A stretch of 62,752 nucleotides of DNA, the filler included, from Asterionella formosa (taxonomy: Eukaryota): NCBI GenBank assembly GCA_002256025.1. It is 16 parts of 16 records of this genome, joined end to end, with 100 filler letters (N's around TTAATTAATTAA, not from the genome) between each part and the next. Parts side by side here need not be neighbours in the genome. Positions count along the whole stretch, not along the records: positions 12,551 to 43,949 come from NKIB01000693.1; 15 more parts are not named here. One strand, given 5' to 3'. Below the pieces are notes generated by a model, which ran no database searches, was not told the origin of the DNA, and saw only the letters and a program-made list of their open reading frames with translations. The position numbers were made by a program, and so were the translations under genes. This document shows positions 1-62,752 of this stretch, one piece after another; positions within the stretch are counted from its first letter, which is position 1; each line of letters opens with the position of its first letter.

Positions 1-649
1 AACAATCTGTAAAGACCGAATCGTATGCAGGATTACCAGATCTAAGTAGAGCAGGATGACCCTTGTGGGTACTGCATCCCTTATACCACTCATCAAAGGG
101 CATATCACGACAGTCTTGACAAGCCTGTATGTAGTTACCAGTTTGATTGTGAGCCTTATGAATGCACCATACTGCCGTACGAAATCCCTTACGCTTTTCA
201 GGGGCATTCCAATCCCCACGACATTTTATAAGATGCCCCATGACATCGTAAACTTCCTTTCCACCAAGATCCAATAATGTCATACTTGGTGCATTGTATT
301 TCCACCATACATACATTACAAGGGATTCTACCTTCATCGATGGACAGTTTGCAGGACATTTGTCCCTAAGCATCAACAGTGACTCATAATCACCAATCAA
401 CTTGAAGAATTTTGTAAGACCACGAAAGTGAACCTCATAGCTTATCGCTGTACGATACCGGAGTGCACTTGTACCAGTCAATTTTGCCAAGCGTCGGTCA
501 ACAGATGTCTTTTTCAATTTGTCCAAAGCATTCAGAATTCCTTGGGCTACTTTATCTTCAATATCTGCTGGTGTATCCTTGGCATATAAGACATCCCGAG
601 GTAGATTGGCAAGCTTTTTAGTCTCACCGCGTGTATTCTTCTTACTCAT
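1..649 (-). CDS. Crypton-like (tyrosine recombinase-type) protein, N-terminal part, truncated by contig end
   Basis: Hand translation from ATG at 649 stays open to the window edge (no stop, so absent from the ORF track): MSKKNTRGE...TAISYEVHFRGLTKFFKLIGDYESLLML...CPSM...DVMGHLIKCRGDWNAP...CQDC...GCSTHKGHPALLRSGNP. This resembles the N-terminal half of stramenopile CryptonS-type proteins as I recall them. The catalytic R-H-R-Y core is not in the window. Confidence 0.6.
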   Translation of the reverse strand, partial: MSKKNTRGETKKLANLPRDVLYAKDTPADIEDKVAQGILNALDKLKKTSVDRRLAKLTGTSALRYRTAISYEVHFRGLTKFFKLIGDYESLLMLRDKCPANCPSMKVESLVMYVWWKYNAPSMTLLDLGGKEVYDVMGHLIKCRGDWNAPEKRKGFRTAVWCIHKAHNQTGNYIQACQDCRDMPFDEWYKGCSTHKGHPALLRSGNPAYDSVFTDC

Positions 650-795
650 TCTGACAATTCAAGTATATGGATGCGAAATTGGCAAGTTAAGTGAACAAAT
701 TATTCATCAAATGTTGGCGGGCTGTAATTTTTAGGATCACATGTATTCCTATACAGTTATGCATATTTATATAGTTGCACGGATTTGATATAGTC

Positions 796-962
796 TGGTG
801 CAATTCAGGTTACTCTAAGTAAAGTGGTGCAATTGGTGGTGCAATTGTGGTGCAACGGTGGTGCAAATGCCAATGGGCAGTTGAATTTACGAATAGTTTT
901 TCCAGTTTCATCCCGTTTTGGGAAAAGTCCCAGTAGGTCTATGCTGGTGCAATGTGGTGCAG
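796..962 (+). repeat. Cluster of TGGTGCAA octamers
   Basis: Six exact copies (796, 825, 837, 848, 859, 945) plus TGGTGCAG at 955, lying between the two minus-strand ORFs. Confidence 0.85.
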
Positions 963-1175
963 CGGCGACATGACGTCACGAAGTCATTTTGAAATATTAT
1001 TGTTGCGCATGTGCACCTTTTCAATATTCATCTCCAACGTTGCATCTTGCACATCACCACACAGAAATGCAAATAAACAGCAAACTCACCAAATGTGATG
1101 ATTGAAAGCGGTCACTGGTTCTTGCTATCGCTAACATGCAATTTCTTTTGTTTTACTAACCAATTTACTCTACAA

Positions 1176-1992
1176 TCAACCTTTGCTACATCCGCAACCT
1201 TTGGAGAATTTTGAGTGGAGGAACTGGGGATGGAGACTGTGGAAAGTGTCTTTGTTGCTGTCGCAATGATTCAGGAAGCATGCGATGATCGGCTTGATGA
1301 ATTTTACATCAAAGAGTCGCATCCTTTCAGTGACATCTGAGTGGAGGAGACGCTCCATTTTTCTTGCAAGATTCAAGATCAACTCAAGCTTCTCATGAGA
1401 ATTTTTCGTTTTTGCAACCTCAAAAATCTCGTCAAATTCTATGGACCCACTTTTCCGGTTTTTCTTTGGTGCTGTGGGGATGGTAGCAGCATCCGTTATT
1501 CCAATTGCATAAACTGTGTTAGTAGAACCATTTTCCTTTGTTGAATCTTGATAACTTGTAGTAGCAGCAATAGCATTAGAATACATCCGATTTTCTTCAT
1601 TCTTCATAACTCGAGCATGTACCACAATGTTGATCAGGCTGCGTAATTTTTCTTCACGAGGGGTAGCTAGCTCGTTCAAAAATAACTCGAGCTGTTCATT
1701 GGCATTCTGCGGCCGTACGTAGCTCATAGCAAGGGTACAGATGTGCGCAGGACTGAAGGAGCTTGGGTGTGACCTTGGGACATTCAATCGATCATGTACA
1801 TACCTTGTAGAAAGCTCCGAAATTTCGCACTGAAAAACCACCGATGGTAGGTTTAATACTAGTGTAGCTGTAGTCACCTTGACAAATATAGACTTGAATG
1901 TACGCACTTTGTTTAAATGATTGTTGTGTATGTGGGCAATTGCTAGCTGGGCATCTGCATCCTCAACATATAACATTGCAGTCTTGAGTGAC
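1176..1992 (-). CDS. Uncharacterised protein, 5'-truncated, with Cys/His-rich C-terminus
   Basis: 266-aa ORF whose frame stays open upstream of the ATG at 1976 to the contig end. It ends ...IIACFLNHC...FLHSKFSKGCGCSKG. Confidence 0.6.
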
Positions 1993-2092
1993 NNNNNNNN
2001 NNNNNNNNNNNNNNNNNNNNNNNNNNNNNNNNNNNNTTAATTAATTAANNNNNNNNNNNNNNNNNNNNNNNNNNNNNNNNNNNNNNNNNNNN
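1993..2092. other. Artificial contig-joining spacer (first of 15)
   Basis: 44 N + TTAATTAATTAA (stops in all six frames) + 44 N. It recurs starting at 4084, 6180, 8271, 10361, 12451, 43950, 46040, 48133, 50223, 52312, 54401, 56490, 58578 and 60669. Confidence 0.98.
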
Positions 2093-2264
2093 AATGACTG
2101 ATCTGTAGTAACAAATACACAAAAACACTTGGGAGTTATAAGATCGCCAAGTATAACTTTCTGTCTGGTGCTGTATAATTGTATCAATGGTGTTGCTTGG
2201 ACGATGTACGCAGCCAGCATAAAATTGAAGGAATAGTATATGCCATTTATATTATCACTGGTGC

Positions 2265-2506
2265 CTTGCCTTGCAAGCTTATTTTCGGTTATTTTATTAG
2301 TGACAACGGAAATGATACCCGCGTGAAAACGTCAGTATCACTGATACCGTTTTTGGAGGGGGCAAAAAAGGTACCAATTTTGTATCAATGATACAAAATT
2401 GATACCATCAAGTTACCGTTGCTGATACCGTGTTTTGATACCAACCGTCACTTTTTGCCCGCAACCCGGAAATGATACAGCAAATTCGGAATGATAAGAA
2501 CGACCC
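2265..2506 (-). mobile_element. Terminus of a PIF/Harbinger-like DNA transposon
   Basis: Reverse complement of 51547-51775. Shared sequence stops abruptly at ...ATAAGAACGACCC (2506), followed by TAA. GGG terminus, TWA flank and repeated subterminal TGATAC motifs. Confidence 0.6.
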
Positions 2507-5500
2507 TAAGATGCAGTCGCTGACTGCTAACTTCAACATGCTGACGTCAAGCAAGCTACTTTGTACATAGGAAGAGACCGACTACCGGTACCAGGTACCG
2601 GTGTACGAATCGTGTCTACTTTTCATTTTAGAATAACGATGGAAACGCATTATCTTTTTGTTGTTGGGATACTAAAAGCAATGCCTTCTACGTTCTTATT
2701 ATACTATCGGGAGTAACATAGACGTATCTGGTACCTGGTACCCGTACATGATAATAAACTGTGAAATCGACATTGATGCGTAGAAAAATTCATTGCTTTC
2801 TATTTCGTGATATTGCTACCACTATGCAACGGTACTATCGTAGAAATGCTGACTTCAACTTACTAACTACTGACTGCGGACTTCGTTTCGCTGACTCCTG
2901 ACTTGATTCGATGAAAATTTGAAAAATCGCTGACTGCTGACTTAAAGTTCATTTTGAAATTAAAACGAGTAACGGCTTAACGTGTATGTAAACGACTATT
3001 TAAAGAATATCGGAGTGGCGCAAAATTTAAGGGTTCGACAATTTTTGGGGCATACCCCCTTCCTTTTTCTTGTATGTGAATCGATGAACAGAAAACTAGC
3101 ATTCTGCACGCCATGTGCGCTGATTACCAGACCTTCCTAGGCGTCGATTGTCTACTGACCTGAGTACAAGTCCTGTTTTTGTGTAGACTGCACCTCGCAG
3201 TACTTGGCTCGTGTCGCCCAATCTAGCATCTGATTGTCAACATCTGCTTTCTTCTTCCCTTGTATGCTTACGTACGTAGTTTTATATCAAGCTAGTGTAC
3301 ACAACCTCATAAAGAAAGTGTAATACCCTGTACTAATTTGTTGCATTACAGATTTACTGAATGTATCAACTAATTGCTGTGGATCACATTTATTCAACAA
3401 CACAACACCAATCTACACAATCCTATTTGCAAAAGTAGTTTCTTGACCTATGGTACAGTTTGTACCACGCTAGATATACTATATCATTAGATGGTATGAG
3501 CCCTATAGAATGTTAATCTTATAAGCTCTTCTATACAGACCATATACTTGTTAAATCTCATTGTAGAGATATACACAACCCACAGACTGTGTTTGTATAC
3601 CACATCAACCATAAGTGAAAGGTGTACCTTTTTACATTACACACATGACTACCATGGAACCCATATGTAGTACATAGCTATACATGTACATGAGAGTTCT
3701 CATGATTAGTACTCTCATGATTAGTACGTGATGCTATACACACAGTTACTAGTAAGTATCTAGTAGTACATATTGCATTATGTACCAGCAGCTATATGTT
3801 ACGTGATAACTAGCTATTTGTACACATCTACCTCTAGCTAGGATAATAGACATACCAATACTAGGCTAAAACATGACACCTAGCATGGACTCTTGACACC
3901 TTGTATGTGTCCTTCTCATCAAGACCCTTGTAAGTCCCCTTGGACTAGGAGCAAATATACTGACCAACCATTGCGCCTAGATAGCGGCAAGGTGCGTTCC
4001 CTGGATCTTCAACAACCTTAAGTGTAAAATAACAAGCTAATTCTTTGACTAACTCATCAGCTGCCGCTGAAATGAGCATAACANNNNNNNNNNNNNNNNN
4101 NNNNNNNNNNNNNNNNNNNNNNNNNNNTTAATTAATTAANNNNNNNNNNNNNNNNNNNNNNNNNNNNNNNNNNNNNNNNNNNNTCATCATCAGACATCTA
4201 CCGGACACTTACGCTGATTTTCGTAGAAATGTTCGGACAGTAGGCCGGTTTTTCAGCCGAAGTCTGAACTTCCGTTCATTCCCATTTCATAATTTAACAC
4301 GGTATATCTAGTACTACTATGTTGAACTTGGAGTGAAGTTTGATCATTTGAGGGAAATACCGGACGAACGGCCGTTTTTTTCTGGTAGCTGTTTTCTCGT
4401 GGCATTTTACATATGTAGTAGTTGTCTTGATGGAATCTGTGTTTATGCACTTCGATGCAAATTACGTAAGTATCATGTGTGAATGGGCAATTGTCAACTA
4501 TCGTACTGGTATCTTAGGAACCAGCGTCACCAAGCAAAAAGGCAAGGACTTGGCTGTGGTACATACGTGGTCTCTCACGATAGGGCCCCTTTTGTACCTG
4601 GTACCTGGTACCATACCATACCATGTACCTACCGGTAGTATACAGCACTTCGATCCAAATTATGGCTTGGTGGCCCCCCCAAAGTACATCAGGTACAAAC
4701 CGGCCCATTGTACCAGTAGCTGGTTCTACTTTTTTAAATTTTAGCACAACCTAATATTTGTTTTGAATACATAAAAGTAGAGTCGTCCAAGTTGATGTCG
4801 TTCATTTCCTCTTCATTAAATATATGAATGAACATACCACTTGTTAATAATAAACCATCATGAATCTCTTGACAAATACATGCCACATACACTGAGGAGC
4901 CACAGCCTCACACTTGATTGCTACACTCACCATGATGATACCTCTGTTTGTCATTGTTTGATCTTCACCATCAACTCCTTGCTATAACTATGATCGACCA
5001 GCAATGCCATCCTCATTGAGTCTCAGATGTTCTTGGTGACAGGTAGTACCATTCGTTCCATGTTCCATGAGCTTGTTGGAAACTTGCAATTGATTTTCAG
5101 TGATAAAGGGAGAACGAATAGAAAGAAACACGACAAATGGTAACAATACTAACAAGCAAGGCACTGAAGGTAATCCTTGCCCGTCAGCATAAATCCAATG
5201 CCCATGTCTGAACATGAAGAGGCGATTTCTCAGAATTGCCAAAAGCTTGCTGTGGTGAATTCTGTCTACAAGTTTCAACCAAAAAACAAGGAAAGGAGAA
5301 AGATATCTACAGGTTTCAACGAAAAGTACAAGAAGGATTTGATCCATTTCAAAGTAATTTAAAATGATGCAATTGATAAGAGAGTCTTGGAATTGAGAGG
5401 ATTGATTTTCGTGGTGACAAGAGAATGCCTTGCATCAATCAAGGATACAAGATTGATGTTGTATGGGGAATGTGGGTCCTCCTTTATTGTTTGTTGAAAC

Positions 5501-6279
5501 AGGAACATTTACCCACGCAAATTCATTTCTGAAATTGAGTGGGCTCAACATATTTGATGTACCACTATAATTTCTGTTTGTAAACATCTTTGGACGAGGA
5601 AGGAAAAAAGAAAGGCAACTAAATCTTGAATGCATTGCATTTTGGTCTCAACCAACGGCCATACATACTTTAATATAATTGTTGCGAAGTAGACAAAGAA
5701 AGATGGACCAAAGCAATGAACATACTTGTTCTCAACCACATATGATTCATAATGATGCGATATAATTGAACTTATTAATCCTTTCCACTTACTAATGTAT
5801 GTTATTAATTATATTCTAGCATTAACTATCTTCCTTGGCAGTTTTGAGGTTCATCAAACTTGTCATGGTTCATTCCTCCTTCTCAGACCAAATGTCCTGT
5901 GCATTTTGCTTTGTAATTTCAAAATGTTTGCTTTGCGTTGCCTTGACAACCAATGTTAAAATCGCTCAAAACTAAATTGGAATGAGTGCCCTCGAGGAAC
6001 CATCATCTCATAGTTCCAATTCTTGAACCAGCAGTGATCAAGCAATCCACAAGATCACATTAAGGAACAAAGATAAGAGAAGGTAAGTGATGGCCATTGC
6101 AATGGCCGTTGTGATGACCAAAAACAAGCACTTTTGAGGGATAAATATTTAAAAGGTGACCAGTCAAGATTCTCAAGGCNNNNNNNNNNNNNNNNNNNNN
6201 NNNNNNNNNNNNNNNNNNNNNNNTTAATTAATTAANNNNNNNNNNNNNNNNNNNNNNNNNNNNNNNNNNNNNNNNNNNN

Positions 6280-8270
6280 ATCTTGTCAGCATGATCCTCC
6301 ATGAAAAGACCAAGGGCATAGCAGCTGAGATTGTTGCTACTGACAAAAAGGCGAAGAAAAGTCTTCGTCATGCCTTGGCCAAGATTGGAGAACGCATGGC
6401 GCTACTCGGCACATTAACTCAGACGGGTGATGATGGTCAAAATAGCACACCAAATCGGCAAATCAAGAAACTAAAGTCAAAAATCAAAGCATTGAAAAGA
6501 AAGGATTCCGAGAAAGGAAGAGGGATAGGCGATAAGAAACAACAGAGCGAGAACATTATATTCCAGATAATGTAATTGAGGCAGTGAAGAAAGCTGGAGG
6601 GAAATTTGGGAGCAAATAGCTATGTGAGCTATCTGCTCAGGGGTGGGAATAAAGAGGAAGGTCGTGTTGTTAAATCGGTATTGAGTGAAGGACATGACAA
6701 TGAGCGAGCCGATTCTGAAGATGATGCGACTGAAGGTCCCAGCCACATGCCAAGTGATGCTGCTTCCGCATCATTCGGCCGCGACTCTCGGAATAGGCAT
6801 TCTGAGAACCCAACCAAAAAGCAAAAGGTCAGCTCAACAAGCAGCACCCGTAGGGAGCTCGCTGGTGTGGTGACTCACTGTAAAGTGGGCTACAAGGTTG
6901 GAAAGGCACTAGTCATACAGCATCCTAATGACTTTAAGGTCACAGCTCGTCTGGAAGTGGATTCCAGAGCCGACACATGTTGTTTTGGGAAAACATTCCG
7001 CCTACTAGAGCAAAGCGATCGAGTGGCAGATGTTCAGGGCTTCTCTGGGGAGCTAGGATCCTTTTCAGATGTTCCAATTGGCACATGTGCAACAGCAATT
7101 GACCTAACAGGGCTACAGGAAACCATCATTGGTGTCTGGAACGAAGGCCTTTACTTTGGCAAGCGTTTAGATGATTCACTCCTCAACCCTAATCAGTGTC
7201 GAGCATATGGTATTGTAGTCGACACCTGCCCCAAGCAATATTCCCAAGGAAAATCTTTGCATGGAATTTATGTTCCAGAACAAGACCTTTTCTTCCCATT
7301 TAAGATGCATGGATGCATCAGCTATCTCACTACTCGCCTCCCTACCGATGATGAATTAGTCAACTGTCGGCACGTCACATTTACTTCCGATGCAGCATGG
7401 GACCCTTATTCGCAGTCCTTTGCCAACCTCGAGAAGGTTTATGAAAATGTTGCTCGTGGAGATACAACTGGGGAGTTCTTTAGCACACATGGCGACATTG
7501 TGCACTGTGTTGGAGCCACTTCCAGCACAGATCGCCGCTCAACTGTGGATGCAGCCACACTGGCCCGACGATGGGGGACAAGTTTGGCAACTGCAGCGAG
7601 TACCCTGCAGGCATCTACAACAAGAGCAGTTCGGTTTTACCCACAAATGGAAGAGCTCTCCCGCCGGTTTCGTACGCGTCAAGGACAGCTACGATACCCT
7701 CACCTTCGTACTAGGTGGTACACTGATACCATGTTTCCCAAGGACAAGGTGAAGTCGGTGAGGGGACACACATGTGCACAACTTTTCTGTAATGATCAGT
7801 GTTGGGCCAAGGTGTATCCAATGCGCTCTGAGGCAGATTGTGGGGATAGATTCAATGCGGCCATCCGGCAATATGGGATTCCAGAACTAGGTATCCACTC
7901 AGACAATGCAGCTGCGGAAACGGGGGACTTCACAGAGTTCGAGAGAGTCCGGAAGATCCACTTAGTTCCTCGCACAACAACAGAGCCTCACAGCCCCTGG
8001 ATGAACAGAGCTGAGAGCGAGATTGGACAATTCAAGACGCATTGGCGTCGTATCATGAATAGGTACAGATGTCCAGACATGCTGTGGTGTTTTGCAGCGG
8101 AATATACCTCCAACATCCGTGAGCTCATGTCTAGACCTGCACTTGAGGGTCGATCTCCATATGAAGTAATGACAGGTGAGACTCCTGATATTTCGGAGTA
8201 TACAGATTTCGATTTCTATCAGTTTGTGATTTACTATGATCCCAATGATATGGACGAGAGTGGCCTGGCC
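6280..8270 (+). mobile_element. Ty1/Copia (CoDi-type) LTR retrotransposon internal fragment: gag end, protease, integrase; disrupted copy
   Basis: Protease motif LEVDSRADTCC. Integrase DDE motifs YTDTMF / HSDNAAAE / PWMNRAESEIG. Relative to the copies at 56590 and 58678 it has a 1-bp deletion (~6555) and a 4-bp insertion (~6618), with a stop at 6573-6575. Confidence 0.9.
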
Positions 8271-8370
8271 NNNNNNNNNNNNNNNNNNNNNNNNNNNNNN
8301 NNNNNNNNNNNNNNTTAATTAATTAANNNNNNNNNNNNNNNNNNNNNNNNNNNNNNNNNNNNNNNNNNNN

Positions 8371-10360
8371 AGTTGACGTCAGAGTTGTATTTGTGTATAC
8401 GGCGTTTCTTTTGATTCTTTCGGACTATCATTAGTTCGATCAATCGTTGGTGTTTCGTTTCACTATTGACACGATCCTCAGGGTCTCCACGAGCGCGCTT
8501 TCTCCACCCGGTATATGCACCCAACAAGAAATGAGGGGATGTATTCGAAGACGGGCTGTCTTCAGGGAGTCCTTTAAACAATGCGTCACGACTTTGTAAC
8601 TGGTCAAGGAATTGTTCGCAGAGAAATCGAGGACGGTGCGTTTCAAGGACGATGTTGCGCTTGGTGAGGCTCATACCTGCAGGATTGTGACCAATGGTGA
8701 TTGATTCACAAGTGCCACCAAGGGATTGGATGCTGCTTGCCTGGTTTATGCTCAAACACACGGTCGCTTCTGATGATGTCAATGCCAGGAGACGACCGTC
8801 TGGTCGACCTGCCACCAAAAGAGACCCACGAACAACACGATGAGTGTGGCGATGCACAAGATGGTCGGTTGGGTTACCATGAAGGACGTTGATGCCCGCG
8901 ATGGAGTATGAACAGGCAAAAATCTTCGAGAGGAAGGCATCGCCTGCCTGCGCAACCCATGGGATATCTCCGATGACTACTGTTCTACCTACCATTCGAT
9001 GCAACAAGTTCCGTCCTTGCAGCAAACGTAGAATGGTTATGTTGATCTGTGGAAGGAAGAAGTAGATCAATGCGTCTAAGCAACGGGTGATGTAAAACGT
9101 CCTCTCAGTATCTAGTCCGCTCACTTTTGCAAGTCCAGTCACAATCGGGAAGCCACTTGTTACTGTCACCATTATGTAGATGAATGACATCACGTACGCT
9201 CGAGCATTCTCAAGAACGTGATCACTCCAAAGTCGTCCAGCATCGCGAAGGCTTCGCTCGGTCTGCAAGCGGTCGCCTTGAAGTCGATTGCCCTCGCAGT
9301 CCACACCAACAATGTTCTCGAGAGCACGAATACAGTCTTGATTGCAGCGTTCGAGAATCTGCAAGTCAGACTCGGTGATGAGAGCGCCGCTCAAATGGCG
9401 AAATTCCTTTGTGCTCAGAATGGTCAAGCAAATGTGTTCGAAAAGGAGAGTCAAAAGCTGCTGTGTAGCTGCTACACTGATGGAACAAGGCTCAGCTGGA
9501 CGCAATCCGATATCTGTGGAAAAGATATGGCTTGCAGTCATCTTATCATCTGCCATGCTGCGTAGCTGTTTTCCAATCTGAGTATCCCATTCGCTAGTAA
9601 CAACAAAGATGTTCTTCGTCGATGCTTGCAACAGATTGGAGCAGGCCAAAGGAGCGAATGTTCCACCGCTATGAGAAACAATGATGACTATGGTATCATG
9701 CAGGTCAGGATTGTTTGTTGATATGGGGTATCCTACTGATGGGATGGCCATATCCTGACCAAACATTCCAAGAAGCTTGTTGCTGCTTACAGACTTGATG
9801 AACAGTCGCGGGAAGACCTTTTGTAAGTCACTTGCAAATTGTTCTGCCAACCATAGGGAAACTTCACACCCTGTCAGCAGTATATCAGCAGTGCCAGCAT
9901 GAGATGGGATCTTTCCGCTGATTCTATCGTTCAAGCGACCCTTGAGACAGCGGCTAAGATTCCAGCCCGTCAGTCGATTGAGTCCAACATTGGCCCAGCT
10001 CTGTTGAATCGCCTTGCATGCTCGTGGAATATCCTGTATGTCGAAAAGAATCAAATCCTTTGCTATTTCTGGGAGAGCTTGCACGAATTCATTACCCTCG
10101 AGTAAGGTCATACGGCTATAGAGCTTGCCGTGTGGAGCCGCAATGCTCTCTTGATGTAGCACTAGGACGACACTTCCACGAAGGACCAAGTGTTGTTGAA
10201 GGTGTCTATTAGGAACACTTACTAAAGCCTCCCCCTCCCCCTCGTCCTGTCCCCAATCAATTAGACAAACCTCCCCACCAAGGTCATCGAGATCAAGGCG
10301 CAGAGTCTCGTCGTCGTGTGATGCGCCAGAGATAGGACGAGTCCACTCGTGTCCACCGGG
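8371..10360 (-). CDS. Large SIS (sugar-isomerase)-domain, GlmS/GFAT-like protein, internal fragment
   Basis: The frame is open across the whole contig (about 660 codons; upstream extension ...LRLDLDDLGGEVCLIDWG...). SIS-like motifs ILLTGCEVSLW, IVIIVSHSGGT and IFVVTSE, followed by hydrophobic segments. Confidence 0.7.
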
Positions 10361-10460
10361 NNNNNNNNNNNNNNNNNNNNNNNNNNNNNNNNNNNNNNNN
10401 NNNNTTAATTAATTAANNNNNNNNNNNNNNNNNNNNNNNNNNNNNNNNNNNNNNNNNNNN

Positions 10461-12450
10461 ATATCACTGTTAACCCTAACCTCGTTATTATGATGAGTTA
10501 GCTAGAATATGCTTCCCAAACGAGGAAAAAAAATCTACCAAAAATTCTCCAAGGTAGAAGTTTGAGCTGGTACAGGCATACCTCATGCTAGACCACGTAA
10601 ATATTTGCCAATATTGGTACCTTGGAGGTATTTTCTGTCCTCAGTAGAAGCCTACCGAGGCCTACGAGAAAATACTAGCTACCTTGGTAGAATTTCGGGA
10701 CTACTATAGGTATACCGGGAATGTAGTCGTAAAAAATTAAACTCCCAGTTAAACCCGTAGTCAAAGCTAGCACTAGTACTTTACTAGTACTAGAGTACAG
10801 TGCACAAAGCTAGCGACAATACCGGTTCTGGTACCAGGTGCCAGTACCTAGTACCGGCGCCCATTTGCTCCTATCGACTGGTTACCAGGGTACGTGTAAG
10901 AGGGAATAGACCATTTTATGTATTTAGAGTACCTGGTACTTAATATTGAGTCACCACGAGTACACATACTATAGCACTATATTACAGTAAATAAAGGACC
11001 AAGTCTATTATTGGTAGGAGTGTATATGTCTAATATACATATACCCGAAATGAAGTGAAAACAATCAATATACAGCTAATGAAAAATAGTGAAAAAAAAT
11101 AATGTAGCTACATTAGCATGAAATCATGCATCTGTGTAATAATAGCCTAAATACAGACTAGCTGTGTATGACCACCAGCGTGATGATCAGTAGATATCAA
11201 TTGATTGGCAATCTAGCCAATCTTTACCTACCGGTACTCTTTTATGTTGTCCGGAAATACCAATACCAATAGAGTAAAATCTATCTACCAACAGTCCCCT
11301 AAATTCTTTCACTACGATACTTCGATCCAATGCCTATTAGCATCTACGTTGCTGAGTATATACATTGATCACTTTATATATGCTATTTTTCAATAAGTCG
11401 AACTCCTTTCAGGTAAATCTATGTTTTCGTTTTCAAGTTATAGCATCTGTTAGTTAACTAGGCCGAAGCTTATGGACCTGAAATACGACGATTGAAGATT
11501 GAGAAGCTATTAAGGCAAAATCGTTGTATTTCGGTATTCAGGAAATTTCATTGCCTCCTTATGGTCCTGAAGATTAAAGACTAAAATACGGTACATGTCA
11601 AATAACCTGATGTCATGATTTGATCTATAATTTCGATGAAAAAATGATAGTCTCGGGGGTATATTGTTTGTAATTGTTACAATGGAAATCATAAACACTC
11701 AAAATTACCATTGTCGTGATTGCTCTTGTTGGAATCAAAGGCCTTCACATCGGCCTGTCGCCTTTCTCCTTCTTCCCAACCACCTCAAGCAACGCCATAC
11801 TGTCCCAATGGTGGTTCAAGCAAACGTTCGTGATCGTGATTGTGGTCATCGAACCTGATGTTGGTACATATCCTGACTGATCTCATGGAATACTTTCTAT
11901 TGTATTGTAGTTCTCAGCCAAGACACACGTATCATTTCGTATCATCCATTGGACACATAAAAATACTCGCTACAGTTGGAAAGACCAAGGAGCGACGAAA
12001 TGCCAGAAACTAAATGATGCTGAGCAGGAGGAAGCCTCCTTAATTGTCAAGGCGGTGGAGAGGCTCAAACTTTAATTGGAGCAGGAGTAGGATCATGATA
12101 AAATTAATAACCGGAACGTTGCCTCCTCACGACGGCTGCTAGAGAAGGAGCTCAACATTCATTTCAAGCGCTTGGAGGTCAATCAGAAAAACGAAGAAGC
12201 ATTCCAAAGACAATGCGGCATATCTGCAAGATTGATCCAAAAGAGGTTCCTTCTATTCCTACTTTACCTTCCTCTGATCCTACTTCAACTCTTTCTGATC
12301 CCATTTTACATCCTCCTTTTGATGATACTTTACCTTCTTCTGATCCTATCATGCCCGTCGTTCCCCCCGAGAATTGTTGCTGAATGAATGGGCTCCAAAA
12401 AGTGCGGTTTGATGATTGCAAGAGACAGGGAGCGAACCTTATATCGCCCT
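10461..12450 (+). repeat. Uncharacterised 1.99-kb multicopy sequence, copy 1
   Basis: Near-identical reverse complement of contigs 44050-46039, 46140-48132 and 48233-50222. No long ORF. Confidence 0.95.
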
Positions 12451-12550
12451 NNNNNNNNNNNNNNNNNNNNNNNNNNNNNNNNNNNNNNNNNNNNTTAATT
12501 AATTAANNNNNNNNNNNNNNNNNNNNNNNNNNNNNNNNNNNNNNNNNNNN

Positions 12551-13933
12551 CAGCATCAGCAGAATCCAATCCAACGATTTCTGACCAATCGAGCGTCGAT
12601 GAAGCTGGCACGGAGCAATGCTACCACGATGTCGACGAGATCATCATCTGTTGGCTCTTTCGTCTTGGAGGAAACGGGGGTATCTGCAGAAATGATGACT
12701 GAAAGTACGCCAGCCCATGGAACGGAAGTGGTCATTCGACCGGATGCTGCAGATTGCGGTGTCTCCGTAGACGCGGCCTTACAACACATGCGGAGGGGGG
12801 CGTACCACGAGGCCTTGGAGACGCTAGAGGCTGCGCTTCAGCAGGAGCATCCGAGCAAGCGAACGCTCATCCAATATTGCTCGTTGATGGTTCATCTTGA
12901 GCTGTCGACCGAGGTCGGTGACCATCATGATGCACAAGCGGAGCTCATTTGGAAGGTGCATATGGAAAATATTGATTTGACTGCACTTGCACTGCCACCT
13001 GCCACCGTTAAGTTGTTTCACTTTTTCTGCAAAAAGGAAGAGTGGCGTCAAGCTCTCAGGCTAGCACGAGATATCAACGGTGATGCTATCGACGATGAGA
13101 TACTTGGAGAGATTTTCTATAACGTTGGAACAAGCACTGCGACCCCTCACGACGAAGCTGTAGAATGTCTGGAGCAAGCCTTCGCTCTCATGAAGCACAA
13201 GCATGAAGCTTACACTGCTCTCCTGCAATCTCTAGCAGCTAGTCACGAATTGACAAGGGCTACTGTGATCCATGAGAAATACTTGCAAGGATTGACCTCT
13301 CCGGCAGCTCGTTCCACTGCTAGACTAGAATTGGCGGAATGCCTAATTGCTGACTATCAAGTTGAACATGGCCTCATGCTAATTCATCAAGGTCTAGAGG
13401 AGTGTCCAAACTGCCTTCCTCTCCTCCACGCCAAAGCCGAAGTTTTTCTCCACCGAGGCCGCACAAGGGAGGCCCTTGACTTGTATGAACACATGTTGAT
13501 TGGGACAGAAGGTTCCCTGGAGCAGACTAAGATTCTATACGCACTTTCCAAAATACATCTACGCCTCAAGCTTCCAATGCAGGCCATTCAGTACAGCAAG
13601 CGAGAATTGAAATTGACCAAGAAATTACTAGGCAAGTCACATGTTCTGGTGGCTAGAATATATTCGCATCTTGGCAGAATATATGATAGCACCTGCGATT
13701 ACGATGAGGCCATTACTTTTTACAACAAGGCCCTGCTGTTAGAAACACAAGAATTGAATCGCCTCAAACATGCTTGCCTTTGGACGTCAAACGAAACTCA
13801 AATGGAATCATACGATTCGCAAATGGCAGACGTACGGCATGTCATCTCGCAAACGAAGAAATTGTTGGGCAAGATTCATTACAAGACAGGAAATTGGAAA
13901 GGCGCTATTGACGCTAGTGGCATGTCGCGATGA
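12551..13933 (+). CDS. Tetratricopeptide-repeat (TPR) protein, possibly 5'-truncated
   Basis: 444-aa ORF from 12599, with the frame open back to the contig start. TPR-like helices such as VARIYSHLGRIYDSTCDYDEAITFYNKAL and LLHAKAEVFLHRGRTREALDLYE. Confidence 0.85.
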   Translation, partial: QHQQNPIQRFLTNRASMKLARSNATTMSTRSSSVGSFVLEETGVSAEMMTESTPAHGTEVVIRPDAADCGVSVDAALQHMRRGAYHEALETLEAALQQEHPSKRTLIQYCSLMVHLELSTEVGDHHDAQAELIWKVHMENIDLTALALPPATVKLFHFFCKKEEWRQALRLARDINGDAIDDEILGEIFYNVGTSTATPHDEAVECLEQAFALMKHKHEAYTALLQSLAASHELTRATVIHEKYLQGLTSPAARSTARLELAECLIADYQVEHGLMLIHQGLEECPNCLPLLHAKAEVFLHRGRTREALDLYEHMLIGTEGSLEQTKILYALSKIHLRLKLPMQAIQYSKRELKLTKKLLGKSHVLVARIYSHLGRIYDSTCDYDEAITFYNKALLLETQELNRLKHACLWTSNETQMESYDSQMADVRHVISQTKKLLGKIHYKTGNWKGAIDASGMSR

Positions 13934-14475
13934 CGAACTTGCTAATGAGAAAATATATTGGTAATTGATAAAGGGATTATATCCACAACTTGATGCTTTG
14001 TTCTTTTGTAAATTTAATTAAACCGACCACTGCCATAATTAATAATGTCTGTTTCTCTTTCCTCATTTTAGTGCTCGTCAATAGATGTATACATGATAGA
14101 CAAAGACGAAGCAGTCCTGTGTTTGTGTTATTCCTAGCTTTCCTTCACTTTCGTATCATAAGGTTTATCATAAACGTAGGAAACCTTGGCCATTTTCATC
14201 TACATACCGGTATATGTACTGCTGAGAATTGTAGCCCCAAAATCACCTGTCATGATAGCTTATGCGATTAATTGCAGTGGCGTAGTGATCATGTCTAAAA
14301 GTGAATGGTGATACTGCTATCATCCGCTCCTTACTAAATTTTCCATGTTTGATTTGAATGACTACTTGTATTGATGACCAATAAATGAATAAAATAATAT
14401 AGAGAGTTCATAAATAGTCTAGTGACAAGGGTTCCTATAGTCTTCAGCAACCAAACAGAATTATGGCCCACCCCA

Positions 14476-15090
14476 CTAATCTTGACGAGCCTTCAAAATA
14501 CGCGTCGTGACTCCATCCTTCGTGATGATATGAACAATACCACCCCATCCCGACAGAGCATCCCTATCTACCGACGCCATTAAGGCCTGTGAAAGCGTTT
14601 CAAACAATTGGTCCGGGTCCTGATCCTTGCGGTACAGAGTCTCGCACATCCCGTACAAGTTCCCAGTGCACGTTCCACTAACGACAAAGTCATCCGCCAT
14701 AACCGTGGCACCAATCAAGTCCATCCCCGAAAGGAAGGGTTGGTTCTTGTCGTCCAATCCAGCAATGATGGGCTCACAAAAGTAAGGACCGAAGCGCTTT
14801 TCGTAAAGGAGCGTACTGAGCAAGTGCGAAAAGACTTTGGGAGACATCTCTCTCTCTTCTCGTAGCTTGTAGATATTCAAACGAAACTGCAGCAGATTAT
14901 GCAGGGTCTGAACGTCCGTGGCTAGACCAGCAAGGCCTACATAGAGCTTTTCTTGCATTGGAAAGACTTTTTGAAAGTCCATCGCGATCGTCTTGGCCTG
15001 CGATCCGAGGCGACGATCTGAGGCGATTCCTACGCAGTCTTTGCCCGCCATGGCAATCATGGCGGCTCCGTTGTATTCCAGAATAGACAT
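14476..15090 (-). CDS. PSMB3: 20S proteasome subunit beta type-3
   Basis: 204 aa, [25 protein letters not shown]...GLAGLATDV...[10 protein letters not shown]...DRDALSGWG...LKARQD: a classic beta-3 (Pup3) sequence. Confidence 0.97.
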
Positions 15091-16587
15091 GGTTTCCGGT
15101 GGCGTGTGGGGAAAGTATCAAAAAACAGCGACTGCAATTTTTTTTAGCTGAGATGTCGATAATTGAGTACCGGTATCATATGAGAGAACAGGGGAAAGAA
15201 TGAAATGGAAGTATGATGAATAAAAATAACAGCATGTGTCTGTTAGGCTGTTGATGTCGACAGGTGTCCGAAGAGTAGATGTAGTCTGAGGAATGTCTGA
15301 ATGGAAATAGAGTATGTACCAGGGACATCTGTAAAACGTGCTTAAAACCGATAAACGGCAGTAACTTTGGGTAAAAATTATTAGCTAATTTATCAGAACT
15401 TGATATAACTGCAGGACAGTGGAGCCGGGCAAGGAGCCCATGTGGTTCTTAGAGTTTAGGAGGAGTTTTTGTAAGTGTATTACTAGTATTACTAGGTGTG
15501 CTGCTGAGTCAGGCAAGGAGCCCATGTGGCACTTAATATATGGTGGATCAAGAGAGAGAAAAAGACATTGTCATGATTGAGATAGGAAGGAAGCAAAGCA
15601 GTAGGTTATAGAGGAGAAAGGCTCGAATAGATATTTGATGCATAGTCTCAGAAGAAGCAAAGAGAGTCAGAAATAGCTATCTTGGATCATGCTAAGAATG
15701 AGAATATAAAGAAAGTATTAATGCTCAGATGAATGCTAATGAATCAATAGCCGAAGAAGAATGGGAACCTGGTGCACCAAGGCAGATTATCGAGTTTTCT
15801 GAAAATAAAACAGATAGAAGATATTGCTGGAAAGGACGAGGCCTGCCTGTCATTGAACATTGAAAGTGGGGACAGGCAGGCATAGTAGAAAAGAAATGAA
15901 TATGGCAATTCATGAATACACACACATTTGCGTGAAAAACGATATTGGCATTTTATCTGGGTACAGCAAGACTTGAGTATATTTTTATCTGGGTGTGGTG
16001 AATATATTGAAATGCATAATATATTTATTTTGACTCCAAACAAAACGGCTTTATTCAATTTCTTAGTACTACTACTAATTATTAAAATACTACCATTCTG
16101 CTCTTCGGGGAATGGCTCAGTTGATTGGGCACGTTGCCCTTGATTTCAAGTTGTGTGGTTCACTCGATTCCTGATTTTTTTTGAGAAGCAATTGTTGTGT
16201 TCGACTCCCACTCTCTGGTGTGCAAGGAAAAGCATGGACACAACAAGTTCTGCGCCAATGAGGAGATCAGAGGTCCTCCACAAGTCGGTTTCATCAACAA
16301 ACAATACTAGATTAACCTGGTGGGCATTGGGATATAAAGAGGCCAGGAGGCAACAGGCGTAAAAAAGTAGGCACTAGCTAATTATATATATTTATATATA
16401 TCCTTACTTTTCGTAAATGAAGAGGTATGCATCGCAAATGAATTATCCGTGAAAGTAAATGTTAGTTGCTGAACTTAGCTATATTATATATATATATATA
16501 TACGTCTGTGAAAAGATTTTCCATTTGATCTAACATTTTACTCAGCATACGTTAAAAAACTGATTAATTATTCAAATATTTTGACAT

Positions 16588-16912
16588 GTTGATGATAATT
16601 TTGATATATCAACGGCAGTGTCTGTGTGATCAATCAAATTTGTACATTAGGTTAGTAGCATACACATGTTAGGTTATGTGTATATAAGAACTCGTATATA
16701 TTAGTTACCAAATCTAATCGGTTAACCAAAATTGTTGATATATTGATCAAATGTTTTGTTACGTTGATGATAATTTTGATATATCAATGGCTGTGTCCGT
16801 GTGGTCGTCAATCAAATTTGTTTGTCAGATTATTTGCTTACACATAGATAGAAGTCATATTTATTAGTTATCAAATTTAATATGCTAACCAAATGCTTTG
16901 ATATATTGATGC
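16588..16912 (+). repeat. Degenerate direct repeat, period ~160-175 bp
   Basis: GTTGATGATAATTTTGATATATCAA..G..TGT..GTG...TCAATCAAATTTGT at about 16588 and 16763. A second block, TTAGTTA.CAAAT...AACCAAA...TGATATATTGAT, is also duplicated. Confidence 0.75.
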
Positions 16913-19113
16913 ATTGTTTGATTGATCAATAGCTGTTGTTCTTTGATCAATTATTGTTTTAGCGAAGGTTATGACTTTACACAGATCACCTTCCATGTAG
17001 GTAAACCTTGTACCCAACGATGCTATTAGAATGAATTCTGTGCAACAAGGGTGCGTTCCTTGTTGCCATTCCGATTTGAATGCTCTACCCATACATGCTT
17101 TGATCCAATTCTTGTACCAGTAGTATTCGTCATTATCTCTCCATTCGCATACCAGTAATCGAATTTCTTACAAGCCATGTGCGTTTGTTGAACAATCCCT
17201 TACGAGCTACCTTCTTGCGGGGACGACGATAATCTCCTCAGTCTTATAACGAATAATATGGTCTCGATATTGATGGGGAATTATGCTGGCGAAGTCTGAT
17301 TGATTGTTTGTTACTCGAAATCAATTTATACGACAGAATTGGAGAACGATGCATTGAAGGCCATACCTGATTCCAATTCCAACCGAAATCAAGAAGAAAG
17401 TAGTACCTTATGATCATAATTCGCCCATTGCGCACATCGATCCGTATTTCGAATCTGTTCTTTAAGATGAGATGTGGCTCAAAGTGAAGATGGACCAGAT
17501 GGCGGCGCAGTTTGTTGTTCATGGCCTTAATCATGGGTCTTCCAATCTCATTGACTAGCTATTGGCGCGCACATTTGTATGCTGCAGAATTAGAGCCGCA
17601 ACATCACTAATCAAGAAGTAGCTTCATTTCATTCAGGAAATAGTAGCATCACATGAACCTTGAATAGCAGGGGGTTCGAAATAACAATAGTAACTTTGCT
17701 TAATAGCATTGTACTATCCCATTGTTTTAAGAAATCTCTTTATTGGCAACATCAGAGGCACTATATAGGACAGCCTAACCCCATTGCCACACATATACTT
17801 TCCACAAAGTGACCGCTATTTTTATATAGCTTATATACGTAGTGTAGCTTGTCCCACTCATATGTTCTTGCCACTCCGAAGAAGTGTAAAATATTTATGA
17901 GGGTACCAGAACCATTATTCAATCAATAGCTGATTCCAATGTCGTACAACAACAATGGTTGTCGAAAGAGGAACAAGATTCTGTGCACCATTACGGTCAC
18001 ATTTGAGAAGCATTGCCAAAATTGGGAAACTTTTTTCCTAACGAGCCGATGGAATTAGTCATACCTGTCATTCCAAATAAAGATCACCGACGTCGTGTAT
18101 TCTCCGTTTATGCATTGACACAGGCGAGTGAAAACGACACAGTTGATGCCAGTTCATCTTCTCCCAATACCATTCCAAGAAGTAAAGATCGTGTTGCATG
18201 TATGCCCGTGGTAGATCTTGTTTTTACTTCCTCAGAGTGTCTAATTGAGTCTATTGAATCTGATAGACTTGATATAAAATCTCCCTCGTCTTCCAAAGCA
18301 AAAGCAAAATGTAAATTAAAGGAAACTCCAGACATGGTTGCCAATCCGGAAGAAGCAGTCCATGACTTGTCACCAAAGAATTCCGAAATTGTAGGAGTGA
18401 TTGGGAAAGTAAATAAAGAACAGGTCAAAGAAGAAAGTGATTTGTCCCATTTATCCAGTAAGGAGTTGGAAATATTGAAACAGGACATGGTTGCCAGTCT
18501 GGATGTAGTTCATGGGTGCATTTGGTGGCATATTGTTGTCTTTCTGATGTACTCTAAAATCTCGAGGAAAGTGCTGAGTTTTCCATAAAATCATCGCTGG
18601 TCCTATATGATTCCGAAATCTCCTTGAAGTTTCAAATGATGTTTTGTTAAACAAGCCAGACTCTAGGACCACATAGAATTTGTTGAGAACAAAATCCAGG
18701 ACACTGTCATCTAGTCTCTTCTCCTTGCCTTTGTCATTATGATCAAAGTATCTAACCAGTAAGAGTCGTTCCTTACTCTTCTGTTGTCTCTTGAACAGAC
18801 ATGAAATACGCCATAGAAACACGTTTTTCCTGATTGAAAAATCTGCGATTGGTATCCCCTTCACAACCAAGATCTTTCCATTCCTTGTAGCACTTGGAAC
18901 ATTTGCCATTCCAGATAACAATTGATATATTCTTGCACTATCGATAGCTTGCAAATGTCAAGTTGTCAAGAAAAATGTGCCTGTAACAAAACAAGGAAGC
19001 AGAAGAGATAATGGTCTGTCAACTATAGGAGGAGTAGACAGTGGGCAAGTGCTGGATTGGAAGTGATGCAGCACCAAGCGAGCGACATAGTACTCAGTAA
19101 TAGACATTAGATT

Positions 19114-19394
19114 GGTAGCGCAAAGCTACAGGTTCATAGTACCAGCTTAGTAATAGGTACAGTTTCACTGTAGCCATGTCATGTTCCGACCGTGTATTGA
19201 GACAAGGGGAAGAAGGGAATGCTGGTAGGGCAAACCTACAGTTTCACAGTACCAGCGTAGTAATACGTACAGTTTCACAGTAGCCACGTCATGTTCCGAC
19301 TGGGTATTGAGAGAAGGGGAAGAAGGCTATGCTGGTAGGGCAAACCTACAGTTTCACAGTACCAGCGTAGTAATAGGTACAGTTTAACAGTACC
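19114..19394 (+). repeat. 110-bp tandem repeat, ~2.5 copies
   Basis: Units start at 19114, 19224 and 19334 (GGTAGGGCAAACCTACAGTTTCACAGTACCAGCGTAGTAAT...), with an internal sub-repeat TACAGTTTCACAGTA. Confidence 0.92.
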
Positions 19395-19739
19395 GGGTAT
19401 TCGAATTCCTGTTAAGCAAGTCTTGTATATTTTATCTAGTCATACATACTGGTAGGGTATTAAATGTTCCTTCGAAAACGTTACTAGACATTAACATACT
19501 TTTTGAAGAAGAGGAAATGTTGAGATATTGTTAAAAAATTCATGCCAGTAATGCATTCTATTCCACATAACAAACTGATGAGGGAATGGTGATCGAGAGC
19601 CTTCTACCGGTATCAAACCAACCGGTGAAAAGAGGTAAATTATATGATTGTTTTGCTTCTCAACTGTGGCTACCAAGGGGCTTATGATCGGTACCGTGTG
19701 AGACCGGAAGCAAACTATAAAATTGTATCGCTGTTCGTG

Positions 19740-20423
19740 TGCGCTGCTACCACTCAAAGTTTCTACACTTCCTCAGGACCAACGATAAAAATCAACCTCA
19801 TTACGAGGTAAGAAACCGCACTTAATATGTTTGTGCACAATGCTGCAGAGGCTTTGTAGTGTCTGTGTCCCATAATTTGGATTTCGACATTAAAAGCAGA
19901 TTTCCCTTCCATATATGCAGATGTGAGGGTTAATAACGCTACCTGTCACCCATCATCAACAGTGAGAGCATAGGTAAGTTACTATACTCTCATTTGATGC
20001 TCGTTATGTCGGTTGGAAGAACGTGAAGTGACTATATACTAGATTGTTTATGTCATCAGTTCGTGGCACATGTGTGGCTGGAGATGCTTTAATCATTGCA
20101 ACACTTTTGCTAACATTGATATTTTCTCCTCAAATCTTACAGGAACCTTGGAGAATGTGGCTTGCTACCATTCTTAATGGAAGCAACAATCAACCACGAG
20201 AGCACAGGTAAGTAATATGCACATTGCCTGCTCATAGTACGGAAATTGGAGTGATGGATTGTTCATGTGATCGTTTCGTTGCAGATATCTACGTTTAGAT
20301 GCCTTGCTTACTTGATGCAACAGTTTTGATCACATTGTTGTTATTATCTCTTACAGGAAAGTCGTACAAGAACATTGGAGAATGTGACTTGCTGCCATTC
20401 GCAATGGTAGAGGTTCGAATAAA
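19740..20423 (+). ncRNA. Putative spliced non-coding or decayed transcript with three GT-AG introns
   Basis: Introns 19808-19920, 19974-20142 and 20208-20356 (AG|GTAAGA or AG|GTAAGT donors, YAG acceptors, CTAAC at ~20110). AATAAA at 20418. All three frames stop in exon 2. The 5' boundary is arbitrary. Confidence 0.4.
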
Positions 20424-20805
20424 GCATCATCAATTTTGTTTACTCTCTCATTTCATTTTGAAAAGGCAATGATCTAAACATAGCTATCGGAAGTGAAAAT
20501 TAAGGTATTGAAGACCACTGTGGCTGTACTCGTTCTGATAGAGGATGCACAGTGGAAAGTATGGGTGACCAGAAGTAGAATATTTGAGTATTTAATAGCA
20601 ATCCATTTAATTCGATTTGTGTTCATCATTGATCGAACATGATAATAGGTTTGGTCAGTAGTAATGAACGTTAGATCGAAAGCTAAAAATTCTATATGAT
20701 ATAAGCATTCCAAAGGTTAGACAGAATGAATAACTGATTTGATCTCACGATTACTATCTTTAGATCGAACACCAAAACGTTTGTTGATATCAAATCAGCT
20801 TTTTT

Positions 20806-20860
20806 GTATGATCAATCAGTAATTCTGTATGATCAATCAGTTTTTTTGTATGATCAATCA
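20806..20860 (+). repeat. TGTATGATCAATCA x3 subterminal repeat
   Basis: Three direct copies spaced 20-21 bp apart. Confidence 0.85.
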
Positions 20861-21082
20861 AAAAATAATGCGTCATACTAAGAAATTTTTGGAGTGGGTC
20901 TTACAGCAAAACTGTTAGACCTAACGGTTTTTTTAATTTACAGACGCAGCTAGCGGTTTTGCAGGGTGTATAATATTCCTGGGATGATAGGCATATATAC
21001 TGAGATGAGCAAATATTAAAAGACTCTATGTAATGGTCATGAATGAGCAAGCCATCATGAAACATTTAGAGTTGACTAGCTC

Positions 21083-21262
21083 TACTGGGCGGATCTCTAG
21101 CTTTGATTCAACCAAATCAATCATCATCTTCAAGCGATTACCAAGATTGGATCACACTCTATAAAATAACAAGATACTGGGCGGATCTCTAGCTTTGACT
21201 CAACCAAATCAATCATCATCTTATTACCAAAATTGGATCACACTCTAAAAAATAACAAGATA
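21083..21262 (+). repeat. ~92-bp tandem duplication
   Basis: TACTGGGCGGATCTCTAGCTTTGA.TCAACCAAATCAATCATCATCTT...TTGGATCACACTCTA.AAAATAACAAGATA at 21083 and 21175. Confidence 0.92.
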
Positions 21263-21407
21263 AAGCATATCCGAAAAAGTGTGTGATGTTTAAATAAAGT
21301 AGGATGAAAATGGCAATTGCCATCATTTTGTTGACAACACAAGATTGATTCATTGTAATGACATTCAACAACTTCCGGGTTTCTTGTCAACCAAAAATTC
21401 CTAAGAG

Positions 21408-22713
21408 CAGGTCTTAACAGAGATGCAAAAATTTTAAAAAAGTTGCTCAGCGCAATTTTTTGTATCTCCAACATCCGGGTGGTATGTTGCTTCCAGCAAC
21501 ACTTTTTTGTTGCTCCGAAATGCGTATCTGTGTTTATTGCTGCAGATACACTAATTTTTATGTCATGGCTGTAATTACCGGTAAATTAAATTAATCAACA
21601 AAGACACCACCATTTTTATCTAATGGCAACAATGGAAAAAAATTTTGGGAGGAGGGATCAAGAGCAATTACCGGTAAATGCGCAAGAACTCATGTCATTA
21701 TGGCGTTCTCGCCTTCATTAGGAATGGATAGATGTGCATGCTATTTGCTGCACACAACATCAAGGAGAGGCTATTCAAGTTATTTGATTGTCTACATTTA
21801 TCCTCAATGAGAACTATATTCAGGCAGAGCGAAAGGAGCAGATTGAGTTAGACGATCAACTTGAGAGCACAAAACCGACTCAAATCTGGCCCCAAATCAA
21901 ATACTTTTCAATGCTCTGATAAACACCTGGGATCAAACATGTACAAATTGGGTTTCCCTGGAGTAGTAAAACCGAATGTTCTAAAGATGCAACACAGTGC
22001 TTGACTGTCTAGTTGCCAAGTCATGATCCAAAGGTTCTGTAACTCGATCAGAAGCTCATTTGGAAGTTATGCTTGAACGATATAATGCAGGAGATATTCA
22101 TGTTATGTCCAACACAATCTCATTCAACCATTGTTATCAATGCCTTTGCAAAAAAACTCGAGATCGAGATGCTGCAGTAATTCCAGCAGCCATTTTGCTA
22201 GAATGAAAGCCTGTGGTGTGCTGTATACAGCCAAACACTCAATCTTACAATTCACTAATATTGGCTTGGACCAACAGTCGCGATTTGCAAGCAGATATTA
22301 AGGCGGAGGGACAGGATGTGTACTTTCATTCCAGACGGCAACTTGGTTGATAAATAAATTGCGGCCCCAAGGGTTGTTCCGGCAAAAAGTCCTTGGCCTC
22401 TCCATATGTGAACTTGTTCTAGAGCCAATGCATGAGTGACGTAATTGCGAACATGCATACGCATCGGTAGTCTTGACAGGCAACTCTGGATGCAGGCGGT
22501 GGAAGGTGGTTATGAGCAGGAGTAATTGGTTATCCCACATCACTATATTTTCGCTGATTTTTTTGAGTCTGGGCAGCACATGTTTGGGAAGACACGAAGA
22601 AAAGAGCTGACTGTTTTGCTGTTACTGAGTTTTATTTGTGAAATGTATATGTAAAGATTCATTTTTTTCTAAAGATAAAAAAATAAAAAAAATTGTATCT
22701 CTGTGAAGACCTG
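21408..22713 (+). mobile_element. Non-autonomous TIR element (CAGG ends, hAT-like) carrying a PPR gene fragment
   Basis: Left end CAGGTCTTAACAGAGATGCAA at 21408; right end TTGTATCTCTGTGAAGACCTG ending at 22713. No matching TSD seen. Confidence 0.65.
21860..22300 (+). pseudogene. Degenerate PPR gene fragment
   Basis: Nucleotide match to the PPR gene on contig 60769-62752 (e.g. GGAAGTTATGCTTGAACGATA.AATGCAGGAGATATTCATGTTATG..AACACAATCTCATTCAAC), with frameshifts and an internal deletion. Confidence 0.88.
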
Positions 22714-22751
22714 TGTGTGTGTGTGCGTTCTATAGTACAAACCAGCGAGAT

Positions 22752-23004
22752 GATACAGATCTACTAATTATACTACTCTTAAATGTTAACATATTAAATA
22801 TATTCCTTGAACCAAGAAAGCATAGGGTTGATCTCAGAAACAAATATGCAATTTACAAGATACAGATTTACTAATTACACTCTTACAGTTAATTTACAAG
22901 ATACAGATTTACTAATTATACTCTTAAATGTTAATATTAAATATATTCCTTGAACCAAGAAAGCATAGGGTTGATCTCAGAAACAAATATCCAATTTACA
23001 AGAT
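22752..23004 (+). repeat. AT-rich tandem duplication (~105-bp unit twice plus a partial unit)
   Basis: GATACAGAT.TACTAATTATAC...TATTAAATATATTCCTTGAACCAAGAAAGCATAGGGTTGATCTCAGAAACAAATAT.CAATTTACAAGAT is repeated. Confidence 0.9.
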
Positions 23005-23067
23005 TCTATTTAAATTCATCCTTCTCCAATGATACATTTTCATCCTATAGCGGCAGACGAAGGAATC

Positions 23068-23104
23068 AATAGCCAACAATCCTGTCACAGGATTGTTGGC
23101 TATT
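23068..23104. repeat. Perfect 37-bp palindrome
   Basis: AATAGCCAACAATCCTGT-C-ACAGGATTGTTGGCTATT: 18-bp arms with a 1-nt spacer. Confidence 0.95.
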
Positions 23105-23649
23105 TTTGTTGAGATTGAAATTTTCTCGGCATTAACCGCCAAAATATGGTTCAAAGCCTGATCTATGCAGTCTCAGGAGTAAACCAACTATATTGGAGGA
23201 GGAATGGCCACATCAAGAGCCGGTGAGAATTAGAATCCTAGTTCACAACTAGTTACCAGTAATAAAAAGTGAAAAAACAGAAAAACAAAAAAACCGATTG
23301 TAAACAAACAAGATTTTGAAACACAAGTCAGTATCATACGTGTGGAATGTGACCCCACCATACATACATGCTCTACATTATGTCAACAAGATATACGCAC
23401 ACCTGTGGTGTAAGACGTTCGAATATGTTGCTAGTAATCATAATATGCTACAGGAACAAAATGAAACTGGTACCGTTAAACAACCGAAACCCAGAACTAA
23501 GGCCGCTGCGAGCGCTCCAATCCTTAACCAAAAGACATTGGTCGAAATAAGGGTATGTTCTTTCTTCAGATATGGTAACGCAGACCTCTCTCTAGGATTT
23601 TTTTTAAAAATTCAACGAAAGAGGCTATCAGGCATAACGAAATCTAAGA

Positions 23650-25360
23650 GGGACAACTGCAACTTCTCGACACAAGATATACGGCTATATATTTTTAATC
23701 TTCAAGAAAACGCGCCAATGCTGAGCAATCCTCGTCCAAAAAAGCGACCCGATCCCCTTTTCAACAAGTCTCCAAAATATTGCACTCGGAATTTTTTCGT
23801 GGAGATTGGGAATTTTTACATACATTAGCGTTATCATCGGTTAATATTTGATGTAACTGGATATTATGTCCAACAATTTTCATTTACAAAGTTTGATGAC
23901 AAATGACTTCTGGGAATGAAAACCGAAGGATTCCTTTTTCTATTTTAATTAATCAATCCTTGCAATGTTTCACTATAAACTAGGATTGAACCGGCCCCAA
24001 TTTTCATTATGAAGGCAATATCTTCGTTTTAATGGTGACCGGACTCCTGAAAATATTCATGATTCGTTTCAAAGTGACAGAAAAATGGTTAATCTCAGGT
24101 AACCTTCTTGATTCAACAGAGTGTAATAGGTTGAAATATCTAATATAACGAAAGGAGTGGAAGCCTGTAGCAATAAGATTTTTTTTATCGTAGCAAAGAT
24201 GTTTAATTTTTTTCTCTCTACTGTGGCATCAAAATTCGCGACAAGTGGCAGAACAGCATGGAAATTGAATATTTCGTTCTACAGAGTGGTCAAGGTATTG
24301 CTTTTTTCAAGGTTTTAGAGTACCTATCGATCTTCTTTGGTTGATTTTTCCACCATTGCTTACCTTAGCGAAGAAAAAAACCAAACGATAACATTTTATC
24401 TGGAGTTTCGTTCATCAAATTAAAGGAAAAGTGCATATTGAAGATAAATGGTAATTACAAGCACAACGCGAAGGAGAAAATTGTTTGATGGATATTTTTT
24501 CGATGCCAGTAATATAATCTGAAACCCAAAGAGCTGAAAAGATTGAATGCATGCCGGCTTTATTTGCAAGAAACTACGCTGGTAGACACTTCAGATGGAA
24601 CAGGGAATATCGTCCTCTCGCATTACATGGAAGGTCATAAATTTCGGGATAGACAGAACACATTGGTGTGAACTGATCAAATTTGACCGTCTTCGATGGC
24701 ATGGAGGCTGTGGAAAAAATCCATTAGCAAATGTTTATGCACATTCCCTTAATCAACTAGGTTACGAAATAAGTTGGTGCCATTGGAGGGAAACTACATC
24801 ACGACATCAAAGATAGCGATTTCATTTGGATATTTCTTCGATGATTTTAAAATTCAAAAATTGGGATTTTTTTACAACATCCTCAAAGCCCTTTCTCCGC
24901 GTATGTGTTTTAGGACATTTCAAATGATATTGGAATTACCAGCAATTGTTACCAGTGTCAATAAACACTACTTCAACGGATTATTTTGAATGACACCAGT
25001 GTCAATCAACACTACTATAGCGGATTATATTGAAATTACAGGATACCAATACTAGAGACGTGGAAGCCTTCAACTCCATCCTATGTGAAAGAATAGTTTT
25101 TGTGGGAGTCCATGAGAGGTTTTGAGCTCCCGGAAACATTGAGTGTTTAGGAAGCACTTGTTGGAGGGGCAAATTGTCTTGGCATTTAATGGGTTGTTCA
25201 ATTCTCAGATGACTCAGATGCTGCACATGGTTGGAGATTACATGACAAGAGAACCGAAACTAAAATTTGGGTCATGGATTGCAACCCGTGGTACACAGAA
25301 GACGTCATCAATCCGTCTGGGGGGGTCAGGAGTATGGCAGTGGCCATCCATCTTGTAACT
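23650..25360 (+). mobile_element. Decayed Ambal-like non-LTR retrotransposon (post-RT region and start of RNase H)
   Basis: Broken frames retain LQAQREGENCLMDIF (~24455-24500), KELKRLNACRLYLQETTLVDTSDGTG (~24528-24605) and an RNase-H-like start LLEGQIVLAFNG...KFGSWI...GGSG. Boundaries are approximate. Confidence 0.6.
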
Positions 25361-26789
25361 AACTACTCCTTTGGTGCCAACATCACTCCCATCCAGGATA
25401 TTTTGTCAGTGTGACATTAAGAACCAAGCCTTCGTACTGCAGGATTAAAAAATGGAAGAAATAGGACCATCAGAAAAACTTCAGATAGATTACGATCTAC
25501 CTCAGCTGCCAATGAAACTTGCGAAAAAGTTTATTATTGAGAATATACCACATCAAGTGAAAGCGCTTCAGATGACAAGTGCAAAAATATGAAGAGCTAC
25601 CCTCCTGAGAGAAGAAATTAAACTGTGTCTGTGATTATTAAGCAGCATCAGTCTACGCATGTGCATTTTTCAAGGTACAATACCTAGTTGATATGTCTTG
25701 CCTACCACCCAGCCATTCTGCTATGTTGCAAATTGTGCACAGATATGCTACCACAACCCATGAACCCTTGGCAAATGCAGTGTTATCAAGAAGAAATGGA
25801 GGAATACATTTAGGAAAGCAGGGTAGAATACACATTACATTTATGATATAGTCAAATGGTGAACAATGCAAGATGCCAAGTAAATAAAGCTCAGAAGGTC
25901 AAGAAAATTACAGTTTTCAAATTTGAATTCGATATTCTGGCAACCCTTAGATCGCTGAAGGAAATATGACAAGAGTGACGGATTAAATAAATATATGCCG
26001 ACGCTGTAAATGCTTAACTAAATCAGGATATCAATCATGCAATCCGATTATGCACACTGAGCAGTAAAAGCAACAAGAGGCGTGTTATGTCAATATCATA
26101 AAGGACACGGTCTTAACAGAGTCTTGTGCACATGTCCACCTTCATGGCATCCAAATTTCAAGGGCGCCTTGGCAATGGTTACCAAATTAACAAACCCAAT
26201 GGGAGGGACTAATCCTTTGGACTTTGTTGGCAGAATTAAAGGCGTACACTACCATGGCTGGGGCGGATCAAGCATTCAGAGGGAGACTGAGTAAAAAGTG
26301 GAAGGAAAGGACCATATACTTAGATTACAGCAATGAGAGGAGAATAGGAGAGACATCATTCAGGCAGAACAGTGGAGTGTGATGATTGATGATTATCAAG
26401 CCAAATGTCAAATCATTTTTGTGACACTACAAGAACTTGCTTGGTGCAGATTTCTTGTGATCAATTGGACAAATCATAAACGCCATAATGAAGGACACTT
26501 GGCCTCCTAACAACAGACGCATGTTGTTGCATGTCATTGCTGTCATCAGGCCTGCTGTATAGGAAGGACGATGTATCCCGAATTTCGTGCTGAAACAACA
26601 ACTATGGTAAGGGCCACTGACTGTTCTATTTTTAAATTCAACTATACTTGTTCTCTCCGACCATGCAAGCAGCTTCCCACGTACATTCTTGTCGGAGCAA
26701 AATGTGCTTGGCAGTGTCGTGAGCAGATAGTTGCTGCCCATTCTTCCACCATGCAACCAGTTTTGTTGGTAATTTAACAAGTTGCAATA

Positions 26790-27200
26790 ATGGTAACTGC
26801 TGTTGATCCCTCCTTGCTGCTGTTAGAGATAAAAATGGTGTTTTTGTTGATCAATTTAATTACATAACATGATAAATTTATAAAATTAGCGTTTCTTAAT
26901 GCTGTATCTGCAGCAATACACACATATACATATTTTGAAGCAACAAAAAATGTGTTGCTGGAAGCAACAAAAANNNNNNNNNNNNNNNNNNNNNNNNNNN
27001 NNNNNNNNNNNNNNNNNNNNNNNNNNNNNNNNNNNNNNNNNNNNNNNNNNNNNNNNNNNNNNNNNNNNNNNNNNNNNNNNNNNNNNTGAAGCAACAAAAA
27101 ATGTGTTGCTGGAAGCAACAAACCACCCACCCAGATGTTGGAGAAAGAAAAAATTGTGCTGAGCAACACTTTTAAACTTTTGTATCTCTGTTAAGACCTG
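26790..27200 (-). mobile_element. Second, inverted end of the CAGG-TIR family, with a 24-bp subterminal tandem repeat
   Basis: Ends TTTTGTATCTCTGTTAAGACCTG at 27200 and is homologous in reverse complement to 21408-21670. The scaffold gap at 26974-27086 lies within GAAGCAACAAAAAATGTGTTGCTG repeats. Confidence 0.75.
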
Positions 27201-27289
27201 CCCTCACAGGTATTGAAATCACTGATAGGTTAAAAAACATACGTGCTAGTTAGAAATGTATGGAACCCTTTTATATTATAGTGGCATTA

Positions 27290-28321
27290 TTATTCCTCTT
27301 TGTCGAAAACCTTGACATCCCATACCAACCCAGCAATCTCAAGGGGCTTAATAAATCCCCAATAAGCCACATCCCACCAGCATCGCTTGGCCAAAGTACT
27401 ATGATCATGATGGTCAGCATGGTTTTCTTCTTGCACAATTGCACCAAAAAGGGGATAGAGCAGATCAAGGAACCAAAAAGGTGGATAGTACAAATTTGGT
27501 TTTGCCCGCGAATTAACTGCCTTGCATTTTTTCGGTAGATTAGGAGGGTGATTGCATACATTGAACCATAAGGTTATAGTCTGACAAATCCAAGAGGATG
27601 TATAGGACACAAACAGGCCTTCACGCCCAAAGACAACATAGGCCAATGTCATTTCAATCAAGGAGACTAGAAAAGACCAAGTGTCCAGAATTCTCATGTA
27701 TTTGTCTTCCATATGCTTGGGTGCGAATTCTTCTTCGACCGTATTGTGAGTCATGAAAAAGGCAAATGCATTCTCTGTTCCATCGATGCTGCATGAGTGA
27801 GGATCGCGAGGACCATCGCAAAACTTATGGTGCATCCGGTGCTGCGAGGCCCACCAAATTGGTCCTCCCTGACTAGCTGAGGACGCGATAAACCCCATTG
27901 CGAAGCGTGTGCAAGGACCGCACTTAAATGCCGCGTGCGCTGAATAGCGATGCAAGCATGCCGACATGGGAACCGCAACTTTGTAAATTGCAATCACAAG
28001 TACAGCCATTGCCAGGAACAAGTGATGCTTCATTGAGGCAGCGAGCATCATGGACGTCATGTAAATGGGTACCACAGCAACACAAAAGAGAGTTCGCATT
28101 TGAAATACCGTAACAGCGAGAGTAATGTTCACCAAGATCGCAAGAAGAAAAAGACGAAGAAATTCAGGTTCCAATTTCATGGCGAGAACCACGAGCGGTA
28201 CGGTGATGTTGATACCCATTCCGACTTCGTTCACGTGCATGCCTCCGCGGCTGTACCACGGTTTGTTCGGTGCATCATCATCTGGAGAGCTAGACGTAGT
28301 CGTGGAGGGTGTTGTTGACAT
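27290..28321 (-). CDS. Membrane-bound fatty acid desaturase (delta-9/ADS-like family)
   Basis: 343 aa with three His boxes (HRYSAH, HRMHH followed by DPHS, and HADHH), a QGGPIWW motif, C-terminal WWDVAY and several transmembrane segments. Confidence 0.88.
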   Translation of the reverse strand: MSTTPSTTTSSSPDDDAPNKPWYSRGGMHVNEVGMGINITVPLVVLAMKLEPEFLRLFLLAILVNITLAVTVFQMRTLFCVAVVPIYMTSMMLAASMKHHLFLAMAVLVIAIYKVAVPMSACLHRYSAHAAFKCGPCTRFAMGFIASSASQGGPIWWASQHRMHHKFCDGPRDPHSCSIDGTENAFAFFMTHNTVEEEFAPKHMEDKYMRILDTWSFLVSLIEMTLAYVVFGREGLFVSYTSSWICQTITLWFNVCNHPPNLPKKCKAVNSRAKPNLYYPPFWFLDLLYPLFGAIVQEENHADHHDHSTLAKRCWWDVAYWGFIKPLEIAGLVWDVKVFDKEE

Positions 28322-29653
28322 GGGGCTGTTGCTGAGTACTGATAAGTATAGATTTGATTTGATTCGATTCCGAGAATCTATCTGATTCTGACTAGACGAA
28401 TACGCTGAGAAGTGTGCACTTTCGCAAATAACTTGTAACAGGGTCAGACCAGTTAAGTGACCAATTGATGTAGAATACTGGGCAAGGAAGGCGGCTCGTT
28501 AATGCTTTCTTGCAGCTGTAATCGCTTATGTGTCCTCAAGTGCCAAAGGTTGTTAAGGATGAAATTTGAATTGAGACAGCTGTGGTGAGTTTCGCTCTGG
28601 TGCATCCTGGTTCGCTCTCGGTCGTGTGTACTGGTACAAATCCGATCCGAAGGAAATGTACGTTAAATTCCTCAGGTCCGGTAATACAATACCAGCACCT
28701 GGTACCAGGAGAACCTGTTATTACGCCGTACCTAGCAATGGTAACCCGGGAGCAGGTACAACTATTAACAACCTCCATAGTGAGGAAGCCCCTGGTACCA
28801 GGTACCTTGTAACTGTTCTGCGTGTACCCCCCCTTCAGTACAGCAAAGCAAAGTACATGGAGTAAATAGAACAATTAGTGAGGTGTTCGCTCACTATCAT
28901 TATGCTTAGACTACCGTTACCGGTACTCCTACCAATGACGGATTCCTCGACGCCTCATCTTTCGTGCTCAGAACGGCAGAATTCTGTGAGCAGCCAGCCG
29001 GGGAGCGACATCAGCAGAAGCCGCAAGCATCACCAAAAGGATGCACTCCCACCAGGAAGGTCACGTTATGCGCGCTTTTGCCCGCACATTTTTTGTTTCG
29101 ACTCCCTCCGCCCTGCCGGGCGAGATAGGCTGGCTTTCAATTCCAAACTTTTAAATTTTTTATTATCAATATACCGGCACTTACCTACTATGCCGTTAAA
29201 TTGTAATTCACTGATTCCATGTCCACCTCTTTAAATCCAAATCGTGTTCACACACACCTACCTACCCTTTAAGGTGTTTAATTTGCTTGAAGACGGTTTG
29301 TGATGCTGGTTTAGGAATTTTAAGCAAGTTCTATGTGCAATAGATGCAGTCATGTGATATAATACCAGTATTTGGCGGCATACACATGATTATCTTGATG
29401 ACCGACAGACAGGAATGTTCTGCGGCGTATCACAGCCAACCATAAATTACTTCCTTCGCCGTCTTTGCAGACTTACTTAAAGCAAACTTACACTACCAGT
29501 ATGCTCCATCATCATCACGAAAAACCATGATGGGCTTTCTTCGCTCGGTTTAGGTACCAGGTACCAAGTACAGCAAATGATGATGCAAAAGTAATGCACT
29601 CAACTACCGGTACACAACAACAGCAAGTACCGGTACTTCAATACAAACAAGGA

Positions 29654-31246
29654 ATGGCCACCAAGGAAGAGAAGAGACTCGGAGGAATAGCCTGGGCTGG
29701 TTCGCTGGTAGGGTCCAAGAACCCAAATAATCTCGGATATCGATACTCGCACGAGCACAAGCGCTACAAGAAGACTGGTGATGATGAGACCAACACGGAG
29801 ATTCCAAGCAACATGGTGGTTCTCTTGCAGAACCGCGAAGGCGAAGCGCTTGGGGAACAACTAGATTTGCCAACGAATAGCAGCGTTGATGACCTGAGTG
29901 CCCTAGTTCACTCATTGAAGGACGAGAGTGATGACAAAAGAATTCCTTACTCATTTTATGCCAAAGTTACACGGAACGGAGTTGAAGACGACATTGAAGT
30001 TACCACTACGATCCTTGATCTACTGAAAGATAACAACATATCCACAGAGCAAGTATTGAAGTTGACTTATCAGCCTCTTGCCGTCTTCAGAGTAAGACCA
30101 GTCACCAGATGCACAGATACCATGCCCGGTCACACTGAGGCCATTCTGCATGTTTCATATTCTCCCGACGGAAGTTATCTTGCCAGTGGAGGAGGAGATA
30201 CAACTGTTCGTTTCTGGGACGTTAATACATCTCTTCCAAAATTTACTTGTGCTGGGCACAAGAATCATGTTCTCTGCACCGCGTGGTCTCCTGATGGAAC
30301 CAAATTTGTCAGCGGAGACAAAAACGGTGTTATCATCCTTTGGAACCCGGTCACGGGAAAGGCTATAGGATCACCAAAAAAGGCACATCCAAAATGGATA
30401 ACATCCTTTGCCTGGGAACCTCTTCATGCAAACCCTTCGGGAGAACGACTCGCCACATCCTCGAAGGATAGCACGGTCAAGATCTGGAATACTCGCACAC
30501 AAATGGCGCTCGTCACCCTTAGCGGACATCTGGACAGTGTCGAATGCGTCAAGTGGGGAGGACAAGGTCTTTTGTATACCGCCAGTCGAGATCGAACCAT
30601 CAAGGTATGGACTGCCGATGGAGTCGATCTCGGTAAGCTCGTTAGAACACTCACTGGACATGCCCACCGGATAAATACACTTGCCATTTCCTGTGATTAT
30701 GTTACAAGAACGGGTCCTTATGATCACAGGGGAAAAGTCTATCAGCAAATCGAAGACAAACAGGAAGCTGCAAAGCAGAAGTACGAAGACATGATGGGGG
30801 GAGAACCGGAACGACTTGTGAGCGGTTCGGATGACTTCACCTTGTTCTTGTGGCACCCTAAGGTCGACAAGCATCCCGTCAAGCGAATGACAGGTCATCA
30901 ACAAATTGTGAACCACTTGCAGTTTTCTCCAGATGGAAGATACTTGGCTTCGGCTAGTTTTGACAAGAAAGTGAAGCTATGGAATGGAAAGTCTGGTGAT
31001 TTCATAAGTACTATGACGGGTCATGTTGGTGCTGTATATCAAGTGGCTTGGAGTCCAGATTCAAGATTCTTAGTCAGCGCATCAAAAGATTCAACAGCCA
31101 AGCTTTGGGAAATACCCTCAGGAAAACGAGCAAGAGAAACTTTGCCTGGTCATGCCGATGAAGTGTATGCCTTGGACTGGGCACCAAATGGAGCAAGTCT
31201 TGCCACGGGTAGTAAGGATCGAACAATCAAAATTTGGAAGAATTAG
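29654..31246 (+). CDS. NLE1: Notchless homolog / Rsa4 ribosome assembly factor (NLE domain + WD40 repeats)
   Basis: STEQVLKLTYQPLAVFRVRPVTRC...GHTEAIL, LVSGSDDFTLFLW, LPGHADEVYALDW. The start is probably 29654 (MATKEE), although the ORF opens at 29594. Confidence 0.95.
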   Translation: MATKEEKRLGGIAWAGSLVGSKNPNNLGYRYSHEHKRYKKTGDDETNTEIPSNMVVLLQNREGEALGEQLDLPTNSSVDDLSALVHSLKDESDDKRIPYSFYAKVTRNGVEDDIEVTTTILDLLKDNNISTEQVLKLTYQPLAVFRVRPVTRCTDTMPGHTEAILHVSYSPDGSYLASGGGDTTVRFWDVNTSLPKFTCAGHKNHVLCTAWSPDGTKFVSGDKNGVIILWNPVTGKAIGSPKKAHPKWITSFAWEPLHANPSGERLATSSKDSTVKIWNTRTQMALVTLSGHLDSVECVKWGGQGLLYTASRDRTIKVWTADGVDLGKLVRTLTGHAHRINTLAISCDYVTRTGPYDHRGKVYQQIEDKQEAAKQKYEDMMGGEPERLVSGSDDFTLFLWHPKVDKHPVKRMTGHQQIVNHLQFSPDGRYLASASFDKKVKLWNGKSGDFISTMTGHVGAVYQVAWSPDSRFLVSASKDSTAKLWEIPSGKRARETLPGHADEVYALDWAPNGASLATGSKDRTIKIWKN

Positions 31247-31330
31247 TTGTCCATAGTCTCTGTTCTGTTAAGTTTACAAGCAATCTGAACCTTATGTTAA
31301 CCCTATATCTTGCTGTCATGTAATTGGCCC

Positions 31331-34300
31331 TTATGAAATGAAACTGCTTTCACTCAATGATTCGACCGAAACACTACTGTCGTTTTCACCTTCATCGTCT
31401 TCAAGCCAATTTGGTAGGGTCAATGTGGTGCCGAGCTCGTGTGCCCTGAGTAGCATTTGTCTGTGTACCCCCACGAGGGCAGTCCCTGTCTTCCGAGTCC
31501 TTCGATGCCACTTGCCGCAGTGATGAACGCTTGCTACAGGCGTCTTCTTCGGTCGCTTCCCCTTGAAATTCAGAATAAGGGAGCGCACTTGAGAATCTGA
31601 AGTAGATGGATCGACAAGTTTGGCGCCCACAATTTTTGGTTTGATTTTACCTCGTATTGGAAGATGGACTTGAGTATTCAATAGGTTGTGCTCATCCTCA
31701 ACCTTGTCATCCATAGACCCTGTCAGGGAATCCACAATTGACTGAAGATTCTTAGCACGCTCACGAAATTCTGAATCAGCATCTAGTCCATCCTGAACAG
31801 TGCTACGGAACCTTTCCTGCAAACGTTGAAACCCTTCTTCTAAAAGCGAAACCTGTTGCTTTGTTTCAGCATTCTGTTTTGACAACAATCTGTTCACAAC
31901 GTGAAGCTGTGAAACAAACAAGATAGATGAGAAACCAATTGTTAAACGATAAAAAGAGAACAATGCACGTCGACGAACAAACCTCGCGTAGTTTCCAAGC
32001 AGCCGCTTTTGCGTTATGCATCAAGCGGTCCCTCTCCTTAGCCAATGCAATGGCCTCTTGAGCAAGCTTTTTCCTCTGCAGATCGCCAACACGGTTGCAC
32101 ATGGTATCCATCAAGAGCTTTTGCTCGTTGAGAGATACTTGTAAATCAACACATTTGTTGGCCAAATTTTTGAGATCCCTCCGTAGCTCCTGTTCTCGTC
32201 TTGTATACCGAGTGTTGGAAGCATGTGGTTCGTACTTTTCCTGAATTGTCTCGTCTTTCTTGTTTTGCCAAGGCATTGCTAAACCGAATACTGAGGGGTC
32301 ACCGCTTTGTGAAGCACCTCCTCCTAGGGTGCTCCGGGAGGCTATCGACTGGTCATCAAAGCCACCGGTCCGATGTGGCCTTGCTGTGGCGGCACGTCGT
32401 AACCAGCGGTTGCTACCGCCATCATCGATTCCGTCTTCTAATCCGGCAAGCTCGTCGACTTCTACATCATCCTCTTCAATGGCGGCCCCGGATATTATAA
32501 GACCTGCATCTTCAAGGTAGTCGAAGAACTCTCCTTCCACTGTATCTAAGTTAACTTCGTCACTTTCGATCAAACCTGCATCAATCATGAGAGAGTCAAG
32601 GTCAACCAACCCTGATAAATCAGGTGCACCAGCTATAGTTGAAGTGATCTCAGGGACAGTGATTGGCCTATCCTTGTCGGTATCCTTTCGTAACTTCCAG
32701 CAAAGAGTGCGCATATACCGAAGAAAACATATGGCTTCTCGACACCGGTTTTCGACCACAATCAGTTTGTGCTCTAACTCCGAATGCTTGAGTTCTTTCT
32801 CGCGATTTTCGGTCTGAGCACGGCAAAGTTCTTCTTCCCTTTTTCGCTTCTCTTGGACCAAGAGCTCATTCTGTCGACGCAGGACAACCGATTCACTCTG
32901 AATATCAGTCAACAGACTTTCAGCACGATCGTGTGCCCTAATAACCTCGACTAATTTGTCTGAGGGCATTCGTTTTGCAAGTTCAATAGATAGTGCACGC
33001 CACTTGGGAAGATTTTGAAGCTGTCTTTCATCCTCGCCCATTACAAGAGCCTTTCGGCAGGGATTATGCACAGATTCCTCTTCATCCGCAATCGCTTGGA
33101 TTTTTCGCCACATCGAAATCGAAACGCTCTGCTTGAAAGTTCCATCTCGTTTACTTTCTTGCACTAGGTCTTTCGCAAACTCCTGAACCAAGCTCGAGAG
33201 TTCTCCGAATTTGATCTCAGTTTGTAGCAGCCATTTCCGGTAATCTTCTATTCCAGCATCTTTGTTCATTCTAGGTTTGTTGGTAACACGTCTCACCCGT
33301 TGTCCAAGGCGAATGGAGTTGATCGTTTCCGTTATGTTGTAGGAGCTCGGGGAAGCCGTGATGAAGAAAGTGGTCCTACAATTCCCGCCAAAAGCATCTT
33401 TCAAAATGCTCGTTAACTTGGCCTCTCTATAAGGCACGTACGTATGTCCTTCCGTCAAGCATTTAATAACGTTTCCAAGTGCAGAGAACGATTTATGTAT
33501 GATCTTCGTCTCTTGTACACTTTGCACTTTTGCCTTGGAAGCAACTTCGAAACCAGCCAACTCAGCAAGCTGAAGGTACGATCGACGGACAGCTCCAGAG
33601 CGAATGTGCCGCTGCTCAATATGTAACATGAAGATCGCATGAGATCTGTTTGGATCCATGCTTAGATCATTTCCAATTAATTTTCGACAAGCAGTGCCGC
33701 GTCGGATCAATTGTATGATGTCATCTTCGTTGAAACAGAACGCTTCTACCGCTCCTTCCAAGGCGATTCCAGACGTCATATCAGTAACCAGCAATGTTTT
33801 GTCTAATTTCGGATCAAGTAGGTCAAATATTTTTTCCAAAAAAATTGCAACATATGTGCAGGACAATCGAAATTCAATGTATTCAGGATACTCTTTCATT
33901 CCATGAAACAAATCGTTGATCATTCGCGGAAGAATACCAGCATCTTCTTCTCTTGGCGTTGCAGTAGTTGATATTGAATCCTCGTCACTTGATCCTTCAC
34001 CACGGTCGTCAGCTAGCTCAGGCAACTTCCCTGTCAAGGTATGTGTCTTACCGCTACCACTCAATCCATATGCCAACACAGAACAATTGATTCCTTGAAG
34101 GAGACTGTCAACAAGCGAGGAACCTACTGTTTCATACACATCCTGTTGCGAAGAATCAACATTGAATACGTGATCAAAACTGAAGTCGTATTCGCCATCG
34201 AGTGGCGAATCAACAGTAAACTGCCCATCCCCTTCATGAGCTTCAATGCAACTACGACTCCGCCGGTTCCTTTCGAGTTTGGTCATTGGCCGGAGACGAA

Positions 34301-37169
34301 GGCAAACCTTTATTGGATCCTGGTCAATTTCTTCCGCTGGTTCCTCCCAAGGATCGTTTTCTCCTTTGATGATGTCAACATCAAAATTCCTTCCAATCAT
34401 ACTCGTCATGGCACTTTCACTCATTTCAGTCGTCACAGAGGTTGTACTTGTTCTTCGAGGCTTGCTTGAATCACTTGTTTTAGCGATATCAGTAACGGAG
34501 GCTGCAGCAGCAATTTTGCTTCGTAGTTCAAGAATTTCAATCTCAGCTTTCGCAAGATCTTCATCACGATCCACCGATTCTCGAGCAAGTCTTTCATTTT
34601 CCTGCTTCAACGCTTCCATTTCCTCTAGGAGTCGATCGATTTCAATCTCATCTGTCGTCCGGCTTCGCTGGTCATGGTCCGGCCCTGTCAAAATTCCCAT
34701 TTTTTGAAATTGTCCTGTAGACACCACTTCGGTCTTTTTATCAATATTATTATCCATGGGTCTGCCATTTCCCATACTACCAGGATCTGAATGCTTTTCT
34801 AAATGGGCATTCAGTGAGCTCCACTTCTTCTTGCTTTGTTGTCCATTCTCCGGAAGGCCATGATCTGAGATGCTAGCTGATGGGAGTTCTTCGGCCTCTT
34901 TCTGCGCTGCCAATAGCGACAAATGACCATCGCATTTCGTAATATTCAATTCCCTAGTAACAGCGTTAAGCTCCCTTTTCATTTCCTCTTCAGTTATGGA
35001 CTTTTGCCCTGTTGCATGAAGTTCTTCGTCTGTCACATCCAATGCGGTCTTCATTTTATCGGAAGCACTAACCAGTAACGTTGAAAGTTGGGCTAAATCC
35101 TTGTCAGTGTCGTGATCATCATTTCTTGAAACCATTTTTCCTTTGAAATTATTAAGCAGCTCACCAGTGTCATCATGTTCTGTGTATGAAGGTCGGATGT
35201 TTGTCCCCGACCCAGTATCTGTCATCCCGTCAAAAGTTTGATTTACGTACTGAAATGTAGATGCCACCGTTTCTGAGACATGACAGGACGATAATGGAAC
35301 GCTTCCCCCTTCGGACAATTTTCGCTGTCTATGTCCCTCCAGATTTTCCTTTGGCAATGGATTATTTCTTCTTAAGCCCTCTATTGCTTGTCCTACAAGG
35401 TCCGCTTCCTCAACCGTTTCTGATATCAGCGGCACTTCGAATCCTGGAATCGCTGAAAAACCAATTCCCTCGTTGTGCGCGTCCATCAGGACAACATTAC
35501 TGCAGGCATTGTTTTCTGTTGATTTTCCCAACAGATTTTCTTTAAAATCATGAATCCCACTTTTACTACCACCAGATATCTGCGGAGTTTTTTCAGATTC
35601 TATGGATTTCTCAGTCACCGGAGATCTTGACCCCGGAGTGAATGACGAGCCCCTTCTCCTTCCCACCCCACTCGTGGTATCGCGACTACTGTCATCTTTG
35701 CTTTCCATACGCTGTCCTGATACGTAAGTTCCAAACCGAATAGCAGATAAAGTTTCGTTTACATGCCGAGAGAGTGGATTTGCGGTGACTATCACGGATA
35801 CTCCAGCCGCTCGTCCTAGGGCTACTTGTAACAATCTGGTTAGTGCTGACTCTGCATAGGGTGGAGAGGACGATCGGTCATTCAGTGCAAGAGCCCTTAA
35901 GCACTTCCTCAATGCCCCCAGTGATCGTCTGACTGCCTTGGATTCATTTATTAATAAACTATCAGCGTCCGAAGGAGGCCGATGAACCAACGACGAATTT
36001 GCTAAATCCACCAAGAATAAGGACGACGTCGTTCGTTTTCCTCGTGACCGGCTATATCTTTCCAACTTCAAAACAACCACAGAGTGAGAACGTGAGCTGT
36101 GGGAGTGTTTTCTTTCTAGGCGCTCAGCTCGATTTGACATTCCAGTCTGGAAATAGTCTATGACTTCCGATTCTTTATTGCACATCTTTTCCACTATTTG
36201 GTCAACAGCGAGTTCCTGATCACCACCGACATCGTCCACAGCCTGTCCCAACAGATCAATTACGTGCTCATTTGCTACTTCAAGGAATGAAAATCGAATG
36301 CTAGGCTCTTCCTTTTTGTTCAGCGCGTTCAAGGTTTTCCTAATCCTTCTGATTCTTTCAAATACATCCTGAACAACTCGGTGAGTGATGCCGGCATTTT
36401 CGTCCAATTCAAATAAGGGACCCACTTCCACTGCAGCTGGCGCGTATGTGCCAGAAGAAAACGCCTTGTGTCGGCCTTTGGCAGTTATGACTTGACCGGG
36501 AAGTTGAGTTGCAGCGACATCGCGATTGCCTCCATCCCCTTTATATCGACTGACCCCGGAACTACCAATAGAGCTCATGTCATCATCGTTATCGACATCT
36601 TCTTCCTCTTTCGTCGACGGCCCATTCATAGTAAACGACTTCCCGCTTCCTTGCTCTCCGTACGCGAGGATACAACAATTCCTCCCAGACAAAAAATCAG
36701 ATACCAGAGCAGCCACTGACTCCTTGTAGACGCTGGTTTGTGGTGATTTATCGTCAAAAACCTAAGCATACGCACAGACAGTTAGTGCAATGATTACATG
36801 CAGTACGAGATGAAAGATAATAGGTGAAACAAACCAAACTGGAGCCAAAAGGAGCGGTCAAACGTCCACCATGGTCATCGTGACCCTTCCAGCGTGTCCA
36901 CAAATGACGCAGGATGCTTTGGATTGAATAAAAATGGTACACTCAAAGGCGCAGGGGCAATAATGGGTGTCCGATTCGACCGACATTATTCCAAATATTT
37001 ATGTACGCACCCTATCGAAATTGAAATGTTTGGTGGCCCCTTCATTTCTGACTGAAACTCTTGCTTTGTCTTGATTGACCTTAACACATCCGTATCGTTC
37101 TTCCTTCTGTTCCTCATTGTTCATAGGGCGAAGCCGAAACGTCACCCGCACATTGTTTGTTTTCAACAT
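31331..37169 (-). CDS. Kinesin-1-like protein with two tandem motor domains (~1837 aa, 3 exons)
   Basis: Exons 37169-37011, 36761-31983 and 31906-31331, joined by phase-0 GT-AG introns. Motor 1: VRVTFRLRP, FNFDR|VF, GEQGSGKS, SSRSH, LVDLAN. Motor 2: IKVCLRLRP, FSFDHVF, GLSGSGKT, PNRSH, LAELAGFE, VPYREAKLT. A coiled-coil stalk follows. Confidence 0.9.
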
Positions 37170-38039
37170 CGTGTGGGGATTCTTGCATTATGTACAGTAG
37201 TAGATTTGCTTAATTTCTTCTTCCATCGAGAGTTGGTCTTTTATCAATACATTTAGCGGTATATACCGGTATTACGGGCGGAATATAATTTTTACATATT
37301 ATGTTCCGTTAAAAACGCCTCGGTCTATGCAGTCTACCAGTACCAGGTACCAGGTACTCCGTACAAGCTGGTAGTACCTGGAGAAGGTCTGGTAAAACAC
37401 TTTTTTACTTACAAAAATGTTCAGCTAAATATCTCGATTACCGGACCTTCGCGTAACGGTAGCTACCGGTAGTCGTGTACCTGTTGTAAATGTCCCTGTA
37501 TGTTATTTCTACGAAGAACTTTCAGTCCTACGAGTCGTATCCAGTCAAACTACCGGTAGTATGCATAAAATGAAGGGTTCTGCGTGCGAACACACATTTT
37601 GCCTCATGGAAGTCACAGTCAGTTGCACTTTAGCTACTGCTGAACGAAACCATGCAAATTTTAACCCAAGACTTGATGTGCATGACAAAATACACAACAT
37701 GGGCAGCAGATGTACAAGCTGGATTTAAATGCCCTGGCAGTTCCTACACATTTTGCATTATTGTATGCAAAAACTTCGTTTCCTCCCAATTTTGAAGATG
37801 CTGATTCTAGACCTCTAAGATGAACCAGCTCCTGTTTTATCCAGGATGTGGAGTGCTAATGATTAAGGTTAGGATAAAGCTATGGTTGAGGTACTTGAGT
37901 TCTGCATGAATCTGTAGAAAGCACAGGATAGCATGAAAATCTAAATCAACAACTTGCTTTGATGACCTACTAGATCTCCAATGCCTTGGCTGGAAGAAAC
38001 TATGCAGAGGAGGAAATAGCAATTAATTTCCCACCATAA

Positions 38040-38250
38040 AACATGACCAAATAATTCACCATTGACAACACAAAATAGGCATAAGTTTGTTGTTGTTTTG
38101 GAATTTGGGTACTAGTCAAGAGGGCCATTGCTGGGGGAACACATATCTTGCTTAAATTCAAGGAAGCCATTGATGTCCTGCAGTTTCTCCATTCACCATT
38201 TTTAGATTGGTTTCTACTTGATCACAGTCGTGGTCACTCCAAGCAATTAA
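38040..38250 (+). pseudogene. Relic of a DDE transposase (Tc1/mariner-IS630-like)
   Basis: Frameshifted remnant FVVVLEFG-SQEGH-WGNTYL-EAIDVLQFLH-WFLLDHSRGHSKQ, resembling the EGYW...LFDHSxGH segment of such transposases. Confidence 0.45.
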
Positions 38251-39804
38251 CAGTCAAACTCAACCAGCCTCAAATGAAATAAATTGAGACAGTATCATCA
38301 TTGTACTAGTATTTCTGAATCCTTGTGATGAGTGGTCTGCTTTATTTGCAATGTACACATTGAGGACTATTGGCAGAAAGTGAGTCCTAGTTGATGTGGT
38401 GTGACTGCTGATTATTGCATGCAACGACGGCCACCAGGCCTCGAGTAAGCCCGCCCCTATTTCTGAAAAGAGTGAGGAGATTGGGTGTCCCCTGCCTCCA
38501 TGCACCCTGCCGAAACTGGCAGCACTCATCTTATTTGAACTACTATCATAAAGTTTCCATCATGCTTGAATTGCTATGGTTTCCTCACGCACTGAACTGT
38601 CGGAGGCCAAGACAATTTTACCCCATTTCAATGGTTTTTCTCCAGGGTGGAATCCATCCGTCAAGTCATTTTTGCTAGCGGTCGACATGAGAATGACTTG
38701 AGAGGTTGAAAAATAGAAAGATCAGTTAATAAAAATCATGCAAGAAGGTGTAAATATGCCTTTCACTTGCTTTCTTATCATCATACTGCTAGGTCAAAAA
38801 AAGAGACTTTGTTGATTGCTGCATTTTTTGACTCTCTGTATATTGGTATCATTTTATTATTCTCTTCCCTTACCACAGATTTGCGAGTGAAATCCATATG
38901 GTGCTGTTGTAAGGTGCATAGTGGCATCTCTGCGCCTGCTTTTCCTAGCTAGCAGCTGCCATTGTTTGTAGTCCATCATCAGGGTTGAGGATGCCAGTAA
39001 CAAGGATCATGTACCAATCAACCATCGCATGTGGTGTTCACGCTTTGAATTGTATGGCAGAAATTTGATGCAGATTTCAGCTTTTCTGAGTAAAGTCCAT
39101 AGGGTACTGTTGCAAAGGTCCATAGTACCTCTGCAATTACTAATAAAAGCTAGTTGCAGCCATTATTATTTCTAGTGTATCATCAGAGTTGATGATCACA
39201 CCATGTGCTTTCGCTTTTAGGATTGCGAGTCGATAAAATACCCTCATAAACTAGTTCAGACATTCGATTTGTTTCATCTAAACAGGTCAGTTGTAGTTAA
39301 TGATAAAAATCAATCATTTCCTTCTTGAGATAAAAAATAGTCTTCATCACCTAACAGGTGACATCATCTCGCACATTTTTCCATTCTTTTGAATAGACAT
39401 TAGATGAATTCTATCAAATGTTGGGCTAGTTTAGTAGCAGCCATTGTAGTAGTAGAAGTTGTGGTGACTGGTGACTGCATGTGATGGTTAATCATTGTTC
39501 TTCCTAGCTACTTTAGTAGTCTTCCAGTTGGAGTATGGATGTGAAAAATTCATGTGCAACGTTATAATGCTTATCTGTTTCATCATCATTTACAGTATCA
39601 ATCCACGTTTCTTAGTATAAAATCAGTTATAATGCACACCTATGTCATACCATACAAATTGTCAAGTATTCTCATGCCTGAGGTAACCACAAAACAATGG
39701 AACTTGGCCTGACGATAACAACAGAATAGAAATGAATCATACCATATTGAAGTTTTTTATGCATTAAATTACTTTCTTATACATTGTTGATTGCTTTGCA
39801 AATA

Positions 39805-41399
39805 TTATGCGGCAGATAATTTCTTGAGCATGAATATGCTGGAAAGTGAGTCCTGGACAGCAGCATCTGGAGTTGATGCTCCCGATGTTACACCCATGAC
39901 AACATCCTTGGACAAATCTCGGATAAAACTTTCGGTGATAATTTCACCGTCCACTGTTCGGTGAGTAATGGTATTGTCGGCTCCAATGCAATCAGCTCTG
40001 TTTATATGGAATGCTCTGATACCAGCATGCACAGGAATCTCCAACAAATGAGCGGTGTTGGACGAATCCCAGCCACCTACAACAAGAATGAAATCCAATC
40101 CAAGTTCATCCTTATTCTCCACCAATTCGTGTACAGCGTCTTGTCGTTCCTGTGGTCAAGTAATTAGTGTTGGTTCTCATAATGCCGTCGCACAATAGAC
40201 TAAGAAATTCCAGCTAACTCACCTGAGTGGCATCGCAAATGGTATCAAATTCCATGTAATGCTGCTTGACATCAACTGGTCCAAATTTCTTCATCATGGT
40301 CTTTTGAAACAATTGTCCAATTGCACGGGTTTCTTTGCGGTACATCGTAGTTTGGTTTGCCAAACCAACATTTGCAAGCATGGTATCTGGATCGAATCCC
40401 TTGCTAACTGCGTATTTGAAGTACTCCAAAAAAGCAGCCTTATCTCCGCCGTTGATGATGTAATCAGCAACCATCTCAGCCTCTTCCATGTTCTTGACAC
40501 AAATGTAGTCTTCGCAAAATGAAAGGGTTGCTACTGTTTCTTCGTGTCCATACTTTCCATGAATGATGGATGTAAGGCCCTTCTTTTGGTGGGTATCGAC
40601 AGTATTCCAAACTTTGCTTACCCAAGGGCAGGTAGTGTCGACAACTTCAACATTCTACACCATGGTGAGATATGAAACTATGGATTTGAAAGCAGGAGCT
40701 CCGGAGTATGAAAAAACTCACCTTTTTGTCAAGCATGTCCATTTCTTCAAACGAAGCTCCAAATGCAGGCAAAATGACGACATCACCTTCTCCAATCGTG
40801 TCGAAATTTTTCTTGCCTTCTCCAACCTTTTCGATAAATTTGACATTCATGTTGGCCAAATTATCATTGACTTCTGGATTGTGAATTAGTTCGTTCGTAA
40901 TGTGAATCGTCTTGCCAGGAAAGTGCGCCACTGCCTCGTAGGCCAACGCAATCGATCGTTCGACGCCCCAGCAGAATCCAAAGTCCTGTGTAGTTGAAAT
41001 GGAAATTCTTAGTGACAGTTGGCATGGGCGACCCCAGCAGAGTAAATAACCATTGCCAGGACTCAACATTTCAGGTCATTAACGTACCTTGGCAAGGTGA
41101 ACCTTAACCCCGTCCCTTTCAAGAACATACTGACCCGTCTTCATGTCGTTTACTAATCCCGACATGAATTGCTCTTTCATGACTGTCTCGACGCCTTCTC
41201 GGACTTCTTTAAATCCTTTGCGATGGAATTGCTTGTTCTGCATGAATCGCAAGCGTTCTGCTTTCTTTGTACTTTTCCCGTCTTCCTCCGTGGTGGTCGA
41301 TTGGCTAACAGCCGTTACAAAGGCTCGTCGATTCACAGTAGGGGCAAAAGCGGACGCCGAAGCGGCCAACATGACAATAGCGGCACTCGTAAACTTCAT
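39805..41399 (-). CDS. ispH: 4-hydroxy-3-methylbut-2-enyl diphosphate reductase (HDR/LytB), plastid-targeted, 4 exons, 450 aa
   Basis: Exons 41399-41088, 40985-40722, 40654-40223 and 40149-39805. Motifs [43 protein letters not shown] and [10 protein letters not shown]-terminus [20 protein letters not shown]. Confidence 0.96.
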
Positions 41400-42488
41400 G
41401 GCTTGGTACGTTGCTTTTACTTTGATGATAAGAGCAAATCTTGCGTTTCGATCGAATCTGGCTTTTAAGTGGATTTTTCCGGTATGTTGGTTGCGTTCCC
41501 CCGACCGTGATGTACGTACCGGTACCTGGTAGTGCGTTCGGATCAGCTGGCTGAGGATGGTGAATACAGAAACGCACACCGCGATATTACGTGGGACTAC
41601 ATAGACTACTGTACATTCATATATGCTCTCAACTTGATCCCTTCAATGGCTTCCACTCGGCGAAAGACGCATCTCGTTAGGCACTTCAACAGGCATACGC
41701 CGGACAGTCATTCGCTCTCCTTTCGAAGCAAGTCAGGTACTCCTGGTATATAGAGCAGACTACACGGTCGTACCGGTATGATTCTACAGCAGGGGGTGAC
41801 GAGGTCTTCTTTATCACTCCTGTCAATTTAACGGTTCTCGACGGACCTACACCCCTACTTTGGACCAAGACTGGTGTACCGGTATGTCGGCAGGCATGCA
41901 TACATATGGAGAGGGTGTCTAATGGTGAAAGCTCCGTTGAGCGTTATACATTTTTATTTAAGGGATGAAAAGTATGTGTTTGATTAGTCTGACTCAATAA
42001 GTTTTTAACCCTACCTCGAGCTAGGGGTTCAAATACAGGAACCTTCAGCGTCAGTATGGCGACCGTCCTTACGAATCCCTGCTATCACCGGTATCATGCA
42101 AAAACTGTTGGGAAGCAAAAAAATGCATGATAAGATTCGGGATTAATATTGCTTGCACCTTGGCGAAAAGTAATTGCGGGCAGTCTGAAGTGAGCAAAAG
42201 CTCTATGAATGTGCCGCTGACTGCAATAAACTCTCGCTCTCTTGCTCATACTAGTACTATAGGTATTTGCAATCTTTATTACTGAAAAATGAGTTGGGAG
42301 GAGAAAACAAGGAGTGAGGGGAAGAGGAAGGGATCAGTGGATTGAATAACGTTCAACGCAGAAGAATACCCGGTAGTCAACGAGTACACACAGATATATA
42401 TATATATACTTAATCGTGGTTGTGACACAATACATAGGATCATGAGCGAGTGGAATAAATGTTTGCGCTTGTCGTGTTCCTTTCTATT

Positions 42489-43708
42489 TTATTTTAAGCA
42501 ACTTATTGATACAACGGAGCGCCACTGTCGTTCAGAGGGAATGATTGGCATATACTGCACTACAGCAAATGCCATGGATTGACACCAAATATACATTCTT
42601 ACATTATTCAGTGAGTGAAACGTAGCCATGATCCCAAAGTCATCAGCTCCTCCTTCCAGGTCATCCAAGATACCGAGATTGAGCTTGAAACCATCGAGGA
42701 ATTGTTGATCAGTTGAGTTGACCCCGAAGTGCTTTTTCTTGGAGATGTTCACGGCAGCACATGCATGTTGATCTTTGGCGTGACCTTGGTTTATGTAAGC
42801 AGAACAATGATGCATATACTTCTTGGCGGCTGTAGAATAGATGCCACGATCATGATGATTCGTACTTCTAGATGCTGTATGAATCGGCTGCGCACCATTT
42901 TCCTTGACAATACGTACCTCAGTGGCCAGAAATGAACGTAGACAGTTGTTCCATCTCTCCTTGCTATATTCAAAGAGGGAATCAATATCTTCGTCACTCA
43001 TATCGATATTGATGGGATCATTGGGGCTGAAATGAAATGTCTTATACTTGGCAACCACCTTGACGATTTTCGGTTCATGTTCATGAAAGATACAAGTCAC
43101 TATATTGGGCGTTAGTACCAGTGGAATGCATCGGAGTTGCATACTCGATTTAGTAAGTTTAGAAGTACATGGAGTTACAAGAGCAGATGTTTCCGAAGCA
43201 ACACTAAAGGAACGATTCCTGGAAGCAATCTGAAATTGATCGTTGTTGTAACCTTCAGCGGTATGAGTGTATTGAAAGGCTAGAGGAATCCTTCGTTCTG
43301 TACCGATGACCTTGAGCTTGTGCTTGCGAATATTGGTGAACCAGTTATTGACTTGATCGGTTGTAAGTCCGCTCCCAACTGCAAGGGATTCCATCTCTTC
43401 TCTATCTGGATAGGGTTCTTTGTGTATGTGTTCGGCCAACCATTCATGTAAGAAAGCTACACTCGCCGTGGAAAACTATTGGCATTACTTTTTGGCTTCG
43501 AAAGGTCATCGTCTGGTTTGCGCTTGTGAGAGTTCTTGACAAAAGTGTTGTGATCTTTGGTAAAATCATGGGTTTGACTCCTATTTTTTCCTTTGATTGA
43601 TGGTGAATAATTTGCTTGTCGACACAACTTATGGCAGTCATTCTTTGCCTGTTTTGTAGTTTCTATGCACAATGCTGCTGAGGTTTGTTCCCCTCTATCT
43701 TGTAACAC
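42489..43708 (-). pseudogene. TALE-class (KN-type) homeobox gene with a frameshift at the start of the homeodomain
   Basis: ...NSFPRR / VAFLHEWLAEHIHKEPYPDREEMESLAVGSGLTTDQVNNWFTNIRKHK. A 1-bp shift near 43460 separates the ORFs 43457-43708 and 42489-43439. Confidence 0.7.
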
Positions 43709-43853
43709 GTATATTTTCTGTAGCCCTGTCAGGAGCGGCTTTGTTTTGCGGACACAGGGAGCACTTCACATCATGTACAAACTCGAACAAGAGCAAGATG
43801 CCGAGGCGCTCACAACACGTTTAAACCTTCAGACAAAAAAATTGTACACTAAT

Positions 43854-43855
<2 letters not shown>

Positions 43856-43940
<85 letters not shown>

Positions 43941-43949
43941 GGGGGGGGG
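43856..43949 (+). other. Poly-G run at the scaffold end, probable sequencing artefact
   Basis: About 94 nt of almost pure G immediately before the spacer, typical of two-colour Illumina no-signal calls. Confidence 0.8.
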
Positions 43950-44049
43950 NNNNNNNNNNNNNNNNNNNNNNNNNNNNNNNNNNNNNNNNNNNNTTAATTA
44001 ATTAANNNNNNNNNNNNNNNNNNNNNNNNNNNNNNNNNNNNNNNNNNNN

Positions 44050-46039
44050 AGGGCGATATAAGGTTCGCTCCCTGTCTCTTGCAATCATCAAACCGCACTT
44101 TTTGGAGCCCATTCATTCAGCAACAATTCTCGGGGGGAACGACGGGCATGATAGGATCAGAAGAAGGTAAAGTATCATCAAAAGGAGGATGTAAAATGGG
44201 ATCAGAAAGAGTTGAAGTAGGATCAGAGGAAGGTAAAGTAGGAATAGAAGGAACCTCTTTTGGATCAATCTTGCAGATATGCCGCATTGTCTTTGGAATG
44301 CTTCTTCGTTTTTCTGATTGACCTCCAAGCGCTTGAAATGAATGTTGAGCTCCTTCTCTAGCAGCCGTCGTGAGGAGGCAACGTTCCGGTTATTAATTTT
44401 ATCATGATCCTACTCCTGCTCCAATTGAAGTTTGAGCCTCTCCACCGCCTTGACAATTAAGGAGGCTTCCTCCTGCTCAGCATCATTTAGTTTCTGGCAT
44501 TTCGTCGCTCCTTGGTCTTTCCAACTGTAGCGAGTATTTTTATGTGTCCAATGGATGATACGAAATGATACGTGTGTCTTGGCTGAGAACTACAATACAA
44601 TAGAAAGTATTCCATGAGATCAGTCAGGATATGTACCAACATCAGGTTCGATGACCACAATCACGATCACGAACGTTTGCTTGAACCACCATTGGGACAG
44701 TATGGCGTTGCTTGAGGTGGTTGGGAAGAAGGAGAAAGGCGACAGGCCGATGTGAAGGCCTTTGATTCCAACAAGAGCAATCACGACAATGGTAATTTTG
44801 AGTGTTTATGATTTCCATTGTAACAATTACAAACAATATACCCCCGAGACTATCATTTTTTCATCGAAATTATAGATCAAATCATGACATCAGGTTATTT
44901 GACATGTACCGTATTTTAGTCTTTAATCTTCAGGACCATAAGGAGGCAATGAAATTTCCTGAATACCGAAATACAACGATTTTGCCTTAATAGCTTCTCA
45001 ATCTTCAATCGTCGTATTTCAGGTCCATAAGCTTCGGCCTAGTTAACTAACAGATGCTATAACTTGAAAACGAAGACATAGATTTACCTGAAAGGAGTTC
45101 GACTTATTGAAAAATAGCATATATAAAGTGATCAATATATATACTCAGCAACGTAGATGCTAATAGGCATTGGATCGAAGTATCGTAGTGAAAGAATTTA
45201 GGGGACTGTCGGTAGATAGATTTTACTCTACCGGTATTGGTATTTCCGGACAACATAAAAGAGTACCGGTAGGTAAAGATTGGCTAGATTGCCAATCAAT
45301 TGATATCTACTGATCATCACGCTGGTGGTCATACACAGCTAGTCTGTATTTAGGCTATTATTACACAGATGCATGATTTCATGCTAATGTAGCTACATTA
45401 TTTTTTTTCACTATTTTTCATTAGCTGTATATTGATTGTTTTCACTTCATTTCGGGTATATGTATATTAAACATATACACTCCTACCAATAATAGACTTG
45501 GTCCTTTATTTACTGTAATATAGTGCTATAGTATGTGTACTCGTGGTGACTCAATATTAAGTACCAGGTACTCTAAATACATAAAATGGTCTATTCCCTC
45601 TTACACGTACCCTGGTAACCAGTCGATAGGAGCAAATGGGCGCCGGTACTAGGTACTGGCACCTGGTACCAGAACCGGTATTGTCGCTAGCTTTGTGCAA
45701 TGTACTCTAGTACTAGTAAAGTACTAGTGCTAGCTTCGACTACGGGTTTAACTGGGAGTTTAATTTTTTACGACTACATTCCCGGTATACCTATAGTAGT
45801 CCCGAAATTCTACCAAGGTAGCTAGTATTTTCTCGTAGGCCTCGGTAGGCTTCTACTGAGGACAGAAAATACCTCCAAGGTACCAATATTGGCAAATATT
45901 TACGTGGTCTAGCATGAGGTATGTCTGTACCAGCTCAAAATTCTACCTTGGAGAATTTTTGGTAGATTTTTTTTCCTCGTTTGGGAAGCATATTCTAGCT
46001 AACTCATCATAATAACGAGGTTAGGGTTAACAGTGATAT
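44050..46039 (-). repeat. 1.99-kb multicopy sequence, copy 2
   Basis: Reverse complement of 10461-12450 with a few SNPs. Confidence 0.95.
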
Positions 46040-46139
46040 NNNNNNNNNNNNNNNNNNNNNNNNNNNNNNNNNNNNNNNNNNNNTTAATTAATTAANNNNN
46101 NNNNNNNNNNNNNNNNNNNNNNNNNNNNNNNNNNNNNNN

Positions 46140-48132
46140 AGGGCGATATAAGGTTCGCTCCCTGTCTCTTGCAATCATCAAACCGCACTTTTTGGAGCCC
46201 ATTCATTCAGCAACAATTCTCGGGGGGAACGACGGGCATGATAGGATCAGAAGAAGGTAAAGTATCATCAAAAGGAGGATGTAAAATGGGATCAGAAAGA
46301 GTTGAAGTAGGATCAGAGGAAGGTAAAGTAGGAATAGAAGGAACCTCTTTTGGATCAATCTTGCAGATATGCCGCATTGTCTTTGGAATGCTTCTTCGTT
46401 TTTCTGATTGACCTCCAAGCGCTTGAAATGAATGTTGAGCTCCTTCTCTAGCAGCCGTCGTGAGGAGGCAACGTTCCGGTTATTAATTTTATTATGATCC
46501 TACTCCTGCTCCAATTGAAGTTTGAGCCTCTCCACCGCCTTGACAATTAAGGAGGCTTCCTCCTGCTCAGCATCATTTAGTTTCTGGCATTTCGTCGCTC
46601 CTTGGTCTTTCCAACTGTAGCGAGTATTTTTATGTGTCCAATGGATGATACGAAATGATACGTGTGTCTTGGCTGAGAACTACAATACAATAGAAGGTAT
46701 TCCATGAGATCAGTCAGGATACGTACCAACATCAGGTTCGATGACCACAATCACGATCACGAACGTTTGCTTGAACCACCATTGGGACAGTATGGCGTTG
46801 CTTGAGGTGGTTGGGAAGAAGGAGAAAGGCGACAGGCCAATGTGAAGGCCTTTGATTCCAACAAGAGCAATCACGACAATGGTAATTTTGAGTGTTTATG
46901 ATTTCCATTGTAACAATTACAAACAATATACCCCCGAGACTATCATTTTTTCATCGAAATTATAGATCAAATCATGACATCAGGTTATTTGACATGTACC
47001 GTATTTTAGTCTTTAATCTTCAGGACCATAAGGAGGCAATGAAATTTCCTGAATACCGAAATACAACGATTTTGCCTTAATAGCTTCTCAATCTTCAATC
47101 GTCGTATTTCAGGTCTATAAGCTTCGGCCTAGTTAACTAACAGATGCTAGTATAACTTGAAAACGAAGACATAGATTTACCTGAAAGGAGTTCGACTTAT
47201 TGAAAAATAGCATATATATAGTGATCAATGTATATACTCAGCAACATAGATGCTAATAGACATTGGATCGAAGTATCGTAGTGAAAGAATTTAGGGGACT
47301 GTCGGTAGATAGATTTTACTCTACCGGTATTGGTATTTCCGGACAACATAAAAGAGTACCGGTAGGTAAAGATTGGCTAGATTGCCAATCAATTGATATC
47401 TACTGATCATCACGCTGGTGGTCATACACAGCTAGTCTGTATTTAGGCTATTATTACACAGATGCATGATTTCATACTAATGTAGCTACATTATTTTTTT
47501 TCACTATTTTTCATCAGCTATATATTGATTGTTTTCACTTCATTTCGGGTATATGTATATCAGACATATACACTCCTACCAATAATAGACTTGGTCCTTT
47601 ATTTACTGTAATATAGTGCTATGTTATGTGTACTCGTGGTGACTCAATATTAAGTACCAGGTACTCTAAATACATAAAATGGTCTATTCCCTCTTACACG
47701 TACCCTGGTAACCAGTCGATAGGAGCAAATGGGCGCCGGTACTAGGTACTGGCACCTGGTACCAGAACCGGTATTGTCGCTAGCTTTGTGCAATGTACTC
47801 TAGTACTAGTAAAGTACTAGTGCTAGCTTCGACTACGGGTTTAACTGGGAGTTTAATTTTTTACGACTACGTTCCCGGTATACCTATGGTAGTCCCGAAA
47901 TTCTACCAAGGTAGCTAGTATTTTCTCGTAGGCCTCGGTAGGCTTCTACTGAGGACAGAAAATACCTCCAAGGTACCAATATTGGCAAATATTTACGTGG
48001 TCTAGCATGAGGTATGTCTGTACCAGCTCAAAATTCTACCTTGGAGAATTTTTGGTAGATTTTTTTTCCTCGTTTGGGAAGCATATTCTAGCTAACTCAT
48101 CATAATAACGAGGTTAGGGTTAACAGTGATAT
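46140..48132 (-). repeat. 1.99-kb multicopy sequence, copy 3 (most diverged)
   Basis: Same sequence with additional SNPs and a 3-bp insertion near 47149. Confidence 0.95.
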
Positions 48133-48232
48133 NNNNNNNNNNNNNNNNNNNNNNNNNNNNNNNNNNNNNNNNNNNNTTAATTAATTAANNNNNNNNNNNN
48201 NNNNNNNNNNNNNNNNNNNNNNNNNNNNNNNN

Positions 48233-50222
48233 AGGGCGATATAAGGTTCGCTCCCTGTCTCTTGCAATCATCAAACCGCACTTTTTGGAGCCCATTCATT
48301 CAGCAACAATTCTCGGGGGGAACGACGGGCATGATAGGATCAGAAGAAGGTAAAGTATCATCAAAAGGAGGATGTAAAATGGGATCAGAAAGAGTTGAAG
48401 TAGGATCAGAGGAAGGTAAAGTAGGAATAGAAGGAACCTCTTTTGGATCAATCTTGCAGATATGCCGCATTGTCTTTGGAATGCTTCTTCGTTTTTCTGA
48501 TTGACCTCCAAGCGCTTGAAATGAATGTTGAGCTCCTTCTCTAGCAGCCGTCGTGAGGAGGCAACGTTCCGGTTATTAATTTTATCATGATCCTACTCCT
48601 GCTCCAATTAAAGTTTGAGCCTCTCCACCGCCTTGACAATTAAGGAGGCTTCCTCCTGCTCAGCATCATTTAGTTTCTGGCATTTCGTCGCTCCTTGGTC
48701 TTTCCAACTGTAGCGAGTATTTTTATGTGTCCAATGGATGATACGAAATGATACGTGTGTCTTGGCTGAGAACTACAATACAATAGAAAGTATTCCATGA
48801 GATCAGTCAGGATATGTACCAACATCAGGTTCGATGACCACAATCACGATCACGAACGTTTGCTTGAACCACCATTGGGACAGTATGGCGTTGCTTGAGG
48901 TGGTTGGGAAGAAGGAGAAAGGCGACAGGCCGATGTGAAGGCCTTTGATTCCAACAAGAGCAATCACGACAATGGTAATTTTGAGTGTTTATGATTTCCA
49001 TTGTAACAATTACAAACAATATACCCCCGAGACTATCATTTTTTCATCGAAATTATAGATCAAATCATGACATCAGGTTATTTGACATGTACCGTATTTT
49101 AGTCTTTAATCTTCAGGACCATAAGGAGGCAATGAAATTTCCTGAATACCGAAATACAACGATTTTGCCTTAATAGCTTCTCAATCTTCAATCGTCGTAT
49201 TTCAGGTCCATAAGCTTCGGCCTAGTTAACTAACAGATGCTATAACTTGAAAACGAAAACATAGATTTACCTGAAAGGAGTTCGACTTATTGAAAAATAG
49301 CATATATAAAGTGATCAATATATATACTCAGCAACGTAGATGCTAATAGGCATTGGATCGAAGTATCGTAGTGAAAGAATTTAGGGGACTGTTGGTAGAT
49401 AGATTTTACTCTATTGGTATTGGTATTTCCGGACAACATAAAAGAGTACCGGTAGGTAAAGATTGGCTAGATTGCCAATCAATTGATATCTACTGATCAT
49501 CACGCTGGTGGTCATACACAGCTAGTCTGTATTTAGGCTATTATTACACAGATGCATGATTTCATGCTAATGTAGCTACATTATTTTTTTTCACTATTTT
49601 TCATTAGCTGTATATTGATTGTTTTCACTTCATTTCGGGTATATGTATATTAGACATATACACTCCTACCAATAATAGACTTGGTCCTTTATTTACTGTA
49701 ATATAGTGCTATAGTATGTGTACTCGTGGTGACTCAATATTAAGTACCAGGTACTCTAAATACATAAAATGGTCTATTCCCTCTTACACGTACCCTGGTA
49801 ACCAGTCGATAGGAGCAAATGGGCGCCGGTACTAGGTACTGGCACCTGGTACCAGAACCGGTATTGTCGCTAGCTTTGTGCACTGTACTCTAGTACTAGT
49901 AAAGTACTAGTGCTAGCTTTGACTACGGGTTTAACTGGGAGTTTAATTTTTTACGACTACATTCCCGGTATACCTATAGTAGTCCCGAAATTCTACCAAG
50001 GTAGCTAGTATTTTCTCGTAGGCCTCGGTAGGCTTCTACTGAGGACAGAAAATACCTCCAAGGTACCAATATTGGCAAATATTTACGTGGTCTAGCATGA
50101 GGTATGTCTGTACCAGCTCAAAATTCTACCTTGGAGAATTTTTGGTAGATTTTTTTTCCTCGTTTGGGAAGCATATTCTAGCTAACTCATCATAATAACG
50201 AGGTTAGGGTTAACAGTGATAT
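48233..50222 (-). repeat. 1.99-kb multicopy sequence, copy 4
   Basis: Nearly identical to the reverse complement of 10461-12450. Confidence 0.95.
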
Positions 50223-50322
50223 NNNNNNNNNNNNNNNNNNNNNNNNNNNNNNNNNNNNNNNNNNNNTTAATTAATTAANNNNNNNNNNNNNNNNNNNNNN
50301 NNNNNNNNNNNNNNNNNNNNNN

Positions 50323-51310
50323 GTTATTACCATGGTCAGAAGTCGCAGTAGATTGAATTGGTCCATGGAAGATAACAGTGGCAACTCAAGTAATTGAATT
50401 TCGTGCTCTAACTTGTATTGATACAGTCACCAATTTGGCAGAAATTTCACGTATCACCAATAAAACATCAGAATATATTGCAATGAAATTTGAAAATGAT
50501 TGGTTAGCCAGATATCCCCGTCCAGAACGTTGTATACATGACAATGGAGGTGAATTTACTGGTGCTCCTTTCTTACACATGTTGGTGTTGAATGGAATTA
50601 AAGATGTGACTACTACAGTCAAGAATACACAAGCAAATGCTATCTGTGAATGTTTACATCAATCTATCAGTAATAGTCTACGAGTTATGTTAAAGGCTCA
50701 TCCTCCAATGAATGAATTTCAAGCCCAAAATATTGTGGATACGTGTTTTGCAACTGCATCATATGCAGCTCGAGCTACTATTCATAGTATATTACGTATT
50801 TCACCAGGAGCATGGGTTTTTGAACGTGATATGATATTAAATATTCCTTTGATTACAGATTTACAATTAATATATCAACGTCGACAAGTGATAATTGACG
50901 AACGTTTACATCGTGCTAATTTCCGTCGTCGATCTTATGATTACAAAGTGGGTGACGAGATTTTAATATTATTGGATAATCCTACTACTTTGGATGATCG
51001 TGGACAAGGTCCTTATACTATTATTCAAGTACATGCCAATGGTACAGTTACTTTTCAACGCACTATGCACATTACAGAACGAATTAATATTCGTCGTATC
51101 AATCCTTTTCATAGGTAAAAGGTTTTCTCTCAAGTGTGGGAGAGTGAGCAATCCTGCACATCGATACAGATGTATATAGGGTTAGGGAAATATCAAATAT
51201 ATCGGAATTCAATAATGAGAGAACTCGACTAACACCCATTCTATACTTTGATGTCAGTTCAGGAAATGAGTTGTACATAAGGATTAATTAATAAGCTCAT
51301 ATATTCAACA
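50323..51310 (+). mobile_element. Ty3/Gypsy LTR retrotransposon 3' end: integrase (premature stop) plus possible PPT and LTR
   Basis: LPWSEVAVD*IGPW...ALTCIDTVTNLAE...WLARYPRP...HDNGGEF...QANAICE...GPYTI...NIRRINPF, ending at 51118. Purine tract GGGAGAG followed by TG (51145)...TCAACA (51310) as a tentative LTR. Confidence 0.85.
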
Positions 51311-51546
51311 AATACTACTACTTCTAGTTAGAAACTTCACCTGGTACTGTATACCTGATATATCGGTACTGGTACCAGGGACATCCGGGAACGTGCCTGT
51401 GACCGCTGAACGGTAATAATTTTGGGTTGTTAAATACTATTACCTAATTAAACAGAACTTCATATATATAAATTGAGAGGGCGTCGTGCATGGGCTGGCA
51501 CGCTTTCTTGGATGCTTGGCTTGTGCTCATGACCCTTGCTGCTTAA

Positions 51547-51775
51547 GGGTCGTTCTTATCATTCCGAATTTGCTGTATCATTTCCGGGTTGTGGGCAAAA
51601 AGTGACGGTTGGTATCAAACAAGGTATCAGCAACGGTAACTTGATGGTATCAATTTTGTATCATTGATACAAAATTGATACCGTCTTTTACCCCCTCCAA
51701 AAAAGATACTGATGTTTTCACGCGGGTATCATCTCCGTTGCCACTGACAAGATAACCGAGAATACGCCTGCTGGG
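51547..51775 (+). mobile_element. Terminus of a PIF/Harbinger-like DNA transposon
   Basis: TAA|GGGTCGTTCTTATCATTCCGAATTTGCTGTATCATTTCCGGG..., matching the reverse complement of 2265-2506, with many GGTATCA motifs. Confidence 0.6.
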
Positions 51776-52005
51776 CAGTTCTTTCATTGAAATCTAGATA
51801 ATATACATTAAAATTATTCATAGTGTGTGCATCAAAGAAGCACCATAAAATCATTATAGCGGCCGTATGTGGCAATGTTCAGCCACAACACCAAAGAACG
51901 ACGACCACAGAGTCGAGAATTGAACAGATTTAGTGATGTACATAGCGATATACCCGGTATCTAATTACAGGTACCTGATACTGATGTTCGGGAACTCATG
52001 ACAAA

Positions 52006-52209
52006 GTATTAGGCGATAGAATACGAAAATGATCACTTGACCACGACGTATACTAGCTGTGCAAATACTTTGGCTAGCTTTGGCTGTGACTACCGGGACA
52101 GACACATAAGATATCTACCAGTAGCAGACTAAAATACTCGGCCAGCACGTACTAGGCAATAGAATACCAAAATGATCACGTGACTACAACAAATACCTGT
52201 GCAAATACT
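52006..52209 (+). repeat. Degenerate ~60-bp direct repeat
   Basis: GTA.TAGGC.ATAGAATAC.AAAATGATCAC.TGAC...CTGTGCAAATACT at 52006 and 52149. Confidence 0.75.
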
Positions 52210-54500
52210 ATTGACTATAGTAGTCCATATACATAATTCGCGTGCTGGTAGAATTCTTGCATGCTTTGAGGACTGGTTTGGTCTGTATCATTGCATAAGG
52301 TGTCTCCTCTTNNNNNNNNNNNNNNNNNNNNNNNNNNNNNNNNNNNNNNNNNNNNTTAATTAATTAANNNNNNNNNNNNNNNNNNNNNNNNNNNNNNNNN
52401 NNNNNNNNNNNCATCATGGAAATACCAAAATAGTGCAGCAGAAAACTGAATATGTTCATGTGTTTAGGATCATTTGATCATATTTTTAAGATCAATTGAT
52501 CCTGATTCTTGAAAATAAATGTTGATCGTTCATTTTCTCATCAACGACACCGTTCATCATATGATCAATATGTTATGATCAAAGTTATAGGATAAACGAA
52601 TCTAAATTCATTGATTGAAGATCATAGTTTGTACCGGAGTAGTTGCTCATGCATGCAACCCCTTCCTCCCCCTGTATACAGTACGAAAGTGATAACCCTC
52701 AAGCTACCAAATTTTTATGTCTCTTGTAAGAATTATCGCAGCATGCATGCATACATGACTCCTACTGGTATATACAATGCGGAAATGATGACCAGCAGAC
52801 TACCAATCCTATAGGTCCTGTAGAATTATCGCAACATGGCTGCATATCTAATGAAAGGGCGGGAGGAGTCATCCATGCACCTGTATAGTATGAAATATGG
52901 AAATGATCAAATATAGCTAGTCTACACAAGGAGCAGTGCATCATATATGCCCTGTTATTTTAATTCCTATGAAATCTCTCGATCTGTTCTGCGCTTTTTC
53001 GCCAACACAATTGTTTTCATTGGCTGTTTCACTGGACAGCATTCGAATTGATTGTGCTTTGAACGAAGCAATGATCAAAGTCCACCCTATTGCAGAATGG
53101 TGAGTCTCACAACTAAGTATCAGCCAGTCGATTAAAATTGGACTGTCTTTTGTGCACCCTTGCTTGTTGTGTTTGTACTTGACTTGGCAGCTGTCAGCCA
53201 AGAGCAGCCATGGCATGCCACGCACCATTTATTGTCTACACAAGTTTCGAATGCGTTCAGCTATGATAACTTCTGCTCCCCCCCCTAGACACTATCTCAC
53301 CACCCTTGTCGCATATTTTTCTTTATCCTTCGGCTTCACAGGCCCAGGTTACTCAATGCCTTCATCTGCAAGGAGTTCAGCCAAGCAGATCCACGTTGGC
53401 GTCAAGAAAACCTCAACCCCGATTTTCCTCACATGCTCCACCCATTGACTTCTTCATTGATGAAGTCAAGGGAGCTATACTGACGACATTGCAGCTGTGT
53501 TGTTAGGCGCAATCATTTAATTTGGCTGAATGCATTTATGTGTGATTGTGATACAAATACTGGATGCGAAAATTCTTAAAAATAATTTTGCGAAAACCAA
53601 ATGGGGTAATCCGTGATCATAATGGTATATAAAATTATATGCAATTATACATAAAAATTTAATTACTGCTGTGACCTATTACTGGCAAATTTTGTCCACA
53701 TAAAAGGGTTTGTATCTCAGTACCTCGACCTTCAATAAGAATACCGACAGATCCACAACCTGCTGACTCCTTTGGTTAACAAGACCTGGAAGTTTGATTC
53801 TCGCAAGGCATGGAAAAGGTTTAGTCGAACTAATCAAACGAATAGGAGAACTCAGTGGGTCACAGCAGTTCTTTACTGGTACTAGGGTGACCGACCTTCT
53901 TGCAGCACTGGGGTTGCCACTCGTACAGTCAACCTACGGTACCATGGTACTCGCGCCATACAGCCTCGAACATATGTATACTCGTGTCAGGCATGAGACC
54001 CCCTCGTGCGTGTCTTGCCTTTAGCAAGAGCGCATGCTGCGTTGTACGTACTTACAATTGTATATGTACATATTCATGATATTAATAAATGTGTTTTATG
54101 CTCAGGATACCATTTCGTAAGCTGACAAACGGAAGAACCAGTGCTTAACACCAGAAACATACGGTACCTGGTACAAGTAATCGATTTCATCATTGGCCTC
54201 ATGAGGATGGATGGTAATGATCCCTCTCCAAACAAAAAGGTCCCAACCACCACACCACAATATATCTACACTATCTAGCAGGAACCAACTACCGGGTACT
54301 CATGGGCTCCTTGTTTCTGGGGTTAATGCCCTGGATGGAAGAAGTTTCTTTCCAAGCGTTGCTGAACCACGAGTACAAAAAGGAATCCAAGATTGTCCAA
54401 NNNNNNNNNNNNNNNNNNNNNNNNNNNNNNNNNNNNNNNNNNNNTTAATTAATTAANNNNNNNNNNNNNNNNNNNNNNNNNNNNNNNNNNNNNNNNNNNN

Positions 54501-55523
54501 ACCCCTTATCGCTCTGGCCTGGTCTATGACCGCATTGTGCCTGATGGTGCTGAACTTTCCCCCAAAGCTCGCGCGGCCATTATTACACAATACCAGTCAC
54601 TCATTGGGGCTCTCAATTGGCTGGCTGTCAGCACACGTCCTGATGTCTCTGTGGCCCTCACTCTCCTGGCTCAGCACAACTCCTATGCCACCCCTGCTCA
54701 CCTTTTAGGTGCCAAGTATGTGTTACGATACCTGGCTGGCTCTGCCGATCATGGCATTGCCTTTACCTCGCAATTTGCTTCCTCATACCTCTCCACCACC
54801 TTTGGCTGGCCCAAGGACACTCCCACTCTCACCACTTACACCGATGCCAACTGGGGCCCCCAAGATGCTTCCAAACCCAACCCCACCGACATCATCTCTC
54901 TTGCCGAGTGTTGCTCCCTTCTTGGTTCCATCAGAACACGTACAGGTGGCCCCATTGCCTGGCATGTCATTCGTGAACCTCGTGTGAGCCGCAGTACCTG
55001 CGAATCTGAAATCAAATCTGCAGATGAGGGCACCAAGGTTACCCAATTCATCCGCCATATCCTTAGTGACCTCCACATGCCTGATGTCACTCTCCCCACC
55101 CCTCTTTGGAATGACAACCGAGGTGCTGTGGACTGGTCCCACAACTGTGCTAACAAAAAGATGCGGCATATTAATATCCGCAACATGGCTGTGCGCGACG
55201 CTCACCGTTTTTCCGAAATCTTTGTCACCCACCTCCCAGGGGATACCAATGTTGCTGATCTGTTCACCAAAGAACATAAAGATGATGCCCATTTTCTCCG
55301 CCTCCGCAATATTATTGTCCCGTCTCATGGGAATTTTCTCACTTGAGGGGGGTGTTGGTACCATATACCGGTTACTCCGTATATCCTACCAAGATTCCTG
55401 TAAGTGCTTAATTCCCGTGAGTACTGGTCCCTCTACAGCTAGTTAAATACTACTTTAGAATCTCAGTTCCTTGTTAATGTAGCTGCCGCTGGCATCCGTT
55501 GCAAGCGTTTCTCCCTCTCAACA
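54501..55523 (+). mobile_element. Ty1/Copia LTR retrotransposon 3' end: RT C-terminus, RNase H, PPT and 3' LTR
   Basis: Open frame 54501-55346: YQSLIGALNWL..TRPD, YTDANWG, SRSTCESE, DNRGA, KMRHINIR, NVADLFTK. PPT GAGGGGGG followed by TGTTG (55353)...CAACA (55523). Confidence 0.9.
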
Positions 55524-56076
55524 CACACAACTGGCACATCAAGAACGTAACGGTAAGCCATTCTTAAGGTTTGCTCACATATGGCTGGTTTGATTGTATA
55601 TTTACGGACAAATAATCGCAATATTCGGACTTTCCCGGAACTCCCCGGGTACCGGTACTGTGTATATACCGGTAATCAAACAATATAACTGTACATAAAA
55701 TCTACACAATTTATAGGAGTATACCCGAAGTTGAAACATATAGAGATTCCTGATTCCAGATCAGGTTATGAGAGAGTCAATTTATTATCGTCTGTAGTGA
55801 CCTGATTAGGAACATGTACACCAATCCACTAGATAATTGATTCAAGGACACAAGGTTAAATTTCGCGTGTAAAATGCCACAGTTGAGAGAGGATGGACTC
55901 TAGAAGTCAATCAGACCTAGAGCCCAAATCAATAAATGATTGACTAGACAATTACAGATACACTATTTCATAATCAAAATATAACAGTTTCATAATTCCA
56001 TAATAAATACTAATTGATCTTCCTAAATATTACCATAATGACCATCTCCCATGTTGGGTCAATATGCGAAGTGCTC

Positions 56077-56489
56077 CTATACCTGTTTCTTGCATTTCGG
56101 CGAAGCAGACTCAATTGCGACTTTTCCAACAGCATTGGCATTTGTCAACTGATTGTTGTCATTATTGTAAGCCAAGCTCCGCAATGCTAATGTAACATAG
56201 TGTTCCACATTACTTATCTTTGGATGAGTCTCCTTAGCAGACTGAATCGTAGCAATACCTCCTGCTTCAATAATCATAACTTTGTTGTCGTCATTATACT
56301 CAGCCAAGGTCCAAAGTGCTGCACAACCATAGAGTTGCACATTAGCATTGTCTAAATGATATTTCATCGCAGACAGAATCGTAGTGATACCTCCTTTTTC
56401 AGCAATCATCACTTTGTTGTTGCCATTAAAAGCCAAGTTCATAAGTGCTGCACAACCATTCTCTTGCACATTAGCATTGGAGAAATGAG
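56077..56489 (-). CDS. Armadillo-repeat protein, C-terminal fragment
   Basis: ARM repeats VQENGCAALMNLA...IAEKGGITTILSAMK.H...NVQLYGCAALWTLA...IIEAGGI; runs off the contig end. Confidence 0.85.
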
Positions 56490-56589
56490 NNNNNNNNNNN
56501 NNNNNNNNNNNNNNNNNNNNNNNNNNNNNNNNNTTAATTAATTAANNNNNNNNNNNNNNNNNNNNNNNNNNNNNNNNNNNNNNNNNNNN

Positions 56590-58577
56590 ATCTTGTCAGC
56601 ATGATCCTCCATGAAAAGACCAAGGGCATAGCAGCTGAGATTGTTGCTACTGACAAAAAGGCGAAGAAAAGTCTTCGTCATGCCTTGGCCAAGATTGGAG
56701 AACGCATGGCGCTACTTGGCACATTAACTCAGACGGGTGATGATGGTCAAAATAGCACTCCAAATTGGCAAATCAAGAAACTAAAGTCAAAAATCAAAGC
56801 ATTGAAAAGAAAGGATTCCGAGAAAGGAAGAGGGATAGGCGATAAGAAACAACAGAGCGAGAACAATTATATTCCAGATAATGTAATTGAGGCAGTGAAG
56901 AAAGCTGGAGGGAAATTCGGGAGCAAATATGTGAGCTATCTGCTCAGGGGTCGAAATAAAGAGGAAGGTCGTGTTGTTAAATCGGTATTGAGTGAAGGAC
57001 ATGACAATGAGCAAGCCGATTCTGAAGATGATGCGACTGAAGGTCCCAGCCACATGCCAAGTGACGCTGCTTCCGCATCATTCGGCCGCGACTCTCGGAA
57101 TAGGCATTCTGAGAACCCAACCAAAAAGCAAAAGGTCAGCTCAACAAGCAGCACCCGTAGGGAGCTCGCTGGTGTGGTGACTCACTGTAAAGTGGGCTAC
57201 AAGGTTGGAAAGGCACTAGTCATACAGCATCCTAATGACTTTAAGGTCACAGCTCGTCTGGAAGTGGATTCCAGAGCCGACACATGTTGTTTTGGGAAAA
57301 CATTCCGCCTACTAGAGCAAAGCGATCGAGTGGCAGATGTTCAGGGCTTCTCTGGGGAGCTAGGATCCTTTTCAGATGTTCCAATTGGCACATGTGCAAC
57401 AGCAATTGACCTAACAGGGCTACAGGAAACCATCATTGGTGTCTGGAACGAAGGCCTTTACTTTGGCAAGCGTTTAGACGATTCACTCCTCAACCCTAAT
57501 CAGTGTCGAGCATATGGTATTGTAGTCGACACCTGCCCCAAGCAATATTCCCAAGGAAAATCTTTGCATGGAATTTATGTTCCAGAACAAGACCTTTTCT
57601 TCCCATTTAAGATGCATGGATGCATCAGCTATCTCACTACTCGCCTCCCTACCGATGATGAATTAGTCAACTGTCGGCACGTCACATTTACTTCCGATGC
57701 AGCATGGGACCCTTATTCGCAGTCCTTTGCCAACCTCGAGAAGGTTTATGAAAATGTTGCTCGTGGAGATACAACTGGGGAGTTCTTTAGCACACATGGC
57801 GACATTGTGCACTGTGTTGGAGCCACTTCCAGCACAGATCGCCGCTCAACTGTGGATGCAGCCACACTGGCCCGACGATGGGGGACAAGTTTGGCAACTG
57901 CAGCGAGTACCCTGCAGGCATCTACAACAAGAGCAGTTCGGTTTTACCCACAAATGGAAGAGCTCTCCCGCCGGTTTCGTACGCGTCAAGGACAGCTACG
58001 ATACCCTCACCTTCGTACTAGGTGGTACACTGATACCATGTTTCCCAAGGACAAGGTGAAGTCGGTGAGGGGACACACATGTGCACAACTTTTCTGTAAT
58101 GATCAGTGTTGGGCCAAGGTGTATCCAATGCGCTCTGAGGCAGATTGTGGGGATAGATTCAATGCGGCCATCCGGCAATATGGGATTCCAGAACTAGGTA
58201 TCCACTCAGACAATGCAGCTGCGGAAACGGGGGACTTCACAGAGTTCGAGAGAGTCCGGAAGATCCACTTAGTTCCTCGCACAACAACAGAGCCTCACAG
58301 CCCCTGGATGAACAGAGCTGAGAGCGAGATTGGACAATTCAAGACGCATTGGCGTCGTATCATGAATAGGTACAGATGTCCAGACATGCTGTGGTGTTTT
58401 GCAGCGGAATATACCTCCAACATCCGTGAGCTCATGTCTAGACCTGCACTTGAGGGTCGATCTCCATATGAAGTAATGACAGGTGAGACTCCTGATATTT
58501 CGGAGTATACAGATTTCGATTTCTATCAGTTTGTGATTTACTATGATCCCAATGATATGGACGAGAGTGGCCTGGCC
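56590..58577 (+). mobile_element. Ty1/Copia (CoDi-type) gag-protease-integrase fragment, intact frame
   Basis: Uninterrupted ORF across the contig with the same protease and integrase motifs as 6280-8270. Confidence 0.92.
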
Positions 58578-58677
58578 NNNNNNNNNNNNNNNNNNNNNNN
58601 NNNNNNNNNNNNNNNNNNNNNTTAATTAATTAANNNNNNNNNNNNNNNNNNNNNNNNNNNNNNNNNNNNNNNNNNNN

Positions 58678-60668
58678 ATCTTGTCAGCATGATCCTCCAT
58701 GAAAAGACCAAGGGCATAGCAGCTGAGATTGTTGCTACTGACAAAAAGGCGAAGAAAAGTCTTCGTCATGCCTTGGCCACCAAGATTGGAGAACGCATGG
58801 CGCTACTTGGCACATTAACTCAGACGGGTGATGATGGTCAAAATAGCACTCCAAATCGGCAAATCAAGAAACTAAAGTCAAAAATCAAAGCATTGAAAAG
58901 AAAGGATTCCGAGAAAGGAAGAGGGATAGGCGATAAGAAACAACAGAGCGAGAACAATTACATTCCAGATAATGTAATTGAGGCAGTGAAGAAAGCTGGA
59001 GGGAAATTTGGGAGCAAATATGTGAGCTATCTGCTCAGGGGTCGAAATAAAGAGGAAGGTTGTGTTGTTAAATCGGTATTGAGTGAAGGACATGACAATG
59101 AGCGAGCCGATTCTGAAGATGATGCGACTGAAGGTCCCAGCCACATGCCAAGTGACGCTGCTTCCGCATCATTCGGCCGCGACTCTCGGAATAGGCATTC
59201 TGAGAACCCAACCAAAAAGCAAAAGGTCAGCTCAACAAGCAGCACCCGTAGGGAGCTCGCTGGTGTGGTGACTCACTGTAAAGTGGGCTACAAGGTTGGA
59301 AAGGCACTAGTCATACAGCATCCTAATGACTTTAAGGTCACAGCTCGTCTGGAAGTGGATTCCAGAGCCGACACATGTTGTTTTGGGAAAACATTCCGCC
59401 TACTAGAGCAAAGCGATCGAGTGGCAGATGTTCAGGGCTTCTCTGGGGAGCTAGGATCCTTTTCAGATGTTCCAATTGGCACATGTGCAACAGCAATTGA
59501 CCTAACAGGGGTACAGGAAACCATCATTGGTGTCTGGAACGAAGGCCTTTACTTTGGCAAGCGTTTAGACGATTCACTCCTCAACCCTAATCAGTGTCGA
59601 GCATATGGTATTGTAGTCGACACCTGCCCCAAGCAATATTCCCAAGGAATATCTTTGCATGGAATTTATGTTCCAGAACAAGACCTTTTCTTCCCATTTA
59701 AGATGCATGGATGCATCAGCTATCTCACTACTCGCCTCCCTACCGATGATGAATTAGTCAACTGTCGGCACGTCACATTTACTTCCGATGCAGCATGGGA
59801 CCCTTATTTGCAGTCCTTTGCCAACCTCGAGAAGGTTTATGAAAATGTTGCTCGTGGAGATACAACTGGGGAGTTCTTTAGCACACATGGCGACATTGTG
59901 CACTGTGTTGGACCCACTTCCAGCACAGATCGCCGCTCAACTGTGGATGCAGCCACACTGGCCAGACGATGGGGGACAAGTTTGGCAACTGCAGCGAGTA
60001 CCCTGCAGGCATCTACAACAAGAGCAGTTCGGTTTTACCCACAAATGGAAGAGCTCTCCCGCCGGTTTCGTACGCGTCAAGGACAGCTACGATACCCTCA
60101 CCTTCGTACTAGGTGGTACACTGATACCATGTTTCCCAAGGACAAGGTGAAGTCGGTGAGGGGACACACATGTGCACAACTTTTCTGTAATGATCAGTGT
60201 TGGGCCAAGGTGTATCCAATGCGCTCTGAGGCAGATTGTGGGGATAGATTCAATGCGGCCATCCGGCAATATGGGATTCCAGAACTAGGTATCCACTCAG
60301 ACAATGCAGCTGCGGAAACGGGGGACTTCACAGAGTTCGAGAGAGTCCGGAAGATCCACTTAGTTCCTCGCACAACAACAGAGCCTCACAGCCCCTGGAT
60401 GAACAGAGCTGAGAGCGAGATTGGACAATTCAAGACGCATTGGCGTCGTATCATGAATAGGTACAGATGTCCAGACATGCTGTGGTGTTTTGCAGCGGAA
60501 TATACCTCCAACATCCGTGAGCTCATGTCTAGACCTGCACTTGAGGGTCGATCTCCATATGAAGTAATGACAGGTGAGACTCCTGATATTTCGGAGTATA
60601 CAGATTTCGATTTCTATCAGTTTGTGATTTACTATGATCCCAATGATATGGACGAGAGTGGCCTGGCC
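58678..60668 (+). mobile_element. Ty1/Copia (CoDi-type) gag-protease-integrase fragment, intact frame
   Basis: Third copy, with an in-frame 3-bp insertion (LATK) and a few substitutions. Confidence 0.92.
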
Positions 60669-60768
60669 NNNNNNNNNNNNNNNNNNNNNNNNNNNNNNNN
60701 NNNNNNNNNNNNTTAATTAATTAANNNNNNNNNNNNNNNNNNNNNNNNNNNNNNNNNNNNNNNNNNNN

Positions 60769-62172
60769 TTTCATTCTGGCAAAAATGGCCGCTGCTTTTA
60801 CTGCAGCATCTCGATCTCGACTTTTTGCAAAGGCATTGATAACAATGTTGAATGAGATTGTGTTTGGCATAACATGAATATCTCCTGCATTGTATCGTTC
60901 AAGCATAACTTCCAAAAGGGCTTCCGCTCGTATTGCAGCGTCCTTGGATCGTGACTTGGCAAGACAGTCAAGCACAGTGCTGTATGTGTGTACATTTGGC
61001 TTTACTCCAGGGAAACCTGATTTGTCAATTTCATACATTCGTTGCAAGATAGCTTCTGCCCGTGATGCAGCTATAGGCTCCTTGGACTTTGCCCATGCGT
61101 TCAAAACAGAAGAAAAGGAAAATACATCTGGAAACAAAGTGGAATTGTTTGTCGCAGTTGCCATGGTGTGCATCTTCTGTAGAAGAGCCTCAGCCCTTTG
61201 AGCAGCTCCTTGCTCGCCACTTTGAGCCCAGGCATTTATTAGAGAATTGAATAGTATTCGATTTGGGGCCAGGTTGGGGTCGTTTGTCCTCTCAAAGTCA
61301 TCAAGAAGTTCTTGCATAATTGATTCTGCTTCTTTGGCCCTTCCATTTTTTGCAAAGGCAGCAATAACTGTACTGTAAGCTATTGCGTCGGGCTTCATTT
61401 CATGTGTTAAACTACTATCGCTCAGTTTCTTCATATGTTGAAGTATCTGGTAGCATCGATCTGCCGCTCCAACATCGTCACTCTTGGACCACGCATCCAT
61501 CACGGTATTGAAACTTATTGCGTTGGGTTCTGGGGATTCTTTTAGAAGCATCTCTGCTCGTTGGGCTGCTCCTGGTTGTCGACTATTGGCCCAGGCTGAC
61601 ATTACTGTACTGTACGTTTTCATGTTTGGCTTCAACCCATGCCATCCGTTTGCTGTCAAATCTTTCATCTGCTGCAACAATGCTTCAGCTCGTTGTGGCG
61701 CGTCCGATGCCCCACTCTTGGCAAGAGCATCAATGGCAACTGTAAACGTAATAGTATCTGGCCGTGCCATTGGGTTTTTGTGTCTCCCATTCAGCAATGT
61801 CTGGATAACTTCTTCAGCAAGGTCGTGTGCATTTTCCTCACCATTCTTGATTGCAGTGTTTATGATCATGTTGTATATCCTAGTATCGTACGACAGATTG
61901 GGAATAATGGAACAATATGATTCAATCTTTCTCAATACTTGTGTTGCTGTTATTGTTCCCGAATGGAGTGACCATGATAAAACAAGCGCACGTACCAAGG
62001 CTGTATTCCTATCCCCAACGTCCTCATCTGGCGGAATGACATGTTGTTGTTGTTGTTGTTGTTGTTGGTGATTCCTCGTTTGTTCTTCTTGGACTATACG
62101 ATCCATCAACTTCCAGGCCATTTCGATGCCCATGGTAGTATGTTTGTCTTTCCAATAACTGAATCCACGCAT
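60769..62172 (-). CDS. Pentatricopeptide-repeat (PPR) protein, 3'-truncated
   Basis: Repeated P[DN]xxx[YF]xxVxxAWAKS...AAQRAEALL motifs typical of diatom PPRs. PolyQ from (CAA)n at ~62042-62068. Confidence 0.93.
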
Positions 62173-62752
62173 GGCTTCTTGCCAATCTTGGCTATTCCAG
62201 ATAGTTGTTGTCCGCTCCGAATCAAGAAGCCGACGGGCAATGGTAGTCCATGAATCATCAATAGTAATCAGAGATAATGAAAGCCAACGTCGTGATGGTC
62301 GATTTTATAGTGTCGTTGATTGTTATTTGTACTGGCTATATACAGTAGCTACTATATATGCCTAGTATATGTTTGTCTCTTTTAAATACTACGGTACCGG
62401 CATTGTTGTTGATGCTAACTACCGGTAGCAGACTGCCGCTGGCAGTAAAGCCAAAACAGATATTCTACTTCACTAATAACCGGTACAGGCAAAACTTCAA
62501 AACGAGTTCTCGTCGCCTTATTAACACAGCGACCTGGTTACCTGGGAATAAACATAAAAACCATGAATGATGCGCATAAACTGAAAGCAGAAAAATCATT
62601 GTTATATACAAATATGTATACAAGTAAGTACCGGTAGTGCTGTCCGCCATGACAAAATAAGATTCCGTGTTTGCAGCGCCCATCACCAAAACACATCGTC
62701 ATCATACCAGTACTTCCTATGATGATGTTGATGATCAATCATTTCAACAAAA

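What the first reader, a model, noticed from the sequence alone, without database searches (positions are those of the whole stretch)
31331..37169. Single-chain kinesin with two motor domains, each with altered switch motifs, on a kinesin-1 tail
Seen: one spliced reading frame encodes motor 1 (~37169-35720), a long low-complexity/coiled-coil linker, motor 2 (~34320-33280) and a stalk. Most of motor 1 and all of motor 2 lie in one uninterrupted 4.8-kb exon, so the tandem does not arise from joining exons. Both P-loops are intact. Switch II is DLAN in motor 1 and ELAGFE in motor 2 (canonical DLAGSE), and switch I of motor 2 is PNRSH (canonical SSRSH). The tail (LRRDLKNLANKCVDLQVSL, LHVVNRLL, VHLPIRGK) recalls the fungal/protist kinesin-1 cargo region and the IAK-type motif. 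Established: kinesins normally have one motor per chain. Inference: a dimer would be four-headed, acting as a microtubule cross-linker or slider, or as a low-ATPase scaffold.
Basis: partly seen in the sequence, partly recalled or inferred. Interest (0 to 1): 0.8.

Follow-up and report, generated by a model that had tools for sequence, protein, structure and literature searches.

The report
Double-headed kinesin chain conserved in diatoms
This diatom gene makes one long kinesin protein with two motor domains instead of the usual one, a layout shared by distant diatoms; the first head looks catalytically dead and the second rewired, so it probably anchors or bundles microtubules rather than carrying cargo.

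Summary
Confirmed. A three-exon minus-strand gene encodes a 1837-aa kinesin with two motor domains (aa 3-400 and 870-1212). Spliced RNA contigs span both motors. The tandem recurs in 13 distinct diatom-type sequences, including Fragilaria crotonensis, Odontella aurita and Cyclotella cryptica, so it is no mis-assembly.

Both heads group with the single-motor diatom paralog inside kinesin-1 (100/98), and they share an intron position with it. Motor 1 is a pseudo-ATPase: switch-II Glu is kept in 0 of 11, the N255 site is mostly Arg/Lys, the main loop-12 microtubule residues are lost, yet the fold, P-loop and a private loop-5 motif persist. Motor 2 keeps its microtubule face and neck, but its switch network is rewired family-wide.

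Best reading (0.5): a four-headed, static or slowly cycling microtubule tether. Function is untested. Six paper searches and a 2010 kinesin catalogue showed no description. This scan noted the same gene before on another piece of this genome (probably the duplicate contig) and multi-head kinesins in other genomes; those notes are not independent support.

The parts
37011..37169 (-). Exon 1 (aa 1-53): start of motor 1, with the RLRP nucleotide motif
   Evidence: splice joint in 4 of 4 runs
36762..37010 (-). Intron 1 (249 nt, GT..AG, phase 0, after FDR). Same position as an intron in the single-motor paralog and in both motors of L042
31983..36761 (-). Exon 2 (aa 54-1646): most of motor 1, linker, all of motor 2, stalk
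   Evidence: single RNA contigs in X9, X10, X13
31907..31982 (-). Intron 2 (76 nt, GT..AG)
31331..31906 (-). Exon 3 (aa 1647-1837 and stop): end of the C-terminal coil and tail
35721..37163 (-). Motor 1 (aa 3-400), pseudo-ATPase head: P-loop GEQGSGKS kept; switch II DLANS; N255 site Arg; R278/K281 sites Ala; no neck linker
36549..36584 (-). Motor-1-specific motif DDxSSxGSxG[VI]S in the long insert after the P-loop, kept from araphids to Cyclotella
34893..35105 (-). Conserved helical block in the inter-motor linker (aa 606-676)
34500..34655 (-). Predicted long helix, probable coiled coil, just before motor 2 (aa 756-807)
33285..34313 (-). Motor 2 (aa 870-1212): P-loop GLSGSGKT, switch I DPNRSH, switch II ELAGFE, N255 site His; R278/K281/R321 sites kept
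33171..33284 (-). Kinesin-1-like neck linker and neck coil (aa 1213-1250)
   Evidence: alignment to human kinesin-1
32211..33170 (-). Stalk (aa 1251-1570), shared with the single-motor diatom paralogs, ending in an acidic stretch
31715..32210 (-). C-terminal coil (aa 1571-1710), weakly similar to protist kinesin-1 tails
31649..31669 (-). IAK-like motif VHLPIRG, lacking the lysine
31415..31654 (-). Basic tail (18 K/R against 3 D/E in 80 aa), candidate ATP-independent microtubule site
   Evidence: the function is inferred
31562..31650 (-). Alternative 89-nt GT..AG intron that swaps the basic tail for another frame (1784-aa isoform)
   Evidence: joint in 1 of 4 runs (X13)

Best explanation
An ancient diatom duplicate of kinesin-1 gained a second motor domain at its N-terminus (shown: architecture, transcription, conservation, common ancestry). 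Motor 1 is a folded, possibly nucleotide-binding but non-hydrolysing head (strongly inferred from motifs). Motor 2 is the main microtubule-binding head; its link between microtubule binding and nucleotide turnover is rewired, so it cycles slowly or not at all (inferred). The chain dimerises through the pre-motor-2 coil, neck and stalk into a four-headed particle (inferred). It holds a microtubule through the motor-2 pair, and through the basic tail and the flexibly tethered motor-1 pair it links to a second microtubule or to a partner protein. It thus works as a static or slow tether or cross-linker, while the canonical single-motor paralog does transport (inferred).
For: Motor 1: E236 kept in 0 of 11, G234 in 2 of 11, N255 in 1 of 11 (Arg/Lys in 6), R278 in 1 of 11; the comparison kinesins keep these in 33, 34, 33 and 34 of 34. 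N255K uncouples nucleotide from microtubule binding and binds tightly in all states (PMC4383081, PMC3000839, passages). Motor 2: K281 kept in 20 of 20 and R321 in 16 of 20, but Q86 in 0 of 19, E136 in 0 of 21, S201 in 1 of 21, N255 in 3 of 20; R203 and E236 are lost in several non-araphid or unnamed members. Both heads model with high local confidence and a mostly disordered linker. Motor 1 is more conserved than the adjoining linker (264 of 390 against 40 of 138 identical to P0005). A canonical single-motor paralog exists in the same genome.
Against: No biochemical or cell data. In this species and its araphid relatives motor 2 keeps K91, R203, G234, E236 and the neck linker and is the best conserved part (295 of 350 identical to P0005), which fits a working motor. 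Motor 1 here lacks the loop-12 basic residues and most of loop 8, so it may not bind microtubules at all. One sub-lineage (P0282, P0136, P0321-P0324) is recorded without motor 1. Dimerisation was not tested.
Confidence: 0.5

Rival explanations
1. Motor 2 is an active plus-end motor with compensated switch changes. Motor 1 is a passive head that regulates it or anchors a second microtubule, so the dimer transports cargo or slides microtubules, like Kar3 with Vik1 but in one chain.
For: Araphid motor 2 keeps the P-loop Lys, the R203-E236 pair, G234, the microtubule face and the neck. ELAGFE and HKSF are invariant across the 8 sequences of alignment A1. Vik1 is a motor-fold partner without an active site (PMC3544905, passages). 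Engineered tandem kinesins walk processively (bioRxiv 2025.06.11.659012, passages).
Against: Q86, E136, S201 and N255 are lost almost family-wide; R203 is kept in only 11 of 21 and E236 in 12 of 20. The engineered tandem uses two active heads and a short poly-proline linker, not about 465 mostly disordered residues.
Confidence: 0.33
2. Both heads have left the microtubule motor role. The protein is a signalling or membrane scaffold like KIF26A or Costal-2, and motor 1 is a protein-binding module using its loop-5 motif.
For: Both motors are heavily degenerate in Cyclotella, P0161 and P0152. Motor 1 has lost R278, K281 and R321 but keeps the loop-5 motif. KIF26A is a kinesin lacking motor activity (PMC10585591, abstract start in search listing).
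Against: Motor 2 keeps K281 in 20 of 20 and R321 in 16 of 20; the tail is strongly basic.
Confidence: 0.15
3. The tandem is an artefact: a mis-assembly, or two adjacent genes fused by annotation.
For: The assembly is redundant (contig C5769 duplicates the region). RNA contigs here also run on into the convergent neighbour gene, so contig continuity alone does not prove one transcript. Some database multi-motor models look like repeat artefacts (P0134, P0164, P0173).
Against: One stop-free exon holds both motors. The two motors are only 28% identical. Spliced RNA contigs from 3 studies span both. The layout is kept in Fragilaria, Odontella (a transcript) and Cyclotella.
Confidence: 0.02

Closest known systems
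Kinesin-1 heavy chain (KIF5/KHC; Neurospora 1GOJ, human 1MKJ/3J8X)
   Same: The top 24 PDB sequence hits of motor 2 and the top 18 of motor 1 are kinesin-1. Foldseek's best hit is 1GOJ, rmsd 2.9 A over 360 columns. Neck linker, neck coil, stalk and an IAK-like tail motif are in kinesin-1 order.
   Different: Two motors per chain; the neck-bearing motor is internal and preceded by a coil; switch motifs are altered; the IAK lysine is absent.
Single-motor diatom kinesin-1 paralog (G000:C7139; P0135, P0144 and others; T. pseudonana 32564, group 'X11' in PMC2867816)
   Same: Sister clade of motor 2; 43% identity to motor 2; shared stalk, tail and intron position.
   Different: One motor with canonical SSRSH, DLAGSE and NKSL motifs.
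Kar3-Vik1/Cik1 (kinesin-14 with a motor-homology partner)
   Same: A motor paired with a catalytically dead motor-fold domain (PMC3544905, passages).
   Different: There the two domains are on separate chains; Vik1 has no active site, whereas motor 1 keeps a P-loop; different family.
Non-motor kinesins KIF26A, Costal-2, Smy1
   Same: Degenerate switch motifs on a kept fold (KIF26A: search listing; Cos2: passage in PMC2867816; Smy1 recalled).
   Different: One head per chain; relationship to this family was not tested.
Kinesin-5 bipolar homotetramer
   Same: Four heads per particle that cross-link microtubules (PMC2148119, abstract start).
   Different: Four identical active heads from four chains; the kinesin-5 references fall outside this clade.
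Engineered tandem kinesin-1 (bioRxiv 10.1101/2025.06.11.659012)
   Same: Two heads in one chain, head to tail.
   Different: Artificial, short stiff linker, both heads active.

Membership tests
Kinesin superfamily | Kinesin motor domain (PF00225) and fold | tested here: met
   Both regions over the cut-off; model with kinesin-type secondary structure in both heads; Foldseek E 6.6e-34 for one head
Kinesin superfamily | P-loop GxxxxGK[ST] | tested here: met
   GEQGSGKS and GLSGSGKT; Lys kept in 9 of 11 motor 1 and 15 of 19 motor 2 rows
Active kinesin ATPase, motor 1 | Switch I SSRSH and switch II DLAGSE with the R203-E236 pair | tested here: not met
   DLANSS; E236 in 0 of 11, G234 in 2 of 11, R203 in 4 of 11
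Active kinesin ATPase, motor 2 | Switch I SSRSH and switch II DLAGSE with the R203-E236 pair | tested here: inconclusive
   R203, G234, E236 kept here; S201, S202, D231, N255 changed
Active kinesin ATPase | Microtubule-stimulated ATPase and motility | not testable with these tools
   needs biochemistry
Kinesin-1 | Motor falls in the kinesin-1 clade | tested here: met
   Motor 1 + motor 2 + paralogs 100/98, inside kinesin-1 at 96/97. Caveats: most kinesin-1 rows were unnamed and labelled by me; motor-1 branches are long; PMC2867816 left the T. pseudonana paralog unassigned as X11
Kinesin-1 | Neck linker and neck coil after the motor | tested here: met
   Met for motor 2; absent after motor 1 in araphids, present after motor 1 of L042 by eye
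Kinesin-1 | One N-terminal motor per chain | tested here: not met
   two motors
Kinesin-1 | Tail cargo coil and IAK autoinhibition motif | tested here: inconclusive
   Tail profile hits 5 non-diatom-type kinesins weakly (E 8e-6 to 8e-4 among 273 proteins); the motif lacks the lysine, as in the single-motor paralogs
Kinesin-1 | Coiled-coil homodimer | not tested
   Long helices predicted (at low confidence); the complex predictor was not available

The most novel reading that the evidence does not exclude
Diatoms evolved, before centrics and pennates split, a natural four-headed kinesin-1 derivative in which a dead head anchors one microtubule or organelle while a rewired but active second head (ELAGFE, His at the N255 site) pulls on another. 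It would serve a diatom-specific microtubule array such as the post-mitotic valve-forming system or the labiate-process apparatus; no named raphid pennate turned up among the hits. It would be both a new motor design and a natural test of the switch-coupling model.
Probability: 0.25. Interest if true: 0.85.

Novelty: new variant of a known kind. Interest (0 to 1): 0.68.

Why it matters
Kinesins are taken to carry one motor per chain, and tandem heads have been built by engineers to study stepping. Here a two-head chain is transcribed and conserved across distant diatoms, with natural substitutions at the very residues whose laboratory mutants define how kinesin couples ATP turnover to microtubule binding. 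It gives a testable natural case for that coupling model, and a concrete molecular candidate for the poorly known microtubule systems that shape diatom cell walls.

Tried and rejected
Mis-assembly and gene fusion: rejected. A second gene copy on C5769: rejected as assembly redundancy, 10000 of 10000 and 4754 of 4758 bases identical. Motor 1 + motor 2 as one clade excluding the paralog: not in the best tree but not rejected (p-AU 0.062), so the order of duplications is open. Motor-1 monophyly is weak in the tree (65/26). The fold of motor 2 + stalk + tail of relative P0009 from an 8-sequence alignment failed (mean pLDDT 40.9); only its long helices are noted. The ESM Atlas gave only generic kinesin clusters. 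A third homolog search for named raphid relatives returned none among 17 hits; it is word-limited and no evidence of absence. Of 27 metagenome loci, 3 carried the tandem (L038; L041 and L042, the same gene); the rest showed one motor. P0134, P0164 and P0173 were set aside as near-identical repeat models on reading their sequences, and P0184 on its domain map alone. PMC5587557 was irrelevant. One earlier kinesin phylogeny paper was not held.
Full report
OBSERVATION. The minus strand carries a three-exon gene: 37169-37011, 36761-31983 and 31906-31331, with GT..AG introns of 249 and 76 nt, giving 1837 aa. A database protein of the same length, P0004, differs at 2 residues. PF00225 searched over this genome hits motor 2 at 262 bits and motor 1 at 142 plus 54 bits, all over the cut-off. 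The motors span aa 3-400 and about 870-1212 and are 28% identical to each other (93 of 332), so this is not a collapsed repeat.

TRANSCRIPTION. I laid 4 of the 24 listed runs. All 4 show both splice joints and no insertion or deletion. X13 record 12 (5306 nt) runs from 31650 to 37280 with both introns removed. X11 record 7 runs from 32292 to 37277 with intron 1 removed. X9 and X10 each hold all of exon 2 in one contig with intron 2 removed. These come from 3 studies, 2 if X11 (possible source sample) is left out. X13 is only guessed to be RNA, but it is spliced. Limits: contigs cannot show transcript ends, they also run on into the convergent WD40 gene, and low-depth intron-1-retaining contigs exist in X9 and X10. 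Of 5 coding variants, 2 are silent and 3 change a residue outside the motors. X13 alone shows an extra 89-nt intron right after the IAK-like motif, which would replace the basic tail.

DISTRIBUTION. A motor profile built in the script found both motors in one chain or locus in 13 distinct sequences: this species, P0005, P0111, P0007 (Fragilaria crotonensis KAI2506838.1), P0008, P0127 (Odontella aurita, MMETSP transcript), P0152, P0161, P0298 (Cyclotella cryptica KAL3797532.1), L038, L041/L042 (one gene with introns), and, with only part of motor 1, P0128 and P0172. Apart from those three species the records are unnamed; I call them diatom-type from the tree. The window's organism is most likely an araphid diatom, inferred from its closeness to Fragilaria. 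Against universality: P0009-P0014, P0125, P0126, P0129, P0130, P0131 and P0133 start near or inside motor 2 and look like exon-level gene calls (in the Fragilaria cluster P0118 holds the end of motor 1 and the linker, and P0115 starts at motor 2). P0282, P0136 and P0321-P0324 have 246-290 residues with the pre-motor coil but no motor-1 match; loss and truncation cannot be told apart. No named raphid pennate appeared or 61 or among the 20 representatives looked up. The 15 Phaeodactylum rows of PMC2867816 include no kinesin-1 but one 'divergent' entry. Absence in raphids is therefore not shown.

ORIGIN. The top 24 PDB hits of motor 2 are kinesin-1 (best E 1e-62 against 6e-50 for the first other family); for motor 1 the top 18 are, with a slim margin (3e-30 against 7e-28). 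This genome holds a single-motor paralog on C7139 with canonical motifs and a related stalk and tail. A FastTree of 86 rows and an IQ-TREE of 42 of them (333 columns) put motor 1, motor 2 and these paralogs in one clade (100/98) inside kinesin-1 (96/97). Motor 2 is a clade (100/99); motor 1 only weakly (65/26), with long branches. Joining motor 1 and motor 2 to the exclusion of the paralogs is not rejected (p-AU 0.062). The kinesin-1 reference rows were mostly unnamed hits to the motor-2 profile, labelled by me. Independent of the tree, an intron falls right after the FD[x] motif in motor 1 here, in the C7139 paralog and in both motors of L042, and motor 1 of L042 still carries a neck like the paralog's (by eye). 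The simplest history is a duplication of the diatom kinesin-1 motor placed N-terminally, before centrics and araphids split. PMC2867816 left what I read as the T. pseudonana paralog unassigned ('X11'), whereas PMC1434745 counts two kinesin-1 genes in that diatom.

ANATOMY OF THE HEADS. Human numbering for SSRSH 201-205, DLAGSE 231-236, K91, T92, Y138 and N255 is from PMC4383081 (passages). Q86, E136, N198, R278, K281 and R321 are counted from these anchors, and the microtubule-binding role of the last three is recalled. Counts are, gap rows excluded. Motor 1: P-loop Lys 9 of 11 (Arg in 2), E236 0 of 11, G234 2 of 11, R203 4 of 11, N255 1 of 11 (Arg/Lys in 6; Arg here), R278 1 of 11, K281 3 of 11, R321 1 of 11. 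This species also lacks most of loop 8. N255K abolishes coupling and binds tightly in all nucleotide states; E236A nearly abolishes catalysis. Motor 1 is thus very unlikely to be an ATPase motor. It is still constrained: 264 of 390 residues identical to P0005 against 40 of 138 in the next linker segment, and a motif DDxSSxGSxG[VI]S in the post-P-loop insert is kept in the araphids, Odontella, Cyclotella, P0161, L038 and L042, though not recognisably in P0152. Motor 2: K281 20 of 20, R321 16 of 20, R278 12 of 20, but Q86 0 of 19, E136 0 of 21, S201 1 of 21, N255 3 of 20, D231 6 of 20, R203 11 of 21, E236 12 of 20. The 34 comparison kinesins keep E136, D231 and G234 in 34 and R203, E236 and N255 in 33. 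In this species motor 2 keeps R203, G234, E236 and the neck linker, so slow activity is possible.

STRUCTURE. AlphaFold2 on aa 54-1225 (20-sequence alignment) gives most blocks of both motor cores pLDDT of about 77-93. The linker is disordered except for helices at aa 606-676 and 756-807; pTM is 0.42. Foldseek's best match is Neurospora kinesin-1, 1GOJ (E 6.6e-34, rmsd 2.9 A, one head). Both linker helices are conserved across the family. A second model, of relative P0009, failed (pLDDT 40.9). The tail profile matches the single-motor paralogs strongly and 5 other kinesins weakly. The IAK-like motif lacks its lysine in tandem and single-motor diatom forms alike, so this is not special to the tandem. 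An 80-residue basic stretch follows (18 K/R, 3 D/E).

HOW IT MOST LIKELY WORKS. Shown: architecture, splicing, conservation, ancestry, residue pattern. Inferred: a parallel dimer with two dead heads on flexible tethers of about 200 residues, a short coil, two microtubule-binding heads with a rewired switch, then neck, stalk and basic tail. I put a static or slowly cycling tether or cross-linker at 0.5, an active motor 2 with a passive motor 1 at 0.33, a non-microtubule scaffold at 0.15 and artefact at 0.02. The cellular role is speculation. Microtubule arrays accompany valve formation and end near rimoportulae (PMC3000822, passages), and the labiate-process apparatus is tied to the post-mitotic microtubule system (PMC6124563, passages); neither text mentions kinesin.

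NOVELTY. Searches (open PMC and bioRxiv only; mostly listings seen) found no natural two-motor kinesin; the one 'tandem kinesin' paper is engineered (passages). In the catalogue table of PMC2867816, 'KISc-KISc' occurs in 11 rows (rice, poplar, sea urchin, fugu), never in all three architecture columns, and in none of 24 Thalassiosira or 15 Phaeodactylum rows. Subscription papers and supplements other than those of PMC2867816 were not seen and could hold a mention. Two-motor gene models also exist elsewhere, unverified: Paulinella micropora g52421, Achlya hypogyna OQR84285 and a EukProt transcript P0283; all lie outside this clade. This scan noted the same gene on another piece of this genome (e1-7564331, same length, probably the duplicate contig) and multi-head kinesins in other genomes. 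That note calls motor 2 probably working; my family-wide counts make me less sure. I read it after my analyses and it is not independent support.

VERDICT. A real, expressed two-motor kinesin-1 derivative, conserved across centric and araphid diatoms: a new variant of a known kind, with function untested. Interest 0.68.

Noticed in passing
G000:C5769 (L031, L032) against window 27088-41845: A whole 14.8-kb contig duplicates this region (10000 of 10000 and 4754 of 4758 bases identical): assembly redundancy. Findings here will appear twice in the scan.
   Followed up: yes
window 31562-31650 (-): Alternative 89-nt intron in 1 of 4 runs, right after the IAK-like motif; it shifts the frame and removes the basic tail.
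   Followed up: partly
G000:C7139 (L035 969-6862, -): Single-motor kinesin-1 paralog with canonical motifs and a very long acidic, then lysine-rich, C-terminal extension.
   Followed up: partly
P0153 (Paulinella micropora g52421): Gene model with two canonical motors (72% identical) plus two MyTH4 domains, PDZ and MYND; an independent two-motor candidate with intact catalytic motifs.
   Followed up: partly
P0162 (Achlya hypogyna OQR84285) and P0283 (EukProt transcript): Further two-motor models: two KIF15-like motors 62% identical; and two unrelated motors (32% identical; kinesin-13-like and kinesin-14-like by my reading) in one transcript-derived chain. Could be fusions or chimeras.
   Followed up: partly
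G000:C5149:8437-9639 and G000:C285:26163-27074 (L022/L037, L023): Two more strongly degenerate kinesin motors in this genome (switch motifs SSKGH/DMAGGD and GPRGH/ELCNGH).
   Followed up: no
P0151, P0176, P0142: Some single-motor paralogs also show eroded switch motifs, so degeneration has happened more than once in diatom kinesin-1.
   Followed up: no
window 29531-31246 (+): Convergent WD40 gene (Notchless/Rsa4-like by recall) ending 85 nt from the kinesin stop; RNA contigs bridge both, suggesting overlapping 3' ends.
   Followed up: partly
window 39805-41642 (-) and 27290-28498 (-): Neighbours: an intron-split LytB/IspH gene (PF02401) and a weak fatty-acid desaturase match (PF00487, under cut-off). 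No functional link evident.
   Followed up: partly
window 1-12550 and 43950-62752: Outside contig C693 the window is broken by regular paired 44-base N runs about every 2.1 kb and lies off that contig.
   Followed up: no
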